Positions 1 through 64,000 of a DNA stretch of 64,000 nucleotides are shown here, piece after piece; within the stretch, counting starts at the first letter, position 1; each line of letters begins with the position of its first letter. Made by a program: the position numbers and the translations under genes. The notes beneath the pieces were generated by a model. The model searched no databases. It saw nothing but the letters and a program-made list of their open reading frames with translations, and was not told the origin of the DNA. Origin of the DNA: a virus (taxonomy: Duplodnaviria > Heunggongvirae > Uroviricota > Caudoviricetes); the IMG/VR virus record IMGVR_UViG_3300028591_000077; one strand, 5' to 3'.

Positions 1-374
1 TCGAGTCTTTTCTTTTATAAAACTTGTACGAAATTTGTACTCGAATCGTACCCGTAACATTTGAAATTTTTCACTAAATAGTGGATTTTTGCGGAAAAAT
101 TCTCCGATGTTGGATCAAATTCATCATAAAATTTACAAAAAGTTATTGTATAATATAATGTGTTAAACAAGCTAACTCAAAAATAACACAATACTCCGAC
201 ACCACACACAACTCACAAATTCCTCCTTTCTTTCAATAATAATTTCCGTGAGCGTGGTGAAAAACTTATTACCTCCTTTCTACAGACAGGCTCGAAGTTC
301 GGTTATAGAGTCTGTCTTTTTTCATATCCGTCGATCCAGTACGATTCGGGGGTACCGCCGTACTGTACAATTAT

Positions 375-388
375 CACTAATTAGTGGG
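375..388. repeat. palindromic repeat CACTAATTAGTGGG, member of the CACTAAWTAGTRG family
   Basis: perfect 12-bp palindrome core; related copies at 72-84, 481-495, 3378-3390, 3514-3525, 3624-3636, 5191-5205, 6550-6564, 7116-7128, 7261-7273, about 7398-7420. Confidence 0.6.
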
Positions 389-634
389 ATTTACCGAATC
401 AAGCTGCCAAATTTATCAGTATCTGTCTACGATTTTAGGTCAGAGGAATCTGCGCGGGGATCCGATGCTTCGGCCCGAATCCACCAAATTAGTGGTTTTT
501 TGGAATCGTGCCGTACCCCCGCATGCATGTATCGCGTTTCCTTAACTATTATACGTGTGTGCACACGCATAAAAATTATTTACAAACATATGGAAATATG
601 ATATAATAATAGTATAAGAAAGAAGGAACTCACT

Positions 635-877
635 ATGAAGTACAGGAACAACGGAAAAACTTATGATGTTGAAGAAGTCAATCTCGCCGGAGCAATCATC
701 AATGTGAATGGAACTTCCATCACAGACTATAAGACTATGGAATACATTACTGGAGACAAGATGTATTCTGGTATGGGTTATTCAGTCTTCTGCGATTCCG
801 ACGAAATCTGCTTTGATACTTTTGAAGAAGCATATGACTTCGCGATGAATAAACAAAAGAATACTTTCAGGATTTAA
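635..877 (+). CDS. hypothetical early protein (80 aa)
   Basis: ORF with upstream TATAAT-like -10 and RBS; TAA stop. Confidence 0.45.
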   Translation: MKYRNNGKTYDVEEVNLAGAIINVNGTSITDYKTMEYITGDKMYSGMGYSVFCDSDEICFDTFEEAYDFAMNKQKNTFRI

Positions 878-943
878 TTTGTTTACTTTTTTATTAAAAC
901 GTGATATAATTATTATAGAGAAAAGATAAAGGGAGGAAAATTT

Positions 944-1567
944 ATGAAAGGTTATGTTATCTTATCTGGCTCTGTTGACGGAGCGACTTGTGAAGACGAT
1001 GGCTTCATCAATTGTGCAAACTTTGGAATGGTTGGTAGTCTTGCCTTAAAGACTAAGAAAGAAGCGATTGAAGTCAGAGACCAAACAATCGAGACTGACG
1101 TAGAGGACTTCAAAACATTATGGACTGAAGAAGATGGTTATTCCATTGAAGTCGGCTCTATGAACGAAGACGAGGAATTGGCTGACAAGTATGTCGACGT
1201 CTACTACAATGGAAGCGTCGTCAATGAGACAATCTATAAGATTGCTCCAGTCGAATTCAAAGAATCGAAGAGAATTCCTAATGAGTCCGATGCTTATAGA
1301 AACTTACTGTTATCTATGTTAAAGCACAATGGTTATTATGAGAACATCCGCAAATGGATGAAGCTTAAAGGAATCGACGTCGAGAAAGCGGCGAGTATGT
1401 TCAATACGGTTTGGGATAAGATTCCTGATGGTATGTCTGCTTACTATTTCTTAGATAGTGTGGAAGATGCGTTAACGAAACTAGACGAAGACAAATGGAA
1501 TCAATTCGACGACGGTTATGATTTCGTTGACTATCTATACGACAACGACGGTTGGAAAACATATTAA
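944..1567 (+). CDS. hypothetical acidic early protein (207 aa)
   Basis: ORF preceded by gatataat -10 and GGAGG RBS; all Trp encoded by TGG. Confidence 0.55.
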   Translation: MKGYVILSGSVDGATCEDDGFINCANFGMVGSLALKTKKEAIEVRDQTIETDVEDFKTLWTEEDGYSIEVGSMNEDEELADKYVDVYYNGSVVNETIYKIAPVEFKESKRIPNESDAYRNLLLSMLKHNGYYENIRKWMKLKGIDVEKAASMFNTVWDKIPDGMSAYYFLDSVEDALTKLDEDKWNQFDDGYDFVDYLYDNDGWKTY

Positions 1568-1636
1568 TTAAAAAAGGGGTTTACAAAAACCTCTTTTTAT
1601 GTTATAATATATGTAGAATAAAGAGAGGTAATTTAT

Positions 1637-1804
1637 ATGACTGATACGGAAATTAAAAAGAAACTAGAAGAACTCTATGATGTATTGGACGAACTTCAAG
1701 AGACTTCTACGGCACAAACCAATAGCACTTTAATGTGGGAAATCGGTGAAGCGATGGGTCATATCGATAATGCCATTGATTCAATAGATAAAGAGAGGAA
1801 ATAA
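1637..1804 (+). CDS. small hypothetical protein (55 aa)
   Basis: ATG after TTTACA-N17-TATAAT promoter and GAGAGG RBS; not in ORF track (<60 aa). Confidence 0.4.
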   Translation: MTDTEIKKKLEELYDVLDELQETSTAQTNSTLMWEIGEAMGHIDNAIDSIDKERK

Positions 1805-1807
1805 ATT

Positions 1808-2221
1808 ATGGGTTTTAGAAAGATTAGAACGATTCAAGTAAGCGAAAGAGTATTCGACTTAGTATGCGAAAACTTAGACAATGAAGCGACAGAAAGCCAT
1901 GTCAAGATCGCTGGTTATTTAGAGTGCTTTAACAATTGTCGTGAACAAGGATACGTCCTTCATGTCGATTCCGTCGATTGGGATAATCCTGAACACACTA
2001 AAGACTCACTAGTGATTTGGGCTTTCGAAGCTAGGAGCTCTGACGAGATCGTCGTGTCGTGGCAAACCGAATATCCGCATAATGGAATGTTCAGCGAAGA
2101 TACTTATAAGAATCGCAGAAAGTATTTCCATTACAACGAACTTCAAAAAGCCGCGGATTATATCATAAACTTAGTTAAAGAAAAGTTCATAAAAGAGTTT
2201 ACAAAGTCTAAGGGTATGTGA
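1808..2221 (+). CDS. hypothetical protein (137 aa); terminates at TGA lying inside the next gene's promoter
   Basis: ORF; stop TGA at 2219-2221 overlaps the gatataat -10 of the downstream gene. Confidence 0.5.
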   Translation: MGFRKIRTIQVSERVFDLVCENLDNEATESHVKIAGYLECFNNCREQGYVLHVDSVDWDNPEHTKDSLVIWAFEARSSDEIVVSWQTEYPHNGMFSEDTYKNRRKYFHYNELQKAADYIINLVKEKFIKEFTKSKGM

Positions 2222-2251
2222 TATAATATTTATAGAGAGTGAGGAACGATT

Positions 2252-2698
2252 ATGAACAAAAAGAATATCGTTAAAAAAGAAAACATTACGAAAATCGCGG
2301 ACTTCCTAGAAAAAGCCTGTGAACATTTCAAGAAAGACGGCGAAGGTTGTTATAACTATCCGTTGTCAGAAGACTTAGTGTTGGCGGTTGGCTGGTCTGA
2401 CGGATATGACATGGCCGACACCGACATCATCAAATCTAAAGAAGGCCAAAGACCACATGGTTCTTGGACTTGTGGTTATGCGGTTAATGCCGCGGTCAAA
2501 GTCAGAAACGACTGTGATTGTGCCGATTTCGATTTCTTAGACTATCCGTTCTACGAAGACGGCGAATGTTGGGATACTGGAGTATCTATGAAACCTGATT
2601 TGAAACGCAGAGATTACAAGAAATTGGCGAGATGGTTTTTAGAAGATTTCGTTGGAATGACGAATGCTCATGCAAAAGGAGAATTGAAATATGAATAA
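2252..2698 (+). CDS. hypothetical Cys-rich protein (148 aa)
   Basis: ORF with promoter and RBS gaggaa; TAA stop. Confidence 0.5.
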   Translation: MNKKNIVKKENITKIADFLEKACEHFKKDGEGCYNYPLSEDLVLAVGWSDGYDMADTDIIKSKEGQRPHGSWTCGYAVNAAVKVRNDCDCADFDFLDYPFYEDGECWDTGVSMKPDLKRRDYKKLARWFLEDFVGMTNAHAKGELKYE

Positions 2699-3008
2699 AG
2701 AATTAATCAAAGTAGAAGTCGAACAGCCTTGGTATGTTTGGCGAAAAGAAGGCGGCGCGGAAACCGGCAATAAGTTCAACCGTCCTACTGCCAAACGTAG
2801 GTATATCCGAATCTTGGCGTTGTGCCTTATCCCTCTTCCTGCCAAAGTCATTTTCCCTAACACCAAACATCCTATGATGGCTCAAGTCCGAGACATGTGC
2901 CGCGCAGGACTACTCGATAGGTATGAGGTCAAAGGCGAACGTGGCTACTACTACAAAACTACTCCTGCTGGTTTTGACCTCTTGGCCAAAGCCGTCAGCG
3001 CCAAATAA
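2691..3008 (+). CDS. hypothetical basic protein (105 aa)
   Basis: ORF overlapping previous stop (ATGAATAA). Confidence 0.45.
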   Translation: MNKELIKVEVEQPWYVWRKEGGAETGNKFNRPTAKRRYIRILALCLIPLPAKVIFPNTKHPMMAQVRDMCRAGLLDRYEVKGERGYYYKTTPAGFDLLAKAVSAK

Positions 3009-3027
3009 GGAAAGGAGGTAGGCTCAG

Positions 3028-3168
3028 ATGATATTCATGATATTCGTCATCATAGCGATTTGGATGGTTCCGCCTGGAACGATTCCGCTCTGGCTTCAAA
3101 TTTGTCTGACGATATTTGGCTCATTGCATGCCTTATTCCATCTTGTGGAAATCGGAAGTGATGATTAA
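3028..3168 (+). CDS. small hydrophobic membrane peptide (46 aa)
   Basis: GGAGG RBS + ATG; predicted TM helix; read by eye. Confidence 0.3.
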   Translation: MIFMIFVIIAIWMVPPGTIPLWLQICLTIFGSLHALFHLVEIGSDD

Positions 3169-3699
3169 GACTGTGAAAACAGTCTTTTTATTTTGCGGAA
3201 ATTGTCGAATCAGATTCCAACATCGTACCCGGAATTCGGGTAAATCCGACTATTTTAGTGGAATTTTACGTTTTTGGGTACCCACGATGCATGATTCGAC
3301 ATGAAAAAAGGGGTTTACAAACCGTCGGAAACATGTTGAAATGTACGTGGGGATGGCGCTGTCATCGTGGAAATATTCACTAATTAGTAGAATTTAGCTG
3401 TGTCATCTGATCAGCTGAATCAGATAGATTACCGAAAATACAGACAGGACTTATCGATATTGTAGCAGGACTGGCATCGGGGGATCGGATAAATTGTAAA
3501 TTTCCACTAAAAGCGAAAGCTTTGCAGCTCGGGGGATCCACCCACAAGACGTGAATGATTCGATTTTATGGGTTTACATCTATATATATAGATGTATGGG
3601 GCTGGATTCGGCAAAGCTATATTTACTAATTAGTGATTTTACCGGATACAGCTGATCCCCAAATTCGATTCGATGTTTACAAATCTTTGTTTTTATCGT

Positions 3700-3912
3700 A
3701 TAATATCTACAGTCAAGGTTAAGGTAAACACACCCTAGAGCCTTAGCGTTGTGGGTTCGACTCCTACCTGGAACATGGTGATAGCGCAAATAAGACCATG
3801 TGAAAGTCAGCCAGCGAACGGGATCTGGCATGAGAGCCAAGTGGTAAAAGTCCATGTTGTGTGTTGAGTGGCAGAGAAGACATTAGAAAGGTTTGCGACT
3901 TCTAATGTCTTT
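3700..3912 (+). ncRNA. candidate small RNA (about 200 nt) with tRNA-like T-arm motif GGGTTCGACTCC
   Basis: TTTACA-N17-TATAAT promoter at about 3670-3700; no ORF; strong terminator 3884-3912. Confidence 0.3.
3884..3912 (+). terminator. rho-independent terminator
   Basis: gacattagaa...ttctaatgtc stem followed by T7 run. Confidence 0.7.
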
Positions 3913-3985
3913 TTTTATTTTATTATTTACAATTATATTAAAGCGCGATATAATATTAATAGAGAGAAAGAGAAGGTAACCAATT

Positions 3986-4141
3986 ATGACAGTTAAAGAA
4001 AAGTTAATCCAAGAGTTTGGATGCGCGATTACCGCAGTGTTCGGCGATGAAGCGGACAAAGAAACCGAAGATGTTGAAATCAGCAAGTCAGACATCGAGG
4101 CCATAGCGAAGAAAGTTAAGTTCTACATGGACTTAGATTAA
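3986..4141 (+). CDS. small hypothetical protein (51 aa)
   Basis: gatataat -10, RBS agaagg, ATG; TAA stop. Confidence 0.35.
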   Translation: MTVKEKLIQEFGCAITAVFGDEADKETEDVEISKSDIEAIAKKVKFYMDLD

Positions 4142-4153
4142 GGAGAAGATAAC

Positions 4154-4672
4154 ATGGAAAAGAAAATTGTTACAGTATTTGGCAAGAAGAACTACTTACT
4201 TGGCCAAGATGCAGATAGAATAAACCATTATATTGAAGAGCCTAACTTCGATTGCGGTTGGTATTGGGGCGGACTTTATGTCGAGACCTTCACTAACAAC
4301 AGACAGCCAGAAAGATCGAAGGATATCAGTTCTCATTCCCACTTCGATTCTATGTTCTTGAAGTGCGACGGCGCGTTTGGACCTGAGGTGTTCAAGAGAA
4401 TCTTCAAGAAGACCGTGTTGAATTCCGACAAAGAGATGTGGAGACTCTTGGAATTAGCGAAGACCTTCTACACTCTTAGAAAGGCGGCTGACCTATTCCA
4501 CATCGGCGGAAGTCACATTACTACGAACGATTGCTACGACGTCATCAAAGACCAGAAGATGTATGAGGAAATAGTCAAAGTCAAACTTCCAGCCGTCATC
4601 TCTGAAATCATGAATCTCTTAGGCGGGGATACCAAGCCAGAAGATTTCGCCAAGAAAGTCGTGCTCGAATAA
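4154..4672 (+). CDS. hypothetical protein (172 aa)
   Basis: ORF with RBS aggagaag. Confidence 0.55.
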   Translation: MEKKIVTVFGKKNYLLGQDADRINHYIEEPNFDCGWYWGGLYVETFTNNRQPERSKDISSHSHFDSMFLKCDGAFGPEVFKRIFKKTVLNSDKEMWRLLELAKTFYTLRKAADLFHIGGSHITTNDCYDVIKDQKMYEEIVKVKLPAVISEIMNLLGGDTKPEDFAKKVVLE

Positions 4673-4873
4673 AAATATTAAAAAAGTATTTACAAAAAGT
4701 TAAATACATGATATAACGTTAATTGTGAGGTGAATGAATATGTCATATAAATCAAAAGCTAGAAAAGCGCGTAACTCATGGGTGTCAAAACACAAACGCC
4801 CATAAACGACATTCAAAAATAATATTAAAAAATTATAGGTGTATGTCGTATAGTATAATGGAGGCTAGATACA

Positions 4874-5077
4874 ATGGAAACTAAGAAACTTGTAGAAGCA
4901 TTCGAACAAGGCTACATCTATATCAAATCAAATCCTACAAAACAAGTTCCAGTCAAATCAATCGATTATAATGGTGTTGTTGTAGAAGTTAATCAAGCCG
5001 GTTATAAAACAACCGTTACATATACTGCCAATACTTATGGAACTTATTGGGGTAACAAACCAGAAGACATTTGTTAA
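4874..5077 (+). CDS. hypothetical protein (67 aa)
   Basis: ORF after tatagtataat -10 and ggagg RBS; terminator 5098-5135 downstream. Confidence 0.4.
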   Translation: METKKLVEAFEQGYIYIKSNPTKQVPVKSIDYNGVVVEVNQAGYKTTVTYTANTYGTYWGNKPEDIC

Positions 5078-5190
5078 AAAACTATACACTCTCTTCTTTC
5101 CTAGGACCTTGAGCAATCAAGGTCCCCTTTCTTTTTAGGCGTCAGAATCATAGACCTGAATCGGATGGGGGATCGAAAGCTTCGGCTATT

Positions 5191-5205
5191 TCCACTAATT
5201 AGTGG
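5191..5205. repeat. palindromic repeat CCACTAATTAGTGGG inside a GC-rich intergenic island
   Basis: flanked by GGGGATC motifs (5167, 5219) and enclosed by inverted repeat gtcagaatcat/atgattctg. Confidence 0.6.
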
Positions 5206-5333
5206 GATTTCGCCGATGTTGGGGATCCGCCGATGCACATGATTCTGGTCGCGGAATATAAAATTAAAAATAATATTTACAAAGTTAATTTAACATAGTA
5301 TAATATAAATAAAGAAAGAGAGAATTATATTTT

Positions 5334-5543
5334 ATGGACAACATCGAAATCGAAAACAGATATGGAAAGTTATATGTCAAAGTGCCAGCATTGGTTGCTC
5401 ATAACAATTCCGAAACATGGAGCACAAGTTATTCTACCGAAACCGTCGGAGTTCCATTAGAAAGCATCATCGGTATTCTACAATTGGTTGGGGTTCAAAT
5501 CAATCTCAACGACGACTTCTATAAGAAAGTAGGTAATCTATAA
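5334..5543 (+). CDS. hypothetical protein (69 aa)
   Basis: ORF; stop overlaps next start (TAATG). Confidence 0.4.
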   Translation: MDNIEIENRYGKLYVKVPALVAHNNSETWSTSYSTETVGVPLESIIGILQLVGVQINLNDDFYKKVGNL

Positions 5544-6094
5544 TGGAAACATTAATCTTCAACAAACCATTCAAAGACTTCTTGAAAAGAATTGGGTTCA
5601 AAAAAGAAAACCATTCTGCATGCGAACCAGACAACGAAATCTTCTATATCAAAGAATATGGAGATGAATATGGTGTATTTGGTCACATCTGCATTGAACA
5701 AAATTGGGATGGAAAAGATTTATCTCTTATAGTCGTTTGGCCGAAGGTAAGCGACTTCAATGGTTCATTCGATTTAGAGACCGTCACGCTTGAACAAGCA
5801 GAAGACCAAATCAAAAAGGTCGAAGAGATCATGGCGAAGATGAAAGTTGATTTACTTAAGTTAGTGAAGAAGGCGAGAGAGCTTCAAGCTGTAGACAATA
5901 AGTTCGAGTTCAAGTCTTACTCCGCTGAGATGAGGGAAGACGGTTATGCCGAAGTCTTCGGACATAACGTTAGAGGTCAAAGCATCAGTCTTGGCATCAC
6001 TACTAAAAAGATTAATGACTTCACCCCTGAAGATGTTAAACAAGAACTCTTACATGAGGTCATTCAAAACTTCTTCAAAAATAAGTTGGCATAA
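5543..6094 (+). CDS. hypothetical protein (183 aa)
   Basis: ORF translationally coupled to previous. Confidence 0.55.
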   Translation: METLIFNKPFKDFLKRIGFKKENHSACEPDNEIFYIKEYGDEYGVFGHICIEQNWDGKDLSLIVVWPKVSDFNGSFDLETVTLEQAEDQIKKVEEIMAKMKVDLLKLVKKARELQAVDNKFEFKSYSAEMREDGYAEVFGHNVRGQSISLGITTKKINDFTPEDVKQELLHEVIQNFFKNKLA

Positions 6095-6173
6095 AAACCA
6101 ACTTTTTATTTACAAAGTAATGTTATAATGATATAATATATATAGAGTTAAGAAAGAAAGGATATTAGAAATT

Positions 6174-6449
6174 ATGAACTTAACAAAAATTAATGGATGT
6201 TATTCAAAAGAATTAAGAGAGAATTGTTATAACATCAAACTTCTCGTCAAAGATAGAAATACTTCAGTCAAGACAATGAAACAATGGATTAATAATATCA
6301 TTGAGCCAGCTTTTATTGAGGCAAAAGCCAAAGCTAGATTTAGAACCAATCTATCTAATTGTCAAACAAAAGAAGAGATTGACCAATTATGTCAAGATGT
6401 CGTTCTTCATGGAATGTATTACACACCAAAGAAAAGACAAGTTCGATAA
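6174..6449 (+). CDS. hypothetical protein (91 aa)
   Basis: ORF after tttacaaa...gatataat promoter. Confidence 0.4.
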   Translation: MNLTKINGCYSKELRENCYNIKLLVKDRNTSVKTMKQWINNIIEPAFIEAKAKARFRTNLSNCQTKEEIDQLCQDVVLHGMYYTPKKRQVR

Positions 6450-6629
6450 GTCTTGAATAACTTGAGAGTTCGTAAGAACTCTTTTTTATTTACATTTCTC
6501 ACAGGACATGTTATCATGAGATCAGGGAGTACGGAAGCTTCGGAAAAAACCACTAAAGAAGTGGATAAGCCGAAGCCGGATGGTACCCCCCACGCCGAAT
6601 GGTTCTGAAAACTTTTTATAAAAAAACGT

Positions 6630-6665
6630 TTACAAAGTTCTAATATCTTGGTATAATATAAATGA
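6630..6665 (+). promoter_or_regulatory. sigma70-like early promoter TTTACA-N17-TATAAT (representative of about 15 in the first 12 kb)
   Basis: tttacaaagttctaatatcttggtataatat; same architecture before genes at 944, 1637, 2252, 4740, 6174, 7530, 9204, 11400. Confidence 0.55.
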
Positions 6666-6686
6666 AGATAAGAGAGGTAATTAAAA

Positions 6687-7037
6687 ATGAACGAAAACGA
6701 AAAACAATTGGTAAAACAATTCTTCGAACTTAAAGCCAAACAAATAATCTGCAAAGTATGGTTGATGATTAATCAGAAACCTGGATACACCAATGATGAA
6801 GTTGGGTTGATGATGAAGGTAATGGAAGTTCAATCCAAACTCGAAACAGTCGAATCGAACATCTTGGACTTACTCAAAGCAAACGAAACCTTCTTCATGA
6901 ATTCGGACTTAGAAGAGTTATCGAAGCAACAAGAGTTCAAAGTCTCGTTCGACAAACAAAAAGAATACTCAAAAGAATTGTTAGGTTACGAAACTACAAT
7001 CGAAGACTTGATTGAAAAACTTCCAAGACGTGGTTAA
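6687..7037 (+). CDS. hypothetical protein (116 aa)
   Basis: ORF after tttacaaa-N17-tggtataat promoter and gagagg RBS. Confidence 0.45.
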   Translation: MNENEKQLVKQFFELKAKQIICKVWLMINQKPGYTNDEVGLMMKVMEVQSKLETVESNILDLLKANETFFMNSDLEELSKQQEFKVSFDKQKEYSKELLGYETTIEDLIEKLPRRG

Positions 7038-7075
7038 TTCCATGTCTTTTTTATTTATGAAGTTCCGCACATAGG

Positions 7076-7109
7076 TCATGATGAATCTGGGAGATCGGAT
7101 TCATCATGA
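7076..7109. repeat. 12-bp perfect inverted repeat tcatgatgaatc / gattcatcatga (hairpin)
   Basis: seen directly; sits at the start of intergenic island 7040-7450. Confidence 0.6.
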
Positions 7110-7289
7110 TTTTTCACTAAATAGTGGATAAAGCTTTTTGGGATGGCCCCCCTCGGATTAGCATCAGGAGTATCTTGCAAAAAAGTATTTACAATTCCAA
7201 GAGAATATGTTACCATGAGGTTGGGAAAGAAATTGGGGATCGCCGAAGAATCAAATAAACCACTAAATAGTAGAATTTAGCTGTCATCC

Positions 7290-7312
7290 GTACGATTCGG
7301 CGGTACGATTCG
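7290..7312. repeat. tandem direct repeat GTACGATTCG x2 (a third copy at 333-342)
   Basis: seen directly. Confidence 0.55.
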
Positions 7313-7529
7313 ACCTGTTGGTAAGACATAATTAGGACGATTTGACCTATGCAGTATCCTGCGGGGATCCCGATGCGCCTAGAAGAACGACTATTTAGTA
7401 GAATTAGTGGTTTAAGAATCCGGATGTGGATCGCCCCAGACTATGTGGTTAGAACTTTTATTAAATAATTGTTTACAAATATATATTTATATGGTATAAT
7501 ATTTATAGAAGATAAGGAGAGACTAAGTT

Positions 7530-7730
7530 ATGAAATGTTGTATCTGCGGAATAGAAATTAATGGTTATGGCAATAATCCTCAAGGTGCTGTTTGGAAGAC
7601 TCCAGAAGGTGAAATCTTTGAAGCAGAGTTTGATGCTGATGCCAGATGCTGTGACGAATGTAATACTAGGTTCGTTATTCCTGGTAGAATCTATAGAATG
7701 AACAAGGGGCACAAACATGATTCTAACTAA
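7530..7730 (+). CDS. Cys4 zinc-ribbon protein (66 aa)
   Basis: CxxC...CxxC pattern; promoter and RBS upstream. Confidence 0.45.
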   Translation: MKCCICGIEINGYGNNPQGAVWKTPEGEIFEAEFDADARCCDECNTRFVIPGRIYRMNKGHKHDSN

Positions 7731-8010
7731 GAAACATAAATGGTTCCTCTTTGATAATAACTATGTCACTGCCAAAGTCTTGGACGCCGCTTATTTAGGT
7801 GCTTGGCAAGACTACTTCATCAACAACTTCAGATGGGAGTTAAGCGAGAATAAAGATGCCTATGGTTTCTATAGACTATATCTTAAGGACAAGAAGACCG
7901 ACGATATAGAATATACTATTGGAATTAATTGGCAAGGTGATGACTTCCACAAGATGCTAACTTATATGCAAGACCCTAATAGTCCTAAACTAACTGCACA
8001 AAGGAGATAA
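7717..8010 (+). CDS. hypothetical protein (97 aa)
   Basis: ORF overlapping previous. Confidence 0.45.
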   Translation: MILTKKHKWFLFDNNYVTAKVLDAAYLGAWQDYFINNFRWELSENKDAYGFYRLYLKDKKTDDIEYTIGINWQGDDFHKMLTYMQDPNSPKLTAQRR

Positions 8011-8015
8011 AGAAT

Positions 8016-8306
8016 ATGAAATACAAAGTAACTACTTCGTATCTAATCGGAGCCGGAGACATGAGTCACGACGACGAGTGGATATTCGACACCAGAGAAG
8101 AAGCTCAAGCGTTCGTAGACAAATTCCATAAGGCGTTTCCAGAAGAGACTAAGACTATGGATGACCCATACATCTACACAAGCAAATGGAAACCTGAGAT
8201 AGAAGAAATCAACGATACTCGTGCCGACCCATACGTTTGGTTGGACAAACAAATAAAAGAAAAAGAAGAGCGTGAAAGACGCCATAAAGAAAGGTGGGGC
8301 TACTAA
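8016..8306 (+). CDS. hypothetical acidic protein (96 aa)
   Basis: ORF with RBS aggagat. Confidence 0.45.
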   Translation: MKYKVTTSYLIGAGDMSHDDEWIFDTREEAQAFVDKFHKAFPEETKTMDDPYIYTSKWKPEIEEINDTRADPYVWLDKQIKEKEERERRHKERWGY

Positions 8307-8307
8307 T

Positions 8308-8679
8308 ATGAAAATGACCGCGATGTTAAATGGATTAACCATAAAGAATCCTAACTATTACGAGAAGAGAGACAACGCCGACGTATTGGTTTTGTCTGAT
8401 GGAACCGAAATCACTTTCGACGGAGACGAGAACTCCGGACCTAACGACTGCTATAACTACGCCGACTGGTCTGCATTAGAAGACACTGGATTCTTCGAGG
8501 ATAAAACTATCACTGCAGAAACCTTGAAGTTAGAATCAGTGGAACCTTACGGCTTCAGAATCAACGGCTACTTCGTTCCTTGCTATTCCTGTCAGAACGG
8601 TTGGTATACTTCTACCTTGACCATCACTGCAAAGAAAGACGGTAAGGTAATCGCCACCATCGACTGCGAAGGAGAATAA
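8308..8679 (+). CDS. hypothetical protein (123 aa)
   Basis: ATG after RBS aaggtgggg; start trimmed from track ORF 8272. Confidence 0.45.
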   Translation: MKMTAMLNGLTIKNPNYYEKRDNADVLVLSDGTEITFDGDENSGPNDCYNYADWSALEDTGFFEDKTITAETLKLESVEPYGFRINGYFVPCYSCQNGWYTSTLTITAKKDGKVIATIDCEGE

Positions 8680-8683
8680 TAGT

Positions 8684-9094
8684 ATGAGTGATTACGTTCA
8701 TAATAAAGCAGTGATGTATCCAATCGACTGCGCTAAGCTAGGAATCAAAGACGCATGGGACCTAGATGAAAAGATTCCAGAAGCATTAAAGAACAACTGG
8801 GATAAGAAGTATCCTTACTTCGAATTAGAAGCAATGGTTGATTATGCCGGTAACGGAGATTGTAATTACTACTTATCATTGGTATTGGACAGCACATACG
8901 GCAGAGAGTCTGGTGACTTCGGTAGGAATAGAACTTTAAGTCCAACCGAACAAGAAAAGTATAAGAAGATATTCGAACAAGTGATTCCTGATGTCGACCC
9001 TTCGAAGCTGAAGTATGTAGACTATTGCTATTACAACTGTTGTGAGAGCGAAGACTATTACGTAAAGGAAGACGAGTTCAATACGGAGATATAA
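8684..9094 (+). CDS. hypothetical protein (136 aa)
   Basis: ORF. Confidence 0.5.
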   Translation: MSDYVHNKAVMYPIDCAKLGIKDAWDLDEKIPEALKNNWDKKYPYFELEAMVDYAGNGDCNYYLSLVLDSTYGRESGDFGRNRTLSPTEQEKYKKIFEQVIPDVDPSKLKYVDYCYYNCCESEDYYVKEDEFNTEI

Positions 9095-9203
9095 ACGAAC
9101 TTAAATAATAATTAATATTAATGTTTACATTATGTGAAAAGTAATGTATAATAACAATAGAGTCGAGACAACCATACCTCGACTTTTATTGTGGAGAGAG
9201 AAT

Positions 9204-9647
9204 ATGGAACATCATCTGAACATTGTCAGGAAGCTCAAGACTGCGCTGCGGATAGCGAAAACCACTAGCAAGGTAAGCGATGTCCGCGAGTATCATCTTG
9301 GCGCCGTCATCTTCGACAAGCATAAGATTTACTGCTATGCCTGCAACACCGACAAAGAGATTCCGATGCAGAGATACTACAACAGGTTCAAAGCGCCTGA
9401 CGCCAATAAGTGGAGAAAGCATTCCGCCCACGCCGAGATGAACTGCATCCATAAACTACTACAGCAATACTACGACAAATTGCCGGACTACTCAAAGCTA
9501 TCGATATTGGTATACAGAGAACACCATGACGGAACGCTCGCCATGGCACGTCCCTGTAAGGCATGCTCTCAGGCGCTGAGGGATCTGGGATTCAGGCATG
9601 TCTACTATACTAGTGATAACGGCTTGTGCTACGAAGAATTCATCTGA
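9204..9647 (+). CDS. cytidine/dCMP deaminase-like zinc-binding protein
   Basis: HAE ... PCxxC zinc-binding motif pair (SAHAEMNCI ... ARPCKACSQA); GC about 50 percent; start set at RBS ggagagag + ATG. Confidence 0.5.
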   Translation: MEHHLNIVRKLKTALRIAKTTSKVSDVREYHLGAVIFDKHKIYCYACNTDKEIPMQRYYNRFKAPDANKWRKHSAHAEMNCIHKLLQQYYDKLPDYSKLSILVYREHHDGTLAMARPCKACSQALRDLGFRHVYYTSDNGLCYEEFI

Positions 9648-9664
9648 TAAGGAGAACATTGAAA

Positions 9665-9835
9665 ATGACATTCGAGGGTAACTACAAAATCTTCATCCAA
9701 GGCGACGACGATAAATACGACGTCTGCGTCCGCATGCCGGAGAACGGTATGATAGCGAGATTCGACTGCGTATACGCGGCCGACAAGTATGCCAAAGAGC
9801 ACGGCATAGTATCAGGGTATATAGTAAAGAAGTAA
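9665..9835 (+). CDS. small hypothetical protein (56 aa)
   Basis: RBS aaggagaa + ATG; GC-rich. Confidence 0.4.
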   Translation: MTFEGNYKIFIQGDDDKYDVCVRMPENGMIARFDCVYAADKYAKEHGIVSGYIVKK

Positions 9836-9857
9836 TATAATAAGTATACATAGGGCC

Positions 9858-9884
9858 TGGCGACAGGTCCTTTTTTCATATACG
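9858..9884 (+). terminator. rho-independent terminator
   Basis: gggcctggcgacaggtcc followed by T6. Confidence 0.55.
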
Positions 9885-10114
9885 TCAGGCCAGGATACTG
9901 GATCCGGGGCGTCTGTACGGGCTATAAAAGCCACTACTGGAATAGTGAAAATTTGCATTGAATTTTCGGCGGGGGCCCCTAAATTTTTCACACTTGCTGT
10001 GCGCGAGAAATTTGCCTTTCGATTTTTCCACGCGCGCACATACGCGTATATAAAGAGAGTAGCAAAAAGAGTAGTAATTTAAAAAATTTTATCGTATAAT
10101 ATAAAAAGAGGTAT

Positions 10115-10633
10115 ATGTATATGAACAAGACTTTAACGAACGCATCGCAACTTAATATCGACCTATCCGCCTTCCATGAGCCCGACCGCAAGTGGAAGCA
10201 GTATTATTATGAGGATATTGAACATAATCTATTGTTCCTCATTCCTTCTTATATGGCCTATGGTCCTATAGTCGTGGACCTTGACTGGGCTAAGACTGCC
10301 AGGTTTACTACCGGAGACAGTGCTATCCATATGTTTAAGGACTATGCTTGGAACATGACTTCTAATGTTCGTAGAACTAGCTATGTCAAGACGACTGTTA
10401 CTGATAGAAGCGTTAAGTGCGGAAGGAAGACTATCATTCTTGGTTTATTGGTGATGGACAAACTATATAATGAGCCTGATTCTATTGATAAGCTCGCCGT
10501 CAATTATCTTAATGGCAATACGCTTGATAATAGGAAAGTCAATCTATCTTATGGCGTCTTAAAGGAGAATAATGATAGTAAGTATTCTTCTGAGGTTCCT
10601 GCTGTCAATTATCCTTGTAAGATTTGGTGGTAA
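10115..10633 (+). CDS. hypothetical protein (172 aa)
   Basis: ORF after cgtataatat promoter. Confidence 0.5.
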   Translation: MYMNKTLTNASQLNIDLSAFHEPDRKWKQYYYEDIEHNLLFLIPSYMAYGPIVVDLDWAKTARFTTGDSAIHMFKDYAWNMTSNVRRTSYVKTTVTDRSVKCGRKTIILGLLVMDKLYNEPDSIDKLAVNYLNGNTLDNRKVNLSYGVLKENNDSKYSSEVPAVNYPCKIWW

Positions 10634-10699
10634 AAATATTAAAAAATTTCTATATTACTTTATATAGGATTGTATAATATATTAGACAGGAGAATATTT

Positions 10700-11347
10700 A
10701 TGTGTAAGACAGTTAAACAAAGTAAAAATGAATTAGTTATTATCGGTGAGATTGTTCATATCCGATTAGTAAATACTGGGCATTATACAAAGGCTACAAA
10801 GTCTACATTCTATAATTTACATGCCGACTACTATACTTGGTATGAATCACCTGACAGATATGCTTATGCTACCGTTAATGGCGAGACTATTAAATTACAC
10901 GAATATATCAAAGGTAAAAGACCTGGATTAATGGTAGACCATAAAGATAGAGATAGACTTAATAATACGGATGAAAATCTTAGAGTCTGTTTACCAGCAG
11001 AAAATGCTCGCAATACTAGCTTAGCAAGAAATAATAAGCTTGGTGTTAAAGGTATTAAGCAAGAGAAAGATGGCAAGTATACAATCCACTTATGGCCGGA
11101 TTCAGATGGTCGTTATATTGGTAGAACGGCAGACTTAATTGTAGCTCAATTAGTTTACAATGTTGCAAGTAAATGGTATTATGGTGATTTTGCTTATCAA
11201 CACGAAATTGCTGAGAGAGATATCACACAAGCGAGACTTAAAGATACTAGCACATTATTAGAACACTTTAAAGAAAAAGAAGAAAAACGCAATAGAGAAG
11301 TTCCTCACGTATTAGGTTCATTCTATGTTGCACAAGAAGCTATTTAA
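10700..11347 (+). CDS. HNH homing-endonuclease-like protein
   Basis: HEYIKGKRPGLMVDHKDRDRLNNTDENLRVCLPAENARN matches the HNH (H-N-N) core. Confidence 0.6.
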   Translation: MCKTVKQSKNELVIIGEIVHIRLVNTGHYTKATKSTFYNLHADYYTWYESPDRYAYATVNGETIKLHEYIKGKRPGLMVDHKDRDRLNNTDENLRVCLPAENARNTSLARNNKLGVKGIKQEKDGKYTIHLWPDSDGRYIGRTADLIVAQLVYNVASKWYYGDFAYQHEIAERDITQARLKDTSTLLEHFKEKEEKRNREVPHVLGSFYVAQEAI

Positions 11348-11399
11348 TAAGTAAAAAAATTTAAAAAAACTATTTACATTTAGAGAAATCTATTGTATA

Positions 11400-12295
11400 A
11401 TAATTATGTAGCTTGTAGAAGAACCCTATAAGAGAATATAAGAATACAATTATCGACGGATAATATGACTTAAAAGGTATTATAGGGACAGGTCTTGAAG
11501 TTATTGTAAGACGACGGCATCTAATAAGTCGACCAATGTTAGTTGAACAGTCTGAATGATGGAGTCAATTCGAATTATACGGCCTACAACGCTATACATG
11601 CCAAGTAAGTTATTGAGTTACCCAATGCACAAAGCGAAGGGTATTAAATGGCAATCGCTACCGACGTCGCAAGACCCAGGCAACAAACAGAGCTTAATAA
11701 CCCGTTCCTCAAAGCCAATTCAAAATGGAAAACGTTAGATAAACACTGACTTATTTGAGTTTCTGGCGGATTTCTGACAGTGAAAAAATAATTGGTTTTG
11801 AGGACCGGAAAAGCGGGTTCGACGCCCGTCGTAACGTCGTACGGCGTTATATGTAGTTCAGGTGTAGGTAGAACACCGGTGGCAAGTTCGCGAGGAGTTT
11901 GGCTAAGCATAACCCCGACGACATATCAGGTAGCGAAGTACAAGTGGCAAGGTGAGAGAGCCGATCTGATGTGCAATAACCTTCTTAGGTTATCTAAGCA
12001 TATTGTCAATCAGTATTCTTAGACAACCTGCAGAAGCTAAAAACCACGTTAAAAACCATAAGATAATCGGTTAAGTGGAGATGGAACCGATTGTGAGGAA
12101 TCAGGCGCAGACGACAAATCCCGAAGACACTGCGTGATCAAATGGGCGGAAGAATGGAGTAGCTAACCATTCCAAAATATGTTAAGTATCTCAGGAGTAA
12201 CTAACCTGAGTGGTAGAGGTGTGATGACTTCAGTCATCTCCAAATATAAAGAGTCTAGAAATGGGCTCTTTTTTCTTATTTTTATTGTATTATAT
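11400..12295 (+). ncRNA. candidate large structured non-coding RNA (about 0.9 kb, family undetermined)
   Basis: tttaca-N17-tgtataat promoter at 11376-11400; no credible ORF on either strand for about 900 nt; GC above flanks; many local hairpins; T-run terminator near 12265-12290. Confidence 0.35.
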
Positions 12296-12560
12296 ATTGA
12301 TAAGGTTGAGCCAAGAGGCTGGCTTAAAAGAAGACATCAACCTTATTACAGAAGAATGGCTCCGCATACAGGGCACGTAAAGTTCGACTGTGATTATTGT
12401 TTATTACTGAAATTCTAGATTATCTTGTATGCATGTTTGAAGCGATTGGCGCTTGACCGTGGAGAGCATTATTATATTGTGTAAAAAGCGTAATGGCACC
12501 GAGTCTAGAATCGTTGCCATTTTTTATATCTTCATTAATTGCTAAATTATACGATAGGAT

Positions 12561-13643
12561 GTGACGCTAATGAAGAATCTAGTTAAGACTGATTTCGATA
12601 CAACAGTAGAAGAACTTAATAGCTTAAATGAGCAGTATGCTGATACTGCTGATTTTAATGTTCACATTAATTTAAAAACTCCGTCTACGCAAGAGATAAA
12701 GAAAGCACAAGATGATTTTAAGAACAACGCTAATAATCTTATATTAGACTATCCTAATTTTCATCTTGGCTATGATTTAATGATGTTTGAAGCATTATTT
12801 AATTTTTATCTTAATGACCAAACAAATGCCAATAATAGTGCTTGGGCCGATGATCATGCAAGACAAATTATGAATGCTATGTTTGATGACAACGGACGCT
12901 GAAAAGGCAGAGGCTCTTATAATTACATAAAAAATATTATTGTTCCATTAGGCAATAAAGAATTAGAAAGAGCTATGAAGCTTGCTTGGGGCTTGATGTA
13001 TACCTCTGATAGTGCAAAGATAGCACATAAAGTTATTAAGATGAATGGTAGTACAATAACTACTACTTCTAATGTTGCTAATAATGTAACAAAAGACAGA
13101 GCTATTGCTTTTGTAAAAGAAAAATTATCAAAAGGGATTTTTATGTGGACAGGCGGTTTTAATGAAAATTCTTCGTTTGAAAATGCAACATTTGAAGAAA
13201 AGTTCTTAACATTCCTTTGCATGCAATTAAGCGTAGAACAAGAAATCAAAACCATACCAATGGCTATTAGAGGTGTAGCAGTAACAGATGAACAAAGAAC
13301 CTTATTCATAAGAGGTATGCAAACCATAAGAGATATTATTTATAGTAAGAACTATGATAGAGTCTTAGATATTTATACAACTATTGCAGAGGTGCACGGC
13401 GAGCTAGAAAAGGGTGGAGCATATTACACTGATTGGTTCCAAGTATTCTATAATAATAAGAAGATATTTGTTGACTTTGAAGTTATGGAAATGGGCTTAG
13501 CATTATTTATGAAGAAAATTGGTTGGCATTTAACGTATGATAAAATAGTAGACATTATCGGAATAGATAATCTTGAAAAACATTTTAAATATGGTGATAG
13601 CTTCTTATGTATGCTTAATAGAATAAAAGTAATAGAGGATTAG
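12561..13643 (+). CDS. hypothetical protein (360 aa if TGA at 12900 is read as Trp); N-terminus paralogous to next gene
   Basis: track ORFs 12561..12902 and 12975..13643 are in frame, separated only by TGA; fused length matches the 347-aa paralog. Confidence 0.45.
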
Positions 13644-13647
13644 TGTA

Positions 13648-14691
13648 ATGAAAAATTTAATTAAAACTGAATTTGATTTATTATTAGAAGAGCTAAATGA
13701 AGCAGCAGATAAAACAACTGCATCTTTTGACAATAGACTTTTTAAGTCAATTATTAATACTGTCAATAGTTGTCTAAGTAAATATGCGTTTAATAAAACT
13801 AACTTAGCTTATGCTGATGGTGAAGTTAAAGCTTATAAAGGCATTTCTAACTGGAGAGCAACTGTTACAACTAAAGATGCAAGCCTAGACCTTTTTGCAA
13901 TTAAGCGAGAAATTGATGCTAGTTTAGTTACTTATAATAATATTGTAGTTACAAGTGTAGATACAAATACTAGAAGTTTAACGATTAGAATAGTTGTATC
14001 TGGGCTTACTCAAAGTGAAGATGAAATTTTAGAAACATTAACCACTTTAGATGATGCAATTTCTACAGAAGTTAAATTTGATGATTTAAAGAGGGTATTT
14101 GATTTTTGGAATACATATAGAGCAGAGGACTTAGATGAAGATTGTTTAGCTTTATATAATTCTATTGACACTAAATTAAAAGCAATTATTGATTCTAAAC
14201 CAAAAGCATTAATTGATGCTATTGTGGAAGAACAAAAAGCAGATAAAGACTCAGCTTGGATAATTTGTTTACAATATTTTTATAATGCTTATATTGGTGA
14301 AAGTGCTGCAAAAGATTTATTTGATTTAAACTTTATAACTAATGAGCATGATATACTTTATTCTGGCGGTGCCATTGATACGTCTGATTTTACAGGAGCC
14401 TTCTTAAATAAAAATGCTAAGATAGAGTTTAAATGCTATGGTTCTATGGCTTCTGCACAAGATTGGATGAATAAAGAAGAAGCAGACCGTTCTAGTTATC
14501 ATGATGCACAATTTATTTTAATGTATATTATTGGAACTAATAAATGGTATATTGCACAAAATAAATCAAAACTTGAAAGTGAATACTGGATATATTTAGG
14601 ACAATACTTTGTTCCTGGTTTATATAAACTCCAACCAAATAGCAAAAATAGAACAAGCACAAATTTTGTTTCTTATGTAAAAAATAAATAG
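13648..14691 (+). CDS. hypothetical protein (347 aa), paralog of previous (shared MKNL[IV]KT[DE]FD..EELN N-terminus)
   Basis: ORF. Confidence 0.55.
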   Translation: MKNLIKTEFDLLLEELNEAADKTTASFDNRLFKSIINTVNSCLSKYAFNKTNLAYADGEVKAYKGISNWRATVTTKDASLDLFAIKREIDASLVTYNNIVVTSVDTNTRSLTIRIVVSGLTQSEDEILETLTTLDDAISTEVKFDDLKRVFDFWNTYRAEDLDEDCLALYNSIDTKLKAIIDSKPKALIDAIVEEQKADKDSAWIICLQYFYNAYIGESAAKDLFDLNFITNEHDILYSGGAIDTSDFTGAFLNKNAKIEFKCYGSMASAQDWMNKEEADRSSYHDAQFILMYIIGTNKWYIAQNKSKLESEYWIYLGQYFVPGLYKLQPNSKNRTSTNFVSYVKNK

Positions 14692-14702
14692 AGGTATTAT
14701 CT

Positions 14703-15101
14703 ATGAATTTTAAATTTGAACCAGGTGACGTTGTAAAAATTAGTAGTGGTTATTTAGATGTAGGCGAGAATCCTGATACTGAATATATTGTAAGAGATGA
14801 CTATGGCAATGGTAAAGTAGAAGTTTATTTGCCAAAAGAAAATGATATCAAAGCTTTTAGGGGTATTTGGACATGGCCAGATTATACAATGTATAAAGTA
14901 AGACATGTTAATATAATGCCAGATGGAATTGAGTATTATGACGTCGGTGACGTATTGGCCAATGATAAGACCACTGTTATCGTAGCTGAATATGATGCTC
15001 ATAATAGGATGTATGTTATTGAATTTACTGGTGCAGACGCCGGACAGCGTAGAGAAAGAACAAGATTTGAATTAGCAGAAGATGGGTTTAGGAGAGTATA
15101 G
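14703..15101 (+). CDS. hypothetical protein (132 aa)
   Basis: ORF with RBS. Confidence 0.5.
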   Translation: MNFKFEPGDVVKISSGYLDVGENPDTEYIVRDDYGNGKVEVYLPKENDIKAFRGIWTWPDYTMYKVRHVNIMPDGIEYYDVGDVLANDKTTVIVAEYDAHNRMYVIEFTGADAGQRRERTRFELAEDGFRRV

Positions 15102-15104
15102 AAT

Positions 15105-15395
15105 ATGAAATACTATGAACTTAGTTACATTACAGACAATAATGGTGAAACAGGTGCCTCCCATAGTTATAAAATCGCGCGTTCTACAAATAAAGCAGAG
15201 ATTGATAAAATTATTTCTGATAATAATTTAGAAGTAGTCACTGACTTAGAAAGAGGTCAAGATCATGTGTTTTTATACACAGAATTTGAGCCGACTTTTC
15301 CAGTATATTTTAACCAAGATTTATTAGCAGCGGCTATTAAGGAAGATAAAGAGTGGAAAGACAAACCAGTTTGGAATCCATTTGATATATTCTAA
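15105..15395 (+). CDS. hypothetical protein (96 aa)
   Basis: ORF. Confidence 0.5.
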   Translation: MKYYELSYITDNNGETGASHSYKIARSTNKAEIDKIISDNNLEVVTDLERGQDHVFLYTEFEPTFPVYFNQDLLAAAIKEDKEWKDKPVWNPFDIF

Positions 15396-15469
15396 TAACG
15401 TCAAATATAATTTACAAAAATGTGCATAATGTCAAATATAATTGACATTATTAATAAGGGAGAAGAATT

Positions 15470-15970
15470 ATGGAATATACTTATGGTATTGAAAAAGTCT
15501 ATAATATCGTCAAAAGAGTAAGAAGAAAGCTTATATTAAATGACAAGGTTATTGATTATCTTTATAATAAACTTTCTGATAAAAATAAAAGATATGTCTT
15601 AATGACAGGCTATTCTGAGTATAAAGAAATTACAAAAGATGTCATCAAAGATTTATTGCAGAAAGCCGAACAAGATGGCAGATATTGGAACAAAGATGTT
15701 TTTGCAGAATTAGCAGATTATCCGGAATATGATGGCGTGCCATTCGAGGTTACTCATGCAAGTCCATATGACCATCGTTGGCCAGGCGACTACGATGAAG
15801 ATGCTTATGATGATTGGAAAGTAGATGCATGCAGTCTTAGTGACTTATTATATGATGACACTTGAAATACAGAGCCTGTCTTTGCAGAACATCCAGAAAA
15901 CTTCGATTTTGAGGATGAAGAAGTTGAAATAGAACAAGAAAAACTAACAGATACACGTTATGGCTGGTAA
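15470..15970 (+). CDS. hypothetical protein (166 aa with TGA at 15863 read as Trp)
   Basis: ORF continues through TGA to TAA at 15968. Confidence 0.45.
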
Positions 15971-16048
15971 AGGTTATGATTAAATCATAATCTTTTTTTA
16001 TCTTTTCTTTATCAATGCCGTATAATATATAAGAATGGGTAGTGGCTT

Positions 16049-16240
16049 ATGAAAAATACATACATTATCTTAGTCATATTAAATGTTGTTATGGTATTCT
16101 TGTCTGGATATCTAAGTATACATTATTTTATGGATGGCACGCAATCTGGCATTATTTGTGGAATTCTTTGGACTATCGCTTGTGCTTGTTGGATTGGATG
16201 CACAATTTTTAATACCATAAATACAGTGAGGAATCGCTAA
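16049..16240 (+). CDS. small two-TM membrane protein (63 aa)
   Basis: hydrophobic ORF after cgtataatat promoter. Confidence 0.45.
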   Translation: MKNTYIILVILNVVMVFLSGYLSIHYFMDGTQSGIICGILWTIACACWIGCTIFNTINTVRNR

Positions 16241-16602
16241 TGGATATCGTAAATAAAGAGCTTAAAGGCTATACAGTCATTGTTAAAGACAAATACATTC
16301 TTTGTGGCACAAGTCGTTCATCTCATTGGAAACCCATTGATGATATTGGAACCAGTAAGGTAAGACAATATTATTCTTTGAAGATTCTATTCGCTAATTT
16401 AGGTGCACATTTTACAGCTTGGGGCAGCAGAGACTTTGAGCAAGAATTCAGAGAACTCTGTAGAGAATATAACTGCAGGCCATATTGGATTAGCAAAAAG
16501 TTATTGTCACATCTTGTAGAAACTGGCTGGCTAAAAGTCATCAAAGTAAATCAAATATTATCTTTTGAAGAAGTGCCTGATGTATTGAAGGAGCTTAAAT
16601 AG
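16240..16602 (+). CDS. hypothetical protein (120 aa)
   Basis: ORF. Confidence 0.5.
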   Translation: MDIVNKELKGYTVIVKDKYILCGTSRSSHWKPIDDIGTSKVRQYYSLKILFANLGAHFTAWGSRDFEQEFRELCREYNCRPYWISKKLLSHLVETGWLKVIKVNQILSFEEVPDVLKELK

Positions 16603-16603
16603 T

Positions 16604-16924
16604 ATGAAGAAAAAGAAAGAAACAGAGTCTGTCAGAAGCAAAAAGCTTGAAACGGTTCAAGGTGTTAATGTCAATAACCAATATCATAGTAGCCAAATAG
16701 ATGTTTTTAGCAAAATGATTTTAGGAACGTTTGGATCTAATGGAGAGCCGGTAAAACATAAATATTACGAGCTCGTCAGTAAAGATGGTAAAATAGTTCA
16801 AATGGTTACTTCTGATTCTGAAGTAGTCATCCAGTCAGCTGCATATCGCATGGGGCTTGATTATCGTTTAGTAGAGTTTAATGAAACCTTTGAGGATTTG
16901 GATAAACAAGCAGAGGATAAATAA
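16604..16924 (+). CDS. hypothetical protein (106 aa)
   Basis: ORF. Confidence 0.5.
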   Translation: MKKKKETESVRSKKLETVQGVNVNNQYHSSQIDVFSKMILGTFGSNGEPVKHKYYELVSKDGKIVQMVTSDSEVVIQSAAYRMGLDYRLVEFNETFEDLDKQAEDK

Positions 16925-17227
16925 ATGGGATATGATAAGGATGTAGATTTCAATATTGAATATAAGGGCAAAACATTTCATATTATCGGTGTAGAAATAA
17001 CTTATAGTAACTTTTATTTAGCTACAGAACTAACCGATGATAATGCAGAGCTCTATGATGAAATTGCTTACAAAGCTCGCAGAAACGAAACAGAATACAA
17101 AGAAAGCTATAAGGGCATGTCTGGCATTGTTCCGTTAGAATGCTGGGATAGAGTGAATAATATTGGGCTATTTAGACTGGACATGTGGATGCCTGATGAA
17201 AATAAAGAAAAATGGGGTATTTGCTAA
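16925..17227 (+). CDS. hypothetical protein (100 aa)
   Basis: ORF. Confidence 0.5.
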   Translation: MGYDKDVDFNIEYKGKTFHIIGVEITYSNFYLATELTDDNAELYDEIAYKARRNETEYKESYKGMSGIVPLECWDRVNNIGLFRLDMWMPDENKEKWGIC

Positions 17228-17397
17228 TGATTACCTACATACCATATTGTAACAGGGCTACAAGACGTGAAGTTGAAAGGTATATGAAAAAACATCCTAA
17301 GCTAACATTCACGCAAGCATATAACAAATTGTATCATACGGACTATGCCGAGCCATATTCTCCAGAAAATGATACATCTACGAAAGGAAATAACTAA
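17227..17397 (+). CDS. small hypothetical protein
   Basis: ATG overlapping upstream stop (TAATGA). Confidence 0.35.
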   Translation: MITYIPYCNRATRREVERYMKKHPKLTFTQAYNKLYHTDYAEPYSPENDTSTKGNN

Positions 17398-17398
17398 A

Positions 17399-17929
17399 AT
17401 GGAATTACAAGTTTTTAAAGACAAATTTATGCACACTACCTACAAGCTTGAAGAAAAGCTTGATAAGGTCAGAGATGTTTTATTAAGTGAGGGCGAAGAA
17501 GACGAGCCAGAAGAAAGCTGGGCAGAATATAATTGGCCTCAATTCAGCAGCACTGCACTAGAACATATCAGAGCTTTAGCAAAAGATGCTGCTAAAGTTT
17601 ATCATTTTGTTGTTGAAGACGAACGTCCTTGCGATTCAGATTCTGAACAGCTAGTTTATGATAGCGAAATGTTTAGAAATTTACACGATATTCTTGATTA
17701 TGTTGAAGATATTAGCCGTAGTTTTGGACATACCTATTTAAAACTTACTGGTGAGCATTTAGAAAGAGCTGAGAATCCACATAACCAAGACAGCATTGCA
17801 GGTCTTGCGGACTATATTATGGAAGAGTTTGATCTTTTAGTCGAGGATGCTAGTGAAATCTTAAGTTATCTTGCTAATAACAACTGCTGCGAATCAAATC
17901 CAGCGCCTAGAAAAGGGACTAGAAAATAA
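17399..17929 (+). CDS. hypothetical acidic protein (176 aa)
   Basis: ORF; start set at ATG 17399. Confidence 0.5.
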   Translation: MELQVFKDKFMHTTYKLEEKLDKVRDVLLSEGEEDEPEESWAEYNWPQFSSTALEHIRALAKDAAKVYHFVVEDERPCDSDSEQLVYDSEMFRNLHDILDYVEDISRSFGHTYLKLTGEHLERAENPHNQDSIAGLADYIMEEFDLLVEDASEILSYLANNNCCESNPAPRKGTRK

Positions 17930-18252
17930 TGAGGACCATAACTGGAACGAGAGGTTCTGGTAAAACAGTAACCTTAGCAAGAGAAGCTAATCTATTGCAC
18001 TCTTACGGCGAACGTTGTGTATTCATTGTTAAGACAAAAGACTTTGAAGATATTCTTAGACATGCTGGTCTTAATAGAGATATCCCAGTAATTACTTTGA
18101 CAGAATATAATAGAGATAAAGCAGAATATATTGATTATTATATTTTCATCGATGAAATTGAAATCTTGCTACATCAAATGTTTAGAGGCAAGAACATTGC
18201 TATTTCAACGGATAAAGAAAATATGGTAGAAGTTGATTGGAGGAAGAAATAG
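17929..18252 (+). CDS. small P-loop NTPase
   Basis: Walker A GTRGSGKT. Confidence 0.5.
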   Translation: MRTITGTRGSGKTVTLAREANLLHSYGERCVFIVKTKDFEDILRHAGLNRDIPVITLTEYNRDKAEYIDYYIFIDEIEILLHQMFRGKNIAISTDKENMVEVDWRKK

Positions 18253-18626
18253 TGAAATATAAAATCTTAGCAGACTACGCTGAAAGATTGGAAAAACCAG
18301 TTAATGAGCTTGCCGCTCAAGGATATACCATTTTCAAAGTTTTACAACAAGATGATTGCGGAACACATATTTGTATTATTATGTCTAAAGAAGAACAAGC
18401 GCAGCCATGCACAGTAAGAGAGCTTTTGAACCAAGCTTATAAAGACGGCGTTTGGAGCACTTGGGTTGACAAAGATGGTAAGACTACAATTCTTCATTCA
18501 ATAAGCCAATGCTTTACAAAAGAGGGTGAAGGTATTGTAGCAATCTATCAAGATGGTGATGAAAGAGTTCACTTGTTATCTGACTACGGTAATACTTGGG
18601 CTTTAACTGCAGACGAATTATATTAG
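18237..18626 (+). CDS. hypothetical protein (129 aa)
   Basis: ORF. Confidence 0.45.
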   Translation: MEEEIVKYKILADYAERLEKPVNELAAQGYTIFKVLQQDDCGTHICIIMSKEEQAQPCTVRELLNQAYKDGVWSTWVDKDGKTTILHSISQCFTKEGEGIVAIYQDGDERVHLLSDYGNTWALTADELY

Positions 18627-18627
18627 T

Positions 18628-18861
18628 ATGAAACCTGTAGAGGGCAAATATTACCCAGCCTATGCCTGGAGACATTTTGTGTCTTATAAAGATGCTATGC
18701 TTGATAGGCCTTGCGATACATATGAAGAAGCAAGAGAAAAAGCAATAGCAATGCTATGTGACGATGACAATTGCGGAGTATATTTATTCCATTGTAATCA
18801 TTGGTGGCATTTTGAGCCAGACTGGGATGTAGATGCTGTTATATTCAAGAAAGTAGACTAA
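18628..18861 (+). CDS. hypothetical protein (77 aa)
   Basis: ORF. Confidence 0.45.
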   Translation: MKPVEGKYYPAYAWRHFVSYKDAMLDRPCDTYEEAREKAIAMLCDDDNCGVYLFHCNHWWHFEPDWDVDAVIFKKVD

Positions 18862-18923
18862 AAAAGTAGGAATATTTATATAATAACTATCGTATATTAT
18901 AATATAAGGATAAGGAGAAGCTT

Positions 18924-19130
18924 ATGGATATGTATGATGTTAATAAAGAACCGCAATGTGAATTAGAATTTGATGAAGATTTTAAGAAAAAGCTAATAGA
19001 TATTATAGAGCGTTCTATGCATGGTTCGATTAATAATAATGCCGATGCGGCAGTATTGTTTCATTGGCTGCGTCATCAGGATGACCCGGCATATAGCTTC
19101 GTCCCAGAAAAATATAGAGGCACCAAATAG
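18924..19130 (+). CDS. hypothetical protein (68 aa)
   Basis: ORF after cgtatattataat promoter. Confidence 0.4.
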   Translation: MDMYDVNKEPQCELEFDEDFKKKLIDIIERSMHGSINNNADAAVLFHWLRHQDDPAYSFVPEKYRGTK

Positions 19131-19195
19131 TTGGTGCTTTTTATTTATTTTTTATTTGCTAAATTATGTGATAAATATCTATTGGAGGATACAAT

Positions 19196-20326
19196 ATGTA
19201 TAATGATTTTACAAGTGCTTTAGTGGAAGAATATTTAACTGAAGCTGCTTATATTGATTTTGCTACCTCAAAGTTATTTTGGAATGGCTTAAAAGCAAAT
19301 CCAGCTTATATCGACGTAGAATCTTTCCATAAAGCTTATGATAAAGCAATTGAAGCAGAGGGTCTAAGTGGATTATTCGATAAACAAACAGGTTTATTGA
19401 TGAATCGCGGAACTTATGGTAGCATTAAAAATTGCCAAAACCAAGACTTGGCTAGAGCTTTGAAAAGATTCTGGGCAGCACAATATTCAGACTATTTAAA
19501 AACAAAAGCTGAAATAGATAAAGCTGCTAATAGGGTAAATGAGTTACAAGCTGAACTAGATGCAAAAATTGCAGCAGTATTTCCAGCCATTCTTGACGGT
19601 GTTGCTATCAAGTGTGCAGATAAGGTTAAAGAATATTTAGAATTAGTTGGCAAGAATGATATTTCAGAAATTATAAGCTTGAAAGCAGTAGTAACTAAAT
19701 CAGAGTATAACAGCAGCACATTATATTATCATTTAGAATGCCGTTTAGAGGGCTATAATCAGTATTATACTATCAAGGATACTGAATTAAATAAGACTGA
19801 CTATATTGTAAGACTATATGATTCATTATTATCTAGTGCGCTTTTAGAACATATTTCAAAGAAAGTCAATGCTGAGATAGCAGACTTTATAAAGGGTTTC
19901 AATCTTGATGAACGTTCTTGGGATGGTTTATTTTTTGTAGATAAAGACAATGAATTTGTTTATAAAATTGAAAAAGAAAATGGTAAATATAATATATTTA
20001 AGTCAAAAGTCGGCGATATAAGCTTTGATGGCGTTTCACCAAGGGACTGTCCAGATCTTACGACATTAAAATTAGTTGCAGCTAATTATGAAGTAATGCA
20101 CTCCACAGGCAGATGTTATTACCATTATGTTTATAACTATTACTACAATCCAGAAATTGATCAAGCTATTGGTAAAACATGTCATATTGAGTATGAAGAA
20201 AGCGAAGGCGACTATTTTGACAATAGCACATCATTCTTAGCTGATGATGAGATCCCAGCCAGTATGAAGGCATTAGGATTGACAAAAGGCGAAAGACATT
20301 CTTCTGAATGTGATTCTAGCGACTAA
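19196..20326 (+). CDS. hypothetical protein (376 aa)
   Basis: ORF after TTGCTAAATTAT motif and ggagg RBS. Confidence 0.55.
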   Translation: MYNDFTSALVEEYLTEAAYIDFATSKLFWNGLKANPAYIDVESFHKAYDKAIEAEGLSGLFDKQTGLLMNRGTYGSIKNCQNQDLARALKRFWAAQYSDYLKTKAEIDKAANRVNELQAELDAKIAAVFPAILDGVAIKCADKVKEYLELVGKNDISEIISLKAVVTKSEYNSSTLYYHLECRLEGYNQYYTIKDTELNKTDYIVRLYDSLLSSALLEHISKKVNAEIADFIKGFNLDERSWDGLFFVDKDNEFVYKIEKENGKYNIFKSKVGDISFDGVSPRDCPDLTTLKLVAANYEVMHSTGRCYYHYVYNYYYNPEIDQAIGKTCHIEYEESEGDYFDNSTSFLADDEIPASMKALGLTKGERHSSECDSSD

Positions 20327-20348
20327 ATAAATTTAAATAATTATTAAA

Positions 20349-20372
20349 GGAACCTAAATAGGTTCTTTTTTT
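20349..20372 (+). terminator. rho-independent terminator
   Basis: ggaacctaaataggttcc followed by T7. Confidence 0.7.
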
Positions 20373-20387
20373 ATTGTATAATATATT

Positions 20388-20687
20388 ATGAAATACGGAT
20401 ATAATTTTATGGACTGGGGCTTATTTAATATAGATGAGCTTGAAGAGGTTACTGAGTTAACTGAGGATTACATAACTAAAGATTGCTTTGGTGAACATGT
20501 CTTTAAGAAAGAAGATTGGGTCATGGTAAAAGCAACTAAGAATATTTTCTTAAAACCATATTGGGATGGAAAGTATATTCAGCATACTGAGACTAATATT
20601 GGTCCATATTATAAGAAGCATATTTTTGATACAAAAGAAGAGGCTGAAAAATACGGCAGAGAGAACAGTTCATGTAATTTCTTTTAG
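20388..20687 (+). CDS. hypothetical protein (99 aa), apparently leaderless
   Basis: ATG 6-7 nt after ttgtataatat -10. Confidence 0.5.
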   Translation: MKYGYNFMDWGLFNIDELEEVTELTEDYITKDCFGEHVFKKEDWVMVKATKNIFLKPYWDGKYIQHTETNIGPYYKKHIFDTKEEAEKYGRENSSCNFF

Positions 20688-20698
20688 GAGGTAAGAAA

Positions 20699-21001
20699 AT
20701 GATATATTTTTATGAAAATCATTTAGGTGGTAATATTTATACTACCGATTATGAACAAGATTATGATGATTTATACTGTGATGAATGTGGAGATTCTGAT
20801 ACATTTATCGGAGCATATGAATCTTGGGAAGATTTTATTAAAGATTATGATCCAGAATATTGGCCATTTTGCAGTGGAGCCAGTCTTGCAGAAGATTCAG
20901 GCTTTACTATAGAAAAAGTTTATGAGCTTAATCCAAAAGTTAAGCATTATGATGAGCAATGCCTTGCCGGTTGGCCAGATGAAGAAGATGAAGGAGAATA
21001 A
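20699..21001 (+). CDS. small acidic protein (100 aa)
   Basis: ORF, very D/E-rich. Confidence 0.5.
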   Translation: MIYFYENHLGGNIYTTDYEQDYDDLYCDECGDSDTFIGAYESWEDFIKDYDPEYWPFCSGASLAEDSGFTIEKVYELNPKVKHYDEQCLAGWPDEEDEGE

Positions 21002-21003
21002 TT

Positions 21004-21444
21004 ATGGGTGGTTTATATAATATGATTCATGGCTACAATCCATCTTGTTTATGGATTATGCCAATGCTTGGTCGTAAAGAAAATGAATGGCCAAGATTTA
21101 GAGACTGCTATGTTGAGAAGAAGGGTGACGAATATTTAATCGTTATTTATACTCGTGTAGGCGGTAATAACAGAAATTGCGGTTATGGTGAGGAAGAGCT
21201 TTACAAAGATCCATTATTTGTTGAAACCATTGATGATGATTTTGATAATACTTATGCGGAGTATAAATTCAGAGTTCCAGAAAAATGGAAGGCTGATTTT
21301 GATAAAATTGTTGATGGTAAAATTTTAGAAACATCTGATGAGTATAAGACCATGATTAGAGAATTCTTCCCGCTTTTAAATGAAGCTGGTAAAATAGATG
21401 AATTCTTTGCAGCTATGAAAAAGGAACCAAAAGCAGATGACTAA
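21004..21444 (+). CDS. hypothetical protein (146 aa)
   Basis: ORF. Confidence 0.5.
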   Translation: MGGLYNMIHGYNPSCLWIMPMLGRKENEWPRFRDCYVEKKGDEYLIVIYTRVGGNNRNCGYGEEELYKDPLFVETIDDDFDNTYAEYKFRVPEKWKADFDKIVDGKILETSDEYKTMIREFFPLLNEAGKIDEFFAAMKKEPKADD

Positions 21445-21721
21445 TCTTGAAGCAGCTTTACAAGCATTAAAAGATGGTATTATTGTAAAACGTTATGATG
21501 GTGGCTTTAATGCCTTTTTTGGTAGTGAATTATATATCTTTTATGATAGAGAAATGTATCAAATTGGTGTTAAATCCAAAAGCGGATCATTATTCGTAAA
21601 TGACTATGGCAAAGTCTGGATGCTAAGACCAGAAAACGTCTATGAATTAACAGCGAATAAGACAGAATCAGAATCTGATGTTTTATTTAGAGAATTATTT
21701 GAGGAGAATTTTGGAGCATAA
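21437..21721 (+). CDS. hypothetical protein (94 aa)
   Basis: ORF. Confidence 0.5.
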   Translation: MTNLEAALQALKDGIIVKRYDGGFNAFFGSELYIFYDREMYQIGVKSKSGSLFVNDYGKVWMLRPENVYELTANKTESESDVLFRELFEENFGA

Positions 21722-21960
21722 TGGAAAGCAAATTTTTAGTTTTTGATAAATATACCGCACCAGATAGAAAAACTCCAATGTATGCTGTTAAAAATAAACA
21801 AAGCCTTATTACTTTAGGTGCTATTTATTTTTATCCAGCTTGGGGAAAATATGTTTTTGAAGCAGTTGATAATACTATTTTTGATGCTGGTTGTTTAACA
21901 GATATAGTTAATTTTATGCAGGAAATTCAAGCGGAGTGGAGAGCAAGTTTAAAGAAATAA
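21721..21960 (+). CDS. hypothetical protein (79 aa)
   Basis: ORF. Confidence 0.45.
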   Translation: MESKFLVFDKYTAPDRKTPMYAVKNKQSLITLGAIYFYPAWGKYVFEAVDNTIFDAGCLTDIVNFMQEIQAEWRASLKK

Positions 21961-22562
21961 TGGCGGATTTAGTATTTTATTATGGAGCCATGGGCTGCAG
22001 CAAAACTGCAAATGCTCTCATGACGAGATTTCAATATTTAGATAAGTGTTTAAAAGTTTGGCTAATCAAGCCTGCGACTGATAATAGAGATGATATTATT
22101 TCGGCAGGAAAGAAATTAGCCATTATTGGTTCACGTGTCGGAATTCAAGCAGTGGCCGATGCTGTTGTCGAAGCTGTTGACGATATCTATGACAGGTGGA
22201 CTGCAGAAGCAAGAGATACAAATTTAATTATTTGTGATGAGGCACAATTTTTAACAGAAGACCAGGTAGACCAACTTAAGTATATTGCTGAGAAATATAA
22301 TACGCCTGTTTATTGCTATGGATTAAGAACAGATTTTAAGACAAAGCTATTTCCCGGGTCAAAGCGTTTATTTGAAATTTGCAGTAAAACGGTTGAGTTA
22401 GAATCAATTTGTGAATGCGGTAAACCAGCAATTATTAATGCAAGGTTTAGTAGTGGCAAGTTAATGACTCGTGGTGCACAGGTTGATATTGGTGGCGACG
22501 AAAAATATAAGGCATTATGCTATAGCTGCTGGAAGAAGTTGGCGGGTGAATCAGATGTATAG
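21960..22562 (+). CDS. tdk: thymidine kinase
   Basis: P-loop YGAMGCSKT, LIICDEAQFL, C-terminal zinc ribbon CxCG...CxxCW typical of TK. Confidence 0.75.
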   Translation: MADLVFYYGAMGCSKTANALMTRFQYLDKCLKVWLIKPATDNRDDIISAGKKLAIIGSRVGIQAVADAVVEAVDDIYDRWTAEARDTNLIICDEAQFLTEDQVDQLKYIAEKYNTPVYCYGLRTDFKTKLFPGSKRLFEICSKTVELESICECGKPAIINARFSSGKLMTRGAQVDIGGDEKYKALCYSCWKKLAGESDV

Positions 22563-22899
22563 GATTGAAAAGTTTTTAATTGATAATGGAATGAGACTAA
22601 AACATAAATATCCAATAGGAACTCTAGTCTATCAAGATTATTGCGATGATGTTGAAGACGAAGGTTTTTATGGAGTAGATGAAGTAATCTTGTTTCCAAA
22701 TCATAAACCAGAACCTTGTTGGGAGATAAGTACAAGCTATCCATATTTGCTTATAATTCCAGGATATAAAGAGGTTGGGCAAGATTTTATTGAACGCGCA
22801 AAAGAAAATCTTGAAGAGCACCTAAAAGCACAAATTGAGTTTAATAAAAAAATGCTTGAAATTGAGAATCCTTGGGAGATTGTTGTTAACTTAGACTAA
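22554..22899 (+). CDS. hypothetical protein (115 aa)
   Basis: ORF overlapping tdk stop. Confidence 0.45.
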
Positions 22900-22950
22900 T
22901 TTGATGTAAAAGAGTCTCATATGCGAAGCTCTTTTTATTTACATAAACTT

Positions 22951-22962
22951 TTGCTAAATTAT
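22951..22962 (+). promoter_or_regulatory. conserved 12-mer TTGCTAAATTAT (extended -10-like TGcTAAATT), one of 7 copies
   Basis: identical or near-identical copies at 12539, 19156, 22951, 33172, 40193, 47119, 55821, each 2-40 nt upstream of a start codon on the + strand. Confidence 0.5.
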
Positions 22963-22992
22963 ATGATAATTCAGTGGAAGGAAGTATAAGTA

Positions 22993-23349
22993 ATGTTTAG
23001 AATAGCTGATAATGATATAATTACTTTAAATAGAGGTGATACAGTAGAAATTCCATTTGTAATAAATATAAGCAGTAAGTATGATACTAAAAAGTTTAGA
23101 TACTCTTTAAAATCTACTGATGCAATATATTTTGGAATTATGCTTCCGCATCAATATTTTGAAGACGCAATAATAAAGAAAAAATATACTATTGCTGATA
23201 AGGCAGATGATGGTAGTATCACTATTTTAATTTCATCTGGAGAAACCGCCGAGCTAGAGCCTGGAGTTTATTATTATGAAATTAAAATGAAATCAGCTAC
23301 AGGCGTTAAAACATTTATTTCAAAGAAAAAGTTTATTGTAGGAGAGTAA
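22993..23349 (+). CDS. hypothetical protein, possible tail component
   Basis: ORF immediately upstream of tail fibre; TTGCTAAATTAT motif upstream. Confidence 0.45.
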   Translation: MFRIADNDIITLNRGDTVEIPFVINISSKYDTKKFRYSLKSTDAIYFGIMLPHQYFEDAIIKKKYTIADKADDGSITILISSGETAELEPGVYYYEIKMKSATGVKTFISKKKFIVGE

Positions 23350-23352
23350 CAT

Positions 23353-26300
23353 ATGGCAAAAGACAGATTAGTTGGCAACTTAAACATGGATATGGTTGAA
23401 GTTGATTATCAAGGTGTAGAAACTGAAACAGCAGATACTATAGTTGATAACGACAATAGAACAATTGCAACTGAAGTTAAGAAAGTTCGTTTTCCATTAG
23501 TTTTTGCAATTAATGGCGAAAACATAAAATATGATGGAAGTGAAACGATTTTAATAAGCTATGACCATTTTGATTCAGACTTAGAAGCAGAAATTGCACA
23601 GCGTAAAGTTGCAGTTGGTAATGAAGAAGCAAGGGCAAGAGCTCGTGAAGATGCTCTTGAATCAGATTCCGCAAGCTTTTTAGATATTGAACAAAATGAA
23701 CAAACAGGTATTGTTACAATCAAGCTATTGAATGTTCGTAATGAGCTTTTGGACACTAAAACATTAGATTTAGAAACTGAAAAGATTATTAGAACAATTG
23801 CTCTTAACTATCCTGCAAAGAAATTAATATTTACATCCGTAGATGGAACAGCTATTGAATGCGATATTAAGGACATGATTAATGACTTTGAAGCAAAACT
23901 AGCTAATTTAGATACTTCTCTGACAAATATGTTGGCTACTGAGAGTTCTAGAGCTGTCAGCGAAGAAGGAAGAATAGAAGCTAAAGCAGAAGATTTAGTG
24001 GCTACAGAAAAAAATAGAGCTGAGGATGCAGAATCACAGCTTGCTGCTGATTTGACTGCTCATAAGGCTGACAAAGCCAATCCACACGGAGTTACTAAAG
24101 CTCAAGTTGGTTTGGGAAATGCAGATAATACAAGCGATATAGACAAACCCGTATCAACGGCGCAGCAAGCAGCTTTAGATTTAAAATTAGATAAAGACAA
24201 TTTTGGCTGGGCCATTGCAGATCATACCTATAATCCTGAATTTGGTTATACTGCCGGAGATACAGTTTATTATGTAGATGTAGATAATCCACATCGTGGC
24301 TATTTGTATGTAGCTAAGGAAGATATCGCAGCACCTGCTGGTGATTTCGATTACACTAAATGGAATACCACAACATTAGAAAGATTGATATGGTATAAGC
24401 AAGATAAAATCGACGACAATAATAAGCTTTTTGCTGATTATGTCGACGATTCTAATGCAGTTCATAAATTCGCAACAAGTGAGCAATTAACACAAATCGC
24501 CACAAATAAAACGGATATAAGCAATCATAAGGCAGATAATGCAAATCCGCACAATGTAACTAAAGCACAAGTGGGTTTGGGCGATGTTGTCAATACTGGT
24601 GATAGCGCAACTCCTGTAGAAAACGGAACAACAAAATTTACTACAGGTGGTGCTTATACATTAAAAACTGATTTAGAGGCAAGCATTTCTGATGAAGCAT
24701 CTGCAAGATCTCAAGCCGATACAAACCTACAAAACCAAATAAATACGATTGAAGCTAGAAGCGACGTAATCGACGTAGTTGCTTGCTATGATAACCACGG
24801 TGAGCAAAAATCTGATATTGTTCACTATGATATCACTTCCGGCAAAATTTCAAATAATGATGTTGTTAAGGTTTTAATCGACGAAACACATGATGATACT
24901 GTTGCTTATTATCGTTGAGTAGCTACAAGCGGTGTTGGTGTTTGGAATTATGTAGGTTCTGTTGAAGCTTATTATACAAAAGCTGAAACTGATGTCATTG
25001 AATTAGGATTACAAAATCAAATTGATAATGATATTGAGATTGTTCCTTATCAAACAACAACTACCTTAACAGATGCACAAGTTGAAAAAGCTAAAAACGG
25101 CAAGCTAGCAGTCTATTACAGTGGAGTTTTATTACGCCCAAGCAGTATTGCAGATAATTTTATTATTTTTGCTGCAACCAACTGAACTGCAACAGCTAAT
25201 GCTGATAATTTTATTACAAAAGAAAATTATAAACATACATATTGTTTCTTGTATTTAAGTACCAAAAAACTTGGTGATTATAATTCTTCTATAAAAGATG
25301 GTATTTCAGATAATACTAATAATGTTTTTAATAATACCACTATACCGGATACTTCTGGAAAACAAATAGTCCGTGCTCAAAACCTTCGCAGAACCCAAGA
25401 CATGATCTGCCAAGATTATTATAGCCCATCATCGACTTATTCAGTTGGAGACGTGGTAATCTACGAAAACAAATTATATGAATGTTCTACTGATATTTCT
25501 GTCGCAGAAGCTTGGGATTCTACACACTGGACTCAGATAAACTTTGTTGACTATGCTAAATATAGAACTCCGGATATTGGCTATTTTGAAATTACTAGCT
25601 ATACTGGAACTTTGACTGATGAACAATGGGCAGAATTGCATAAAAGTATCTGTTTTGTTCGTGTTATAACTACAAGTTCAGATACAAGAAATGGTATATA
25701 TGTATATAATCCTCTTAGTTCAGCAGGTTCAACAAGTAATCGAATCTATCTTCAACAAATGTTGTATATTGGCGCTAATACTATGCAGTTTGAGATTAGA
25801 TCAGGTTATATTGCTGTTACAATTGCAACAAAGGCATATGAGGTCAGTGGGCAGGATTATATTACTTATAATAAAAGCTATATTGATTATTTACTCAGTA
25901 ATAAGCTAGAAACTACTAAACTCGCTGCAAAATATTCTACAAATAATACTTACGCTGTCGGTGACGTCGTTATTTACCAAAATGATTTATATGAATGCAA
26001 TACGACAATTAGCACTGCTGAGGCCTGGACCGCGGCTCATTGGACAAAGACAAGCTTAAGCACTTTAATTGAAAAATATAAATTACGTGTTATAGAGCTG
26101 GCAAGTGATGCCGGTGATACATTTTCTGCAGATTTATTAGCAAAAATAAAAGAAAATCCAGTTATCTTTGTATTACATAATCCAGATGGTCGTTATTTTA
26201 GACTAGAATATCAAGATACTGATTTATTGTATTATTCTGTTTGAGTTTGTAGTGGTACTGGAAATGGCAGAGGTAGAGTTTATAAATATGGTTATACTGT

Positions 26301-28956
26301 TAATAAAACTACTGGTCAAGTCATACAACACGATATTGATGTTCTAAATGGTGGTAATTATCAAGGAAGCCTATATTGAAACCAAAATATACCGTCAGGC
26401 CACTCGACTGTAGAATTACAGAATATTTATGATTATTCAAAAGGGGTATATTATAAACCCTTAACGATAGACTTATTTTATCCAGCTTATAATTCATCAT
26501 ATACATATTCAATTGGCGATATTGTTTCTTATAAAGGAAAATTCTATATTTGTATTTCTGCTATTTCTACTGCAGAAGCTTGGACGGCCGCTCACTGGGC
26601 TGAGACAAATCCAGGCCAGCAAGTTATAGAATTAACAGCTGTAAGTGGAACACTTACTGATGTCGAATATGCTAAAGTAGCTAGTAAAAATGCACTTATT
26701 TTGTATAATAATTTTTACTATTTAAAATATAAAGAAACAAATGATAATTATAGATTTTCTGGCGTTTGTTTTGAATGGGATTGAGCTAATGGCAGACACG
26801 AAAAACCAGATATATTTATTAATAAAACTACTAAAGCATATAGCGTTTCAACTTATACTATAAAGAATATAACTGCAAATCCAACCTTAGCAGGAACAGA
26901 ATCTAACTTAAATAGCCTACAGGTTGGCAATACAAAATATGCATTGCCTTTTGACAGCAAGCAAGATATATTAGTTTCAGGAACTAATATCAAAACCATT
27001 AATAATACTTCTTTACTCGGCAGTGGTGATTTAGCTATCAATAAATCATCTGTAGGATTAGGTAATGTAGATAATACTAGTGATGCTGATAAACCTATAT
27101 CTACTGCTACTCAAACTGCTTTAGACTCTAAACAAGATATATTAGTTTCAGGTACAAATATTAAAACAATTAATAACACATCTATTTTAGGTTCAGGAGA
27201 TATTTCTGTTCAACCAGTACTGGTTGGTTCAGGAACAGGGCAAAACATTAAGACAATTAATAGTAATTCTATCTTAGGAGATGGAAATATTAATTTACAA
27301 GTACCTTTAGTCGGTTCTGGTACAGGACAAAATATTAAAACTATCAATAGTTCTAGTATTTTAGGAACTGGTGACCTTTCTTTACAACCAACACTTGTTA
27401 GTTCTGGAACAGGTCAAAACATTAAAACAATTAACAGCACATCAGTACTTGGCTCTGGAAATATTTCTGTTCAACCTGTATTAGTCAGCGGAACAAATAT
27501 TAAAACAATTAATAATGAATCATTACTGGGCAGTGGCAATATCAATACTAGTGCTATGCAAGAAATAACTTGATCAGAGCTAAAGAATAAGAAAGATAAT
27601 TCTCTATTAGTTCCTGGTCAACTTTATAGAATAACCGACTATATTTGTACCACTTTTCAAGAAAATACTACAACTGCTAGTAGACAATTTGATATCATAG
27701 TAAGAGCTTTAAGCAATAATGCGTTATCAGAAGAGGCATTTGCTGCACATTGCGCCGTTGAATCAGGAGCAGGAAGTGATTTTATGGCAGCTAAAATGCA
27801 AGCTTGGAAAATATGATATTGTATCGATAATGATGACACAAGATTTAAATGGGCTAAGGGAGGCACGGCTTATATGACACTTAGCTGTCGTTCTTTGCCT
27901 ACGGCTGCAACTTTTTACAGGGATTCGGCAAAAGATGCTAATGGATATTATGCATGGACAGGCACTTCTTACAGCAGTTCTCAAGCATATACAAAAACTT
28001 TTTACACTAATACATTAAATATAAGTACAACTGTCCAGCTATATGAGGATTCTGCTGGTACTATCTATACTGATTATAGCATCAGCGAAGCAGTTTCTAC
28101 TGTAACTTCGGCGTCATTTAGAGCCGCTGGAAGTTCTTTCCCGTCTGTATGGTTTTATAGAGATTATGCTAAGGATGCCAATGGTTATTATGCATGGAGC
28201 GGTAGTAATGGAAGTAGCTACTCCGGAACAAAATATACATCTACTTTAAGCATTTCAACTTCAATGACGCTTTATAGGGATACTAATGGTACAGCAGAAA
28301 CGAACTATAGTATATCCGCAGTTTCTAATTTTGAACCTGTTGTTTCATTTTGATCCAGTGCTTCTGGCTGGCCGAACACACAATTTACAAGAGACTCTAG
28401 CAAAGACACTAATGGTTTGATTGCTTGGAGCGGAACCAATGAGAGTTACTCGTACTCGGGTACGTTATACACTAAAACATTTGAAATAGCACCATCAACG
28501 CAAGTATACTCTGACAGTGGCACAGCAATTGCTCATAGCCAATACTCTATATCTGGTATATCCATAAAGGTAGGCAGAGGTGTTATATATAGAATGATCG
28601 ATGAATTTGGCAATGACGTTCCGTATGATTTTAAAAACATATTATTTAGTTTTAGCAGTCCGCAAATTTCTGATTTATTTACATTTAACTCAAGCAGCGG
28701 TAGTACAGATATTAGTTTAGATGGTTCTTGTCATGAAAATAAAATAGAAAAATATTGTGACGATTCTGGTAAACAAGAATTAAACTTCACAGTATTTAGC
28801 CCAACTAGTAGCTCTTATAAAATGTGTAAAAATAAAATAGGTTTGAATAACAAGAACAATGTCATTCGTCATAATTTTAAATGCAACCTTATTGGAGCTA
28901 ATTATCAAGGTAATATAATTACATCAGAATATAGTAATCATACTTATGATAACTAA
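23353..28956 (+). CDS. tail fibre / receptor-binding protein, 1,867 aa, with 8 in-frame TGA (Trp) codons
   Basis: five track ORFs (23353, 25249, 26944, 27874, 28417) share one frame and are separated only by TGA; tail-fibre motif H.VTKAQVGLGNxDNTSDxDKP twice; three CBM5/12-like YxVGDVVxYxNxLYECxTxISxAEAWxxxHW modules; 27-aa repeat array; three about 80-aa YRDxAKDANGYYAW[ST]G repeats. Confidence 0.75.
26944..27573 (+). repeat. in-gene tandem array of 27-aa (81-nt) repeats [QP][PV]LV.SGTGQNIKTINS.S.LGSG within the tail fibre
   Basis: at least 7 consecutive units readable in the translation. Confidence 0.65.
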
Positions 28957-28968
28957 AAATAAAAAATT

Positions 28969-28996
28969 ATAAGACGGCTGAAAAGTCGTCTTTTTA
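28969..28996 (+). terminator. rho-independent terminator
   Basis: agacggctgaaaagtcgtct + T-run. Confidence 0.7.
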
Positions 28997-29032
28997 TTTT
29001 GCTTTTATTGTATAATAATATAAGGTAATAGT

Positions 29033-29185
29033 ATGTCACCGAAAGAAAGATTAGTTAGATACTTCAAATTGTCTCATAGACAATCTACGCTAAGCGTAGA
29101 TGAATATCATGAAATGCTTCATTTAGAAGAAGCTCTGATTGACGATATGGATGATTTTGAAAAACTATTAGGAGGAAAACATGAA
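29033..29185 (+). CDS. small hypothetical protein (50 aa)
   Basis: ATG after ttgtataataat promoter; stop overlaps next ATG. Confidence 0.3.
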
Positions 29186-29657
29186 TAATATTTATATTGC
29201 AGCTTCATTCGCATATGAGGATAAAGCTAAGACAAGTCAAAAGAAAGACTTAATTGAGAAAACAGTTAAGCGCATTAAAAAATATTTGAAAGGCAATTAT
29301 TATCTGCCGCATCAATTAAAGATTCCTAATGCTTGGGATATTAGCCTAGAAGACTGGTCTAGAGCCGTTTATGAGCACGATATAGAAGCGCTAGAAAATG
29401 CTAATATTGTAATATTCTTAAGTTTTGGCAAAGAGAATAATGCGGGGTCAGCCTGGGAAATGGGATACGTGCATGGATTCAATATGCATGAACAAGTCCA
29501 CTTCACTAAAACGGTTATCGTAATAAAGATGACAGGTGAACCTGAAAGTCTTATGATTAGTAATTCAGTAGATAGAATTATTACAAGCACAGAAATTGAA
29601 ACCTATGATTGGAATACGTTTCCAAAGTATAAAACGAAATTAGAGAAGCTAAGTTAA
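29181..29657 (+). CDS. nucleoside 2-deoxyribosyltransferase-like (NDT/Rcl family)
   Basis: N-terminal IYIAASF and AGSAWEMGYVHG resemble the NDT D.G..FE.GY active-site region. Confidence 0.5.
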   Translation: MNNIYIAASFAYEDKAKTSQKKDLIEKTVKRIKKYLKGNYYLPHQLKIPNAWDISLEDWSRAVYEHDIEALENANIVIFLSFGKENNAGSAWEMGYVHGFNMHEQVHFTKTVIVIKMTGEPESLMISNSVDRIITSTEIETYDWNTFPKYKTKLEKLS

Positions 29658-29667
29658 GGAGAAAATT

Positions 29668-30288
29668 ATGGATGTTACAAAAACAATAAGTGTATCGCTT
29701 AAAGATGTATATCAGCTTTTAATTGATGAAATGCGCTATGGCTACAAAAGAAATAATCATCTTATGCCTAGTGGTGGTTATGATAAAGTTAATCATCTTG
29801 TTCCACAGATGTATGAGATTGATAAAGAATATGCCGTCTATACAATGAAGCAACTCTGTGAAGAGTGTATTTCTGATCAGCTTACTATGAATTTCTATGA
29901 TGGCGAAGACGATGAATTCGGCAACCGCACAGAAGCCATAGAGTTCGTTAAGAGCAGCTTGAAGTGGATTCACGAACATGAAACAGATAAGCGCTATGAG
30001 GGTAGTTTATGGTTTCCATATAACTATGATTTATTCTTAGACAATATAGCCAAAGACGATGAGCCTAGATACAATGTCTATGAAATAAATGGTGATAAGA
30101 AGATACTTCTCACAAAAGAACCAGTAAGTCAAAAGAAATATATGGATATCATTTTTGGTGATGCAACGAGCGGTACATTCAAATCAGAAGTACATAGGAT
30201 TTCTGAAGAATACAGAGATAGACGCAGAAATTATACATACCATGTTATTGAGCCATTCGTAAAAGATTTCTACGTAGAACATATTTAG
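29668..30288 (+). CDS. hypothetical protein (206 aa)
   Basis: ORF. Confidence 0.55.
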   Translation: MDVTKTISVSLKDVYQLLIDEMRYGYKRNNHLMPSGGYDKVNHLVPQMYEIDKEYAVYTMKQLCEECISDQLTMNFYDGEDDEFGNRTEAIEFVKSSLKWIHEHETDKRYEGSLWFPYNYDLFLDNIAKDDEPRYNVYEINGDKKILLTKEPVSQKKYMDIIFGDATSGTFKSEVHRISEEYRDRRRNYTYHVIEPFVKDFYVEHI

Positions 30289-30296
30289 GAGATATT

Positions 30297-30890
30297 ATGG
30301 GAAACTTAGCAAAACACTTAAAAGTAGTTCATAATCATAGAAAATATGTAAGAAGAATGTGTTGGAAAATGGGTTTATTCTGGCAAGGATTAACCCATGA
30401 TCTATCTAAATATTCTATTACAGAGTTAAAAATCGCAAAATATTATGGTGGAGACAGAAGCCCACATGCTGTTTGTAGAGATAAAATTGGCTATAGCCCA
30501 AGTTGGCAACATCATTATCATATAAACAAGCACCATTGGCAATTTTGGCTTGATATGGAAGATTGGCCAGATAAGGTTATTCCAGTAAAGATGCCATATA
30601 AATATGTTGTAGAAATGCTTTGTGACATGGCTGGTGCAAGTAAGGCTTATAATCCTAAAAATTGGGAACCAAAAATGCTTTGGGATTATTGGGAACAAAA
30701 ATGTAAAGGCAAACGCCTTATGCATAAAGACTCAGAATATTTAATTGAAAAGCTTCTTTGGAATTATTATCAATATGGGGAAAAGAAGTTCCTTAAATGG
30801 TATAAAGATTCGAAAAAATATCTAAAGAAAAATTATGAAGATGGCATATTGCCTAAAGAAGCATCTTTAACAGATATTGTTAAAAATTAA
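30297..30890 (+). CDS. His-rich putative metal-dependent (HD-like) protein, paralog 1 of 3
   Basis: HDLSK ... HHYHINKHHW motifs shared with 52064 and 60171 ORFs. Confidence 0.45.
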   Translation: MGNLAKHLKVVHNHRKYVRRMCWKMGLFWQGLTHDLSKYSITELKIAKYYGGDRSPHAVCRDKIGYSPSWQHHYHINKHHWQFWLDMEDWPDKVIPVKMPYKYVVEMLCDMAGASKAYNPKNWEPKMLWDYWEQKCKGKRLMHKDSEYLIEKLLWNYYQYGEKKFLKWYKDSKKYLKKNYEDGILPKEASLTDIVKN

Positions 30891-30953
30891 TAAATTAATA
30901 ATTTAATAAATCAATAAATTAATAATTTAATAAATTAATAAATGGAGGTTTTT

Positions 30954-31127
30954 ATGAGAGACCCAGCAAGAATTGAAAAAGTATTAAAAAGATTAGAAGA
31001 AGTTTGGAAGAAATATCCAGATATGCGTTTAGCACAATTACTTGGAAATATCTTTGATCATCTACCTTATTATATGGAAGATGAAGAGTTTATAAAGGTA
31101 ATTGAATCTTATTATTCTAACCTATAA
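30954..31127 (+). CDS. small hypothetical protein (57 aa)
   Basis: RBS aaatggagg + ATG. Confidence 0.4.
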   Translation: MRDPARIEKVLKRLEEVWKKYPDMRLAQLLGNIFDHLPYYMEDEEFIKVIESYYSNL

Positions 31128-31282
31128 TTTTTAAGAACAGAGCGTAAACTCTGTTTTATTTTTTGCAAAATTTTTGAAAACAGCGCAAAACTATCGTATA
31201 ATATTATAGAATTGTGCAATAAATATATAAAAAAGTTATAAGCACATTAAAATTTAAACTACATATGAAAGGAGTAAAAATT

Positions 31283-32782
31283 ATGTGGTGGATTTGGGTA
31301 ATTGTAGGCGTTGTTGCCGCTTTATTGATTGCTGCATTTATCGCAGCTGCTTACACAAAAGCTGGACCAGATGAAGCGATTCTCATCTCTGGCGCCGGTA
31401 AAAGAAAAATCTTACGTGGAAAGGCTGGTTGGAGAATTCCATTCTTACAAAGAAAAGATAGACTTTCTCTTAAAGCATTCCAAGTAGATATTAAAACTAG
31501 AGAATCAATTCCAACGACCGAATTTATCAACATCATGGTTGACGGTGTTGCAAACTTGAAGATTTCAAGTGATCCAACCCTCTTAGAAAGAGCTTTTGAA
31601 ACCATTCTTGGTATGGGTGAAGATGACCTTATTGAACAAGTTAAGCAAGTTCTTGAAGGTAATATGCGTGAAATCATTGGTACTGTTGGCATTAGACAGT
31701 TAGTTCAAGACCGTAAAGGTGTCGCGGAAGCCGTTAAAGAAAACGTTATTCCAGACATGGAAAAACTTGGATTAGAATTAGTCAACTTCAATATTCAAAA
31801 CTTCTCTGATGACAATAGCGTTATTATTAACTTAGGTATTGATAACGTTGCGCAAATTAAGAAAGATGCATCTATTGCGAAAGCCGTTGCTGAACGTGAC
31901 GTCGCTATCGCTACTGCCGCCGCTGAAGAAGCTGCCAATAAAGCAAAAGTTGAAGCTAACGCTAAAATCCTTCAACAAAACACTGATTTCAGCTTAAAGC
32001 AATCTGAATTAAAACAAGCTACCGATACTGCTAAAGCTCAAGCCGATGCTGCTTATGCGATTGAGGAACAAAAGAGAGCTAGACAAATCAATGAAGCTAA
32101 AGTCGATGCTGAAATCGCCAAGAGAACACGTGAAGTCGAACTTGGAGAACGCGAAGTCGAATTAACAGAAAGAAAACTTACAGCTGAAATTAACAAGAAA
32201 GCTGAAGCTGAAAAATTCGCTGCACAACAAGCCGCTGACGCAGAACTTTACAAGAGAACTAAAGCTGCTGAAGCTCAATTAGCCGAAGCTCAACGTCAAG
32301 CTGAAATGAAGAAAATTGCTGCTGAAGCTGAAAAGATCGCAAAACAAAATGCTGCTGAGGCATTAAAGATTGAAGCTGAAGCCAAGAAGACTGCTGCTAT
32401 CGCAGAAGCTGCTGGTATTGAAGCCAAAGGCGCTGCTGAAGCTGAAGCCATCTTAAAGAAAGCAGAAGCTATGAAACAATATGGCGAAGCTGCTACATTA
32501 CAACTTATCTTAGATAGTGGTGTGTTACCAGAAATCGTCAGAGCTTATGCTGAACCTCAAGCCGCTGCTCTTGGTAAGATTGATTCTATTACAATGTATG
32601 GCGAAGGCAATACTGCTAAACTTACAGAAGAAATCTCTAAGAATGGTATGCAAATCTTCAATGGTCTTGAAAAAGCAACTGGTCTTGACATCAAGTCCTT
32701 GCTTGCTGGGTTCTTAGGTGGCAAGCTTGTCTCTGCTCCTAAGACCGAAGTCACGGAAGTTGCTGATAAACCAAAGAAATAA
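31283..32782 (+). CDS. flotillin-like SPFH/band-7 membrane protein
   Basis: N-terminal TM helix, SPFH core, long Ala/Glu/Lys-rich coiled coil as in FloT/YqiK. Confidence 0.7.
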   Translation: MWWIWVIVGVVAALLIAAFIAAAYTKAGPDEAILISGAGKRKILRGKAGWRIPFLQRKDRLSLKAFQVDIKTRESIPTTEFINIMVDGVANLKISSDPTLLERAFETILGMGEDDLIEQVKQVLEGNMREIIGTVGIRQLVQDRKGVAEAVKENVIPDMEKLGLELVNFNIQNFSDDNSVIINLGIDNVAQIKKDASIAKAVAERDVAIATAAAEEAANKAKVEANAKILQQNTDFSLKQSELKQATDTAKAQADAAYAIEEQKRARQINEAKVDAEIAKRTREVELGEREVELTERKLTAEINKKAEAEKFAAQQAADAELYKRTKAAEAQLAEAQRQAEMKKIAAEAEKIAKQNAAEALKIEAEAKKTAAIAEAAGIEAKGAAEAEAILKKAEAMKQYGEAATLQLILDSGVLPEIVRAYAEPQAAALGKIDSITMYGEGNTAKLTEEISKNGMQIFNGLEKATGLDIKSLLAGFLGGKLVSAPKTEVTEVADKPKK

Positions 32783-32853
32783 TCAGCATTAAAAATTAAA
32801 CAAAATAACGCCCTATAAAGGCGTTATTTTTATTTCATATCGTATTATATATT

Positions 32854-33165
32854 ATGATATATAAACTTAGTGATGGAACCAATTTAGAATATGCTATTGT
32901 TGGAGATAATTGTAAAGTCTGCAATTCTTTTCTTATTATTAAAAAACATTTAAAGCTTGAGTTTATAAATTTTTTAAGAGAGACTTATTCATTATTTAAA
33001 CTAAGAGGCGTAAAGTCTTATTATCGTGAATGGAAAGCACATAATTTACTTTATAAATTGCATATTTTGCGTTGTAGTACACATGATACTGATTTATGTA
33101 TTCATGAATATAGATGACGTAGAGTTTGTTATTTTATCATATCATTGTTCCCAATAGATATTTAG
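32854..33165 (+). CDS. hypothetical protein (leaderless; extends through TGA at 33115)
   Basis: ATG immediately after cgtattatatatt -10. Confidence 0.3.
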
Positions 33166-33195
33166 CTTTATTTGGCTAAATTATATTGAGGACCT

Positions 33196-33435
33196 ATGAA
33201 CGGATTGTATAGCTATCACGACTATGAAGAGGCCTATTTTCATGGACGAGTATATGATTGTAAGAAGATAGGCTTATATCTCTTGGGCAAGCTTAAGGAT
33301 GATAGATCAAAGAAATTATATAAACAACTTGAATCTATTGAGTATGCCTGAAATTTGCCGCACAGAAAATTGGATAAGCTTGCAGAAACATTATTAAATG
33401 TTAAAATCTGACTTATGGTAAATCAAAATTATTAG
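33196..33435 (+). CDS. hypothetical protein (79 aa, two TGA-Trp codons)
   Basis: ORF missed by track because of TGA; TTGGCTAAATTAT motif upstream; terminator 33431-33458 downstream. Confidence 0.4.
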
Positions 33436-33479
33436 AGCTTTTAAAAGCTCTTTTTTATTTAAATACCGTATAATATAAT

Positions 33480-33932
33480 ATGAAGAAAACTTGTTATAAC
33501 TGTACATATTTTCATGGGTGCTTAAGTGAGGCGGAGCCTTCCCAGTATCATATTCATAACTATTGCGAAAAATTCAATAGGGTTTTAGACAAAGACCTTG
33601 AATCAGAAGTCAATAGTTTTTTAGAAGATAACTGGAATACGATGTGTAAAGCTTGCCCAGAAAATATTGGAGTTAGTGATGACTTTGAAACTGGTGAAGC
33701 ATGCTGCTGGATGTTTAGTGCAGCAGATAATGCTTTTTGGCCAGATGAAAAATACGAAGAAAATAAAAAGCATAATAGAGAATTAGCCATAAAAACTTTA
33801 GAGTATATGTTTAAAGAGCAAGAAGTTTATGATGAATTTGAAAATGCTTTTGTAGCACTTACTGATTATTACAGTGAAACAGAAATAAGTGGTCTTAAAG
33901 ACTTACTGACTAAACTAAAAGAGGAGAATTAA
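33480..33932 (+). CDS. hypothetical Cys-rich protein (150 aa), leaderless
   Basis: ATG directly after cgtataatataat. Confidence 0.5.
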   Translation: MKKTCYNCTYFHGCLSEAEPSQYHIHNYCEKFNRVLDKDLESEVNSFLEDNWNTMCKACPENIGVSDDFETGEACCWMFSAADNAFWPDEKYEENKKHNRELAIKTLEYMFKEQEVYDEFENAFVALTDYYSETEISGLKDLLTKLKEEN

Positions 33933-33934
33933 TA

Positions 33935-34453
33935 ATGGCAATTAAAATTATTAAACATGGTGCTAAAACATTTAAGGTTGTCTGCCCTGTTTGCGGTTGT
34001 GAATTCGAGTATGAGTATGAGGATTTAAAGAAAGAATATGGTTTTGTTAAATTCGTTCTTTGTCCAGATTGCGGAGAAATGATTCATCACAAAGAATATA
34101 AAGACTCTAACTTGCCAAAAAGCACAGACCCATATGAGCCTTTTATACCAAAAATTGATGAGCCTTGGAATCCAATTACAAAACCATACATAACTTGGGA
34201 GCATCCATATGTTGGCGGTTGGGATGGTGATCAACCATATGACTGCGAAAAATGCCCAAATAAACCAGATCCAAATAAAATCATAGCTGGCGATACCCCA
34301 TGCACATGGTGTCCAAAGAATCAGCCATATTGCACTGTGGGAAAAGATTTAAAAGACATCGCTATCAATGACCAAAAGTATGTTACAACAGCAACAAGCA
34401 CAGATGCTACTGCGCATTATTCAGTTGATTTAGGAGATAAGTCACATGACTAA
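33935..34453 (+). CDS. zinc-ribbon protein (172 aa)
   Basis: CPVCGC ... CPDCGE. Confidence 0.5.
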   Translation: MAIKIIKHGAKTFKVVCPVCGCEFEYEYEDLKKEYGFVKFVLCPDCGEMIHHKEYKDSNLPKSTDPYEPFIPKIDEPWNPITKPYITWEHPYVGGWDGDQPYDCEKCPNKPDPNKIIAGDTPCTWCPKNQPYCTVGKDLKDIAINDQKYVTTATSTDATAHYSVDLGDKSHD

Positions 34454-34781
34454 AGAAGAAATTGCCAATCAGCAAGATTTTGAGGCTTATGTTGCTGAAA
34501 AAGAAAAAGGATTCTGTGATTTAATCGATACCTGGATTAAAGATGGTCCGACATACAAGAGGGAAAGGCTTACTGAATTAGCAGACAGATTAAAGAAGTC
34601 TGAAGCCATTAATCAATCAGAATATGACTTATTGATGGAGTGCATTACATTTGTGCCAAAAGCCGGTGATGGTGCGCTAAATCTATCGTTTAGTTTAGCA
34701 CCTGCTGCAGAAGATCCAGAATACAAAGGCTATGTTGCAAAAGTGATGGCTATGATGTCATTTCTTGGGCATGTAGAATAA
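34446..34781 (+). CDS. hypothetical protein (111 aa)
   Basis: ORF. Confidence 0.5.
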   Translation: MTKEEIANQQDFEAYVAEKEKGFCDLIDTWIKDGPTYKRERLTELADRLKKSEAINQSEYDLLMECITFVPKAGDGALNLSFSLAPAAEDPEYKGYVAKVMAMMSFLGHVE

Positions 34782-34810
34782 AATAATAAAAGAAAGGAAT
34801 ACATCACACA

Positions 34811-34966
34811 ATGGAATTAATTCTTAAAGCATTGGATGGTCATATCAGAGTCAATGAAACTCTCGGCACCGTCGAAGTATTTGATGAATACGGAACAAAG
34901 ATGGTTCTTCGTGACCTTGATGAAGCTACATTAGCTGAATTCAAAAAGCACTATCCTGTTTTCTAA
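34811..34966 (+). CDS. small hypothetical protein (51 aa)
   Basis: RBS aaggaat + ATG; terminator follows. Confidence 0.3.
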   Translation: MELILKALDGHIRVNETLGTVEVFDEYGTKMVLRDLDEATLAEFKKHYPVF

Positions 34967-35037
34967 TCAAAGCATGAATATTAAAAAGTCCTCTTAAAGA
35001 GGTCTTTTTTATTGTATAATATAATAGAGGATTATTT

Positions 35038-35235
35038 ATGAACAATAAATGCATTTCTGGAAACGTTATTATAGAAAATAAGACCGTTTATATTCATGGC
35101 GAGAAATTGCCAGAGTGTCCAGCAAAAGGAAATAGTATAACAGTCATAAATGACAAAGTATTCATAGATGGCTATGAATTTAAAAAAGGAAAGTGGAGAA
35201 AGACATTTAGAGCTTGGTTCCATAAATATTTTTAA
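35038..35235 (+). CDS. hypothetical protein (65 aa)
   Basis: ORF after ttgtataatat promoter. Confidence 0.45.
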   Translation: MNNKCISGNVIIENKTVYIHGEKLPECPAKGNSITVINDKVFIDGYEFKKGKWRKTFRAWFHKYF

Positions 35236-35246
35236 GGAGAAAAGAT

Positions 35247-36197
35247 ATGATTAATGATAAATTAGGTGATAGAATGAAAAGATATGAAGCCGTTACCAAA
35301 ACTACCCTAACTAGTAGAATGCCGGTTATTATCAGATTAGATGGCTGTCATTTCCATACGTTCTGTAAGGGATTTAAAAAGCCTTTTGACCCTCTTATGT
35401 CTAAGACTATGCAAGCTACTATGAAGTATCTTTGTGAGAATATTCAAGGCTGTGTTTTAGGTTATACACAAAGCGATGAAATCACTCTTGTTTTAATTGA
35501 CTATAGAAAGCATAATTCATCTGCTTGGTTCGATAATGAGGTTCTTAAAATCACTTCTGTTTCTGCAGCACTTGCGACTTATGCATTCAATAAGTATTTC
35601 AATGAATTCTATCTTGAACAGCTTGCTGAAAAAGGCGAAGCAGACGAATATGATTTAGTCTATGATAGAAAGCGCAGACAAGGTGCTTATTTTGATGCAC
35701 GTCCGTTCAACGTCCCTCGTGAAGACGTTACTAACTGTATTCTTTGGAGACAGTTGGATGCCGAGCGTAATTCTATTAACTCTTTAGCTCAAAGTCTATT
35801 TAGTCACAAAGAACTTCAAGGTTTAAGCCTTAAAGACACTAAAGCTAAAATCGAGACTGAAAAAGGAATCATTTGGGGTGAATTGCCAACTACTCAAAAA
35901 CGTGGCTCATGCTGCGTTAAAGATTATTGGTATACTCTTGATGATGGCCAAATCGTTAAGAATGATTCGCATATCTGCTATAAAGACAAGACCGGTAGAT
36001 TCTACTTTGATAATGACGGATTCTACTTCTTTGCTACTGGTTTAAAGGATAATTTCAATTGTGCTTTCAGTGCGCAAGGCGTTAAGATGGATGTCAAAGA
36101 ACATTCAAGTTGGAGAATCGATGACAATATTCCGCGCTTTGTTGACGATGGTCGTGAATATATTGAAAAATTAATTTACCCAATTGATGAAGAATAA
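35247..36197 (+). CDS. Thg1-like protein (tRNA-His guanylyltransferase family, 3'-5' nucleotidyltransferase)
   Basis: GDRMKRYE, IIRLDGCHFHTF and GYTQSDEITLVL align with Thg1 motifs VVRLDGRNFHRF and AYGQSDEYSFVF. Confidence 0.8.
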   Translation: MINDKLGDRMKRYEAVTKTTLTSRMPVIIRLDGCHFHTFCKGFKKPFDPLMSKTMQATMKYLCENIQGCVLGYTQSDEITLVLIDYRKHNSSAWFDNEVLKITSVSAALATYAFNKYFNEFYLEQLAEKGEADEYDLVYDRKRRQGAYFDARPFNVPREDVTNCILWRQLDAERNSINSLAQSLFSHKELQGLSLKDTKAKIETEKGIIWGELPTTQKRGSCCVKDYWYTLDDGQIVKNDSHICYKDKTGRFYFDNDGFYFFATGLKDNFNCAFSAQGVKMDVKEHSSWRIDDNIPRFVDDGREYIEKLIYPIDEE

Positions 36198-36274
36198 AAA
36201 AATATCGCGTTTTTGCGCGGTATTTTTATTTTAAGCCGTATAATATTATATATTACTTTGGAGGTATACATCTC

Positions 36275-36805
36275 ATGAAAAACACATTAGTTGTTAATCT
36301 ACTCGGTGGTCCAGGAGTTGGAAAATCAACTCTTACCGCTGCTATTTTTGCAAAGTTGAAAGACTTAGACGTCGATTGTGAAATGGCTTCTGAGTTTGCG
36401 AAAGAGCTCGTCTGGGAGCAAAGAAATGAAACGTTCAAGGATGAACTATACATCTTTGCAAAACAAGCCCACAGGCTATTCAGATTGAACGGAAAGGTCG
36501 ATGTAGTCATCACTGACAGACCATTGATTCTTACTTGCTTCTATGCTAAGAATGATAAAGCATTAAGCAAATTCTGTTTAGACCGCTTCGAGCAATATAA
36601 TAACATGAATTATTTACTCATAAGAGAAAAAGCGTACAATACTAATGGTAGAAATCAAACAGAAGATGAAGCAAGATCCATTGACAGAGAGACTAAATAT
36701 CTGCTTGAAAGCTATGATATTCCTTATACGGAACTCCCTGGCAATATGGAAACTGCTGATATCATCGTTAAAGAAGTTTTAGAAAGGTTAAAGGAAATCA
36801 AATAA
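36275..36805 (+). CDS. P-loop kinase-like protein
   Basis: Walker A LGGPGVGKST; adjacent to Thg1-like and RNA ligase genes. Confidence 0.5.
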   Translation: MKNTLVVNLLGGPGVGKSTLTAAIFAKLKDLDVDCEMASEFAKELVWEQRNETFKDELYIFAKQAHRLFRLNGKVDVVITDRPLILTCFYAKNDKALSKFCLDRFEQYNNMNYLLIREKAYNTNGRNQTEDEARSIDRETKYLLESYDIPYTELPGNMETADIIVKEVLERLKEIK

Positions 36806-37992
36806 TGGCACAGGCAGATTATAAAGGTATTAAAATTTACGATAAAGTTATCATAGTTGAAAGAACATCCACGACTGATGGCGGATATAACTGGAGAGGT
36901 CGTACGGTCAATCAAGGATATGTTGTCGATGTTGGCAATAAGAAGATGCTAGAAAATGCCATGAATTGGGCTAGATGGACAAAGCATGATAACTCAATTT
37001 TAGGCGGTAAGTGGTATTGGCACAAAGAAGTCACAGACGCCATGCGAAAAGCGTATGATAATTCAGAAGAGACAGTTGAAGGCGTCGCTCATGAATACGA
37101 AAATGGTAATTTTAGCATTACGCTAGACGAAGCCGCCGGTGGATCTAGTCAAGGTGGTAAGCTATCTTTCTGGAACTGCATTATTACAGGCCCAGATGGC
37201 CACAATTTCTTAGTTGGAATCAATTCAGAACTATTATTGCATTTGATGATGTCAACTACTTTGGTCAAAGGAACTTGCCAAGAAAAGGTTTGGCTTGGTA
37301 GGGTTAAAGGAACCCAGGTTGGCGTATTTACTCCAGATATGGAAGACTTTGCGCAAGCTAAGAAAGATGAGGAAACAAGAAATCGCAAAAAGACTTCTAA
37401 CTATGAGCCAGGCGATATTGTTGAGACCGTAACCACAAAGGAATTATATTTAGGCGAAGTTTATTCTTATGCTAATAGATATGTGGAAAGTGGTAGATAT
37501 GGTTGGTACAATAGGCACAGTTATATTAAAGTTTATAAAAAGCCTAAGAAAATGTATGCGTATATCGATCTTAGCTACGAGTCAAGCGATGGTCATAGTA
37601 TTGAATTAAAGACTACTAAAACGGCTAGAACTGTTGTTGGTAAGAATGTTGAGCTTAAGGATAAAATGCTTGAACTTATTAAAAAATACCCAACAGAATA
37701 TATGAAGCTTAGAGCTTTAGCACATGACTACAAGCGTGACGGAGATACTTATCCATTCTCGCATTTCGTAGAGAACATGGCAATTAGGCTTTCAGATAGA
37801 TATAGTCAAGAAGAAATTAAAGCTGATATGCTACTTGCCATGAGCTATCAGCAAAGCGCAAATCCACAAGCGACCAATGATTGCTATAAAGAAGAAATTA
37901 GGCTTGAAGATAAGCCGGCTGAGGATGAAACCGTAGACAGATACAGCTACTTCCATTACTTCAGTAATTATTCAAAATACTATAAAAAATAG
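36805..37992 (+). CDS. hypothetical protein (395 aa)
   Basis: ORF between kinase and RNA ligase. Confidence 0.55.
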   Translation: MAQADYKGIKIYDKVIIVERTSTTDGGYNWRGRTVNQGYVVDVGNKKMLENAMNWARWTKHDNSILGGKWYWHKEVTDAMRKAYDNSEETVEGVAHEYENGNFSITLDEAAGGSSQGGKLSFWNCIITGPDGHNFLVGINSELLLHLMMSTTLVKGTCQEKVWLGRVKGTQVGVFTPDMEDFAQAKKDEETRNRKKTSNYEPGDIVETVTTKELYLGEVYSYANRYVESGRYGWYNRHSYIKVYKKPKKMYAYIDLSYESSDGHSIELKTTKTARTVVGKNVELKDKMLELIKKYPTEYMKLRALAHDYKRDGDTYPFSHFVENMAIRLSDRYSQEEIKADMLLAMSYQQSANPQATNDCYKEEIRLEDKPAEDETVDRYSYFHYFSNYSKYYKK

Positions 37993-38048
37993 TTTACAAA
38001 CCTCCGAATTTATCGTATAATATTATGGTAGATATCGGAGGTATTTTT

Positions 38049-38978
38049 ATGAATTACAAAGCATATCAACACATTGAAAAAATTGGAAGCGGAGAAGTCG
38101 AAGGAATTCTTAATGGAACCTGCTATCTTTTCTATAAGATTGACGGAACTAATTCTTGCATTTGGCTTAAGGATGATGGAACGTTAGGCTTTGGTTCTAG
38201 AAAAAGAGAGCTTACTACAGGCAAAGATGGCGATAACCAGGGATTTATGACTGCCATCACCACAAATGAGTCCTATAAGGCTGTTTTTGAAGATATTAAG
38301 GCATTTTTGATTAATAATCCTAATTGGATTCTTTATGGCGAATGGTTAGTTCCTGTCAATATCAAGAATTATAAGGATGATGCCTGGAGAAACTTCTACG
38401 TCTTTGATATTTATGATACTGTTGAAGACAAGTATCTCGATTTCGACCGATACAGCAAGCTTTTAGATAAGAAATATCCTAATATCAAATACATTCCTCT
38501 TTTGGCCAAACTTGAGAATCCGACTGAAGAAGATATCAAAGCTCTTCTCCCTAGAACTGGTGAATTCTTAATTAGCGAAGGCCTTGGTGAAGGTATTGTT
38601 ATCAAGAACTACGATTATGTTAATAAGTATGGCCGTAGAACTTGGGCTAAGATGCTTACTGAAGACTTCTTGTCAAAAAAGAAAGGTCTTCGCGAAGGTA
38701 AGAAAATTGCAGCCGAAGAAGGTACTTCTACTGAATATGAAATTGTTAAGCTTCTTACTGTTGAGCATATCGTCAAAGAGAAAACAAAGGTTATGGAAAG
38801 ACGCAATAGCCCAACTTTTGAAATGAACATGGTTGCAGAGCTTTTGAATCGTGTATTCGATGAGTTCTGGAGGGATAACTGGGAAATCATTCTCAAGAAA
38901 TTTCACAACCCAACCATTAACTTCAAGACTTTGAAAGCTCTTTGCAACAATAAAGTAAAGGAAACATTAGGTATTTAA
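38049..38978 (+). CDS. RNA ligase (Rnl2-like nucleotidyltransferase)
   Basis: motif I YKIDGTN (KxDG), motif IV EGIVIKN, motif V WAKM; start set at ATG after ggaggt RBS. Confidence 0.65.
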   Translation: MNYKAYQHIEKIGSGEVEGILNGTCYLFYKIDGTNSCIWLKDDGTLGFGSRKRELTTGKDGDNQGFMTAITTNESYKAVFEDIKAFLINNPNWILYGEWLVPVNIKNYKDDAWRNFYVFDIYDTVEDKYLDFDRYSKLLDKKYPNIKYIPLLAKLENPTEEDIKALLPRTGEFLISEGLGEGIVIKNYDYVNKYGRRTWAKMLTEDFLSKKKGLREGKKIAAEEGTSTEYEIVKLLTVEHIVKEKTKVMERRNSPTFEMNMVAELLNRVFDEFWRDNWEIILKKFHNPTINFKTLKALCNNKVKETLGI

Positions 38979-38979
38979 T

Positions 38980-39285
38980 ATGGATGAAAAAACAATTTTA
39001 TCAGAAATAGCTAGGATCCGTGAGCTTTTACAAAAAAGCGGTAGAACATTTTCTGATGCTTTATTAAAGACTGAAGAAGAACTAGGTGAGCTGATTTCAG
39101 CTCACTTTGGTTTACAGTCTTATAAAAAGAATACGCCAGAAGACTTACAAGAAGAAGTAGTTGACGTTTTACAATGTGCTATTTCTTTATATATTCTTGT
39201 TAATGAAAAATATCCATTTGATTTACTTGAAGTGCTAAAAGCAAAAAATGATAAATGGGAATCTAAATATACAGAGGTAAAGTAG
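38980..39285 (+). CDS. MazG-like nucleotide pyrophosphohydrolase
   Basis: EELGEL and EEVVDVL acidic helix pair typical of all-alpha NTP-PPase. Confidence 0.55.
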   Translation: MDEKTILSEIARIRELLQKSGRTFSDALLKTEEELGELISAHFGLQSYKKNTPEDLQEEVVDVLQCAISLYILVNEKYPFDLLEVLKAKNDKWESKYTEVK

Positions 39286-40175
39286 TGAGAATAATTAACG
39301 CTTTTACTATTCAAAGAATTGGTTTAGATGCCACATCTGGAATTTTAGATTGGCTACTTTCTCCTATTTATATGAAGCAAGCCAGACCAAATGATACTCT
39401 GGTTCTTTATACAAATAATGAAAGTGTAGAGTTATTAGGCGAACTTTGGCAGTATATTAAAAAGCATTATGATGAAGTTAATGTCACGCTTAAAAAGCCA
39501 ATGGGTGGCATATTCAGCATGCCAAAATTTGAAGCTATGGAAAATGAATTGAAAAACCATGGAACGGATTTCATTATGGTAGATAATGATCTTTATGCTT
39601 TTCCTGGTTTCTTAGTGACAGTGCCTGATTTTGGAATCTATTTTAAAGAGCCACATTTATTACCCTGGTATCGTGGCATCGTCGACGGGCACTATGATTT
39701 ATTAAACGCACCAAGTTGGGTTAAATGGAAATCTATTCCAGTTAATTGCGCAATTATTAGATTGAATAATGCAGAATTTTTGAAAGACTATTTTAAGTTG
39801 TTTTATAGAATTACTGCAACTAGACTTCCAAAAAAAATTCTCGAGGTTGCTGTTGTCAAAGAACAGTGGAGCTTAGCAGAGTTGTTTGCGAAGTATAAAA
39901 TAAATCCAGTGGAGATTGAAAAAGAATATACCTCATTTCATAAAGGCAGATTAAAAAATAAACTCAAACCATCACATGTAATTTGTTTACAGGAATATTT
40001 ATTATCCTGGTTAGATGCGCCGGCATTTAAAGCTTATAAACGAAGTAGCTATTATGATATAAATCTACCGCCGTATGATATTAATTGGTGCCTTGAACAG
40101 CTGGACCCACATGAAAAAGTTGGCCTTATGCATCCAATTAAAAAATTAATTAACAATAAAAATGGCATTGATTAG
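39285..40175 (+). CDS. hypothetical protein (296 aa), GTG start
   Basis: ORF; stop/start overlap TAGTG. Confidence 0.5.
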   Translation: MRIINAFTIQRIGLDATSGILDWLLSPIYMKQARPNDTLVLYTNNESVELLGELWQYIKKHYDEVNVTLKKPMGGIFSMPKFEAMENELKNHGTDFIMVDNDLYAFPGFLVTVPDFGIYFKEPHLLPWYRGIVDGHYDLLNAPSWVKWKSIPVNCAIIRLNNAEFLKDYFKLFYRITATRLPKKILEVAVVKEQWSLAELFAKYKINPVEIEKEYTSFHKGRLKNKLKPSHVICLQEYLLSWLDAPAFKAYKRSSYYDINLPPYDINWCLEQLDPHEKVGLMHPIKKLINNKNGID

Positions 40176-40231
40176 CAATGCCTTTTTATTATTTGCTAAA
40201 TTATTTAGAAATATTTTGGCAGGATAATCAT

Positions 40232-41881
40232 ATGGCAACAACTAAAAAACAATTTATAATCCCTAAAAGAAGCCATGAAAAACCAATTGACTTTGAGGTT
40301 GTAACTGGAACAGTTCTTTCCGATGATATTGGTCTTTTTGCTTATAATTCAAATTCAGCTTGGAGTAAATGGGTAATTTCAGACATTAAAAGCGGTTTAC
40401 AATTACAATGTAAATTTAATACATTAGCAGATTGTAAAGCTTTCGTAGAAACCATGCCTCAAGAGCTTGTTGATAAGATTAAAGCTCGTCAGCAAGATCA
40501 AGACTACTTAGAAATGTGTAATAAAATTAAGCAGCAAGCTTTAGAACTTTCTGTTTCTAATAAATACTATGAGGCTTTTAATGGAGATTTTAATGACCTT
40601 TATAGATTAAATGAAGAAGCAATTGGTCTATTCGAATCATTACATTTTAATACATTAGTTGAATCAGTTAAAATTGACTTTGCAAATGAAGTTGCAGAAC
40701 TTATTAAAAAGTATCCAGAGAGATTTAGCAATATTGATGCTGAAAATTTAGATAAACCTAAATATATTTCAATTGACTATTTAGATGGCTGCACAGATAT
40801 TACTTTTGATACCGGATTAGGCAATGATGACCCAATTGCAGACTTGACAGGCAATTCTACAAACCTTCTTGCTTTATCTGAGTATGATGATTTAATGAGA
40901 GAAGTTTTTAAAGGTAAAATTGATAAGTGATTAAAGAAGCATAATTTATCTCATGAGGATATCTGTTGGCTTAAATATGATCCTGATATTGACCAAGTAT
41001 TCTTAGAATTTAATACAGAACCAATTCATGATGAAAAAGAAGAAAGCTTAACGGAATCAAAAGAAGATTGAATTAACTTTGAGACCTGGGCTGGAAAAGA
41101 TAATGTTGAATTATTTAAGAAATTACAACCAAGATTACAAGGTCAAGAGCGTGACATGTATTATTGGATGGAACAAGGCTTAGATGCTCTTGAAGCAAGA
41201 TTGGCGGAATTACAAGCAACTCCTACAAAGGCTGAAAAGAATGCCGAAGCCGCTGGAAGTGCTGAATTAGTATACACGGATAATAATTGGTTGGTTTATC
41301 ATATTGATTCAGTAGAAGCCGCAAGAAAATATGGTAAAGGCACAAAATGGTGCATTTCAGCTGAACATGAGACAGCAGACGGTCAAACAGCTGAATCACA
41401 TTGGGAAAGTTATGTTTTGCGCGGTGCCGATAGTTTCTTTATTGTTATTAATAGACGAAACAGTAGAGATAAATATTGCGTAGTCCATTATGTAGATGGC
41501 ACAAAAGAGTTCTGGTCTGCGAATGATACTGTCATTAGTGAAATTCCTAATGGCCCTGCATTTGAGCCGGTTATGCTTACTGACACAATTCCAAATGTTA
41601 TTATAAAATCAGCTTATATCATTGCAGAAGCATTAGTTGACCGTATGGCTTCAAAGCTTGAATTATTTAGAAAGCCAAAAGGTTTTAGATTCTTTTTAAC
41701 TTCAAGATATGGTAGCGATACAAATGATAAAGTATTAAGATTATTTGCAAATATTGCTGCAGGTTTTAGACAATTTGGCACATCAGATGAGCTATTTAAC
41801 TTATATAGCTCTAAAGAATCCTATCGTGAAGCTATTGTAGAAGAAGTAGCAAAGCAAGTTCAAATTTTGGCAGGTAAATAA
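40232..41881 (+). CDS. hypothetical protein (549 aa, two TGA-Trp codons)
   Basis: track ORFs 40178.. and 41156.. are in frame, joined through TGA at 40928 and 41068; start set after TTGCTAAATTAT motif. Confidence 0.5.
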
Positions 41882-41884
41882 ATT

Positions 41885-42616
41885 ATGGATGAAAAGCTAG
41901 ATTTAAAATTAAGCAATTTGTTTTATAATTGTGCTCATACTATTAAGTATAAAACCGCAGGGCATGATGTTAATTATGCTTTTGTAGAAGAGCATGATAT
42001 TCTTTATATTTATTTTCAAGGCAGCGCCTCTGTAACCGACTGGATTAGAAACTTCTTATTTGGAAAACGCCCATACAAAGATATGGCTATCCCTTATAAG
42101 GTTCATAGAGGTTTTTTAGAAGCTTGAAAAGAAGTAGAAGATATTGTCATTGAAAAAGTTCAAGAAAAGAAAAAGAAGCGCTTCTATAATTCTTTTGAAG
42201 ATTCTTATTACTTTAAACAAGTTTATAAATGGAAAAAGATTATAGTAGTTGGATATTCTCACGGCGGTGCTCTTGCTGCATTCTGTCATGAGTGCGTTTG
42301 GTTCTGGCGTCCAGACCTTAGAGACGATGGTTTAGTTGGCTACGGCTTTGAGGCCCCAAGAATGTATGCTGAATATAGAGTTAAACCAGAATTAGGAAAA
42401 AGATGGGCAAATTTCACCGTTATTAGAACAAATAACGATTTAGTCACTCATTGCCCACCGGTGATCTTTAAATATCGTCATGTTGGTAAAATATTAAAAG
42501 TTAAGGGTGATGCCTCTTTAGTTAAGAAATGGTATATACCAAAATGTATTAAATCACATTTTCCAGAAGTCGTCTATGATGCTTTGGTAAAAATGGAGAA
42601 TGAAAAAAGAGCTTAA
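41885..42616 (+). CDS. class-3 (fungal-type) lipase-like alpha/beta hydrolase
   Basis: GYSHGGALA nucleophile elbow; ORFs 41885 and 42362 joined through TGA 42125. Confidence 0.5.
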
Positions 42617-42630
42617 TTAAGCTCTTTTTT
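42603..42630. terminator. bidirectional terminator
   Basis: perfect palindrome aaaaagagcttaattaagctcttttttt between convergent genes. Confidence 0.7.
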
Positions 42631-44530
42631 AATAGTCTTTCTCAGTCATGTTATTAATGACTTGTTTTACGTTATCTTGCAGACGTTTATTTTCTGGCTC
42701 AAACTGTAATGCTTTATAAGCGCAGCCAAGGCTTTCTAATTTTTGTCCATTATAGTAGTAAGCTAGACATAATAAATCATAGGGTTCATATGACCAAGAA
42801 ATATCGCGTTCTAGCCAAGTATAATGTCGATAACTTTTAGCAAGGCCCTGTTTGATTATATCGATGGCCATTTGATACTGCTTAAGCTCAAGAAAAGTTT
42901 TTGCTAAGTTAAGATACAACTCACGGTATGTAGGCTCAATTTCAATACCTTTAAAATAACTTGCGATTGCTTTGTCATATTGCTTAAGGTCTTGGTAATC
43001 ATCACCAATGAATAAATAACAACTTGCTCTTTCTAATGAGGCTATTTCTTTGTCATAAACAGTCAATACCTTATTTAGCTTTTCGATAGACTTTTCTAAG
43101 AAGCCTCTATAGCGATATTCATGTGCCAAATAAATTAATCCATACATATCTTCAGGATAATCTTTTTCCCTAAGCTCTAATAAACCTAAATAAGAACCAC
43201 GAGATTTTGTCTTATCTGGATAATGCTGTAATGTTATATCATTGAATAAATATAATGACTTTTCGGCTGGATAATTTTCTGTATGTTCTGTTTTATGCCA
43301 TAATAACTCGTGGACAGGGTAACGCCATTCCCAGTTTTTATCATGGATTTTATTGTAGTTGAATATACGACCTGGCTCACCGTTGTCTAAATGCGACCAA
43401 ACATATTTATAGGTTGCTCTTGTATGAACTCCTGGAATCCATTTTTCACGAAGTGGCTTTGCCCAACCTGCGTCTAATAATTCATCTAAATCGGTGCAAA
43501 TATAAATTTCTGTATCTTCTGGCACTAACTTTAGAGATTCGTTTCTTGCGACATCGAATCTCCAAGGCGTAATTACTTTTTGGGCAACTCTAAATTGAGC
43601 TGGATACTGTTTTTGATATTCTAATAATTTTTCATAAGTGCCATCTGTTGAGCCAGTATCTAATACACAAATATAATTTGCTTCTGACATAGATTTTACC
43701 CAAGCGTCTACGAATTTTAATTCATTTTTACAAATTGCATAAACTGCTATTTTCTTTTCTGCTGACATTTTATATAACTCCCATTGTTTATCTATTCAAG
43801 CGCCATTCCATCCTAATTTTCTACTTACTTCTGGCGGAGTGGCTTGGTATATTTGTTTAGCTAGCTGCATATATTTTCAAGCTTCAGTATAGTTGTGCAA
43901 AAGATAGTTTTGATATGCTAGCATAATATATATTCCGCCGCTATCTTCTGGATATAGCTCACAGCGTTTTTCAAGTAGCTGATTATATCATTGTCACTTT
44001 GTTGAATTATTGTCTTCATAATGCTCAACATATATTGGAATATTTGGACAATCTACATTTATACCGGTATTTATATCACCTAATGTTTCATGAACTGGAT
44101 AATACCATTTTGTTTTTCCGTTATTTCTGAAAATACGAAGCATTGGCACATATTGGCCGACATAATTCTTAGTAACATCTCTGCGATAAAAATTAAAAAT
44201 ATTAATTTTTGGGTCAAGATTCATTAATGCTTGTCGCCAATTTACCATGATACGCTCATCTAAATCCACACAAATTATAATATCAGTATCCGCAGGCACG
44301 AGCTCAATTGCTTTATTACGTGCTTCATCAAAATAAAAAGGCGTAAATATCTGTTGTTTAATAAAAAACTTATTTGGAGATTTTTGATTTAATTCCTGTA
44401 ATTTTTCTCATGTGCCATCTGTAGATCCAGTATCTAAAACAGTGATATAGTCGGCGTCTGAAAAATTAGCCACTCATTCATTTATGTTGGCAATTTCATC
44501 TTTACAAATAGCATTAATGCAAATTTTCAT
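42629..44530 (-). CDS. tandem-duplicated family-2 glycosyltransferase with C-terminal TPR repeats (about 630 aa; possible frameshift at extreme 5' end)
   Basis: two VLDTGSTDGT[YW]EKL GT2 cores (second W is TGA); no TAA/TAG between track ORFs 43994..44299 and 42629..43768; ATG at 44530 is out of frame by 1 nt in an A4T4 run. Confidence 0.55.
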
Positions 44531-44606
44531 AATAATTTTTCTAATATATTATACAATATATTATTAAATTTAGCTATTTAGCATTATATTTGTTGTATAA
44601 TATTAT

Positions 44607-45071
44607 ATGAACATTATTAAGTACCCAGACGAAAGGCTTAGAGAAATTTCCAACAAAGTCAGTCTCCCGCTTTCTGCAAAAGACAGAGCAACTTTAGATG
44701 AAATGTATTCATGGCTAAAAGATAATAGCGATGCTGCCGTTGGCTTATCAGCTATTCAAATTGGCATTGCAAAAAGAATGTGTGTCATTAGAATTAAAGA
44801 CGAAAAGACCATTGGTTACAAGCTGGTTAATCCGAAGATTATTAAGCACTCTAATAGACAAATATTTATGTCAGAAGGATGCTTGTCTGTGTTAGAAGAT
44901 CATGAAGAGGCCATCCCAAGATGGGAATCTGTTGTGGTAATGGCTTATGATGCCATCTCAAATAAAAATATTGTAGTTGAAGCGACTGGCTTTCTAGCGA
45001 GAGTTTTTCAGCATGAAATTGATCATATGGATGGCAAACTTTATATTGATTATATTAAGGAGGAAATGTAA
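44607..45071 (+). CDS. def: peptide deformylase
   Basis: GLSAIQIG, EGCLS and QHEIDH match PDF motifs 1-3; leaderless ATG right after ttgtataatat. Confidence 0.85.
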   Translation: MNIIKYPDERLREISNKVSLPLSAKDRATLDEMYSWLKDNSDAAVGLSAIQIGIAKRMCVIRIKDEKTIGYKLVNPKIIKHSNRQIFMSEGCLSVLEDHEEAIPRWESVVVMAYDAISNKNIVVEATGFLARVFQHEIDHMDGKLYIDYIKEEM

Positions 45072-45487
45072 TGATTGATAAATTCGATGAAGAATATAGT
45101 TTTTTAAGTAATTATTATCCATGTAAAGTTGTTTATAATGGTTATACATTTTTAAGTTCAGAAGCTGCATATCAATCTCAGAAAGACCCAAGCCGCGTGG
45201 AAGAATTCATTAATTTAGAAGCGGATGATTCAAAACACTTGGCCAGAAAAGTTAACATTAGGCCAGATTGGGAAGAAGTTAAATTACCAATTATGGAAGA
45301 AATTGTTAGAGCTAAATTTGAGCAAAATAAAGACCTTGCTGAAAAATTAATTGCAACAGGCGATGAAGAACTTGTTGAGGGTAATTATTGGCGCGATTGT
45401 TTCTGGGGTGTCTGCAATGGTCAAGGTGAAAATCATTTAGGCAAAATACTTATGCAGATAAGAGCTGAACTTGGTGGTAATAAATAA
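45071..45487 (+). CDS. NADAR (YbiA-like, DUF1768) domain protein
   Basis: FLSNYY, SEAAYQSQK, RAKFEQN..L...L.ATG...LVE, WG...G.G.N.LG align with E. coli YbiA. Confidence 0.75.
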   Translation: MIDKFDEEYSFLSNYYPCKVVYNGYTFLSSEAAYQSQKDPSRVEEFINLEADDSKHLARKVNIRPDWEEVKLPIMEEIVRAKFEQNKDLAEKLIATGDEELVEGNYWRDCFWGVCNGQGENHLGKILMQIRAELGGNK

Positions 45488-45765
45488 TGGAATTTAAACC
45501 AAATTATAGAACCGAAGACGGCTTATTTGAAATAATGCTCGATAAGAGCGCCTTAACTTTAGAGCATCCAGAAGCAAGAGCAAATTGGGTATCTAAAGAT
45601 ATCACTTCTTCTGCAAAAATAACTGTCTATAATACTGAAACTAAAGCTTTAAGCCAAAAATCAATTTATTACAGCAAAACAAAAGGTTTTTATTTTAAGG
45701 GACATTATGGCTATTGGAATAACTATAGCTATAGTATCAGCGAATTAGTACCTATAGAGGAGTAG
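45487..45765 (+). CDS. hypothetical protein (92 aa)
   Basis: ORF. Confidence 0.45.
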   Translation: MEFKPNYRTEDGLFEIMLDKSALTLEHPEARANWVSKDITSSAKITVYNTETKALSQKSIYYSKTKGFYFKGHYGYWNNYSYSISELVPIEE

Positions 45766-45769
45766 AACA

Positions 45770-47107
45770 ATGTTGTCAAAATTTAGTCAATTTGTCAATG
45801 AGATTTTAGCTGATAATTCAAGATTGGCTAAAATTGCTGTTTTAGAAAAATATAAGGATGATGAATCCGTTAGGTATTTTTTACAGTTTGTTTATGACCC
45901 ATATGTTACAACCGGATTATCCGATAAGAAATTAAATAAAGATGTCGAGATCTTTAGCTATAGCTTATTTGATGCCGACGGTAATTTTAATGAAGATTGT
46001 GATACTATTTTTCAGCTTGACTGCTCAGAGGATGAGGATAAGGCAATCTTTGAATATATTAAAGAACATAATACCGGTAGGGATAGTGATATTAGAACTG
46101 TTCAGAATTTCAAGAAAAGTCATTTTAATAAATGCCCCGAAATGCTTGATTTGTTTGATAGAATAATTACTAAGAATCTTCAATTAGGTATTGATGCGAA
46201 AACTATTAATAAAGTTATTCCAGGTCTTATTCCTGAATTTAATGTTATGCTTGCAAATAAATATTTCGATAAACCAGAAGTTATTGATGGTAGAGAGTTT
46301 GTTATCACAACAAAAATTGATGGTTCAAGAATTATCGCAATGAAGGATAATGGCCAAGTTAGTTTTTGGACTCGTCAAGGACAAAAATACGAAGGCCTTA
46401 TTGACTTAGAAGAAGCTCTTAAAAATATTAGTGAAGATAATTTTGTACTAGATGGCGAAATCGTTGCCATGAATACAGATAAAGAAGACACTTATAAAAA
46501 TACCATGAAGCTTAGTAGAACAAAAGAGCAAGCTAAGCATGGTCTTAAAATGTTAGTCTTCGATTATATGCCAATTGCTAATTTCAAGCTTCAGTGTTGC
46601 CCAATGACTTATAGTGCAAGAAGAAGTACTTTATCTGCAATATTTGACCTTAATGGACAACATCTTGCACCTTATTTTGAATTATTGCCAATGCTTTATA
46701 GAGGCACAGATACTAATAAAATAATCGAACTTTTAAACGAGCAAACAGCCAAAGGTGAAGAAGGAATCATGATTAACATCTGTGATGCCCCTTATGATTT
46801 CAAAAGAAGCAACAATCTTCTTAAAGTAAAGAAATTCCAGGATACTGAAGTTAAGATTGTTGGATATGAAGAAGGTGTTAATAAATTAGCTGGAACATTG
46901 GGCGCATTTATATGCGAATATAAAGATAATATTGTGCGTGTAGGCTCCGGATTAAGCGATGAAGATAGAGCTTATTTCTGGGCTAATCAAGATAAATATC
47001 TAAATAAATATATCACGGTCAAATATTTTGAAGAAAGCTATGATTCTAAGACAAATCTTCCTTCATTAAGATTCCCAATTTATATGAGGGTTAGAGAAGA
47101 CATTTAA
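45770..47107 (+). CDS. ATP-dependent DNA ligase
   Basis: motif I KIDGSR, motif III LDGEIVAM, motif IV EGIMINI, motif V LLKVKKF. Confidence 0.75.
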   Translation: MLSKFSQFVNEILADNSRLAKIAVLEKYKDDESVRYFLQFVYDPYVTTGLSDKKLNKDVEIFSYSLFDADGNFNEDCDTIFQLDCSEDEDKAIFEYIKEHNTGRDSDIRTVQNFKKSHFNKCPEMLDLFDRIITKNLQLGIDAKTINKVIPGLIPEFNVMLANKYFDKPEVIDGREFVITTKIDGSRIIAMKDNGQVSFWTRQGQKYEGLIDLEEALKNISEDNFVLDGEIVAMNTDKEDTYKNTMKLSRTKEQAKHGLKMLVFDYMPIANFKLQCCPMTYSARRSTLSAIFDLNGQHLAPYFELLPMLYRGTDTNKIIELLNEQTAKGEEGIMINICDAPYDFKRSNNLLKVKKFQDTEVKIVGYEEGVNKLAGTLGAFICEYKDNIVRVGSGLSDEDRAYFWANQDKYLNKYITVKYFEESYDSKTNLPSLRFPIYMRVREDI

Positions 47108-47158
47108 TTAAAATATTATTGCTAAATTATATTAGTTACTGGTAAAGGAGAATATAAT

Positions 47159-47419
47159 ATGGCAAAAGGTAAAGGCAGTAAATCAAGTGGTGGTCCACAT
47201 AAAAGTCATGGTCCTAAGAGACACATGTTTAGATGGGCTGGCCCAATGAAACATGAGTTTGCTAAATCTGGTCTTCTAAGCAAATACTATGATTTTGAAT
47301 CTTGGCAATTAGCTATGGCAGCAAGAGGCTGTAAAAAAGCTGATTACAATGAGTTTAAGACATTCGTATTGCTAAGCATGGAAGAAAAGAGAGCATACTT
47401 CGCAAATCTTAAAAAATAA
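47159..47419 (+). CDS. small basic protein (86 aa)
   Basis: ORF after TTGCTAAATTAT motif; terminator 47405-47437 follows. Confidence 0.45.
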   Translation: MAKGKGSKSSGGPHKSHGPKRHMFRWAGPMKHEFAKSGLLSKYYDFESWQLAMAARGCKKADYNEFKTFVLLSMEEKRAYFANLKK

Positions 47420-47527
47420 GGCTCAAATTGAGCCTTTTTATTTATAAAAATAAAAATCGTATAATACTATGTTGGGTTCCCGGAATGGTCCATAGCATTC
47501 TAGCCCGTAAGTGGAGAAAGAGAAAAT

Positions 47528-47794
47528 ATGGATAAGAAAAGCACAAAGGGGCTGACTGCTGTTGAGGCAAGAGCGCTCGCAGACAAGGCTGAAGTTCTTT
47601 TAGGAAGAATTTATAAAGGCATCAAAGAACAAGCAAGAGAAAGCATGACTACGCTTAATTATTATCTCTCTGATGCAAGTGCGATAGCTGTTGAAACGGT
47701 AGTAAATACTCTAAAGATTGAAGGCTATCAGGTAGAAGCTGTTACGAACAAGACGGATGATGTTGTTGAAACAGTAATCAAAATTGCTTGGTAA
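47528..47794 (+). CDS. hypothetical protein (88 aa)
   Basis: ORF with 70-nt structured leader. Confidence 0.45.
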   Translation: MDKKSTKGLTAVEARALADKAEVLLGRIYKGIKEQARESMTTLNYYLSDASAIAVETVVNTLKIEGYQVEAVTNKTDDVVETVIKIAW

Positions 47795-47862
47795 TCAGGA
47801 AAAGAATTATAATTAGAGGGTTTATTGTTTACAAACCCTCTTTTTTATTGTATAATAATAGT

Positions 47863-48255
47863 ATGAGATATTTCATTTCTGGCCATGGTTGGCTTTCACA
47901 AGAACAATTCAATCAATACTACGTCCCAGTCTTAGAGCGAATCTTAGAATACGATTTAAGTAATTCAGAATTCGTTGTTGGAGATTTCAAAGGCGTAGAT
48001 ATTATAGCGCAGCAATGGCTTGTCGATCACGGTAAGGCAGAACAGCTTACAGTATATCACATGTTTGATAAGCCAAGAAACCTTGCGACTGGTTGTGAGC
48101 ATTATTGTGAAATCAAGACAGTTGGCGGATTCAAGACTGATGAAGAAAGAGATGCAGCCATGACGGCTAATTCGGACTTCGATATCGCATTCGTGTTTAG
48201 AAAGAATTCAGGCACAGAGAGAAATATCAAAAGACGACATATGAAAGGAGCCTAG
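47863..48255 (+). CDS. hypothetical protein (130 aa), leaderless
   Basis: ATG right after ttgtataataatagt. Confidence 0.45.
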   Translation: MRYFISGHGWLSQEQFNQYYVPVLERILEYDLSNSEFVVGDFKGVDIIAQQWLVDHGKAEQLTVYHMFDKPRNLATGCEHYCEIKTVGGFKTDEERDAAMTANSDFDIAFVFRKNSGTERNIKRRHMKGA

Positions 48256-48258
48256 AAG

Positions 48259-49683
48259 ATGTTTGTTAAAAAAGTAGAATTTAATTGGACAGATACAAAT
48301 CTATTAAGTAGCTTACTTGGCCTATTTAATGCTTTTAAGCACGCAGATAAAGAATTATATCTTGTTGGCGGTTGCGTTCGAGATTTACTTCTAGGCAAAA
48401 CTCCAAAAGATTATGATTTATGCACAAACGCCACCCCTGATGAAGTTAAGGCTATTTGTGAAAAGACCGAATTAAAGACTTTTGATTCCGGTATTAAGCA
48501 TGGAACATTAACTGTTATTGATGATTTATATCATCAAAGCTTTGAGATTACAACCTACCGTATCGATGGAAAATATTCAGACGGTCGTCATCCTGATGAA
48601 GTTGTTTTTACTCCTTCATTAGAAGAAGACTTAAAACGTCGCGACTTCACAATCAACTCTTTCGCTTATGCTTTATCAAAACAAGAATTAATTGCTTTAG
48701 ATGAGTCTTATTTCAAAGACTTAGAATATGGCATTATTCGAACTGTTGGAAATCCAGAAGAAAGATTTAAAGAAGATGCTTTGAGAATGCTTAGAGCGTT
48801 CAGATTCATGGCGCAACTTAATTTCAGCCTTGATGCCAATACATTTAATGCTATTAAGGCTTTAAATTCACTTCTTGTAAATGTTTCTAAGGAAAGAATT
48901 AGAGATGAGCTTACAAAGATTGTTATGAGCGATAATCCACAAGTTTTAGAGCTTATTGTTATTGCTAAGCTAGAGATATATATTTTTGATGGTAAAACTC
49001 CATTAACAGATTGCGTCAATTGCCAACATGATAATCCATGGCATTATACTGACGTATTTCATCACACAATGGATGTCATTAAAAGAGTGCCTAAAAAGTT
49101 TGAGCTAAGATGGGCTGCATTGTTCCATGATTTTGGAAAACCAGCAACAAAGCAACTAAAAGAGGGAACTACAAATCATTACAATTATCACGGCCATCCA
49201 GACGTTTCTGCTGAAATGGCCCTGGTTTTGATGGATATTTTGAAGTTTTCAAATGACCAAAAAGACTTAATTTATAAGTTTGTTAAATATCATGATACTG
49301 ATTTAGTGTCTTGCAGAAATGCAACGTTCAAAAATGTTCTTGTTGAGATTGGTGTTGAACATTTTCCTGACTTTATTAAATTAAAGCTAGCAGACGCAAT
49401 GGCACATCAAATCACAAAAGATACAAAGTGGGCTATCGATGCAATTAGCAAACTTTATGAAAGATTTGATAAAACAGTCGTCGAATCACAAGCCTTGACA
49501 GTTAAGGATTTAGCAATCAACGGTTATGATATAATCAATGATGGATTTTTACAAGGTAAAGAAATCGGCGATTGCCTAAGATGGATGCTTGATATCGTGT
49601 TAGAGCACCCAGAATATAACACACGAGAAAAATTGCTTGAGCTTCTTCAAACGTTCAAGGAGATGTCTTTTCAGGCAAGCTAA
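48259..49683 (+). CDS. cca: CCA-adding tRNA nucleotidyltransferase with HD domain
   Basis: LVGGCVRDLLLGKTPKDYDL pol-beta head motif; downstream HD motifs HHTMDV / FHDFGKP. Confidence 0.8.
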   Translation: MFVKKVEFNWTDTNLLSSLLGLFNAFKHADKELYLVGGCVRDLLLGKTPKDYDLCTNATPDEVKAICEKTELKTFDSGIKHGTLTVIDDLYHQSFEITTYRIDGKYSDGRHPDEVVFTPSLEEDLKRRDFTINSFAYALSKQELIALDESYFKDLEYGIIRTVGNPEERFKEDALRMLRAFRFMAQLNFSLDANTFNAIKALNSLLVNVSKERIRDELTKIVMSDNPQVLELIVIAKLEIYIFDGKTPLTDCVNCQHDNPWHYTDVFHHTMDVIKRVPKKFELRWAALFHDFGKPATKQLKEGTTNHYNYHGHPDVSAEMALVLMDILKFSNDQKDLIYKFVKYHDTDLVSCRNATFKNVLVEIGVEHFPDFIKLKLADAMAHQITKDTKWAIDAISKLYERFDKTVVESQALTVKDLAINGYDIINDGFLQGKEIGDCLRWMLDIVLEHPEYNTREKLLELLQTFKEMSFQAS

Positions 49684-49695
49684 GAGGACAAAACA

Positions 49696-50256
49696 ATGAA
49701 AGTGATATTCTTAGACATAGATGGCGTTATGAATGACGAGCTCGCATACAGGGCTTGGAAGGAAAACCCAGACAAAGAGACCTTTGAAGATTCTGACGTT
49801 CCTACGGATCAGCATATGGCTCAATTAAAGAGAATTGTTGATGCGACTGGCGCGGAGATTGTTTTGTCCTCAGCCTGGAGATGCTCTATTTGGGGCATGA
49901 GGACTGTTCTGGAGCGCCTTAATGACTATGGCTTAAAGTTATTAAGCGTTACTGATGAAGGTGTCCCAGAATCAGTTTTAGACGCCTCTGGCTTTGGTGA
50001 TTTAGAACCAAGAAGTGTGTCTAAGCGTTCTTGGGACGGTTCCAACACCATGATTGTTAATGATCGTGGTGCAGAAATTGCCGGTTGGATGCTAAGACAA
50101 AAGAATAAAGGAGTCAATATTGAATCATTCGTTATCTTAGATGATGAGGATGTCGATATTGTTCAATACTATCCGAAAAATCTTATCAAAACAAGCTATA
50201 TGGCTGGCTTGACTGATGAAGATGTTGAAAAATGTATCAGTATACTAAATAATTAA
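49696..50256 (+). CDS. HAD-superfamily phosphatase (paralog A)
   Basis: FLDIDGVMN motif I, VLSSAWR; paralogous to 55165 ORF. Confidence 0.55.
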   Translation: MKVIFLDIDGVMNDELAYRAWKENPDKETFEDSDVPTDQHMAQLKRIVDATGAEIVLSSAWRCSIWGMRTVLERLNDYGLKLLSVTDEGVPESVLDASGFGDLEPRSVSKRSWDGSNTMIVNDRGAEIAGWMLRQKNKGVNIESFVILDDEDVDIVQYYPKNLIKTSYMAGLTDEDVEKCISILNN

Positions 50257-50257
50257 A

Positions 50258-51235
50258 TTGTATTATATAAAGGAGGTGCTGCTTATGAGAGACACAAATT
50301 TACCAATGTACCAAATGATTGCAGATGTCAATGAACTTAAATGGTTTTTTGATCATGTCATTCAAAAGCCACAAGTTAATGAATCTTATTCTGCTGTCTT
50401 TGTAAGCAGACATAAAAAGCTTACAAAAGAAGAACAAGAAGAAGTCGGTCTAACCCGTAAAGAAGCAGAATTTTTAGCTACACAAACTTTTAGACTTGGC
50501 AGCTTTAAAGACGCTTTATATATTGATGAGGCAAATAACTGGACTTTTGATAGGTTTTTACAAAGGGTTAGACGTTTTAATGTCGATAAATATTCTTATA
50601 CGACTTCTAAAGGTCAACCTATCCCAACGAAAACTTTGGCTGTTATTTTCTATGTCAACCCATGTGATGACATCAAAGTCGTCAGGGAATTCATCAATCA
50701 ATATTTAGACGTCAGTCAGGCTATTTCAAAAGCTATGCTTGGTGGCAAAACGACTGTTGACAATCTTCAAAGCTATCAATGGTTTGGCAATGCTGAAAGC
50801 AATCTTAAGCATTTAAAAGCAAATCAAAAAGGCACTAGATATTGGATGGACTTCGATATCGACGTTCCTAAATGGTTTAAAACAAATAGCTACAAAGACC
50901 ATAACGAAAAAACAGTTACCTATTTCGAAGCTTTAAAAGAACAACTTACTTTGAGGTTTGGAAAAGGCAATTATGTAGTGGTTGATACTAGCGGCGGATA
51001 TCACGTGCTAGTAAAAACAACTTCTATAAAAGAAGATCCACATAAATTCTGCACTGCCGTAAAGCTTATCTATCAACTTGGCATTATGGCCGGTGAGGAA
51101 GAATACTTAGATGAAAAAGGCACATGTAAGTTTGAGTGCATTATCAATGATTCTCAAATTCCTGGTTTACCTCTTCCTGGCACCTATCAATATGATAGAC
51201 CTGTCACGGTTCTAAATAAGGAGGACTTTGACTAA
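50258..51235 (+). CDS. hypothetical protein (325 aa)
   Basis: ORF. Confidence 0.5.
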   Translation: MYYIKEVLLMRDTNLPMYQMIADVNELKWFFDHVIQKPQVNESYSAVFVSRHKKLTKEEQEEVGLTRKEAEFLATQTFRLGSFKDALYIDEANNWTFDRFLQRVRRFNVDKYSYTTSKGQPIPTKTLAVIFYVNPCDDIKVVREFINQYLDVSQAISKAMLGGKTTVDNLQSYQWFGNAESNLKHLKANQKGTRYWMDFDIDVPKWFKTNSYKDHNEKTVTYFEALKEQLTLRFGKGNYVVVDTSGGYHVLVKTTSIKEDPHKFCTAVKLIYQLGIMAGEEEYLDEKGTCKFECIINDSQIPGLPLPGTYQYDRPVTVLNKEDFD

Positions 51236-51513
51236 TGTTCGAGAGAATAGTGGAGCTCATGGACCTAAACCGTGAGCTCCATATTGAAGTAAATAAAACT
51301 ATTGCTGATATTAGAGCTAAATATCCTAATATTTACAAAAGACAAAAAGGAATCAGAGTTCCTTATACTTATACTAAGTATGATACTAAATATCTCATCT
51401 TTGATTATGATACAGGATTTTTCTGTATAAAGTTTGGAGATGGTAAGGCGGCAGGTTTTGATTTGAGAAAATATAAGAAAACTTGGGCCTTTAGCAAGGA
51501 GGACTTCGAATAA
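51235..51513 (+). CDS. hypothetical protein (92 aa)
   Basis: ORF. Confidence 0.45.
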   Translation: MFERIVELMDLNRELHIEVNKTIADIRAKYPNIYKRQKGIRVPYTYTKYDTKYLIFDYDTGFFCIKFGDGKAAGFDLRKYKKTWAFSKEDFE

Positions 51514-51629
51514 TGGGAGTATTTACAGTAATCGGCATTATCACAGTTTCAACGATAGCAGGATGTCTTGTTGGAGTGCCAGTCGGAACCATGCTTGGCC
51601 GTTTAATTGAAAATTATTTAAATAAATAG
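51513..51629 (+). CDS. small TM peptide (38 aa)
   Basis: ATG overlapping TAATG; hydrophobic. Confidence 0.3.
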   Translation: MGVFTVIGIITVSTIAGCLVGVPVGTMLGRLIENYLNK

Positions 51630-51639
51630 GAGATACATT

Positions 51640-52062
51640 ATGTTAATAGATGAAATCAAAAAAGCGAACATAGATGCTATGAAGGCACGCGACGCAGATG
51701 CACGTGCGGTATTATCTATTGTAATTAATAAATACACAACTGCTAATATAGAAGCAAAAGCTGCTGGAAAAGAACTAACAGATGCCGATATGTTAGCAAT
51801 TATCCAAAAGACTCTAAAAGAACTTCAAGATGAGGGTGAGGGTTATTGGAAAACAGGCAATGCTGAAAGATATGATTCTATTACTCACCAAAAAAGAGCT
51901 ATTTCTGTATTCTTACCAAAGCAGCTTACGGAAGCCGAGATTAGGGCTGAGATAGATAAATTAGAAGACAAGTCAATTCCAAGCGTTATGAAGCACTTTA
52001 AAGCCAATTTCGCAGGTCAGGTTGATATGTCTGTAGTTAGCAGAATTGTGAGAGGAGCTTAA
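51640..52062 (+). CDS. GatB/YqeY domain protein
   Basis: N-terminal helix pattern EIKKANIDAMKARDADARAVLSIVINK resembles YqeY. Confidence 0.55.
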   Translation: MLIDEIKKANIDAMKARDADARAVLSIVINKYTTANIEAKAAGKELTDADMLAIIQKTLKELQDEGEGYWKTGNAERYDSITHQKRAISVFLPKQLTEAEIRAEIDKLEDKSIPSVMKHFKANFAGQVDMSVVSRIVRGA

Positions 52063-52063
52063 T

Positions 52064-52564
52064 ATGGCAGAAATTAAAGAGTTAACTCTTGATGAGTGCA
52101 GAACTCAAACTCAAAAACATATTGATTTAGTTAATAAACTAGGTCGTATTTATATCAACGAGCTTAATACTAGACTTGCCAACCACGATAAGTCTAAGCT
52201 AGAAAGTCCTGAAGTCGAAGAATTTGCCAAGGTTACAAATGGCCTTGCTACTACGACCTATGGCAGTGAGGAATACATGAAGTTCTTAAAAGAAGACTTA
52301 GCTCTTGCTCTTGAGCATCACTATGCTCACAATCGTCACCATCCAGAGCACTTCGGCGAACGTGGCGTCGACGCTATGAATCTGTTTGATTTAGTTGAGA
52401 TGTTCTTAGACTGGCTAGCTGCCTCTAAGAGACAAAACAACGGCAATCTTATGGTTAGCATTGATAAGTCTTGTGAAAGATTCAACATTACTGGCACGCT
52501 TGCCAATATCCTTAGAAATACTGTGGATTACTTTGATGCAATATTAAGTGCGGAGGATAAATAA
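52064..52564 (+). CDS. His-rich putative metal-dependent (HD-like) protein, paralog 2 of 3
   Basis: NHDKSK ... HHYAHNRHHPEHF. Confidence 0.45.
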   Translation: MAEIKELTLDECRTQTQKHIDLVNKLGRIYINELNTRLANHDKSKLESPEVEEFAKVTNGLATTTYGSEEYMKFLKEDLALALEHHYAHNRHHPEHFGERGVDAMNLFDLVEMFLDWLAASKRQNNGNLMVSIDKSCERFNITGTLANILRNTVDYFDAILSAEDK

Positions 52565-52899
52565 TGTTTATTGAAATTAGAGACATCAATTCAGAAACCA
52601 ATGGATTAGATCTTGCAATTGTTGATACAGAGTCCATTCAAGAAATCTTATGCAAGGATGGGGACACAGAACAAATAAGACATGATGAAGACGGTAAAGT
52701 TTATACTTATTATCGCATTGTGATATCTTATAAAAATGATAGCGGTAATACAACATTTTGTTTTAGGTCAGCAGAACAAAGAAAAGCTACTTATAATGCT
52801 TTAATGAAGGTATTAGAAGTTAAACCGCTGATTCCTGAAGCTATTGAGCCAATATTCTCTACGGAATCATCAATATTAAAGCCATTGTCAGATTATTAA
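52564..52899 (+). CDS. hypothetical protein (111 aa)
   Basis: ORF; terminator 52906-52935. Confidence 0.45.
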   Translation: MFIEIRDINSETNGLDLAIVDTESIQEILCKDGDTEQIRHDEDGKVYTYYRIVISYKNDSGNTTFCFRSAEQRKATYNALMKVLEVKPLIPEAIEPIFSTESSILKPLSDY

Positions 52900-52990
52900 T
52901 TTAAAAAATCAGCAAAATTGCTGATTTTTTATTATTTTAACCGTATAATATAATGCAGTTAAGTTAAACATTATTCGGAGGAGCAATTAA

Positions 52991-54079
52991 ATGAAAGTAG
53001 TTTGCACAGGTTCAACGTATAAGATTTATGATAATAATTTAAAGACCTATGATCAGCTACCGCCAGCCACATATCTTGTTGGCTGTGGTCAATTTACCGG
53101 TTTTTATTTAGAAAAACAAGAAGATGTCGTCGTCAATGAAAAGATTTATGGTGTGCATCAGGCAAAAGTTGATAAGATTTTAGCATCTTTTAAAGATTTT
53201 GAAAGAAACCTTGGCGTTATCTTATCTGGTGATAAAGGCATTGGTAAATCATTATCAGCAAAGCTTTTAGCTCGGGATGCTATTGCCGCAGGTTATCCTA
53301 TTATTCTTGTCAATAGCTACTTCGAAGGTATTTCTGAGTTCATCGACAGCATTACGCAAGAAGTTGTTGTTGTCTTTGATGAATTCGATAAGACTTATTC
53401 TGAAAAAGGCGCGCAAACTCAGTTACTTACACTTTTAGATGGTTTCGGTTCTGGCAAAAAGCTATTCGTCATTACTTGTAATAATTTAAGCAATGTTAGC
53501 GAATTCTTAGTCAATCGTCCAGGACGTTTCCATTATCACCTTAGATTCGGCTATCCAACTCATGAGGAAATTCGTGAATATCTACAAGATAAGCTCGATA
53601 AGAAATATTGGGGTGAAATTGATTCTGTCATTGTTTTCAGCGGCAAAGTCGAATTGAACTATGACTGCTTACGCGCTATCGCTTTCGAGCTAAATCGTGG
53701 AAGCACATTTAAAGAAGCAATCAGCGACCTTAACATCGTCAATTACAATAAGTCTACTGAGGCTTACGTCGCAACGCTTATTTGCGAAGACGGCACACAA
53801 ATGGTCTTGAAGCAATGCTATGTCGATTTCAGCGACTATGACGAATACTTCTCTATTACATTCCGTGGTAACGACTTACGTTGCTATGTTGAATTCAATC
53901 CATTTGAAGCTGGCTATTATGACAGTTCTAGAATGCTTACTGTTGTCCAAGGTAAAGATGTTGAAGCACAATGGACTGACAGGGTTGGTAATGACCTTAA
54001 GAAAAACGTTAAGACTCCAGTCATTAAAGAAATTCTCTTCAAGCGTAAATACGATTATAATATCCATTATGCTGTATAA
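52991..54079 (+). CDS. AAA+ ATPase
   Basis: Walker A GDKGIGKS, Walker B VVVFDEFD. Confidence 0.6.
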   Translation: MKVVCTGSTYKIYDNNLKTYDQLPPATYLVGCGQFTGFYLEKQEDVVVNEKIYGVHQAKVDKILASFKDFERNLGVILSGDKGIGKSLSAKLLARDAIAAGYPIILVNSYFEGISEFIDSITQEVVVVFDEFDKTYSEKGAQTQLLTLLDGFGSGKKLFVITCNNLSNVSEFLVNRPGRFHYHLRFGYPTHEEIREYLQDKLDKKYWGEIDSVIVFSGKVELNYDCLRAIAFELNRGSTFKEAISDLNIVNYNKSTEAYVATLICEDGTQMVLKQCYVDFSDYDEYFSITFRGNDLRCYVEFNPFEAGYYDSSRMLTVVQGKDVEAQWTDRVGNDLKKNVKTPVIKEILFKRKYDYNIHYAV

Positions 54080-54130
54080 AAAGCCGGTTATTCCGGCCTT
54101 TTTTATTGTATAATAAAATGAGGTATTTTT

Positions 54131-54976
54131 ATGAGCAGAGAAGAAAACGTTAGGATTTTTCAAGACACAATGAATTTTATTCATGATAATAAAATCTTGT
54201 CAGAAGCTGTAAGAAGCACAATTCAAAATACAAAGCTTTATAAGACTTCACAAGAGCCCACAAATTTAGCTACTAAATGTTTTTTAAATAATGTCTTTGT
54301 GACAAACCATAAGACTTTTGAAGCAGTTTTTGAGTTACGTAAGACATATCTTAACTCTAAGATTGCAGTTCTCAACTTCGCTTCGGCAACAAAACCTGGC
54401 GGTGGAGTGACAAGTGGTGCTTCTGCACAAGAAGAGGCTTTATGTAGATGCTCTACATTATTTCCGTGTCTATCAACCAAAAGACTTTATGAAGGATTCT
54501 ATGGTCCGCACAGGGTAGATGGCAATCCACTTCATAATGATGATATTATTTATACACCAGATGTTATTATTTGCAAGACAGACGATGGTAGGTTTAATAG
54601 ACTATCCGATGATAAGTTTATTAAAGTAGATGTCATTACTTGTGCTGCTCCAAATCTAAGACATAACCCAAATCATCCTTTTAGCGATTATGATAGGGTT
54701 GTGGATGATGCAGTTATTTCTGCCACTGACTTAGAAGAGCTCCATTATAGAAGGGCGAAACAAATTCTTAATGTAGCTATTGAAAATGGTGTTAAAGTTT
54801 TAGTTCTTGGTGCATTTGGCTGTGGCGCTTTTAAAAATAGCCCAACTGTTGTAGCAAGAGCCTATAAAAGAGCTTTAGAGCAATATGCATCTAAGTTTGA
54901 TGAAATTGAATTTGCAATTTATTGCAGGGATTATGAAACTCAGAATTATGATGCATTTAAACGAGAATTAGAATAA
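54131..54976 (+). CDS. PARG-like macrodomain protein (DUF2263-type ADP-ribose glycohydrolase)
   Basis: PGGGVTSGASAQEE fits the PARG signature GGG-X6-8-QEE. Confidence 0.6.
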   Translation: MSREENVRIFQDTMNFIHDNKILSEAVRSTIQNTKLYKTSQEPTNLATKCFLNNVFVTNHKTFEAVFELRKTYLNSKIAVLNFASATKPGGGVTSGASAQEEALCRCSTLFPCLSTKRLYEGFYGPHRVDGNPLHNDDIIYTPDVIICKTDDGRFNRLSDDKFIKVDVITCAAPNLRHNPNHPFSDYDRVVDDAVISATDLEELHYRRAKQILNVAIENGVKVLVLGAFGCGAFKNSPTVVARAYKRALEQYASKFDEIEFAIYCRDYETQNYDAFKRELE

Positions 54977-54982
54977 GGAGGA

Positions 54983-55162
54983 ATGATTGTGGAATTAGAA
55001 ATCGCATTAAAAAGTGGACAATTAATTATTACTTTTCCAACTAAGGTTGAATATACTGGTTGGCCAAGACAAATCTTAAAAGTCTATCATGGAACAAAAG
55101 TAGATGAATATCCAATGGTCGATATTCAAAACTTTACAATTAAAGAAGGAATTAGCGAGTAA
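54983..55162 (+). CDS. small hypothetical protein (59 aa)
   Basis: RBS aaggagg + ATG. Confidence 0.3.
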   Translation: MIVELEIALKSGQLIITFPTKVEYTGWPRQILKVYHGTKVDEYPMVDIQNFTIKEGISE

Positions 55163-55164
55163 TC

Positions 55165-55809
55165 ATGTGCATTATATTTTTAGATATAGATGGTGTATTA
55201 AATGCTGCTAATGATTTTGGTGGTCGTAAAAAGCCAAATCCAATTGTAACGTCAGATTCTGGCATTAGGTATTGTGGCATTAGCAAAACAAAAGCTAAAG
55301 AGCTTAAGTGGATAGTCGATAAAACTGACGCCAAAATTGTTTTAGTATCTTCTTGGAAAAGTGATTATGCAGAATATTTAAGAAATAAAACGAATAAAAC
55401 AGGCAAATATCTGTATAATAAGCTTAGAAAAGTTGGCTTATCAATTTATGACCATACTAACGATTTAGCCGTTGGTTTTCATTCTCATCGCGGGCACGAG
55501 ATAGTTACTTGGCTTGCTAACCAACCTGAGCCAATAGATGCTTGGGTAGTGCTCGATGATGAAGTATTCAGCGACTACGGCGATAGTATTAAGCAAAATC
55601 TTATTTTAACCTCTGAACATGATGGTTTAACACATGAGCTGGCAAAGCTTGCTGCATGCAAACTATTGGGACTTCCCGAGGGTTCATTCGATACTGAGTT
55701 TGAAAAGCTAGCAAAAGAGATGACTGCAGCGGCAATTCCAGCAGTTGAAGAAAAAGAACTGGTTATTATTAAACCAAATGGTCCTGCAAAACAAATAAAC
55801 AATAAATAA
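55165..55809 (+). CDS. HAD-superfamily phosphatase (paralog B)
   Basis: FLDIDGVLN, VLVSSWK. Confidence 0.55.
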   Translation: MCIIFLDIDGVLNAANDFGGRKKPNPIVTSDSGIRYCGISKTKAKELKWIVDKTDAKIVLVSSWKSDYAEYLRNKTNKTGKYLYNKLRKVGLSIYDHTNDLAVGFHSHRGHEIVTWLANQPEPIDAWVVLDDEVFSDYGDSIKQNLILTSEHDGLTHELAKLAACKLLGLPEGSFDTEFEKLAKEMTAAAIPAVEEKELVIIKPNGPAKQINNK

Positions 55810-55830
55810 TTAATAAATTTCTGCTAAATT

Positions 55831-56490
55831 ATGTGTATGAATTTATTAGAAACCTATGATGAATTAAGTGCATTAAATGAATCGCCTATATATTCAGCAT
55901 ATGAACCAATAAATTTAGAAGCATTCGAGAATGGCACAAATAATGTGCTATATATTGTAGGCATGCCAGGAAGTGGAAAGTCTACCTTGGCTGATATGTT
56001 AGCAGAACAATATGGCGCTAAAATTATCAACCTTGATAATGGCTGACTCGGTGGCATAGTTAACGTTACTGACGAAGAGCTTGAGATTTCTTGGTTTGAT
56101 GAAGAATTTTGGCGTCATTTTCCTAAATACAGAACAACATTTGACAATGTTTGCAAGTATGTGAACGAGCATCCAGAGGACCCGTATGCTGCTGAAAATT
56201 GTCCTGACACAGATTCTGTATTAGGCGGCACCTATTATACCGATTATATTAAATATGCAATAGAATACGCTAATAGTCATAAACAAGAAAAGTTTATAAT
56301 TGAAGGCGTTCAACTATTAGATAGAGATTCTGCTGGATATTTACATAGAGCTCTTATGGGACCAGACCCTTCTATATTATTCATGAGAACTAAATCAAAA
56401 AGAGTTACAAGAAATATTAGAGCAAGGGATAAAGCTTGGGGATTAAAGCCAAGAGACCCAAAAGAGTTACACAAACAAAACATGAAATGA
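55831..56490 (+). CDS. P-loop NTPase/kinase-like (one TGA-Trp)
   Basis: Walker A GMPGSGKST; ORFs 55831 and 56161 joined via TGA 56044. Confidence 0.5.
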
Positions 56491-56538
56491 AAGAAAGAAA
56501 TCGATGATTTCAGAAAAGAATTCAAAGGAGAATAAAAT

Positions 56539-58788
56539 ATGGTAGCTTACAAGTATGTTGTTTGCAGTGATACAGAGCCTAGCATCTACGACGAATTTGA
56601 AATTGCAGATGAGGCTATTGCTTATGCAAGTGAGCACAAGGATGCTGCAACTTATGTAAAGAAAATCGAAGTAGAATTAAATGACTTTGGTGAAGTTACG
56701 CAAGAATATGGCAGTGAGATTATTTGGTCTGCTAATGACGAGCTTTCAGTACAAGCCAAAGATAATTTCATGACGCCTGAGGATGAAGAAGAATGGCTTA
56801 AACAAATGGAGCAAGAAGAGGAAGATAGAAAATATGTTGATCCATTTGAAGCCGATGAATTTGGTGATTTCTACACAAATAGACATGAAAGTTTAGACGC
56901 CGATAAAATGGTTGAAGCAATGGAAGAAAATGAATCTGAAGTAGAATGCAAACGTTGCTTTGAATTATTTCCAAAAGAGGATTGTATTAAAACCGAGCAC
57001 GGCTATTTATGCAAAGAATGTGCAAGTCAGCATGAATCTTTAGAAAATACTGTTGAAATTGACTTAAACGATGATAGAACACCACATACAGAAACATCTG
57101 TAGAAATGGAAGAACCGTTTGTAGCAAATGATATGCGTAAGCATGAGCATGCTATTAAAGATGATGATTCTCATGAGTTTAAATTCTTCTATTTAGAGGA
57201 TTGGGATGTCGAGCCAAAAGCCGAATCCAATGCCGAAGCTCGTGTTACAGATTTCTTTGGCGATTTAGAATCTATTGAAGAACATGTTCAAGATAGACCA
57301 GCACCTGTTGAGTCAGAACAAGAATTACAAGGCACAGATAATGCAGTTGTTGATTGTCAAACAGACCATAAAGTTATTGCTCATAGCGAAGATGAGAAAC
57401 CATTAGATTGCAAAATGAAAAAACCAGCTCTTGAGAAGCCTTTAGCCGGTGAAGAAGTTGGTATTAAAATTAATGAAGATACTGATATTAAGGATCTCTC
57501 CAGCCAACAAAAAAATGATGTTATTACAGATGTTGCCAAATCACTTGCTAGTAAAGATGTTAATACTGTTAAAGCCGGCATCACAAGAGAGCAGGGTGGT
57601 ATTGCATATGAAAATGAAAAGGTGCAAAATATTAAAAAAGCTATTTTTGAAGAGAACTTAACTGAAGAATTAGATGAAAAAGAAATTCCTTGGATTTTGC
57701 AACAAGGTGAAGATGGTGAACCAGAATTTATTGGTTGGGCTAAATCAGAGAATGATTTAATCTCTCAAATGGTTGCAAATCATACATCAGATGTTATCTA
57801 TGAAAATACTTATATTGATGAGCTAGATAAAGATACCTATGAATATATGAAAAAAGATGGTGATTTATCTGAAGATGAAATTGAGGAATTAGATAAATAT
57901 TTTGGTATTGCTGAAAATTTAGAAGAGGCCAAGAAAGATGATGAATTACCAGTTGATCCAGAAGCCGCTAAACTTGAAGTTCATACTATGCTAAATGATT
58001 TAGTGGCCGATGAGATTGAAGCAATCAATGGTTATGAAGAAGCTAAAGCTGAAATCATGGATACTCCAATTGCTCATAAAGATAATATCTTAGATACTAT
58101 TGACCACGTTGAAGATGAAGAAAAAGAACATGTTGACGAATTAATCGATGCTACTACTGAAATTCCATTTGATAAAGAAGAGGCTCCTGCTGCCAAAGAG
58201 CAAAAAGTGGAAGAGACACCAGCTGAAGAGCCAATTGATGCTGATCCATTTGATCAAGAGTTCCCAGAAGTAGCAGAAACTACAGAAGAAGCAGAGGTCA
58301 AAACTGAATCCTATCCAGATATTCCATTTGATTCAGAAGTTAAAGAAGGTGATAAGATTAGAATTATCCATTTAGCTGATGAAGATTCTGAATATGATGG
58401 TAAAGAAGGAACAGTTGAACATATTGACAGTATTGGTCAACTTCATGGAACTTGGGGTGGCTTAGCCGTTATTCCAGGTGTTGATGAATTTGAAATAATC
58501 GCTAATGAATCTTTTAACGAAGGGGTCAGTCTCGATAACCCCTCACTAAAAAAGGGGCTTGGATATTTAAGCAGATACCCAAATAAAAATGCTTATGTGT
58601 GTAGCTATAGAGATATGAGAACACATCAAGTAGTTACAGTTGATAGAGGTTTTGATACTTATGAAGACCTCATGAAATATATTAGAGCAATGGAAGCTGC
58701 AAATAAAAATATAGGCAGCTTCGAAGTATTATATTCCAATGATCTTGAAAAATACTATGATGCTCTAAATCAAAAAATAATTAAATAA
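56539..58788 (+). CDS. very acidic 749-aa protein with Cys4 zinc ribbon
   Basis: long D/E-rich ORF; CKRC ... CKEC. Confidence 0.55.
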   Translation: MVAYKYVVCSDTEPSIYDEFEIADEAIAYASEHKDAATYVKKIEVELNDFGEVTQEYGSEIIWSANDELSVQAKDNFMTPEDEEEWLKQMEQEEEDRKYVDPFEADEFGDFYTNRHESLDADKMVEAMEENESEVECKRCFELFPKEDCIKTEHGYLCKECASQHESLENTVEIDLNDDRTPHTETSVEMEEPFVANDMRKHEHAIKDDDSHEFKFFYLEDWDVEPKAESNAEARVTDFFGDLESIEEHVQDRPAPVESEQELQGTDNAVVDCQTDHKVIAHSEDEKPLDCKMKKPALEKPLAGEEVGIKINEDTDIKDLSSQQKNDVITDVAKSLASKDVNTVKAGITREQGGIAYENEKVQNIKKAIFEENLTEELDEKEIPWILQQGEDGEPEFIGWAKSENDLISQMVANHTSDVIYENTYIDELDKDTYEYMKKDGDLSEDEIEELDKYFGIAENLEEAKKDDELPVDPEAAKLEVHTMLNDLVADEIEAINGYEEAKAEIMDTPIAHKDNILDTIDHVEDEEKEHVDELIDATTEIPFDKEEAPAAKEQKVEETPAEEPIDADPFDQEFPEVAETTEEAEVKTESYPDIPFDSEVKEGDKIRIIHLADEDSEYDGKEGTVEHIDSIGQLHGTWGGLAVIPGVDEFEIIANESFNEGVSLDNPSLKKGLGYLSRYPNKNAYVCSYRDMRTHQVVTVDRGFDTYEDLMKYIRAMEAANKNIGSFEVLYSNDLEKYYDALNQKIIK

Positions 58789-58936
58789 ATCGTATATTAT
58801 AACGAGCGAACATAAGCATTAAGGAGAAGCCCCAGCTTGATACTTAATGCAAACTCATTTTAATAGAGGTATCCAAGAGCTAGATAGAAATAGTGGAGGA
58901 TACAAAAAACTAATATAGAATTAGGAGAAATTAAAA

Positions 58937-59401
58937 ATGAAGTATTACTCAGAAAAACTCGATAAGATTTTCGAGACAGAAAAAGAATTAGCTGCTGCTG
59001 AAAAGGAGCAGGCTGAAGCGGAAGCCAAGAAAGCTGAAGCAAAAGAACTTGTTAAGAAAGAATCTGAAACAGTTCAAGAAGCATTCAAGAAAATGAATGC
59101 TGCAAAACGCGATTACAATAAAGCAGTGATCGAAGCCCGTAAGGTTTACAATGCCGCTGTTATCGCTGCAAGAGATACCTATGCAAAAGCAATCTCAAGT
59201 GCGGATGAAAACAGAGTTGCTGCAGAAAAAGATTATGATGCAGCTTTAAAAGCTTTCCAAAGCAAGCATCCTGAAGGATATCGTCTTTGCCTTAAAGATG
59301 GCGATAATGTCGTCACCCTTTCCAGCGAATCATTTGAAGATAAGACCGATAGCTTTGATTTATTGGACATGTTTATTTCTAATCTAGCAAAGCATTGGTA
59401 A
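58937..59401 (+). CDS. coiled-coil protein (154 aa)
   Basis: A/E/K-rich heptad-like ORF with about 130-nt leader. Confidence 0.5.
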   Translation: MKYYSEKLDKIFETEKELAAAEKEQAEAEAKKAEAKELVKKESETVQEAFKKMNAAKRDYNKAVIEARKVYNAAVIAARDTYAKAISSADENRVAAEKDYDAALKAFQSKHPEGYRLCLKDGDNVVTLSSESFEDKTDSFDLLDMFISNLAKHW

Positions 59402-59522
59402 TCCTATCTTATCTGGGGCTAATAATTTATAAAAATATTGTATAATATTGTGAGTATAAGTTAGCTCACAAATATAGATGCTCTGACTTATATGTCAGAG
59501 CTTTATTTTTTAGGAGAACTTA

Positions 59523-59936
59523 ATGGACTATAGTAAAGAAGAGGTTATTGAAGCCTTATTGAACAGGGTAAAAAATAATGAGCATAGTTCTTTCGCATTT
59601 ATTAGGTCAATGCAAGAAAGAGCTGCTGCGAAAGAATATTATAATGTCGCTGTAAAAACAGCAGAGCATTTTAATATTTTAAAGCAAGCAATTTTACGTG
59701 GATACTGCAAAGATATTCTTACAGATAAAACAGACATTGAAGGGCTTGTAGCAGTTAGACATTTAGATGAGGCTGTTAAATTCTATTATAATGAAGCTAA
59801 TATAGCTTTAGATGCTTTAAAAGAATATAAAGCTTATTTATTTGGTGGCCATTTATTTGGCAGCATTGTTCTAAACAATTATAGACCAGATGAAGACTGT
59901 ATTGATTATAGAAAATTGCCTTGGAGATTCTTTTAA
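59523..59936 (+). CDS. hypothetical protein (137 aa)
   Basis: ORF; leader has two hairpins. Confidence 0.5.
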   Translation: MDYSKEEVIEALLNRVKNNEHSSFAFIRSMQERAAAKEYYNVAVKTAEHFNILKQAILRGYCKDILTDKTDIEGLVAVRHLDEAVKFYYNEANIALDALKEYKAYLFGGHLFGSIVLNNYRPDEDCIDYRKLPWRFF

Positions 59937-60166
59937 TGGAAAATAACACAAGTTTAGTTCAGCTTTTCAAGGTTTATGCTGAACAGCCAGAGCCACCCAT
60001 TATCGAATTGCAAGATTGCAATCATAAACCAATTGGTGCTTTATATTTAAAAACATTAAGGTATGATAAGTTAGCTATAAGTGAAACCAATAATACTGAG
60101 AAATATTTCTTATATATTGATGGTATCGGAATCTATTTCTCATTTTATAAAAAAGTAAAAGGATAA
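59921..60166 (+). CDS. hypothetical protein (81 aa)
   Basis: ORF. Confidence 0.4.
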   Translation: MEILLMENNTSLVQLFKVYAEQPEPPIIELQDCNHKPIGALYLKTLRYDKLAISETNNTEKYFLYIDGIGIYFSFYKKVKG

Positions 60167-60170
60167 AATT

Positions 60171-60629
60171 ATGCAAGAAAAAATTAAATTAAAACACGAT
60201 CCACATGGTGATTCAAGGCATGCTCCAAAAGACACAACTTTTGAGCAATTTCACGAGGCTAATGTGTCTCATATCCATGATGTTCAATCAGTAATGAATT
60301 GACTTTCTGCGTTGGTTAAGAATCAAGGTAAGATTCATGACTGGACTAAGATTAGGTATGAAAAAGAATTCTGAGATGATTTCTGGAGTGATGATTTCGT
60401 AAATGGCAAATGGTATCAAAGACACATTCATGCTGAAAAGCATCATCCAACATCATTCTGTCACGAGGATATAGACCTTATAGATATCCTAGAAATGATT
60501 GTGGATTGCGTTTGTGCTGGTAAGGCAAGAAGCGGTGAAGTTAGACCAATTGAAATCAATGACGAGATTTTAAAGAAGGCCGTGGCTAATACTGTAAAAT
60601 TAATAGACGAAAATACAGAAGTTGAATAA
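60171..60629 (+). CDS. His-rich putative metal-dependent (HD-like) protein, paralog 3 of 3 (two TGA-Trp)
   Basis: RHIHAEKHHPTSF; TGA at 60300 and 60372 in frame; missed by track. Confidence 0.45.
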
Positions 60630-60639
60630 AAGAGGTTAC

Positions 60640-60665
60640 AGAAACCTCTTTTTTATTGTATAATA
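60640..60665 (+). promoter_or_regulatory. terminator-promoter cassette: hairpin + T-run fused to TTATTGTATAATA extended -10 (representative of at least 12 in the late region)
   Basis: same cassette at 20349, 28969, 34985, 47813, 54078; -35 element absent. Confidence 0.55.
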
Positions 60666-60682
60666 ATTAGAGGTGATTTTTT

Positions 60683-62962
60683 ATGAGAACATTATTGATA
60701 TTAAGAGGAGCCCCAGGTGCTGGCAAATCAACTTGGGTAGAAAATATGGGATTAAAGAGCTATACTCTTTGTCCAGATGACATCCGTGTCTTGTGCGCTT
60801 CACGCGATTTACAAGCCGATGGTTCTTTTGCTATTGCTAGAAATCATAATGTCGAACAAGAAACCTGGAAAATCATTTTAGACCTTTTAGAATATAGAAT
60901 GTCTCGTGGCGAATTAACTGTTTTAGATGCAACAGCTTCTAAAACAAAAGATATTTTACAATACCGTGAATTAGCTGAACAATACCGTTATAGAATGTAT
61001 TGTGTTGATTTTACAGATGTTCCTATTGAAGTATGCAAAGCGCAAAATCTACAAAGACCTGAAGACAAAATTGTTCCAGAATCTGGCATTGATAACATTT
61101 ATGCACGTTTTGCTACACAACCTGTTCCTTCTCGTGTGGAAGTCATCAAACCAGATGAAGTTGAAAAGATTTTAGAAAAACCAATGGATTTATCTACTTA
61201 TAGAAAGGTAGTCTTTATTGGTGATATTCATGGTTGTTACGATACTTTAATGCAATATCCAGATTTTAAAGATGGATTAAAAGATGATGTTGAATACATC
61301 TTTTTAGGTGACTATATTGACCGTGGAAATCAAAACGCTGAAGTTATGAACTGGTTATATTCTATCATGAACAGACCAAACGTTTGTTTATTAGAAGGGA
61401 ACCATGAAAAATATTTAAGAGACTATGGAGCTTCTGTTCCTGCAAAGTCTTCTGAATTTGAAGATAAAACAAAACCACAGTTAATCGCTGGCGGTTTTGA
61501 TGAAAAGAAAGCCAGAATGTTTTATCGTAAAGTTCGCCAAATGTCACACTTTACTTGGAACGGCCTTGAAGTATTAGCCTGCCATGGCGGAATTCCATGC
61601 ATGCGCGCAAACCTTACTTATATTCCTACATGTGCGTTTATCAATGGTGTCGGTGAATATAAAGACTATCAAGTTATTGCCGATACTTGGATGAAAGAAA
61701 CTAAAGAAAACCAATATTTAGTTCACGGTCATAGAAACACTGCGCAAGACCCAGTTCAATTGGCTGATAGAGTTTTTAACTTAGAAGGCGAAGTTGAATA
61801 TGGTGGAAAATTACGTATTGTTGAATTAGAAACTAAAGGTCAATATCCAGAGTATGGTGTCACTGAAAATGGCGACAGAATCCCAGTTGGATTTAATACT
61901 TTATTTAATTGGAATGTTGTTGAATTAGACGACTGCCAACCTGTTACTGAGGAGACACAAACAGAACAACGTAGAGTCGATACTGTTGAGCAAGCAGTCG
62001 ATTATTTAAGAAACAATAAGTTCGTCAAAGAAAAGAAATTAGGTAATGGTATCTCATCTTTTAACTTTACTCGTGAAGCTTTCTATTCTGCTAACTGGAC
62101 AAGACAAACAGTCTTAGCTCGCGGATTATTTATTGATACAGATAATAATAAGATTATGGCGCGTTCATATGAGAAGTTCTTCCGTATTAATGAAGTTCGC
62201 GAAACTGAAATGATTGCTTTAAAGAACAGACTACAATTCCCAGTCAAAGCTTATATCAAAGAAAATGGTTTCTTAGGAATCGTTTCTTATAACTACAAAA
62301 CTGATGATTTATTTATCGCTACAAAGTCATCTGATAAGGGTGATTGCGCGGATTATTTCACAGCAATGCTTGAACCTTATAGAGCAAAAATCCTATTTAC
62401 ATTAAAGACATATTATGAAGCTGGAAATCCAATTTCATTAGTCTTCGAATGTGTTGATCAAGAACATGACCCACATATTATTAGATATGATTCAAGCAAA
62501 GTAATTTTACTTGATGGCGTCAAAAACACTCTTACTTATGACACAATTTCATATACTGAGCTAAAAGCTTGTGCACTTGGAATTGGTTGTGCTGTTAAAG
62601 AGTTGGCTTATACTATCAAAGATTGGGATGAATTCAGAACCTTGGTTATGGCTGCTGATGATGAAGACTATAAATATCAAGGAAGATATATTGAAGGATA
62701 TGTCTTCGTAGACTCTTCAGGATTCATGACTAAGCTAAAAACTGGTTATTATAATTTCTGGAAGTTCATGAGGGGCGTCGCTGACGCGACACTTCGCTGT
62801 GGATACTACCGTAGACTTGGCGCGCTAAATACTGCTGCCGCAAATCAATTCTATGGATTCTGCAAAAAGTGCTTCAATGAAGACAGAATTGTAGAAACAA
62901 AGAGTTACCCATATAAAACAGACATTATTTCATTAAGAGAAAAATTCATCGGAGGTAAATAA
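60683..62962 (+). CDS. pnkp: polynucleotide kinase-phosphatase (bacterial Pnkp-like: P-loop kinase + calcineurin-type phosphoesterase + C-terminal ligase-like domain)
   Basis: Walker A GAPGAGKST; GDIHGC / GDYIDRG / GNHE metallophosphatase triad; C-terminal KENGFLG (KxNG lysine motif). Confidence 0.7.
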   Translation: MRTLLILRGAPGAGKSTWVENMGLKSYTLCPDDIRVLCASRDLQADGSFAIARNHNVEQETWKIILDLLEYRMSRGELTVLDATASKTKDILQYRELAEQYRYRMYCVDFTDVPIEVCKAQNLQRPEDKIVPESGIDNIYARFATQPVPSRVEVIKPDEVEKILEKPMDLSTYRKVVFIGDIHGCYDTLMQYPDFKDGLKDDVEYIFLGDYIDRGNQNAEVMNWLYSIMNRPNVCLLEGNHEKYLRDYGASVPAKSSEFEDKTKPQLIAGGFDEKKARMFYRKVRQMSHFTWNGLEVLACHGGIPCMRANLTYIPTCAFINGVGEYKDYQVIADTWMKETKENQYLVHGHRNTAQDPVQLADRVFNLEGEVEYGGKLRIVELETKGQYPEYGVTENGDRIPVGFNTLFNWNVVELDDCQPVTEETQTEQRRVDTVEQAVDYLRNNKFVKEKKLGNGISSFNFTREAFYSANWTRQTVLARGLFIDTDNNKIMARSYEKFFRINEVRETEMIALKNRLQFPVKAYIKENGFLGIVSYNYKTDDLFIATKSSDKGDCADYFTAMLEPYRAKILFTLKTYYEAGNPISLVFECVDQEHDPHIIRYDSSKVILLDGVKNTLTYDTISYTELKACALGIGCAVKELAYTIKDWDEFRTLVMAADDEDYKYQGRYIEGYVFVDSSGFMTKLKTGYYNFWKFMRGVADATLRCGYYRRLGALNTAAANQFYGFCKKCFNEDRIVETKSYPYKTDIISLREKFIGGK

Positions 62963-62963
62963 T

Positions 62964-63311
62964 ATGGCTGATATACCACAAAATAAAAAGATTTCGTTAG
63001 AGACCTTTCTAAGCTACTTCGTATTCAAAGATTTGGTTATGGATAAGACTGGATTGACAAGACAGTCTGCACAAACAGTTAGAATCTTCTATGATGCTAC
63101 TGATCCAAATCATTGGTTCGATTTTGGAATGTCTGACTTTGGGGACCACCCCGACAAGTTCAGCGCAGTTCTCAGAGAAGATATACTCGATAGAATGGTC
63201 GTTGGATTCTATGTCGCTGGCGGTAAGCTCTGTATTTCAGTGTCGGATGAGCATCTATATGATGATTTAGAAGACCTATCAGACTTTGGCAATAGTAAAA
63301 ATGCTGCATAA
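62964..63311 (+). CDS. hypothetical protein (115 aa)
   Basis: ORF; terminator 63325-63365. Confidence 0.45.
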   Translation: MADIPQNKKISLETFLSYFVFKDLVMDKTGLTRQSAQTVRIFYDATDPNHWFDFGMSDFGDHPDKFSAVLREDILDRMVVGFYVAGGKLCISVSDEHLYDDLEDLSDFGNSKNAA

Positions 63312-63420
63312 TTAAATTTACTCAAAAAGGTTAGGGTTTTGCAGAGAAATTCTAACCTTTTAATTTTTATTTTATAAACAATTATTGTATATTATAATAA
63401 GTTGTAATAAGGAGGTGTGT

Positions 63421-63624
63421 ATGTTTGACGTAGAAGTTTTGTCAAAACGTCTCGCGGAAGTGCATGAAATTGAGTTGTTAGGCAAAACCTATACAATTAA
63501 AAATTGTGTTCGAATACTTGAGAAAGATATCATAAAACTTTGTGCCGTCTTAGAGGCAGATAATTCAGAAATAACAGTATTTATTGATGCGAGAGAATAT
63601 CCACAAGGAGCAAAAAATGAATAG
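63421..63624 (+). CDS. hypothetical protein (67 aa)
   Basis: RBS aaggaggtg + ATG. Confidence 0.4.
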   Translation: MFDVEVLSKRLAEVHEIELLGKTYTIKNCVRILEKDIIKLCAVLEADNSEITVFIDAREYPQGAKNE

Positions 63625-63835
63625 ACTTTCAGAGCAAGAGACTAAAGAATTTATAGCTAAATTAATAGAGGTTGTTTGTGAAGAACAAACCCTTCACAAA
63701 GAAGCTGATGAGGGTGTAATAACGCTTATTAACAAAATTGGCATACCGGTATTTGTGTATGATTCTAATACTACATATACTGTTACCTCATTTATCAAAT
63801 GTTTCAGCGAAGCGCTGCAGGAGAACTTATTGTAG
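63617..63835 (+). CDS. hypothetical protein (72 aa)
   Basis: ATG overlapping previous stop. Confidence 0.4.
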   Translation: MNRLSEQETKEFIAKLIEVVCEEQTLHKEADEGVITLINKIGIPVFVYDSNTTYTVTSFIKCFSEALQENLL

Positions 63836-63838
63836 TAT

Positions 63839-64000
63839 ATGGACGATATTTATGAAAACTATTGTGAATTATTAAAACGATACCAAAACGAAGAAGATGA
63901 TTTAGATAGATGCATAAATACATTATTACGATTAAAAGAAACAAAACTTAATTCTTTGGATGCTGATATCTTAATGGGCATTATCAATAAGCTTAGAGAA
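63839..64000 (+). CDS. hypothetical protein, 3'-truncated by window end
   Basis: ATG after TAG; open to window end. Confidence 0.3.
   Translation, partial: MDDIYENYCELLKRYQNEEDDLDRCINTLLRLKETKLNSLDADILMGIINKLRE

What the first reader, a model, noticed from the sequence alone, without database searches (positions are those of the whole stretch)
1..12560. Two translation regimes: the first 12.5 kb avoids TGA-Trp and uses TGA once as an apparent stop; the rest uses TGA-Trp freely
About 30 ORFs in 1-12.5 kb encode every Trp as TGG and end in TAA/TAG. The only in-frame TGA (2219-2221) sits inside the TTTACA-N17-gatataat promoter and RBS of the next gene, so it behaves as a stop. A second case is tgataa at 9645. 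From 12.9 kb onward TGA-Trp appears about once per 2 kb. The same boundary separates sigma70-like promoters (TTTACA -35) from -35-less extended -10 promoters, and about 40 percent GC from about 30 percent (by eye). This resembles stop-codon-recoded phages whose early genes are compatible with a standard-code host while late genes need a suppressor. Alternatives: a code-4 host with chance TGA avoidance, or a chimeric assembly.
Basis: partly seen in the sequence, partly recalled or inferred. Interest (0 to 1): 0.75.

Follow-up and report, generated by a model that had tools for sequence, protein, structure and literature searches.

The report
Phage with dual-use TGA codon
This is part of a large gut or rumen-type phage in which TGA ends a few early genes but encodes tryptophan in about ten other genes; this kind of stop-codon recoding is already known, and here the recoded genes sit mostly behind one distinctive promoter-like motif rather than filling everything after 12.5 kb.

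Summary
In 1-12.5 kb no gene has an interior TGA (48 TGG). Two genes end at TGA: 2219, inside the next gene's promoter, and 9645, as TGA-TAA. The strong host-type promoters cluster there (12 of 14). Third-position GC drops from 0.43 to 0.27, though total GC only falls from 38% to 34%. After 12.5 kb, TGA encodes Trp: relatives have TGG at four of the same positions, and homology runs through a fifth.

The two-block picture is wrong, however. 62 of 72 later genes also lack TGA, and TGA-free stretches of 11.6, 9.1 and 7.5 kb occur there. Early versus late gives only p=0.03 per codon and 0.11 per gene. Among + strand genes, TGA-Trp concentrates in gene groups behind the motif TGCTAAATTAT. There it makes up 17 of 85 Trp codons, against 3 of 152 in other late genes (p=3.5e-6).

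A native code-4 host, chance and chimerism are all disfavoured. No tRNA with a UCA anticodon was found among at least 31 phage tRNAs just outside the window, but 49 kb of the contig could not be read.

Best reading: a TGA-recoded phage of a standard-code host, of the kind described by Borges et al. It is a new member of a known kind. The decoding mechanism is unresolved.

The parts
132..11401 (+). Early-gene region: 12 host-type promoters (TTTACA-N16-18-TATAAT) and 22 short genes, with GC3 0.43 and no interior TGA. Stops are 20 TAA, 2 TGA and 0 TAG. The region continues at least 9 kb upstream of the window.
   Evidence: L007 holds 23 such promoters in 20.6 kb
1808..2221 (+). Early gene of 137 aa that ends at TGA 2219-2221. 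Read as code 4, it would fuse in frame with the next gene.
   Evidence: The homologue in L001/L002/L003 is 84-85% identical and ends with TAA three residues shorter.
2198..2227 (+). Promoter TTTACA-N18-TATAAT for the next gene; it contains the TGA stop of 1808-2221.
2252..2698 (+). Independent early gene of 148 aa, in the same frame as 1808-2221.
   Evidence: The homologue (74-78% identical) lies about 800 bp upstream of the 1808 homologue in L001/L003, with an E-type promoter at 8680 close upstream.
9204..9650 (+). dCMP-deaminase-like early gene ending in the tandem stops TGA TAA.
11405..12270 (+). About 870 nt of non-coding, strongly folding transcript candidate at the boundary. It lies between the early promoter at 11373 and a terminator hairpin at 12248-12280.
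   Evidence: z = -6.4; no Rfam match
12300..12525 (+). Conserved small-RNA candidate between a -35-less promoter and the first late-type motif.
   Evidence: 73% identical to L017 1765-2020; terminator hairpin with compensatory changes
12540..12550 (+). Late-type motif TGCTAAATTAT, 30 nt before gene 12570.
   Evidence: 6 exact sites; 0.22 expected
12570..13643 (+). 357-aa gene with a sense TGA at 12900.
   Evidence: Homology to the family of the 19196 gene runs across the TGA (hhalign 95.9%).
15470..15970 (+). 166-aa gene with TGA at 15863. Read as code 4, it ends right before a terminator hairpin.
   Evidence: inference from gene spacing
19157..19167 (+). Late-type motif before gene 19196-20326, which has no TGA.
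22952..22962 (+). Late-type motif before 22993 and the tail-fibre gene.
23353..28956 (+). Tail-fibre gene of 1867 aa with 8 in-frame TGA.
   Evidence: (tail-fibre PHROGs)
32854..33165 (+). Small ORF with TGA at 33115. Whether this TGA is a sense codon or a stop is undecided.
33174..33184 (+). Near-match to the late-type motif (GGCTAAATTAT) before 33196.
33196..33435 (+). Small ORF with TGA at 33349 and 33409. Not verified as a gene.
40194..40204 (+). Late-type motif before 40232.
40232..41881 (+). 549-aa gene with TGA at 40928 and 41069.
41885..42616 (+). Class-3 lipase-like gene with TGA at 42125.
   Evidence: L004 has TGG at this position; Pfam Lipase_3
42629..44530 (-). Glycosyltransferase (two GT2 domains) plus TPR gene with 6 in-frame TGA. 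A degenerate late-type motif lies upstream.
   Evidence: At 43996 L004 has TGG; the other five are TGA in both genomes.
47120..47130 (+). Late-type motif before 47159-47419, which has no TGA.
55822..55832 (+). Late-type motif at the start of 55831.
55831..56535 (+). P-loop kinase-like gene with TGA at 56044 and 56488.
60171..60629 (+). DUF5662 gene with TGA at 60300 and 60372.
   Evidence: At 60300, L011/L013 have TGG and L017/L018 have AGA. At 60372, all four have TGG.
37993..38021 (+). Early-type promoter island inside the later region; the genes that follow it (38049-40175) lack TGA.
47828..47856 (+). Second early-type promoter island; the genes that follow it (48259-52899) lack TGA.

Best explanation
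The window is part of a large virulent phage (source contig 131 kb), probably of a Firmicutes-like host that uses the standard code.

Early genes are driven by host sigma-70-type promoters and are fully compatible with the standard code. They have no interior TGA, they use host-like codons richer in G/C at the third position, and TGA serves as a terminator in a few of them.

A minority of genes carry TGA codons that must be read as tryptophan. Among the + strand genes most of them lie in gene groups behind the phage-specific motif TGCTAAATTAT, and they include the tail fibre. Their full-length products can only be made once the infected cell decodes TGA. This would tie their translation to a late stage of infection, as in the code-switch model for recoded phages.

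SHOWN
- TGA means Trp in these genes.
- TGA coincides with natural protein ends in early genes.
- TGA-Trp is associated with the motif class.

INFERRED
- The motif is a late promoter.
- The host uses the standard code.
- Decoding changes during infection.

The agent that decodes TGA was not found.
For: TGA AS TRP
- Relatives have TGG in place of TGA at 42125, 43996, 60300 and 60372; 7 further TGAs are conserved as TGA.
- Homology continues across TGA 12900.
- The 1867-aa tail-fibre reading frame needs 8 TGAs to be read through.

TGA AS A STOP IN EARLY GENES
- 1808-2221 and 2252-2698 are separate genes, placed differently in L001/L003.
- In the 41 early genes of this genome, all three TGAs lie at gene ends.
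- In this genome and its relatives, 5 of 6 early genes ending in TGA have a TAA or TAG within 5 codons, against 21 of 90 genes ending in TAA or TAG (p=0.005).

PATTERN BY GENE CLASS
- TGA as a share of Trp codons: 0/46 in the early region, 0/34 in early-promoter islands, 3/118 behind -35-less promoters, 17/85 behind TGCTAAATTAT.
- Within the later region, motif class against the rest: p=3.5e-6 per codon and 1.4e-4 per gene. It stays significant (p=6e-4) without the tail fibre.
- The motif occurs 6 times exactly against 0.22 expected, always on the + strand and 9-41 nt before a start codon.
- GC3 falls in step: 0.43, 0.30, 0.28, 0.22.

HOST
- Nearly every gene has a strong AGGAGG-type ribosome-binding site.
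- The closest isolate homologues of the Pnkp-ligase are all from Firmicutes phages.
- A ROOL RNA sits in the tRNA array.

The model and its genome layout are described in 10.1101/2021.08.26.457843.
Against: - No tRNA with anticodon UCA was found among at least 31 tRNAs next to the window, nor in the tRNA array seen around PhoH in the relative L017. Only tRNA-Trp(CCA) is present.
- No RF1 or TrpRS was found among the window proteins scanned.
- Only about 12% of genes are recoded, below the 26-71% reported for recoded clades.
- Apart from the tail fibre, the recoded genes are not recognisably structural or lytic. They include a glycosyltransferase, a lipase-like protein, a kinase-like protein and a DUF5662 protein. 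One motif-class gene gave a confident structural model with no known fold.
- I noticed the link between motif and TGA after the fact, it rests on 15 genes, and I could not test it in relatives.
- Neither the host nor the timing of expression was observed.
Confidence: 0.6

Rival explanations
1. TGA is decoded as Trp throughout infection, with no temporal switch. TGA was reassigned recently in this lineage and is still rare. The early genes that end in TGA are relics, made harmless by back-up TAA stops or tolerated as a fusion (1808-2698).
For: - Back-up TAA or TAG within 5 codons follows 5 of 6 early genes that end in TGA.
- TGA is rare in every class, and a DUF5662 gene outside the motif class (60171) also carries two verified TGA-Trp codons.
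- No switch machinery was found.
Against: - It does not explain why TGA-Trp is about ten times more frequent behind one promoter-like motif.
- It does not explain why 80 Trp codons behind early promoters include no TGA, although A-ending synonymous codons are preferred.
- The 1808/2252 junction keeps a full promoter, ribosome-binding site and start codon for a separate protein.
Confidence: 0.15
2. The host itself uses code 4 (a Mycoplasma-like lineage), so no switch or suppressor is needed, and the early region avoids TGA by chance or through its composition.
For: - No UCA suppressor tRNA was seen in this phage or in the tRNA array seen in a relative.
- Relatives are also recoded: PhoH in L014 and L017 carries in-frame TGA.
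Against: - With free code-4 usage TGA should be the main Trp codon. A-ending codons make up 55-92% of comparable pairs, but TGA is 0-3% in most classes and 20% at most.
- All TGAs in the early region fall at natural protein ends.
- The phage carries tRNA-Trp(CCA), not UCA.
- Only about 12% of genes carry in-frame TGA, against about 90% for phages of recoded hosts.
- The high GC3 of early genes (0.43) is unlike code-4 hosts, which have very AT-rich third positions (my own knowledge).
Confidence: 0.08
3. The two parts are unrelated sequences joined by an assembly error near 11-13 kb.
For: Promoter type, GC3 and TAG use all change at 11.4-12.5 kb.
Against: - Three contigs from the collection carry gene 13648-14691 with mostly the same neighbouring proteins within 4 kb on either side, a span that crosses the junction.
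- Both sides share the same ribosome-binding-site style and the same GTATAAT -10 element.
- Early-type promoters recur at 37993 and 47828, and -35-less ones at 10093 and 10671.
- Relatives likewise combine early regions of this kind with recoded genes.
Confidence: 0.02

Closest known systems
TGA-recoded ('code 4') large gut phages of standard-code hosts: the Jade, Sapphire and Agate clades of Borges et al. (10.1101/2021.08.26.457843; published 2022)
   Same: - TGA is read as Trp in only a subset of genes.
- Recoded genes lie in several modules spread across a genome of more than 100 kb.
- A structural (tail-fibre) gene is heavily recoded.
- TGA is rare as a stop elsewhere.
- The genome is low in GC, comes from animal-gut or rumen-type metagenomes, and has a large tRNA set.
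- A suppressor tRNA is often undetectable: only 35% of code-4 genomes had one.
   Different: - Fewer genes are recoded here (about 12% against 26-71%).
- Most recoded genes are not recognisably structural or lytic.
- No suppressor tRNA, RF1 or TrpRS was seen.
- Clade membership was not tested, because the terminase is not in the window.
- The link between recoded codons and one promoter-like motif, and the back-up stops after early TGA terminators, were not among the passages of that paper I read.
Block-wise dual-code phage genomes (crAss-like and Lak phages with TAG or TGA reassignment; Mgcod, 10.1101/2022.06.29.495998)
   Same: One genome has standard-code sections and recoded sections, with early or replication genes in the standard code.
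   Different: There are not two contiguous blocks here. Recoded genes form at least 7 short islands among TGA-free genes. The hosts of those phages are Bacteroidetes, which lack Shine-Dalgarno sites (my own knowledge), whereas this phage has strong AGGAGG sites.
Temporal promoter classes of large virulent phages (T4 early/middle/late; SPO1) - from my own knowledge
   Same: There is a cluster of many short early genes behind near-consensus host promoters, and later genes behind phage-specific motifs without a -35 element. Codon usage also shifts towards the phage's own tRNAs.
   Different: The motif TGCTAAATTAT matches no promoter known to me, its timing is untested, and those phages do not recode TGA.
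Phages of Mycoplasma and Spiroplasma (native code-4 hosts)
   Same: TGA is translated as Trp.
   Different: There TGA is a main Trp codon in all genes and never a terminator. Here it is rare, restricted to a gene class, and also ends genes.

Membership tests
Stop-codon-recoded phage (TGA to Trp) on a standard-code host | In-frame TGA in real genes, at positions where homologues have Trp (TGG) | tested here: met
   Relatives have TGG in place of TGA at 42125, 43996, 60300 and 60372. Homology runs across 12900.
Stop-codon-recoded phage (TGA to Trp) on a standard-code host | Only part of the genome is recoded; the other genes can be read with the standard code | tested here: met
   10-11 of about 94 genes carry in-frame TGA; none of the 22 early genes does.
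Stop-codon-recoded phage (TGA to Trp) on a standard-code host | Recoded codons are concentrated in late (structural or lysis) genes | tested here: inconclusive
   The tail fibre has 8 TGAs, and TGA is enriched behind the motif TGCTAAATTAT. The other recoded genes have non-structural or unknown functions, and expression timing is unknown.
Stop-codon-recoded phage (TGA to Trp) on a standard-code host | TGA still acts as a terminator in the genes that are not recoded | tested here: met
   TGA 2219 ends a protein that stands alone in relatives. 9645 and L007 2436 are followed by TAA within 0-2 codons.
Stop-codon-recoded phage (TGA to Trp) on a standard-code host | Phage-encoded code-change machinery: a tRNA with anticodon UCA, RF1 or TrpRS. 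This is common but not universal. | tested here: inconclusive
   None was found in the window, in 20 kb of flanking sequence with at least 31 tRNAs, or in the tRNA array seen in relative L017. About 49 kb of the source contig could not be read.
Stop-codon-recoded phage (TGA to Trp) on a standard-code host | The host uses the standard code | not testable with these tools
   Only indirect evidence: host-type promoters and ribosome-binding sites, homologues in Firmicutes phages, and codon usage.
Jade / Sapphire / Agate clades | Placement in the large-terminase phylogeny | not tested
   No terminase gene was identified in the window or in the loci held.
Phage of a native code-4 host | TGA is a frequent Trp codon in all gene classes | tested here: not met
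   TGA share is 0, 0, 0.03 and 0.20 of Trp codons, against 0.55-0.92 A-ending codons in comparable pairs.
Phage of a native code-4 host | No gene terminates at TGA | tested here: not met
   Three of 41 early genes end at TGA, at natural protein ends.
Two-block dual-code genome (Mgcod type) | Contiguous blocks, each using one code | tested here: not met
   Runs of TGA-free genes number 22, 3, 18, 5, 0, 10, 0, 18, 4 and 4. Recoded genes are scattered islands.

The most novel reading that the evidence does not exclude
TGA-Trp codons act as a translational gate wired to one phage promoter class (TGCTAAATTAT). The phage decodes them without a conventional UCA suppressor tRNA. Possible routes are an altered use of its own tRNA-Trp(CCA), inactivation of host RF2, or a non-canonical RNA from its tRNA/ROOL/tRNA-like array, helped by its unusually rich set of tRNA-repair and tRNA-editing genes (Thg1-like, CCA-adding enzyme, RNA ligases, Pnkp).
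Probability: 0.15. Interest if true: 0.75.

Novelty: new member of a known kind. Interest (0 to 1): 0.4.

Why it matters
This is a clean, internally controlled example of one codon with two meanings in a single phage genome: a stop in early genes and tryptophan in a defined gene set. It adds three testable details to the known model.
- Recoded codons track a specific promoter-like motif rather than a genome block.
- Early TGA terminators carry back-up TAA stops.
- No standard suppressor tRNA is visible despite more than 30 phage tRNAs.

In practice, standard-code gene calling splits at least ten genes here, including the tail fibre, while code-4 calling wrongly fuses two early genes. Neither single code annotates this genome correctly.

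Tried and rejected
SEARCHES THAT FOUND NOTHING
- DNA similarity of 1-13 kb to isolated phages: no match.
- IMG/VR relatives of the recoded genes 12570-13643 and 40232-41881: none.

ATTEMPTS TO READ PAST THE END OF THE tRNA ARRAY
- Exact-pattern scans of viral and metagenome contigs found nothing.
- Look-ups through the 651-aa neighbouring protein reached only other, shorter contigs.
- Look-ups through PhoH and a 204-aa protein of relative L017 did not return the source contig.

SEARCH FOR A UCA-ANTICODON tRNA
- ARAGORN at default and lowered thresholds and with introns, Rfam, and my own stem-loop scan all found none.

OTHER DEAD ENDS
- Automatic code-4 gene calling on relatives, meant to test the motif-TGA link, was too noisy to use, giving false ORFs in tRNA arrays.

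REJECTED READINGS
- ORF 248-601, which ends at TGA 599, is not a gene. It has no ribosome-binding site, lies in a repeat-rich non-coding zone, and was not called by the source's gene caller.
- ORFs 11556-12418 are not genes; they lie in a non-coding, structured region.

Full report
WHAT THE WINDOW IS

The window is part of a large phage genome. Exact-protein look-ups place it at positions 31,096-95,095 of a 131,032-bp metagenome contig, ena:ERZ27256846:k141_3714765. A contig of more than 200 kb also carries the same genes. Nearly all genes are on the + strand.

Recognisable products:
- a 1867-aa tail fibre
- DNA ligase and thymidine kinase
- a dCMP-deaminase-like protein
- an SPFH protein
- a rich RNA and tRNA toolkit: Thg1-like enzyme, RNA ligase, CCA-adding enzyme, two HAD 'Swiss-army-knife' repair domains, and a kinase-phosphatase-ligase fusion

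No isolated phage matches at the DNA level. The closest isolate homologues of the repair fusion protein are all from Firmicutes phages, at 40% identity or less. Nearly every gene has a strong AGGAGG-type ribosome-binding site. About 3 kb beyond the window's end lies an array of at least 31 tRNA genes with an embedded ROOL RNA.

CHECKING THE OBSERVATION

I count 22 credible genes in 635-11347. They hold 48 TGG and no interior TGA; 20 stop at TAA, 2 at TGA and none at TAG.

TGA 2219-2221 lies inside TTTACA-N18-TATAAT (2198-2227). A second in-frame TGA at 2240 lies in the ribosome-binding site of the gene that starts at 2252. TGATAA at 9645 ends a deaminase-like gene.

Twelve of the 14 TTTACA-N16-18-TATAAT sites lie in 132-11401, against 0.14 expected. 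Fifteen of the 17 -35-less YGTATAATA sites lie later.

Total GC differs only modestly, 38.4% against 34.1%. Third-position GC is 0.43 against 0.27, p=3e-7.

The stretch 11.4-12.56 kb is non-coding. It holds an approximately 870-nt strongly folding transcript candidate and a conserved small-RNA candidate, so the ORFs there that end in TAG are not genes.

The early region continues at least 9 kb upstream of the window. In total it has 41 genes and 23 such promoters.

TGA ENCODES TRYPTOPHAN IN LATER GENES

Under code 4, several split ORFs merge into long reading frames, for example 23353-28956 with 8 TGAs.
- Related contigs have TGG exactly where the window has TGA at 42125, 43996, 60300 and 60372. 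They keep TGA at seven other positions.
- The first gene after the boundary (12570-13643) is homologous to the family of 19196-20326 on both sides of its TGA at 12900 (hhalign 95.9%).
- Relatives are recoded too: PhoH in L014 and L017 has in-frame TGAs.

TGA MARKS GENE ENDS IN THE EARLY REGION

The homologue of 1808-2221 in three IMG/VR contigs is 84-85% identical. It ends with TAA three residues shorter and is followed by a different gene. The homologue of 2252-2698 lies elsewhere, about 800 bp upstream, with an E-type promoter at 8680 close upstream. So 1808-2698 is not one conserved protein.

In the 41 early genes of this genome the only in-frame TGAs are three. All are at gene ends, and two of them are followed by TAA within 0-2 codons. 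Early regions of relatives show the same pattern. Overall, 5 of 6 early genes that end in TGA have a TAA or TAG within 5 codons, against 21 of 90 genes that end in TAA or TAG (p=0.005). One orthologous pair is counted twice in that figure. This enrichment of back-up stops suggests that TGA is an unreliable terminator in this lineage.

THE BOUNDARY IS REAL, BUT NOT FOR TGA-TRP

Promoter type, GC3 and TAG use (0 of 22 against 18 of 71, p=0.01) all change at 11.4-12.5 kb. TGA-Trp does not follow that line.
- 62 of 72 later genes have no TGA.
- TGA-free runs of 18 genes occur twice, and TGA-free stretches of 11.6, 9.1 and 7.5 kb occur later, against 12.9 kb at the start.
- Early against late gives p=0.031 per codon and 0.11 per gene.
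- Early genes against later genes outside the motif class gives p=1.0.

WHAT TGA-TRP DOES FOLLOW

Intergenic regions show a third motif, TGCTAAATTAT. It occurs 6 times exactly (0.22 expected), plus one near-match. All sites are on the + strand, 9-41 nt before a start codon, and often directly after a terminator hairpin.

I assigned each + strand gene to its nearest upstream motif. TGA as a share of Trp codons is then:
- 0/46 in the early region
- 0/34 in the two early-promoter islands at 38-40 and 48-53 kb
- 3/118 behind -35-less promoters
- 17/85 behind TGCTAAATTAT

Within the later region the motif class differs from the rest at p=3.5e-6 per codon and 1.4e-4 per gene. It still differs at p=6e-4 without the tail fibre. 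GC3 falls in the same order: 0.43, 0.30, 0.28, 0.22. The minus-strand glycosyltransferase, with 6 TGAs, has a degenerate copy of the motif upstream.

Caveats: I noticed this association after the fact, it rests on 15 genes, that the motif is a late promoter is inferred, and I could not test it in relatives.

ALTERNATIVES

Native code-4 host or chance avoidance. A-ending codons make up 55-92% of the comparable purine-ending pairs in every class, so a free TGA codon should dominate. It is 0-3% in most classes. Out-of-frame TGA is common, at 20-70 per 1000 codons. The early TGAs all fall at protein ends. The phage carries tRNA-Trp(CCA).

Chimeric assembly. Three contigs carry 13648-14691 with mostly the same neighbours across 9.6-18.7 kb. 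Both sides share the same ribosome-binding-site style and -10 element, and each promoter type also occurs on the other side.

Constant suppression of TGA, without a temporal switch. This remains possible but does not explain the pattern by gene class.

MECHANISM

The best-supported reading is the published code-switch model. Early genes are translated under the host's standard code. A defined later gene set can only be completed once TGA is decoded as Trp.

The decoding agent was not found.
- There is no UCA-anticodon tRNA in the window, in the 20 kb of flanks, or in the tRNA array seen in relative L017.
- There is no RF1 or TrpRS among the proteins scanned.

This is not unusual: only 35% of TGA-recoded genomes had a detectable suppressor in the reference survey. 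In addition, the tRNA array runs off the sequence I could read, and 49 kb of the contig remain unseen. A tail fibre with 8 TGAs cannot be made by weak read-through, so efficient decoding must exist.

COMPARISON AND NOVELTY

This is a new member of a known kind, the TGA-recoded large phages of animal-gut or rumen-type samples. It shares their scattered recoded modules and their scarcity of TGA stops.

It differs in four ways:
- Few genes are recoded, about 12%.
- Most recoded genes are not recognisably structural.
- The recoded codons are tied to one promoter-like motif.
- Early TGA terminators carry back-up stops.

Clade membership could not be tested because no terminase gene is available.

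Noticed in passing
window 72-84, 375-387, 483-496, 3253-3274 / 3491-3512, 3378-3390, 3619-3641: The palindromic motif CACTAATTAGTG(G) is repeated in two non-coding zones of the early region (about 60-600 and 3180-3680). It looks like operator or iteron sites.
   Followed up: no
window 11405-12270: About 870 nt with no credible ORF, lying between a strong early promoter (11373-11401) and a terminator hairpin (12248-12280). Folding energy z-score is -6.4. There is no Rfam match and no similar DNA in the relatives held. It is a candidate large non-coding RNA.
   Followed up: partly
window 12300-12525; L017 1765-2020: A small-RNA candidate conserved at 73% identity in a distant relative. It has a nearly invariant core of about 60 nt and a terminator hairpin that keeps pairing through compensatory changes.
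   Followed up: partly
L005 14067-20348 (about window 67.0-73.3 kb, outside the window): An array of at least 31 tRNA genes that runs off the retrievable sequence. It includes tRNA-Trp(CCA) and many U34 anticodons that read A-ending codons. This fits the AT-rich third positions of later genes.
   Followed up: partly
L005 18783-19368: A full-length ROOL RNA (Rfam RF03087, 210 bits) lies inside the phage tRNA array. This matches the known association of ROOL with tRNAs, phages and rumen samples (PMC5737381).
   Followed up: yes
L005 about 18625-18690 and 19700-19790: Two permuted tRNA-like modules, in the order T-arm, 3' acceptor strand, CCA, 4 nt, 5' acceptor strand, D-arm. One of them (19700-19790) gives a weak, sub-threshold match to Y RNA-like YrlA; another weak YrlA hit lies at 15984-16057.
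   Followed up: partly
window 35247-36197, 38049-38978, 48259-49683, 49696-50256, 54131-54976, 55165-55809, 60683-62962: An unusually dense tRNA and RNA repair or editing gene set: Thg1-like enzyme, RNA ligase, CCA-adding enzyme, two HAD_SAK_2 domains, a PARG-like protein and a kinase-phosphatase-ligase fusion.
   Followed up: partly
[not shown]
   Followed up: partly
window 1-64000 (stop codons): TAG stops are absent from the 22 early genes but end 18 of the 71 later + strand genes (p=0.01). This is a second stop-codon difference between the regions.
   Followed up: yes
L004 2448-5170 against window 41885-44575: The order of the lipase-like and glycosyltransferase genes differs between the window and relative L004. 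In L004 the TGCTAAATTAT motif sits directly before the lipase gene.
   Followed up: no
L001 1883-3598; L003 1304-3019: In relatives, an SNF2-type helicase gene just outside the early region has a conserved in-frame TGA at codon 47. Recoding in this family is therefore not limited to structural genes.
   Followed up: no

What the first reader, a model, noticed from the sequence alone, without database searches (positions are those of the whole stretch)
1..7500. GC-rich intergenic islands built from a palindromic repeat family (CCACTAATTAGTGG), GGGGATC and GTACGATTCG motifs
Islands at 1-620, 3300-3700, 5140-5260, 6490-6600 and 7040-7450 (100-600 nt each, very long for a phage) contain at least 11 copies of CACTAAWTAGTRG (perfect palindrome core CACTAATTAGTG), at least 8 copies of GGGGATC, and a longer shared unit CACTAAWTAGTAGAATTTAGCTGT (3378 and 7261). 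They also carry long-range inverted repeats enclosing whole islands (5142/5241 gtcagaatcat/atgattctg; 7076/7098). Each island lies between a terminator and the next early promoter. They may be operator arrays for a phage repressor, iteron-like origin elements, MITE-like insertions, or small structured RNAs.
Basis: seen in the sequence. Interest (0 to 1): 0.6.

Follow-up and report, generated by a model that had tools for sequence, protein, structure and literature searches.

The report
Nested-palindrome repeat islands between early genes
The non-coding islands are real: a previously undescribed family of about 120-base palindromic repeat modules that sits between the early genes of a group of rumen/gut giant phages, probably as protein-binding control sites, though a role as RNA hairpins is not excluded.

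Summary
CACTAAWTAGTRG (9 hits against 0.33 expected) and GGGGATC (8 against 1.8) occur only in bases 1-7500 of the 64-kb window.

The islands are built from 12 modules of about 70-115 nt. Each is a nested imperfect palindrome: GGGGATC or GTAC, then TTCGG, then CCACTAA|TTAGTGG, then CCGAW, then GATCCCC.

Four modules sit directly behind a second class of sigma-A promoter (TTTACA-N15-ATG-NNANNAT-G). In close relatives the modules form tandem arrays with a 127-nt period.

The half-site TTAGTG(G) and strong GATC enrichment recur in islands of relatives down to about 41% protein identity. GATC and GTAC are depleted in the rest of these genomes.

Islands mark the break-points of gene-cassette gain and loss between relatives.

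No match was found to Rfam, tRNAs, CRISPR arrays or DnaA boxes.

Both strands fold equally well, and G.U-type mismatches (58) do not outnumber A.C-type (49). Short perfect palindromes are over-represented.

A conserved winged-helix protein is encoded next to the largest island.

I lean towards composite DNA operator or road-block sites (confidence 0.35). Transcribed RNA hairpins follow at 0.30. This is a new variant of a known kind, and its function is unproven.

The parts
26..116 (.). module u72: core TCACTAAATAGTGG (71-84), GTAC-rich left arm, right arm CCGATGTTGGATC
   Evidence: The 33-nt centre is 97% identical to L072 9425-9457. The closing stem CCGT/GCGG in the window corresponds to CTGC/GCAG in L072.
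337..400 (.). module u375: core TCACTAATTAGTGG (374-387), preceded by the GTACGATTCG/GGTACC hairpin
447..526 (.). module u482: GCGGGG...CCCCGC outer arms, GGCCCGAATCC/GGAATCGTGCC inner arms, core CCACCAAATTAGTGG (480-494)
   Evidence: dG -27.5, z -1.66. The orthologue in L064 has a replaced left arm.
3196..3300 (.). module u3248: core GACTATTTTAGTGG (3248-3261). Its right side is the junction of a 1.65-kb cassette indel relative to L064.
3314..3342 (+). island promoter TTTACA-N17-TGTTGAAAT. The predicted start lies just before the G-run of module u3378.
   Evidence: It is near-identical, spacer included, in L063 and L064, while the surrounding island differs by 15-17% from L064/L065.
3349..3440 (.). 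module u3378: core TCACTAATTAGTAG (3377-3390), followed by the CTGATCAGCTG palindrome
3478..3545 (.). module u3505: GGGGGATC...GATCCACCC arms, a single half-site CCACTAA (3504-3510), and an AAAGC-GAAA-GCTTT palindrome
3576..3595 (.). 20-bp palindrome ACATCTATATATATAGATGT. It is kept in L062, L063 and L064. It resembles the CTATATATAG repeats of the large non-coding regions in L056 and L060.
3597..3662 (.). module u3624: GGGGCTG...CAGCTGATCCCC arms, ATTCGG/CCGGAT inner arms, core TTACTAATTAGTGA (3623-3636)
   Evidence: (z -1.71)
5139..5251 (.). module u5193, the most complete copy: GAATCAT/ATGATTC, ATCGG/CCGAT, GGATC/GATCC and TCGGC/GCCGA arm pairs around the perfect core CCACTAATTAGTGG (5192-5205). 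It has no promoter of its own.
   Evidence: dG -49.6 with z -3.65 on +; dG -40.4 with z -3.87 on -. It shows 0 differences in 126 nt against L064 and L065.
6489..6517 (+). island promoter TTTACA-N17-(TG)TATCAT, overlapping the T-run of the upstream terminator
   Evidence: It is conserved in L064, L065, L066 and L060.
6524..6592 (.). module u6551: GGGAGTAC/GTACCCCC and GCTTCGG/CCGAAGC arm pairs, core CCACTAAAGAAGTGG (6550-6564)
   Evidence: z -3.77 on +; z -5.22 on -. All 20 predicted pairs are kept in 4 orthologues, with 2 wobble-preserving changes.
7054..7082 (+). degenerate island promoter (TTTATG...TCATGAT). The L062 orthologue has TTTACA...ATGTCATGATG.
7076..7160 (.). module u7115: hairpin TCATGATGAATC/GATTCATCATGA around GGGAGATC, core TCACTAAATAGTGG (7114-7127), then GGGATGGCCCCCC
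7188..7216 (+). island promoter TTTACA-N17-(TG)TACCAT
   Evidence: (D13)
7232..7312 (.). module u7261: ATCGCCGAA/TTCGGCGGT arms, core CCACTAAATAGTAG (7260-7273), two GGTACGATTCG boxes on the right
7359..7440 (.). module u7389: GGGGATCC/GGATCGCCCC arms, core CGACTATTTAGTAG plus AATTAGTGGTT (7388-7412)
   Evidence: (z -2.13). The L065 orthologue has a different left arm, GGGCGATC, that is perfectly complementary to GATCGCCC.
2691..3008 (+). candidate binding protein: 105-aa winged-helix protein encoded one small gene upstream of the largest island
   Evidence: 46 homologues. The recognition-helix region, residues 61-77, is the best-conserved part. AF2 pLDDT is 79.8. Foldseek finds MarR/PadR/ArsR folds with TM 0.5-0.56 and probability up to 0.99, but E about 0.1. 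Pfam HTH_27 reaches only E 0.14. It co-occurs with TTAGTG/GATC islands in 5 of 5 lineages where it was seen.

Best explanation
The islands are arrays of a clade-specific nested-palindrome module, 70-115 bp long here and 127 bp per unit in the tandem arrays of relatives.

Anatomy. Each module is centred on two head-to-head copies of the half-site TTAGTG(G), which reads CCACTAA|TTAGTGG. It is flanked symmetrically by A/T-rich arms, then by TTCGG...CCGAW boxes, then by GGGGATC...GATCCCC boxes (GTAC in some copies). The module was multiplied by tandem duplication together with a moderately strong sigma-A promoter. In promoter-bearing copies the core therefore lies at about +26 to +40.

Proposed mechanism. 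I think the modules most likely act on double-stranded DNA as composite operator or road-block sites for a sequence-specific dimeric protein. The best candidate is the conserved winged-helix protein encoded at 2691-3008. Its binding would gate the secondary 'island' promoters. It would also block transcription that leaks through the terminator of one early-gene cassette into the next. SPbeta SPBRE/MrpR operators and mycobacteriophage stoperators work in a comparable way. As dispersed homologous sequences, the modules also serve as cross-over points for cassette gain and loss.

Shown: the anatomy, the motif enrichment, conservation of the half-site across the clade, strand-symmetric folding, excess of short palindromes, the conserved promoters, the indel break-points, and the winged-helix fold of the neighbouring protein.

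Inferred: that any protein binds the core, that it is this protein, and that binding affects transcription.
For: 1. The core is a perfect 12-14-bp dyad made of two 7-mers.
2. The 7-mer, not the hairpin, is what persists across the clade. The two half-sites abut (spacing 0) in the window lineage. They are 6 and 11 bp apart in L108. They occur singly in L060 and L056, and as TTAGTGC in L161.
3. A 33-nt centre is 97% identical between phages whose proteins are 54-70% identical.
4. No strand-specific signature exists. G.U-type mismatches number 58 against 49 A.C-type. Minus strands fold as well as or better than plus strands.
5. Short perfect palindromes are enriched. 6-mers number 172 against 115 +/- 11 in shuffles, and 8-mers 83 against 30 +/- 6. 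They include symmetric extensions of GATC and GTAC such as CTGATCAG, CGGATCCG and ATGTACAT.
6. GATC and GTAC are 8-18 times denser in islands than elsewhere in the window, where they are depleted. GATC enrichment holds in every lineage. This points to a property of DNA.
7. The most conserved module, u5193, has no promoter and follows a strong terminator.
8. The motif vocabulary is conserved while motif order is scrambled between lineages.
9. A conserved winged-helix protein with a highly conserved recognition-helix region lies beside the largest island. It co-occurs with such islands in 5 of 5 lineages.
10. A precedent exists in a large Firmicute phage: SPBRE bound by MrpR (PMC10516654).
Against: - Complementarity extends 30-50 nt on each side of the core and is kept when arm sequences differ. 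Examples are GATC to GTAC on both arms of u6551, GGGCGATC/GATCGCCC in L065, and CCGT/GCGG against CTGC/GCAG. A simple operator does not need this.
- Predicted transcription starts fall 2-8 nt before the left arm in all promoter-bearing copies. That arrangement suits an RNA unit.
- Cores lie 50-130 bp upstream of the strong promoters at no fixed distance, so they cannot occlude them.
- Arrays of 4-6 modules are more than a gate needs.
- The link to the winged-helix protein is only adjacency and co-occurrence within one clade. Its Foldseek E-values are about 0.1, and Pfam gives no significant hit.
- L060 and L072 have islands but no homologue of this protein in the 10-20 kb fetched.
Confidence: 0.35

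Rival explanations
1. Transcribed RNA hairpins. The modules would act in the plus-strand transcript as one of three things: 5'-terminal stem-loops of leaders made from the island promoters, inter-cassette stem-loops that are processed (RNase III type) or that stabilise RNA, or a multi-hairpin platform whose apex binds an RNA-binding factor.
For: - Long irregular hairpins of 25-32 bp are predicted, with z down to -3.9.
- The fold of u6551 is kept in 4 orthologues. All stem changes give G.U or repair a mismatch.
- Arms differ in sequence between copies yet stay complementary.
- The G-run starts 5-6 nt after the -10 region in 9 of 9 promoter-bearing copies across 5 genomes.
- All modules are co-oriented with transcription.
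- C(UUCG)G and GAAA tetraloop-like motifs are present.
- Precedents exist: the conserved RNase III hairpins between T7 early genes (from my own knowledge), and the phage SP82 RNase III targets (Panganiban and Whiteley 1983, cited in PMC4838370).
Against: - There is no excess of G.U over A.C (58 against 49). The minus strand folds as well or better.
- Most modules follow strong terminators and lack promoters, including the best-conserved one.
- No terminator follows the modules, so they are not stand-alone sRNA genes.
- In distant relatives the conserved 7-mer is single-stranded in context or closes loops of varying length.
- The excess of short perfect palindromes has no RNA rationale.
- There is no Rfam match.
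Confidence: 0.3
2. No dedicated function. The islands would be a palindromic minisatellite that expands by slippage and by template-switch 'palindrome correction'. It would persist in dispensable spacers, and its main consequence would be homology-driven shuffling of early-gene cassettes, as with T4 PeSL-type mobile regulatory cassettes.
For: - Tandem arrays have an exact 127-nt period (L066 1240/1367/1494/1621).
- Divergence is mosaic, from 0% to 17%.
- Arms are exchanged between modules.
- Islands bound all three cassette indels seen.
- The same neighbouring genes have no island between them in L056.
- Palindromes are nested at all scales.
Against: - The half-site and GATC richness are retained down to about 41% protein identity, while everything around them turns over.
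- A 33-nt centre is 97% identical across distant phages.
- The island promoters are conserved including their spacers.
- Sites that the rest of the genome avoids are concentrated here.
Confidence: 0.15
3. Cis-acting sites for DNA entry, packaging or replication. Three models are possible: an analogue of the untranslated repeat regions, or injection stop signal, of the T5 terminal repeat; a methylation-sensitive pac region like P1 pac with its TGATCA elements (P1 details from my own knowledge); or R-loop-type origins made of a promoter plus a G-run.
For: - Several large untranslated regions packed with nested palindromes and repeats lie among early genes that carry strong promoters, as in T5 (10.1101/866236).
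- There are GATC clusters and TGATCAG/CTGATCAG elements.
- The islands are confined to 7.5 kb of a 20-kb early region.
- Weak promoters are followed by G-runs.
- Relatives have a 2-kb non-coding region with related palindromes.
Against: - There are no DnaA boxes in the islands.
- GC skew shows no inflection.
- Motif order is not conserved, unlike in T5.
- Five dispersed islands are hard to reconcile with a single stop or pac site.
- The genome ends are unknown.
Confidence: 0.12
4. RNA anti-CRISPR (Racr, or solitary repeat unit). The apex AWWUUYCACUAAWUAGURGRAU would mimic a CRISPR repeat, for example the Cas12a 5' handle AAUUUCUACU...GUAGAU, and would titrate host Cas proteins.
For: - The apex resembles the Cas12a handle as I recall it from memory. 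For example, UAAAUUUCCACUAACUAGUAGGAU in L066 compares with UAAUUUCUACUAAGUGUAGAU.
- Some units lie directly downstream of promoters, as described for solitary repeat units and Racrs (PMC10651486).
- The likely hosts are rumen or gut Firmicutes.
Against: - A scan of 185,579 species genomes for arrays of CACT-N4-AGTRGRAT spaced like CRISPR repeats found no array with this repeat.
- The stem differs from every Cas12a repeat I know.
- The modules are 3-4 times longer than a repeat.
- Many units carry mismatches in the would-be handle.
- Distant relatives keep only the 7-mer.
Confidence: 0.03
5. MITE-like mobile insertions, or promoters for a phage-encoded T3/SP6-like RNA polymerase (CACTAAAG followed by purines).
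For: - The modules have terminal inverted repeats.
- CACTAAAGAAG and CACTAAAGAGAAG resemble the T3 -7 to +6 region, as I recall it from memory.
Against: - Paralogues are at most about 77% alike.
- The indel junction examined shows only a 5-nt ACGAT microhomology, not a target-site duplication.
- The units are never found in genes or outside early spacers.
- The upstream -17 to -8 region is not conserved.
- Pfam on 10 of the 26 ORFs of 200 aa or more found no RNA polymerase.
- The motif is absent from the other 56 kb.
Confidence: 0.05

Closest known systems
SPBRE operators of Bacillus phage SPbeta, bound by the master repressor MrpR (PMC10516654)
   Same: A short conserved motif is repeated in about ten intergenic regions of the early part of a large Firmicute phage. 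It was found in silico long before its binding protein was known.
   Different: SPBRE is a 15-bp site in promoter regions of a temperate phage, and its binder has a tyrosine-recombinase fold. Here the core sits inside 70-115-bp nested palindromes and tandem arrays, downstream of weak promoters and 50-130 bp upstream of strong ones. The only candidate binder is a winged-helix protein.
Stoperators of mycobacteriophages L5 and Bxb1 (from my own knowledge: Brown et al. 1997)
   Same: Many repressor sites lie in short intergenic spaces and act on transcription passing through them, not at the promoter.
   Different: Stoperators are asymmetric 13-bp sites, orientation-dependent, and spread over the whole genome. 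These cores are dyad-symmetric and confined to 7.5 kb.
Untranslated repeat regions R1-R3 and the injection stop signal of the T5 terminal repeat (10.1101/866236)
   Same: Several large non-coding regions lie among the first-expressed genes. They are full of nested palindromes and of direct and inverted repeats. They are conserved while neighbouring ORFs turn over, and their function is unproven.
   Different: T5 regions keep motif order and carry eight paired DnaA boxes. Here motif order is scrambled between lineages and there are no DnaA boxes. Whether the islands lie in a terminal repeat is unknown.
RNase III processing hairpins between early genes of T7 (from my own knowledge) and of Bacillus phage SP82 (Panganiban and Whiteley 1983, cited in PMC4838370)
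   Same: They form a family of irregular hairpins of 50 nt or more with shared sequence, in the spacers of the early region, all in the sense orientation.
   Different: Those sites lie inside polycistronic transcripts. Here each island follows a terminator. The apex sequence is the conserved part, and there is no plus-strand signature.
PeSL mobile regulatory cassettes of T4-type phages (from my own knowledge: Arbiol et al. 2010)
   Same: Repeated terminator/promoter-type spacers flank small early ORFs and serve as cross-over points for modular shuffling.
   Different: The PeSL analogue here is the ordinary TTTTTTATTTACAA...TATAAT junction, which is present at more than 30 sites. The islands are an extra element found in only a subset of spacers.

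Membership tests
Phage repressor operator families (SPBRE-like) | Short conserved motif repeated in intergenic regions, above chance | tested here: met
   9 hits against 0.33 expected, all in spacers of 1-7500. The motif is conserved in relatives.
Phage repressor operator families (SPBRE-like) | Sites overlap or adjoin the promoters they control | tested here: inconclusive
   The core lies at about +26 to +40 of four island promoters. It lies 50-130 bp upstream of the strong promoters with no fixed phase, and eight modules have no promoter.
Phage repressor operator families (SPBRE-like) | A cognate DNA-binding protein binds the motif | not testable with these tools
   Only a candidate was found: the winged-helix protein at 2691-3008.
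Mycobacteriophage stoperators | Asymmetric site, one orientation relative to transcription, distributed genome-wide | tested here: not met
   The core is dyad-symmetric. No copies occur in the other 56 kb.
Known structured RNA families (Rfam), tRNA, tmRNA | Match to a curated covariance model or a tRNA model | tested here: not met
   No hit at gathering threshold in 64 kb, and no relevant hit at E up to 5 in 1-8000. ARAGORN found 0 genes.
Functional structured RNA (generic) | Strand-specific signature: G.U tolerated, A.C not; sense strand folds better | tested here: not met
   58 G.U-type against 49 A.C-type mismatches. Minus strands fold with z -3.87 and -5.22, against -3.65 and -3.77 for plus strands.
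Functional structured RNA (generic) | Pairing conserved through compensatory change | tested here: inconclusive
   u6551: 20 pairs kept, 2 wobble changes, 0 double changes in 4 orthologues. Compensatory examples exist between paralogues and in L065, L064 and L072. Many 'stems' are the same symmetric boxes inherited by descent.
RNase III processing sites (T7, SP82) | Irregular hairpin of 20 bp or more, lying inside an early polycistronic transcript | tested here: inconclusive
   The hairpins are present, but each follows a predicted intrinsic terminator. Cleavage is not testable.
RNA anti-CRISPR (Racr, solitary repeat unit) | Sequence and structure similarity to the repeat of a CRISPR array in a host | tested here: not met
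   The genome-contig scan found no array with this repeat.
MITE | Near-identical dispersed copies with target-site duplications and empty or filled sites | tested here: not met
   Copies are at most about 77% alike. The junction shows only an ACGAT microhomology. The units stand in tandem arrays.
Iteron-type replication origin | Direct repeats of 17-22 bp in helical phase, DnaA boxes, skew inflection | tested here: not met
   The period is 117-136 nt. DnaA boxes number 9 against 9.6 expected, with none in the islands. Cumulative skew is monotonic.
T5-type terminal-repeat repeat regions (injection stop signal) | Large untranslated regions with nested palindromes among the first-expressed genes | tested here: met
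T5-type terminal-repeat repeat regions (injection stop signal) | Conserved motif order, paired DnaA boxes, position at the boundary of the first-transferred DNA | tested here: not met
   Motif order is scrambled between lineages. There are no DnaA boxes. The genome ends are not known, so that part is not testable.
Integron attC sites | R''/R' boxes (RYYYAAC...GTTRRRY) at the hairpin base, and an integron integrase | tested here: not met
   The base boxes are GGGGATC/GATCCCC. No integrase family was among the Pfam hits of the 30 window or L064 proteins scanned.

The most novel reading that the evidence does not exclude
The islands would be a new kind of DNA element. They would be clusters of nested palindromes that deliberately concentrate the very sites the rest of the genome avoids (GATC, GTAC and their symmetric extensions), within the first-expressed segment.

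Such clusters could sense or exploit host restriction-modification or methylation state. Alternatively, they could arrest or meter DNA entry, as proposed for T5.

A separate reading is also not excluded: the arrays are transcribed into multi-hairpin sponge RNAs that titrate a host defence or RNA-binding protein.
Probability: 0.12. Interest if true: 0.8.

Novelty: new variant of a known kind. Interest (0 to 1): 0.45.

Why it matters
Large phages of gut and rumen Firmicutes are almost unstudied, and how they time expression of their early genes is unknown.

This family supplies a concrete, testable cis-element:
- a 14-bp dyad;
- a defined second promoter class;
- a candidate winged-helix binder.

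It also supplies a marker for cassette shuffling in the early region.

One pattern is unexplained and quantitative. GATC and GTAC are depleted genome-wide but piled up in these spacers in every lineage examined. That links the islands to restriction-modification or methylation biology.

If the modules prove to act as RNA, they would instead be a new phage-encoded hairpin-array RNA.

Tried and rejected
- Nucleotide searches of INPHARED phages, near and distant: no match.
- IMG/VR protein search: nothing.
- IMG/VR motif search: 51 single chance hits only.
- Exact-protein look-up: returned only 100%-identical copies of the same phage.
- MAFFT alignments of paralogous modules (A1, A3): not structurally consistent, with a one-column register shift between subfamilies. 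RNAalifold found only the apical stem, and I built no covariance model.
- Plus-versus-minus MFE on fixed windows: uninformative and contaminated by coding false positives.
- tRNA-like or D-loop reading of AGTGG: ARAGORN found nothing.
- DnaA-box reading of GTGGATAA: only 2 modules fit, and there is no consensus box in the islands.
- Spo0A-box reading of TTCGACA/TGTCGAA: 1 + 1 copies in the islands against 3 + 3 outside them (one of those within 1-8000), so not enriched as such. It is part of the GGTACGATTCGAC box.
- 'T-rich on both flanks' asymmetry: disappeared with 31 units. The flanks are themselves complementary.
- First regex for island promoters: returned nothing, and was rewritten.
- Pfam and PHROGs on 20 small early proteins: no significant domain.

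Full report
**What the window is.** The first 8 kb is a run of small plus-strand genes. Nearly every gene has its own near-consensus sigma-A promoter (TTTACAA-17-TATAAT), a strong Shine-Dalgarno sequence and usually an intrinsic terminator. More than 30 such promoters span from 8.9 kb upstream of the window to position 11.4 kb. Further along, the window encodes a Pnkp/RNA-ligase fusion, a CCA-adding enzyme and a DNA ligase.

No sequenced phage matches at the DNA level. The window is 100% identical to part of a 131-kb ENA contig and to Logan and JGI contigs. Relatives, found through the 172-aa protein at 4154-4672, are 237-273-kb phages. The only cultured phages with that protein infect [Clostridium] innocuum, Thomasclavelia ramosa and, distantly, Xanthomonas.

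**The observation.** CACTAAWTAGTRG has 9 matches with up to 1 mismatch, against 0.33 expected. GGGGATC has 8 against 1.8. All lie within 1-7500, and a fuzzy search of the 14-mer finds nothing in the other 56 kb. GTACGAT and CGATTCG also occur only here.

The islands lie between a terminator and the next strong promoter. They are not coding, because orthologues differ by 1-2-nt indels. Two boundaries need correction. '1-620' contains a strong promoter and a terminated non-coding transcript (165-320) between modules. '3300-3700' is really 3169-3672.

**Anatomy.** When the copies are aligned on the core, a G-run (GGGGGATC, GGGAGTAC or GGGGGTACC) starts 26-27 nt upstream in most of them. TTCGG-type boxes follow on the left, with CCGAW and GATCCCC/GTACCCC boxes on the right. 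Each module is therefore a long imperfect palindrome. With 31 distinct units from six genomes, the flanks next to the core are themselves complementary, for example CGAAATATC-CACTAA...TTAGTG-GATTTTTTCG.

Several modules fold into one architecture of outer, inner and apical stems:
- u5193: dG -49.6 kcal/mol over 120 nt, z -3.65.
- u6551: z -3.77.
- u7389: z -2.1.
- Other modules: z between -1.7 and +0.3.

Four modules sit immediately behind a second promoter class, TTTACA-N15-ATG-NNANNAT-G (3314, 6489, 7188, and a degenerate copy at 7054). In 9 of 9 such copies across five genomes the G-run starts 5-6 nt after the -10 region. The spacer of the 3314 promoter is conserved too.

**Relatives.** A graded series was obtained:
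- L064: 96-97% DNA identity.
- L065: 93%.
- L062 and L063: 80-89%.
- L066: 74-90%.
- L060, L072, L056, L069, L108 and L161: 41-72% protein identity.

In L066 the cores stand exactly 127 nt apart (1240, 1367, 1494, 1621). In L063 six cores are 117-138 nt apart.

Islands evolve mosaically. Module u5193 is identical in L064 and L065, where genes differ by 2.8% and 7.1%. Island 3169-3672 differs by 15-17%.

Islands are also the break-points of every structural difference seen:
- L064 carries three extra genes plus modules where the window has 3201-3304.
- L062 runs from u5193 straight to the orthologue of gene 6687.
- L065 lacks 6615-7382.

In distant relatives the islands persist but are rebuilt. 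L060 has GAAGCTAATTAGTGGTTTT, GTACGATG and CAGATGAA. L056 has TTTTAGTGGTTG. L108 has CACTAA-N11-TTAGTGG twice, with TTAGTGG-N6-CCACTAA between them. L161 has TTAGTGC. What survives is a vocabulary: the half-site TTAGTG(G), GATC, often GTAC, and CAGATGA. Order and structure do not survive.

**A DNA-level peculiarity.** Outside the islands, GATC (1.04 per kb) and GTAC (0.56 per kb) are the most depleted 4-bp palindromes of the window. Inside the islands they reach 8.8 and 10.2 per kb. GATC enrichment holds in every lineage, at 8-24 against 0.9-3.5 per kb. Perfect 6- and 8-bp palindromes are over-represented relative to shuffled islands (172 against 115 +/- 11; 83 against 30 +/- 6). They include symmetric extensions of both sites.

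**RNA or DNA?**

For RNA:
- The u6551 fold is kept in four orthologues, with only wobble-preserving or mismatch-repairing changes.
- Arms can differ yet stay complementary (L065 GGGCGATC/GATCGCCC; CCGT/GCGG against CTGC/GCAG in L072).
- Transcription starts coincide with the hairpin base.

Against a plus-strand RNA:
- G.U-type and A.C-type mismatches are equal, 58 against 49.
- Minus strands fold as well or better.
- The best-conserved module has no promoter and follows a strong terminator.
- No terminator follows any module.
- The conserved 7-mer appears with spacings of 0, 6 and 11, or singly. This is how half-sites of a DNA-binding protein behave.

The gene at 2691-3008, one small gene upstream of the largest island, encodes a protein with 46 homologues. 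Its most conserved stretch is the predicted recognition-helix region. Its model (pLDDT 79.8) matches MarR/PadR/ArsR winged-helix regulators, with TM 0.5-0.56 but weak E-values. It co-occurs with TTAGTG/GATC islands in all five lineages where it was seen.

**Other readings tested.**
- No Rfam family and no tRNA.
- A resemblance of the apex to the Cas12a crRNA handle prompted a scan of 185,579 species genomes for CRISPR-like arrays of the core. None was found.
- No DnaA boxes in the islands and no GC-skew inflection.
- No MITE hallmarks.

**Verdict.** This is a real, previously undescribed, clade-specific family of nested-palindrome modules. I favour composite DNA operator or road-block sites, with the winged-helix protein as candidate binder (0.35). 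Transcribed RNA hairpins are close behind (0.30). Neutral palindromic minisatellite or recombination scars (0.15) and entry, packaging or replication sites (0.12) follow. The closest known systems are SPBRE/MrpR, the T5 terminal-repeat repeat regions, and the RNase III hairpins of T7 (from my own knowledge) and SP82 (cited). No defining test places the islands in any of these families.

Noticed in passing
window 132-320: The strong promoter at 132-159 drives a non-coding transcript of about 150 nt that ends at the terminator at 285-320. The transcript carries two CU-rich boxes, TTCCTCCTTTCTTTC (219-233) and TTACCTCCTTTCTA (268-281). From my own knowledge, these resemble the anti-Shine-Dalgarno 3' end of Firmicute 16S rRNA. 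It could be an sRNA that masks ribosome-binding sites. It is conserved in L064.
   Followed up: partly
window 3676-3915: The strong promoter at 3676-3704 drives a non-coding transcript of about 200 nt that ends at the terminator near 3880-3915. It contains a T-arm-like GTGGGTTCGACTCCTAC (3761-3777), but ARAGORN and Rfam find nothing. Bases 3856-3874 are 79% complementary to 194-212 of the other non-coding transcript (I22).
   Followed up: partly
window 4740-4805: A 21-codon ORF has its own strong promoter (4689) and ribosome-binding site. It encodes the very basic peptide MSYKSKARKARNSWVSKHKRP. It is conserved in L062 and L063 with conservative changes. It resembles an arginine/lysine-rich nucleic-acid-binding peptide.
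   Followed up: no
window 8000-64000: GTAC (0.56 per kb, about 0.17 of expectation) and GATC (1.04 per kb, about 0.3 of expectation) are specifically depleted, whereas other 4-bp palindromes are near expectation. This is consistent with avoidance of host GATC- and GTAC-specific restriction.
   Followed up: partly
window 45770-62962: An RNA-repair-type gene set is present: DNA/RNA ligase (45770-47107), CCA-adding enzyme (48259-49683), and a kinase-phosphatase-Rnl1 ligase fusion (60683-62962). There are no tRNA genes in the 64 kb.
   Followed up: no
L056 1206-3318; L060 17680-18030: Relatives carry a non-coding region of 0.4-2.1 kb. It is packed with CTATATATAG-type palindromes and GCCGAAATTGCC repeats and ends in CGCGCACAC...ATAAAAA. 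The window keeps only a single 20-bp copy (3576-3595) and the tail GTGTGCACACGCATAAAAA (555-573). This may be an origin or a genome-end region.
   Followed up: no
L060 16638-16710: In L060 the island promoter is followed at once by a terminator-like hairpin, GAAGCTGGATCACAGCTTC plus T6, and then by the half-site CACTAAAG. This is an attenuator-like layout. The window orthologue has collapsed it to the 8-bp palindrome GAAGCTTC.
   Followed up: no
L151 4100-4700, L160 2200-2450, L152 290-400, L147 1490-1750: Unrelated bacterial genomes carry tandem arrays built on CACT-N4-AGTGGAAT. Peribacillus has 52-nt units, and a Nitrospiraceae MAG has 21-bp iteron-like units. This suggests a recurrent palindromic protein-binding motif type.
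   Followed up: no
window -8912 to 11373 (with L052): More than 30 near-consensus promoters are present. Most are fused to the T-run of the preceding terminator (TTTTTTATTTACAA). The layout resembles the promoter/stem-loop cassettes of T4-type early regions.
   Followed up: partly

What the first reader, a model, noticed from the sequence alone, without database searches (positions are those of the whole stretch)
11376..12530. About 0.9 kb promoter-to-terminator non-coding stretch: candidate large structured RNA at the early/late boundary
A canonical TTTACA-N17-TGTATAAT promoter (11376-11400) is followed by about 900 nt with no credible ORF on either strand (only 60-88 aa GC-biased spurious frames), GC clearly above neighbours, numerous hairpins (for example gatgacTTCAgtcatc at 12222-12237) and a T-run terminator near 12265-12290. 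A second promoter (12285-12300) and terminator (12491-12525) may delimit a further about 200-nt RNA. The HNH endonuclease gene sits immediately upstream (10700-11347). Possibilities include a GOLLD/ROOL/HEARO-type ornate RNA (known in phages), a degenerate group I/II intron with free-standing HNH, or a tmRNA- or RNase P-like RNA. The family cannot be assigned by eye.
Basis: partly seen in the sequence, partly recalled or inferred. Interest (0 to 1): 0.7.

Follow-up and report, generated by a model that had tools for sequence, protein, structure and literature searches.

The report
Orphan phage RNA with tRNA mimic
A rumen jumbo phage carries a conserved, roughly 870-base non-coding RNA gene that matches no known RNA family and has a rearranged, capped copy of the tRNA shape in its middle; this may be a new kind of large phage RNA, but its function is unknown.

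Summary
Window 11373-12279 is a promoter-to-terminator unit with no credible ORF, even if TGA is read as sense. It has no Pfam match in any of the six frames and its GC is above that of its neighbours. A second unit (RNA-2) follows at about 12288-12527.

Rfam gives no usable hit. The upstream HNH gene is a mobile insertion that is absent from sister haplotypes.

Three haplotypes recovered from rumen metagenomes show a conserved core (1.3-3.5% diverged, against about 14% at third codon positions next door). They also show two hypervariable hairpin modules and eight compensatory base-pair changes. The substitutions preserve the plus-strand fold only.

Segment 11804-11880 is a circularly permuted tRNA-like cloverleaf: T-arm, capped acceptor-like hairpin, D-arm, and a closing anticodon-like stem. 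This is the layout of the tRNA-like domain of bacterial YrlA Y RNAs. When the segment is un-permuted, ARAGORN calls it a tRNA at default thresholds; one unrelated call came from 18,240 controls.

YrlA membership fails: no Rsr-binding motif, no Rsr gene, and 15 bits against a cutoff of 69. The same phage carries a true ROOL RNA and at least 29 tRNAs 3-10 kb beyond the window, many RNA-repair genes, and late genes with in-frame TGA.

Verdict: a real, orphan, structured early phage RNA of unknown function, known so far from a single phage species.

The parts
11373..11401 (+). Promoter P1 (TTTACA-N17-TATAAT). It is the last member of the phage's cluster of strong sigma-70-type early promoters. The predicted transcription start is near 11408.
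   Evidence: The promoter is identical in all haplotypes except one spacer base, 11385.
11408..12279 (+). RNA-1, a non-coding transcript of about 870 nt (predicted ends).
   Evidence: No ORF and no Pfam match. No Rfam match. Fold z = -3.7. Substitutions preserve the + strand structure only. Six plus two compensatory pairs.
11407..11596 (+). 5' domain, closed by a 12-bp helix (11407-11418 with 11584-11596).
   Evidence: Pairing probability 0.96. The same helix appears in the independent fold of L011. It is invariant, so there is no covariation evidence.
11424..11487 (+). Hypervariable hairpin 1, with a conserved apical AUC-GACG-GAU.
   Evidence: 37% diverged between the window and L011. Three pairs changed on both sides: 11430-11481, 11450-11463 and 11451-11462. 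The middle helix is not conserved.
11702..11808 (+). Long hairpin P-a. Its base (CCGUUCCUCAAAG / CUUUGAGGACCGG) is conserved. Its distal roughly 83 nt are replaced by a hairpin of about 20 nt in L011.
   Evidence: Pair 11721-11782 changes from C-G to U-A in L003/L004/L010.
11804..11880 (+). Circularly permuted tRNA-like module. It comprises an anticodon-stem-like helix (11804-08 with 11876-80), a 4-nt variable loop (11809-12), a T-arm, a capped acceptor-like hairpin, a linker and a D-arm.
   Evidence: ARAGORN at default thresholds calls the un-permuted segment a tRNA. Controls gave 1 unrelated call in 18,240 segments and 0 in 5,000 shuffles. The weak Rfam YrlA alignment covers the same arms.
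11813..11829 (+). T-arm-like hairpin GCGGG-UUCGACG-CCCGU. G53, U54, U55, C56, R57, A58 and C61 are all present.
   Evidence: L011 has CUGGG-UUCGACU-CCCAG, so two pairs changed on both sides while the loop is conserved. A perfect motif of this kind occurs only twice in the 64 kb.
11831..11850 (+). Acceptor-like hairpin (8 bp, loop GUAC), abutting the T-arm.
   Evidence: In L003, C11835-G11846 becomes U-A, with two further compatible changes and three loop changes. In L011 it is replaced by an unrelated 7-bp hairpin, CGCUAUC-UUCG-GAUAGUG, directly after the T-arm.
11856..11874 (+). D-arm-like hairpin GUUC-AGGUGUAGGUA-GAAC, preceded by UA. It is present in the window and L003 haplotypes only.
   Evidence: No local D-stem is found in L011. 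There the GCUC segment can instead pair with the upstream GAGC at 11691-11694.
11878..12245 (+). Conserved 3' domain. It includes the 23-bp hairpin 11981-12036 and the hairpins at 12063-12094, 12105-12135, 12177-12222 and 12223-12238.
   Evidence: 3.5% diverged from L011. Pair 12005-12011 changes from G-C to A-U. 12046 and 12090 change from A-U to G-U.
12248..12279 (+). Intrinsic terminator T1 (10-bp stem, GAAA loop, U-run).
   Evidence: It is retained in all haplotypes, with 1-2 mismatches in L011/L013.
12283..12294 (+). Promoter-like site P2 (TATTGTATTATA, the 'terminator + TTATTGTATAAT' class).
   Evidence: Invariant in 9 sequences.
12300..12527 (+). RNA-2, a candidate transcript of about 230 nt ending at hairpin 12492-12521 plus U6. 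It contains a 20-codon ORF (12356-12418, MAPHTGHVKFDCDYCLLLKF) without a good ribosome-binding site.
   Evidence: 0.4% diverged from L011. The single substitution is synonymous in the 20-codon ORF. L010 has a 57-nt deletion at 12419-12475, directly after that ORF's stop codon. Fold z = -0.36.
12539..12556 (+). Promoter motif TTGCTAAATTATACGATA of the downstream, TGA-containing genes. It marks the end of the RNA locus.
   Evidence: The same motif lies before 19196 and 22993.
10700..11347 (+). Free-standing HNH homing endonuclease gene. It is not part of the RNA unit.
   Evidence: It is absent from L003, L004, L010 and L011. The haplotype break lies at 11347-11351, just before the RNA promoter.

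Best explanation
Window 11373-12279 is the gene for a roughly 870-nt non-coding, structured RNA (RNA-1) of a rumen jumbo phage of about 238 kb that infects a Firmicutes-type host.

Expression: host RNA polymerase transcribes RNA-1 from one of the phage's strong early-type promoters. The same promoter type drives the phage's tRNA array and its ROOL RNA. Transcription ends at an intrinsic terminator.

Architecture: the RNA has a conserved core and two fast-evolving peripheral hairpin modules. In its centre is a four-way junction that is a circularly permuted tRNA mimic. The T-arm stacks on an acceptor-like hairpin closed by a tetraloop. In two of the three haplotypes a D-arm follows. An anticodon-stem-like helix opens into the rest of the RNA. 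This is the layout of the tRNA-like domain of bacterial YrlA Y RNAs.

Most likely mechanism (inferred, not shown): the mimic presents a tRNA 'elbow' and minihelix to proteins or ribozymes that recognise tRNA shape. It cannot decode or be aminoacylated as made. It would therefore either tether or titrate such a factor onto the large scaffold, or serve as an RNase P entry site that splits the RNA, as happens in Mycobacterium smegmatis YrlA. Candidate partners are RNase P, TruB/TrmA, the phage's own CCA-adding and RNA-repair enzymes, or a host tRNA-directed defence factor.

Shown here: the non-coding unit, purifying selection, plus-strand structural constraint and tRNA-likeness. Inferred: actual transcription and transcript ends, the partner, and the function.
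For: Unit anatomy: promoter and terminator. No ORF or Pfam match in any frame, with or without TGA read-through.

Selection: against haplotype L011, the core blocks differ by 1.3% (11488-11713) and 3.5% (11878-12245). The adjacent coding gene differs by 5.9%, with 31 of 39 changes at third codon positions, which is about 14% of third positions.

Structure:
- The 17 substitutions of L003 leave the window's + strand MFE structure almost intact: 1 broken pair against 4.5 expected, with P of about 0.01 for the energy measure and 0.013-0.02 for broken pairs. On the - strand the energy test gives P = 0.79.
- The 39 alignable substitutions of L011 give P = 0.02.
- Over 226 pairs, 6 changed on both sides, against 1.1 +/- 0.9 in shuffles (0 of 500 shuffles reached 6) and 0-1 in the slid controls. 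Two more compensatory pairs lie in the L003 lineage.
- Independent folds of the window and L011 give the same architecture. The stem bases are kept and the distal parts are replaced.

tRNA mimic:
- The T-arm has all invariant T-loop positions and two covarying stem pairs.
- The un-permuted native 77-mer is called a tRNA by ARAGORN at default settings in two haplotypes. Controls gave 1 unrelated call in 18,240 segments and 0 in 5,000 shuffles.
- The Rfam YrlA model aligns the T-arm, acceptor-like hairpin, UA and D-arm in that order.
- YrlA topology and RNase P / CCA processing are described in PMC4201824.

Context:
- The tRNA array and the ROOL RNA use the same promoter type.
- The window encodes Thg1-like, Rnl2-like, CCA-adding, Pnkp-Rnl1 and HAD_SAK_2 genes.
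Against: - All comparative data come from three haplotypes of one phage species. Most of the 226 pairs never vary and so say nothing. The structure tested was derived from one of the compared sequences.
- Several predicted pairs are broken in L011: the middle of hairpin 1, 11888-11921, and T1.
- The D-arm is absent in L011, whose module passes ARAGORN only at a lowered threshold. An alternative long-range helix (11691-97 with 11853-59) competes with the D-arm.
- The thermodynamic z-scores are not exceptional compared with coding controls.
- No homologue was found outside this species, so no family-level covariation exists.
- There are no expression data.
- No Rsr/TROVE gene or other obvious protein partner lies nearby.
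- The proposed function is an analogy, not a test.
Confidence: 0.55

Rival explanations
1. RNA-1 is a self-assembling 'ornate' RNA in the manner of ROOL and GOLLD, which form RNA-only cages. It would work as a multimeric RNA particle, with the tRNA-like junction and palindromic or CGACG-rich loops serving as structural contacts rather than as a protein lure.
For: - The size (about 870 nt), phage location, strong promoter and multi-domain fold resemble GOLLD and ROOL (PMC12286853, listed).
- The same phage invests in a true ROOL RNA under the same promoter type.
- CGACG is over-represented: 5 occurrences against 0.6 expected, z = 5.8.
- Several loops carry palindromes: CGACGUCG at 11662, and GUAC in the 11839-42 loop.
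Against: - There is no sequence or structure match to ROOL, GOLLD, OLE or raiA, even at E<=10.
- There is no similarity to the phage's own ROOL region.
- RNA-1 is not adjacent to tRNA genes. The array is about 55 kb away.
- The palindromic GUAC loop is not conserved: it is ACAA in L003 and UUCG in L011.
- Nothing here tests oligomerisation.
Confidence: 0.15
2. RNA-1, alone or with RNA-2, is part of the phage's switch from the standard code to TGA = Trp. It would be a non-canonical RNA that supplies, matures or assists the UGA suppressor activity, or that titrates release factor 2, and it would be expressed just before the recoded late genes.
For: - The locus sits exactly between the standard-code early genes and the first gene with an in-frame TGA. 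That TGA is at 12900, and L011 and L012 have TGG there.
- The tail-fibre reading frame 23353-28956 carries 8 in-frame TGAs.
- No UCA-anticodon tRNA was found in the 64-kb window or among the 29 tRNAs seen beyond it.
- Borges et al. found suppressor tRNAs in only 35% of code-4 phages and explicitly suggest non-canonical RNAs.
- The module is tRNA-like, and the phage encodes RNA ligases, a CCA-adding enzyme and a Thg1-like enzyme that could process a split or permuted tRNA.
Against: - The module has no anticodon loop. No UCA triplet lies next to either strand of the anticodon-like stem in any haplotype, so simple cutting and ligation cannot produce a UCA anticodon (sequence inspection).
- The base that would become the discriminator differs among haplotypes (G, A, U).
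- About 70% of the genome (roughly 150 kb of about 238 kb), including the rest of the tRNA array, was not seen and may hold an ordinary suppressor tRNA.
- The position at the boundary may be a coincidence.
Confidence: 0.08
3. The region is not a functional RNA. It would be a decayed remnant (a pseudogene or dead tRNA-like sequence) or a DNA-level element such as an origin or a transcriptional insulator between early and late units, and its hairpins would be incidental.
For: - No homologue exists outside one phage species.
- The two tandem terminators at the early/late border would insulate the late genes.
- The flanks are a hot spot for gene gain and loss.
- The z-scores overlap those of coding controls.
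Against: - The core is 4-10 times more conserved than neighbouring third codon positions. This is not expected of a remnant.
- Compensatory and G-U-compatible changes are specific to the + strand: P = 0.01 against 0.79. That points to selection on an RNA rather than on duplex DNA.
- The unit has a dedicated strong promoter of the class otherwise used for the tRNA array and ROOL.
- The six frames show no protein similarity.
- Cumulative GC skew has no inflection here.
Confidence: 0.12
4. RNA-1 is a divergent, giant member of the Y RNA (YrlA) family that works with a Ro60/Rsr protein encoded elsewhere in the phage or in the host. It would tether Rsr to an exonuclease for degradation of structured RNA.
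For: - The order of arms is the same as in YrlA: variable region, T-arm, acceptor-like stem-loop, D-arm.
- The T-arm sequence is near-identical to the YrlA consensus (GCGGGUUCGACGCCCGU against GCGGGuUCGAgaCCCGC).
- The D-arm matches, with a compensated stem pair.
- YrlA RNAs occur in phages (PMC4201824).
- The phage is rich in RNA-repair genes, and rsr sits in RNA-repair operons in bacteria (PMC7790460, listed).
Against: - The score is 15.2 bits against a gathering score of 69.
- The GNCGAAN0-1G Rsr-binding motif is absent.
- No TROVE-domain protein was found within 4 kb or among the Pfam-scanned ORFs of the 64-kb window (about 90 ORFs of at least 70 aa). The DNA ligase (45770), CCA-adding enzyme (48259), ATPase (52991), glycosyltransferase (42629, minus strand) and the 43994 ORF were not put through Pfam; the first four already have confident PHROG assignments.
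- The RNA is about 7 times longer than Y RNAs.
- In L011 the T-stem differs from the nearly invariant YrlA sequence and the D-arm is missing.
Confidence: 0.07

Closest known systems
tRNA-like domain of bacterial and phage YrlA Y RNAs (Rfam RF02553; Chen et al. 2014, PMC4201824)
   Same: - The circularly permuted cloverleaf is the same: variable region, T-arm, acceptor-like stem closed by a loop, UA, D-arm, joined to the rest of the RNA through the anticodon-stem position.
- The T-arm sequence is nearly that of the YrlA consensus.
- An acceptor-like stem of 7-8 bp is the length that makes M. smegmatis YrlA an RNase P substrate.
   Different: - RNA-1 is about 870 nt, not about 110-130 nt.
- It has no GNCGAAN0-1G motif and there is no Rsr gene nearby.
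- The score is far below the family threshold.
- The D-arm is missing in one haplotype.
- The module evolves fast, whereas YrlA stems are nearly invariant.
ROOL and GOLLD large ornate RNAs of phages and Firmicutes (Rfam RF03087, RF01998)
   Same: Both are large, highly structured, phage-borne non-coding RNAs of unknown function. In this phage, RNA-1 is driven by the same promoter type as the phage's own ROOL RNA.
   Different: There is no detectable sequence or structure similarity. RNA-1 is not embedded in or next to the tRNA array. The phage's real ROOL lies elsewhere, at L028 18783-19368.
Unclassified early long non-coding RNAs of Herelleviridae, such as Staphylococcus phage K lnc001 and lnc002 (PMC9241854)
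   Same: These are long (0.6-1.15 kb), abundantly transcribed non-coding RNAs, at least one with its own early promoter, in large Firmicutes myoviruses. lnc002 likewise has no Rfam match. An ATPase of this phage is 45-49% identical to Herelleviridae proteins.
   Different: There is no sequence similarity to RNA-1. The phage K RNAs lie next to tRNA genes and are AT-rich (29-35% GC). No tRNA-like module was seen in them.
Permuted tRNA genes (Cyanidioschyzon merolae; established knowledge, not tested here) and embedded tRNA-like processing signals such as mascRNA/MALAT1
   Same: The 3' half of the cloverleaf precedes the 5' half, and a short linker joins the acceptor strands. In L011 the T-arm gives a weak mascRNA-model hit.
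   Different: There is no anticodon loop, no bulge-helix-bulge motif and no evidence of circularisation. The anticodon-like stem continues into about 400 nt of RNA on each side.

Membership tests
ROOL RNA (RF03087) | Match to the family covariance model at or above the gathering score | tested here: not met
   No hit in the window at the gathering score, nor at E<=10 in 11200-12700. Positive control: the same tool finds a 210-bit ROOL in the same phage at L028 18783-19368.
ROOL / GOLLD | Location next to or within tRNA gene clusters | tested here: not met
   There is no tRNA in the 64-kb window. The tRNA array starts about 55 kb downstream.
GOLLD RNA (RF01998), OLE, raiA | Match to the family covariance model | tested here: not met
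   no hit even at E<=10.
HEARO / IscB omega RNA (RF02033) | Covariance-model match, and the RNA lying immediately 5' of an IscB-type (RuvC-HNH) ORF | tested here: not met
   No model hit. The HNH protein is a 215-aa HNH_3/phrog_99 homing endonuclease lying upstream of the RNA, and it is absent from sister haplotypes.
Group I / group II intron | Ribozyme core match, and flanking exons that restore one reading frame | tested here: not met
   No Rfam intron hit. The flanks are a complete HNH gene with its own stop codon and an independently promoted downstream gene.
tmRNA / RNase P RNA | Detection by ARAGORN (tmRNA) or by Rfam models | tested here: not met
YrlA / bacterial Y RNA (RF02553) | Covariance-model score at or above gathering (69 bits) | tested here: not met
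   15.2 bits, covering model positions 31-81 only. E = 1.6 in a 271-nt search.
YrlA / bacterial Y RNA | tRNA-like domain with T-arm, acceptor-like stem-loop and D-arm in that order | tested here: met
   Window and L003 haplotypes. In L011 the T-arm and acceptor-like hairpin are kept but there is no local D-arm.
YrlA / bacterial Y RNA | GNCGAAN0-1G motif (putative Rsr-binding site) near the 5' end | tested here: not met
   A regular-expression search of RNA-1 finds none. The motif is defined in PMC4201824.
YrlA / bacterial Y RNA | Encoded within about 4 kb of a Ro60/Rsr (TROVE) gene on the same strand | tested here: not met
   Pfam scans of about 90 window ORFs of at least 70 aa, including every ORF within 4 kb of the RNA, found no TROVE domain. 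The DNA ligase (45770), CCA-adding enzyme (48259), ATPase (52991), glycosyltransferase (42629, minus strand) and the 43994 ORF were not put through Pfam; the first four have confident PHROG assignments. About 70% of the genome (roughly 150 kb) was not seen.
Canonical tRNA gene | Contiguous cloverleaf with an anticodon loop, detectable by ARAGORN or RF00005 | tested here: not met
   No tRNA was called on the native sequence. The segment is called a tRNA only after circular un-permutation and addition of an artificial 7-nt loop.
Permuted tRNA gene (functional decoder) | The two halves can be joined to give a 7-nt anticodon loop, and a mature acceptor end can be made | tested here: inconclusive
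   The halves and a 4-nt acceptor linker are present. However, no plausible anticodon-loop sequence flanks the anticodon-like stem, and the would-be discriminator base varies. Processing cannot be tested with these tools.

The most novel reading that the evidence does not exclude
RNA-1 founds a new class of large phage RNAs built around a capped, circularly permuted tRNA mimic. It would be a 'giant Y-like' scaffold that works independently of Ro.

In the boldest version it takes part in this phage's switch from the standard code in early genes to TGA = Trp in late genes. It could do so by being processed by RNase P, the phage RNA ligases and the phage CCA-adding enzyme, or by titrating a tRNA-shaped or tRNA-binding translation factor such as release factor 2. 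Non-canonical RNAs of this sort were proposed by Borges et al. for the roughly 65% of code-4 phages with no detectable suppressor tRNA.
Probability: 0.1. Interest if true: 0.9.

Novelty: new variant of a known kind. Interest (0 to 1): 0.62.

Why it matters
Large structured bacterial and phage RNAs are few (OLE, GOLLD, ROOL, raiA, HEARO), and each has led to unexpected biology. This one matches none of them. It shows purifying selection and compensatory changes. It also contains a statistically well-supported permuted tRNA mimic, of a kind so far known only from the Ro-associated YrlA RNAs, which are about 110 nt long.

Its setting makes hypotheses about tRNA mimicry in phage-host conflict directly testable. 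It sits in one genome with a ROOL RNA, a tRNA array of at least 29 genes, a full RNA-repair and tRNA-maturation toolkit, and TGA-recoded late genes. It lies exactly at the border between the standard-code and the recoded genes. Such a setting could bear on two open questions: what ornate phage RNAs do, and how recoded phages switch the code.

The weakness is that the RNA is known from a single, uncultured phage species.

Tried and rejected
Known families and coding readings
- Known RNA families were rejected. Rfam found nothing at gathering thresholds on the whole window. At E<=10 on the locus it gave only sub-threshold matches.
- A recoded or hidden protein gene was rejected. All stop types occur in all frames, there is no long frame even with TGA as sense, and there is no Pfam hit in the six frames.
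- No small ORF in RNA-1 has a credible ribosome-binding site (inspection).
- tRNA and tmRNA on the native sequence: ARAGORN finds none at default settings, and lowered thresholds gave only unconvincing calls.
- HNH-RNA coupling (the HEARO-like or intron-like idea) was rejected, because the HNH cassette is missing in other haplotypes.

Homologue searches that found nothing useful
- blastn against INPHARED phages at E<=1e-5 and at E<=10.
- IMG/VR via the 347-aa neighbour and via the dCMP deaminase.
- Exact-pattern scans of IMG/VR with four RNA segments. The first of these unluckily spanned the hypervariable hairpin.
- GTDB genomes with two patterns: 0 hits, then 9 chance hits in high-GC genomes where only the seed matched.
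- The JGI metagenome scan returned only one near-identical contig, L010.

Method failures and other negatives
- Two protein searches were wasted. Concatenated pseudo-proteins (six-frame fragments, four neighbours) returned nothing, even for sequences known to be in the database. Those negatives are uninformative.
- No internal tandem or dispersed repeats of note were found.
- The shared GAGTCTAGAA in both terminators is not significant window-wide.
- There is no similarity to phage K lnc001 or lnc002, to the phage's own ROOL or tRNAs beyond the generic T-loop, or to the further 29 kb of the genome that was fetched.
- A suppressor-tRNA precursor reading of the module was considered and judged unlikely, because no UCA lies near the open anticodon-like stem.
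- A DGR-type mutagenesis explanation for the hypervariable hairpin was rejected, because the substitutions are not adenine-specific.
Full report
**What is at the coordinates**

The window is identical to part of ENA contig ERZ27256846 k141_3714765, which is 131 kb long. Sister assemblies of 237,135 and 238,828 nt imply a jumbo phage of about 238 kb. All samples are ruminant gut metagenomes, judging by the sample names.

- A near-consensus promoter, TTTACA-N17-TATAAT, lies at 11373-11401.
- About 870 nt follow in which the longest ORFs are 60-88 aa.
- All three stop codons occur in all six frames.
- The six-frame translations have no Pfam match.
- GC is 0.39-0.51, against 0.27-0.35 around the region.
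- An intrinsic terminator lies at 12248-12271 and is followed by a U-run.
- A second promoter-like site (12283-12294) and a second hairpin plus U6 (12492-12527) delimit a further unit of about 230 nt.

**Transcriptional context**

Fourteen perfect-class promoters, (TTTACA|TTGACA)-N16-18-TATAAT, occur in the window, all on the + strand. Twelve of them lie in 1-11.4 kb, and the RNA promoter is the last of that cluster. The cluster continues at least 9 kb upstream of the window.

Two other upstream-motif classes exist:
- 'Terminator + TTATTGTATAAT', which includes the site at 12283-12294.
- TTGCTAAATTATAyGATA, found before 12570, 19196 and 22993. The last of these heads the tail-fibre genes.

The locus therefore does sit at an early/late border. 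Outside the early cluster, the strong early-type promoter recurs just before the phage's tRNA array and just before its ROOL RNA. In this phage it is therefore also the promoter type used for RNA genes.

**Known families**

Rfam 15 gives no hit at gathering thresholds anywhere in the window. In a 1.5-kb search at E<=10 it gives only sub-threshold matches, none of them to ROOL, GOLLD, HEARO, an intron, tmRNA or RNase P. ARAGORN finds no tRNA or tmRNA.

The tool is not blind. In the same phage, 7.7 kb beyond the end of the window, it finds a 210-bit ROOL RNA embedded in an array of at least 29 tRNAs. RNA-1 is thus a second large RNA, distinct from ROOL, and shares no similarity with it.

**The HNH gene is a bystander**

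Exact-protein look-ups recovered sister contigs. In L003, L004 and L010 the 170-aa + HNH pair is replaced by 131-aa + 176-aa genes. In L011 and L025 a 66-aa gene sits there. In L025 a different HNH lies further upstream.

The haplotype break falls at 11347-11351, directly before the RNA promoter, and the promoter itself is conserved. The RNA gene is the constant feature next to a hot spot of gene exchange. This removes both the intron-like and the HEARO-like readings.

**Comparative evidence for a functional, structured plus-strand RNA**

Three haplotypes cover RNA-1: the window (identical to L009), L003/L004/L010, and L011 (alignment A1).

Divergence from L011 varies sharply by segment:

| Segment | Divergence from L011 |
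|---|---|
| 11405-11423 | 0% |
| 11424-11487 (hairpin 1) | 37% |
| 11488-11713 | 1.3% |
| 11714-11877 | largely replaced |
| 11878-12245 | 3.5% |
| RNA-2 (12286-12530) | 0.4% |

The adjacent coding gene differs by 5.9%, with 31 of 39 changes at third codon positions, which is about 14% of those positions. The core is therefore under much stronger constraint than synonymous sites.

The L003 lineage carries 17 substitutions. They break 1 pair of the window's MFE structure, against 4.5 +/- 1.4 for randomly placed equivalents. They cost 4.6 kcal/mol, against 17.5. P is about 0.01 for the energy measure and 0.013-0.02 for broken pairs. On the minus strand the energy test gives P = 0.79, because several changes are G-U-compatible on the plus strand only.

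The 39 alignable L011 substitutions give P = 0.02 on energy and 0.085 on broken pairs.

Counting over 226 pairs, 6 changed on both sides, against 1.1 +/- 0.9 in shuffles (0 of 500 shuffles reached 6) and 0-1 when the partners are slid. Two further compensatory pairs, 11721-11782 and 11835-11846, lie in the L003 lineage.

Independent MFE folds of the window and L011 give the same domain architecture. The base of the long hairpin P-a is retained while its distal 83 nt are replaced by a cap of about 20 nt. The hairpin after the T-arm is replaced by an unrelated 7-bp hairpin with a UUCG loop.

Caveats:
- Only three haplotypes of one species are available.
- Most pairs never vary.
- The tested structure came from one of the compared sequences.
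- Some pairs are broken in L011.
- Fold z-scores (-3.7 overall; -0.8, -3.2 and -3.0 by thirds) overlap the most extreme coding control at -3.3.

**The tRNA-like module**

Hairpin 11813-11829 (GCGGG-UUCGACG-CCCGU) has every invariant T-arm feature. In L011 it reads CUGGG-UUCGACU-CCCAG. Two stem pairs are exchanged and the loop is kept. In the 64-kb window such a perfect motif occurs only here and at 3751.

The contiguous segment 11804-11880 reads, in order:
- ACCGG
- AAAA
- the T-arm
- C
- an 8-bp hairpin with loop GUAC
- AUGUA
- GUUC-AGGUGUAGGUA-GAAC
- A
- CCGGU

This is a tRNA cloverleaf, circularly permuted so that it opens at the anticodon loop and is closed at the acceptor end.

I cut the segment in the GUAC loop and closed ACCGG/CCGGU with an arbitrary 7-nt loop. 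ARAGORN then calls it a tRNA at default thresholds in both the window and the L003 haplotypes. The same operation on 18,240 other 77-mers of the window gave one unrelated call, plus the reverse complement of the same locus. It gave none in 5,000 shuffles.

The Rfam YrlA model aligns precisely these arms, in the order T-arm, acceptor-like stem-loop, UA, D-arm. It scores only 15.2 bits against a cutoff of 69. This is the topology Chen et al. described for the tRNA-like domain of YrlA Y RNAs. They also report that the M. smegmatis RNA, with a 7-bp acceptor-like stem, is cut by RNase P and receives CCA (PMC4201824).

In L011 the T-arm and an abutting 7-bp hairpin are kept, but no local D-stem exists. 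Its GCUC can instead pair with the upstream GAGC at 11691-94, giving a different four-way junction. L011 passes ARAGORN only at a lowered threshold. The robustly conserved element is therefore the T-arm stacked on a capped minihelix within a multi-helix junction. The full cloverleaf holds for two of the three haplotypes.

**Membership**

YrlA membership fails on four counts:
- the score;
- the absent GNCGAAN0-1G motif;
- the absence of a TROVE/Rsr gene within 4 kb or among the Pfam-scanned ORFs of the window;
- the size.

Five window ORFs were not put through Pfam: the DNA ligase, the CCA-adding enzyme, the ATPase at 52991, the minus-strand glycosyltransferase and the ORF at 43994. The first four have confident PHROG assignments.

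RNA-1 works like a YrlA tRNA mimic in shape, but it is not a YrlA.

It is also not a decoder. There is no anticodon loop, and no UCA lies near the open stem.

The nearest analogues in lifestyle are the unclassified early long non-coding RNAs of Herelleviridae such as phage K lnc001 and lnc002 (PMC9241854). lnc002 also lacks any Rfam hit, and neither shares sequence with RNA-1. One ATPase of this phage is 45-49% identical to Herelleviridae proteins.

**Mechanism**

Shown here:
- a dedicated promoter-terminator unit;
- non-coding status;
- purifying selection;
- plus-strand structural constraint;
- a significant tRNA-like module.

Inferred: RNA-1 is an abundant early RNA whose tRNA mimic engages a tRNA-shape reader. 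Candidates are RNase P, TruB/TrmA, the phage's CCA-adding, Thg1-like or ligase enzymes, or a host tRNA-directed defence factor. The RNA would either tether or titrate that factor, or be split at the acceptor-like loop.

The fast evolution of the module and of hairpin 1 against an almost frozen core fits an interface under arms-race or specificity pressure. That reading is an interpretation.

Rivals are a ROOL/GOLLD-like self-assembling particle, a role in the code switch, a Ro-dependent giant Y RNA, and a non-functional or DNA-level element. Their scores are in the report sections.

**RNA-2 (12300-12527)**

The promoter-like and terminator signals are real. The sequence is almost invariant in nine sequences: one substitution, which is synonymous in a 20-codon ORF that has a weak ribosome-binding site. 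L010 lacks 57 nt directly after that ORF. The fold z-score is -0.36.

I regard RNA-2 as a conserved element of unknown nature. It could be a small RNA, a micro-ORF or a regulatory DNA site. It is not an evidently structured RNA.

**Limits of the homologue search**

Nothing outside this phage species was found. Two concatenated-query protein searches failed for technical reasons and prove nothing. Family-level covariation and expression data are the missing decisive evidence.

**Verdict**

RNA-1 is a genuine and unusual orphan large phage RNA, best described as a new variant among tRNA-mimic-bearing and large ornate phage RNAs. Interest is moderately high. It is limited by the single-species distribution and the unknown function.

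Noticed in passing
window 23353-28956; also 12561-13643 and 40178-41881: TGA behaves as a sense codon in the late genes. Read through, 23353-28956 is one 1867-codon tail-fibre-like frame with 8 in-frame TGAs and no TAA or TAG, joining five same-frame ORFs. The TGA at 12900 is TGG (Trp) in haplotypes L011 and L012. The early genes look standard-code. This is probably a code-4 'recoded' phage of the kind described by Borges et al..
   Followed up: partly
L028 14067-20348, which is 3-10 kb beyond the window end (window coordinate = L028 coordinate + 52963): There is an array of at least 29 tRNA genes. A bona fide ROOL RNA (RF03087, 210 bits, L028 18783-19368) sits inside it. The array and the ROOL RNA are each preceded by the same TTTACA-N17-TATAAT promoter type (L028 14018 and 18715). 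No UCA-anticodon tRNA is among those seen, and the array runs off the fetched stretch.
   Followed up: partly
window 3676-3917: A second promoter-to-terminator unit without an ORF, about 200 nt long. The promoter is at 3676-3704 and the terminator hairpin at about 3880-3910. It contains the only other perfect T-arm-like hairpin in the window, GUGGG-UUCGACU-CCUAC at 3751-3767. It has no Rfam hit, a fold z-score of -1.7, and is 95.7% identical in L003.
   Followed up: partly
window 3190-3670: A non-coding stretch of about 480 nt with GC of about 0.42 and repeated GGTTTACA motifs. It is only about 89% identical to L003, so it is less conserved than its surroundings.
   Followed up: no
window 10115-11350, and the corresponding parts of L003, L011 and L025: The stretch just upstream of the RNA promoter is a hot spot of gene exchange among haplotypes. 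Its content is 170-aa + HNH in the window, 131-aa + 176-aa in L003/L004/L010, an extra 66-aa CxxC protein in L011/L025, and a different HNH upstream in L025.
   Followed up: partly
window 35247-36197, 38025-38978, 45071-45487, 48259-49683, 49696-50256, 54131-54976, 55165-55809, 60683-62962: There is a dense RNA-repair, tRNA-maturation and anti-ADP-ribosylation gene set. It comprises a Thg1-like guanylyltransferase, an Rnl2-type RNA ligase, a NADAR domain, a CCA-adding enzyme, two HAD_SAK_2 'Swiss army knife' RNA-repair domains, a microbial PARG, and a kinase-phosphatase-Rnl1 ligase fusion.
   Followed up: partly
window 12356-12418 and 12419-12475: A 20-codon ORF (MAPHTGHVKFDCDYCLLLKF, with HxxH...CxxC spacing) lies inside RNA-2. 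It is intact in all nine sequences, and its only substitution is synonymous. A 57-nt deletion in L010 starts right after its stop codon. The ribosome-binding site is weak, so translation is doubtful.
   Followed up: partly
window 11405-12275: The pentamer CGACG occurs 5 times against 0.6 expected (z = 5.8), including in the apical loop of hairpin 1 and in the T-loop. GUGGCAAG occurs twice, at 11879 and 11944. These are possible protein-binding or tertiary-contact motifs.
   Followed up: no
window 9200-9900: The dCMP deaminase region has GC of 0.46-0.50, well above the phage mean of 0.35. It is only 89% identical between haplotypes that are 97-98% identical elsewhere. This suggests a mosaic or recently acquired segment.
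   Followed up: no
L024 1133-1269 (Staphylococcus phage K, NC_005880 13632-13768): The 3' part of phage K lnc001 scores 43.4 bits against the Rfam DUF3800-I RNA model, just under its gathering score of 44.2. The 1.15-kb lnc002 has no Rfam match at all.
   Followed up: no
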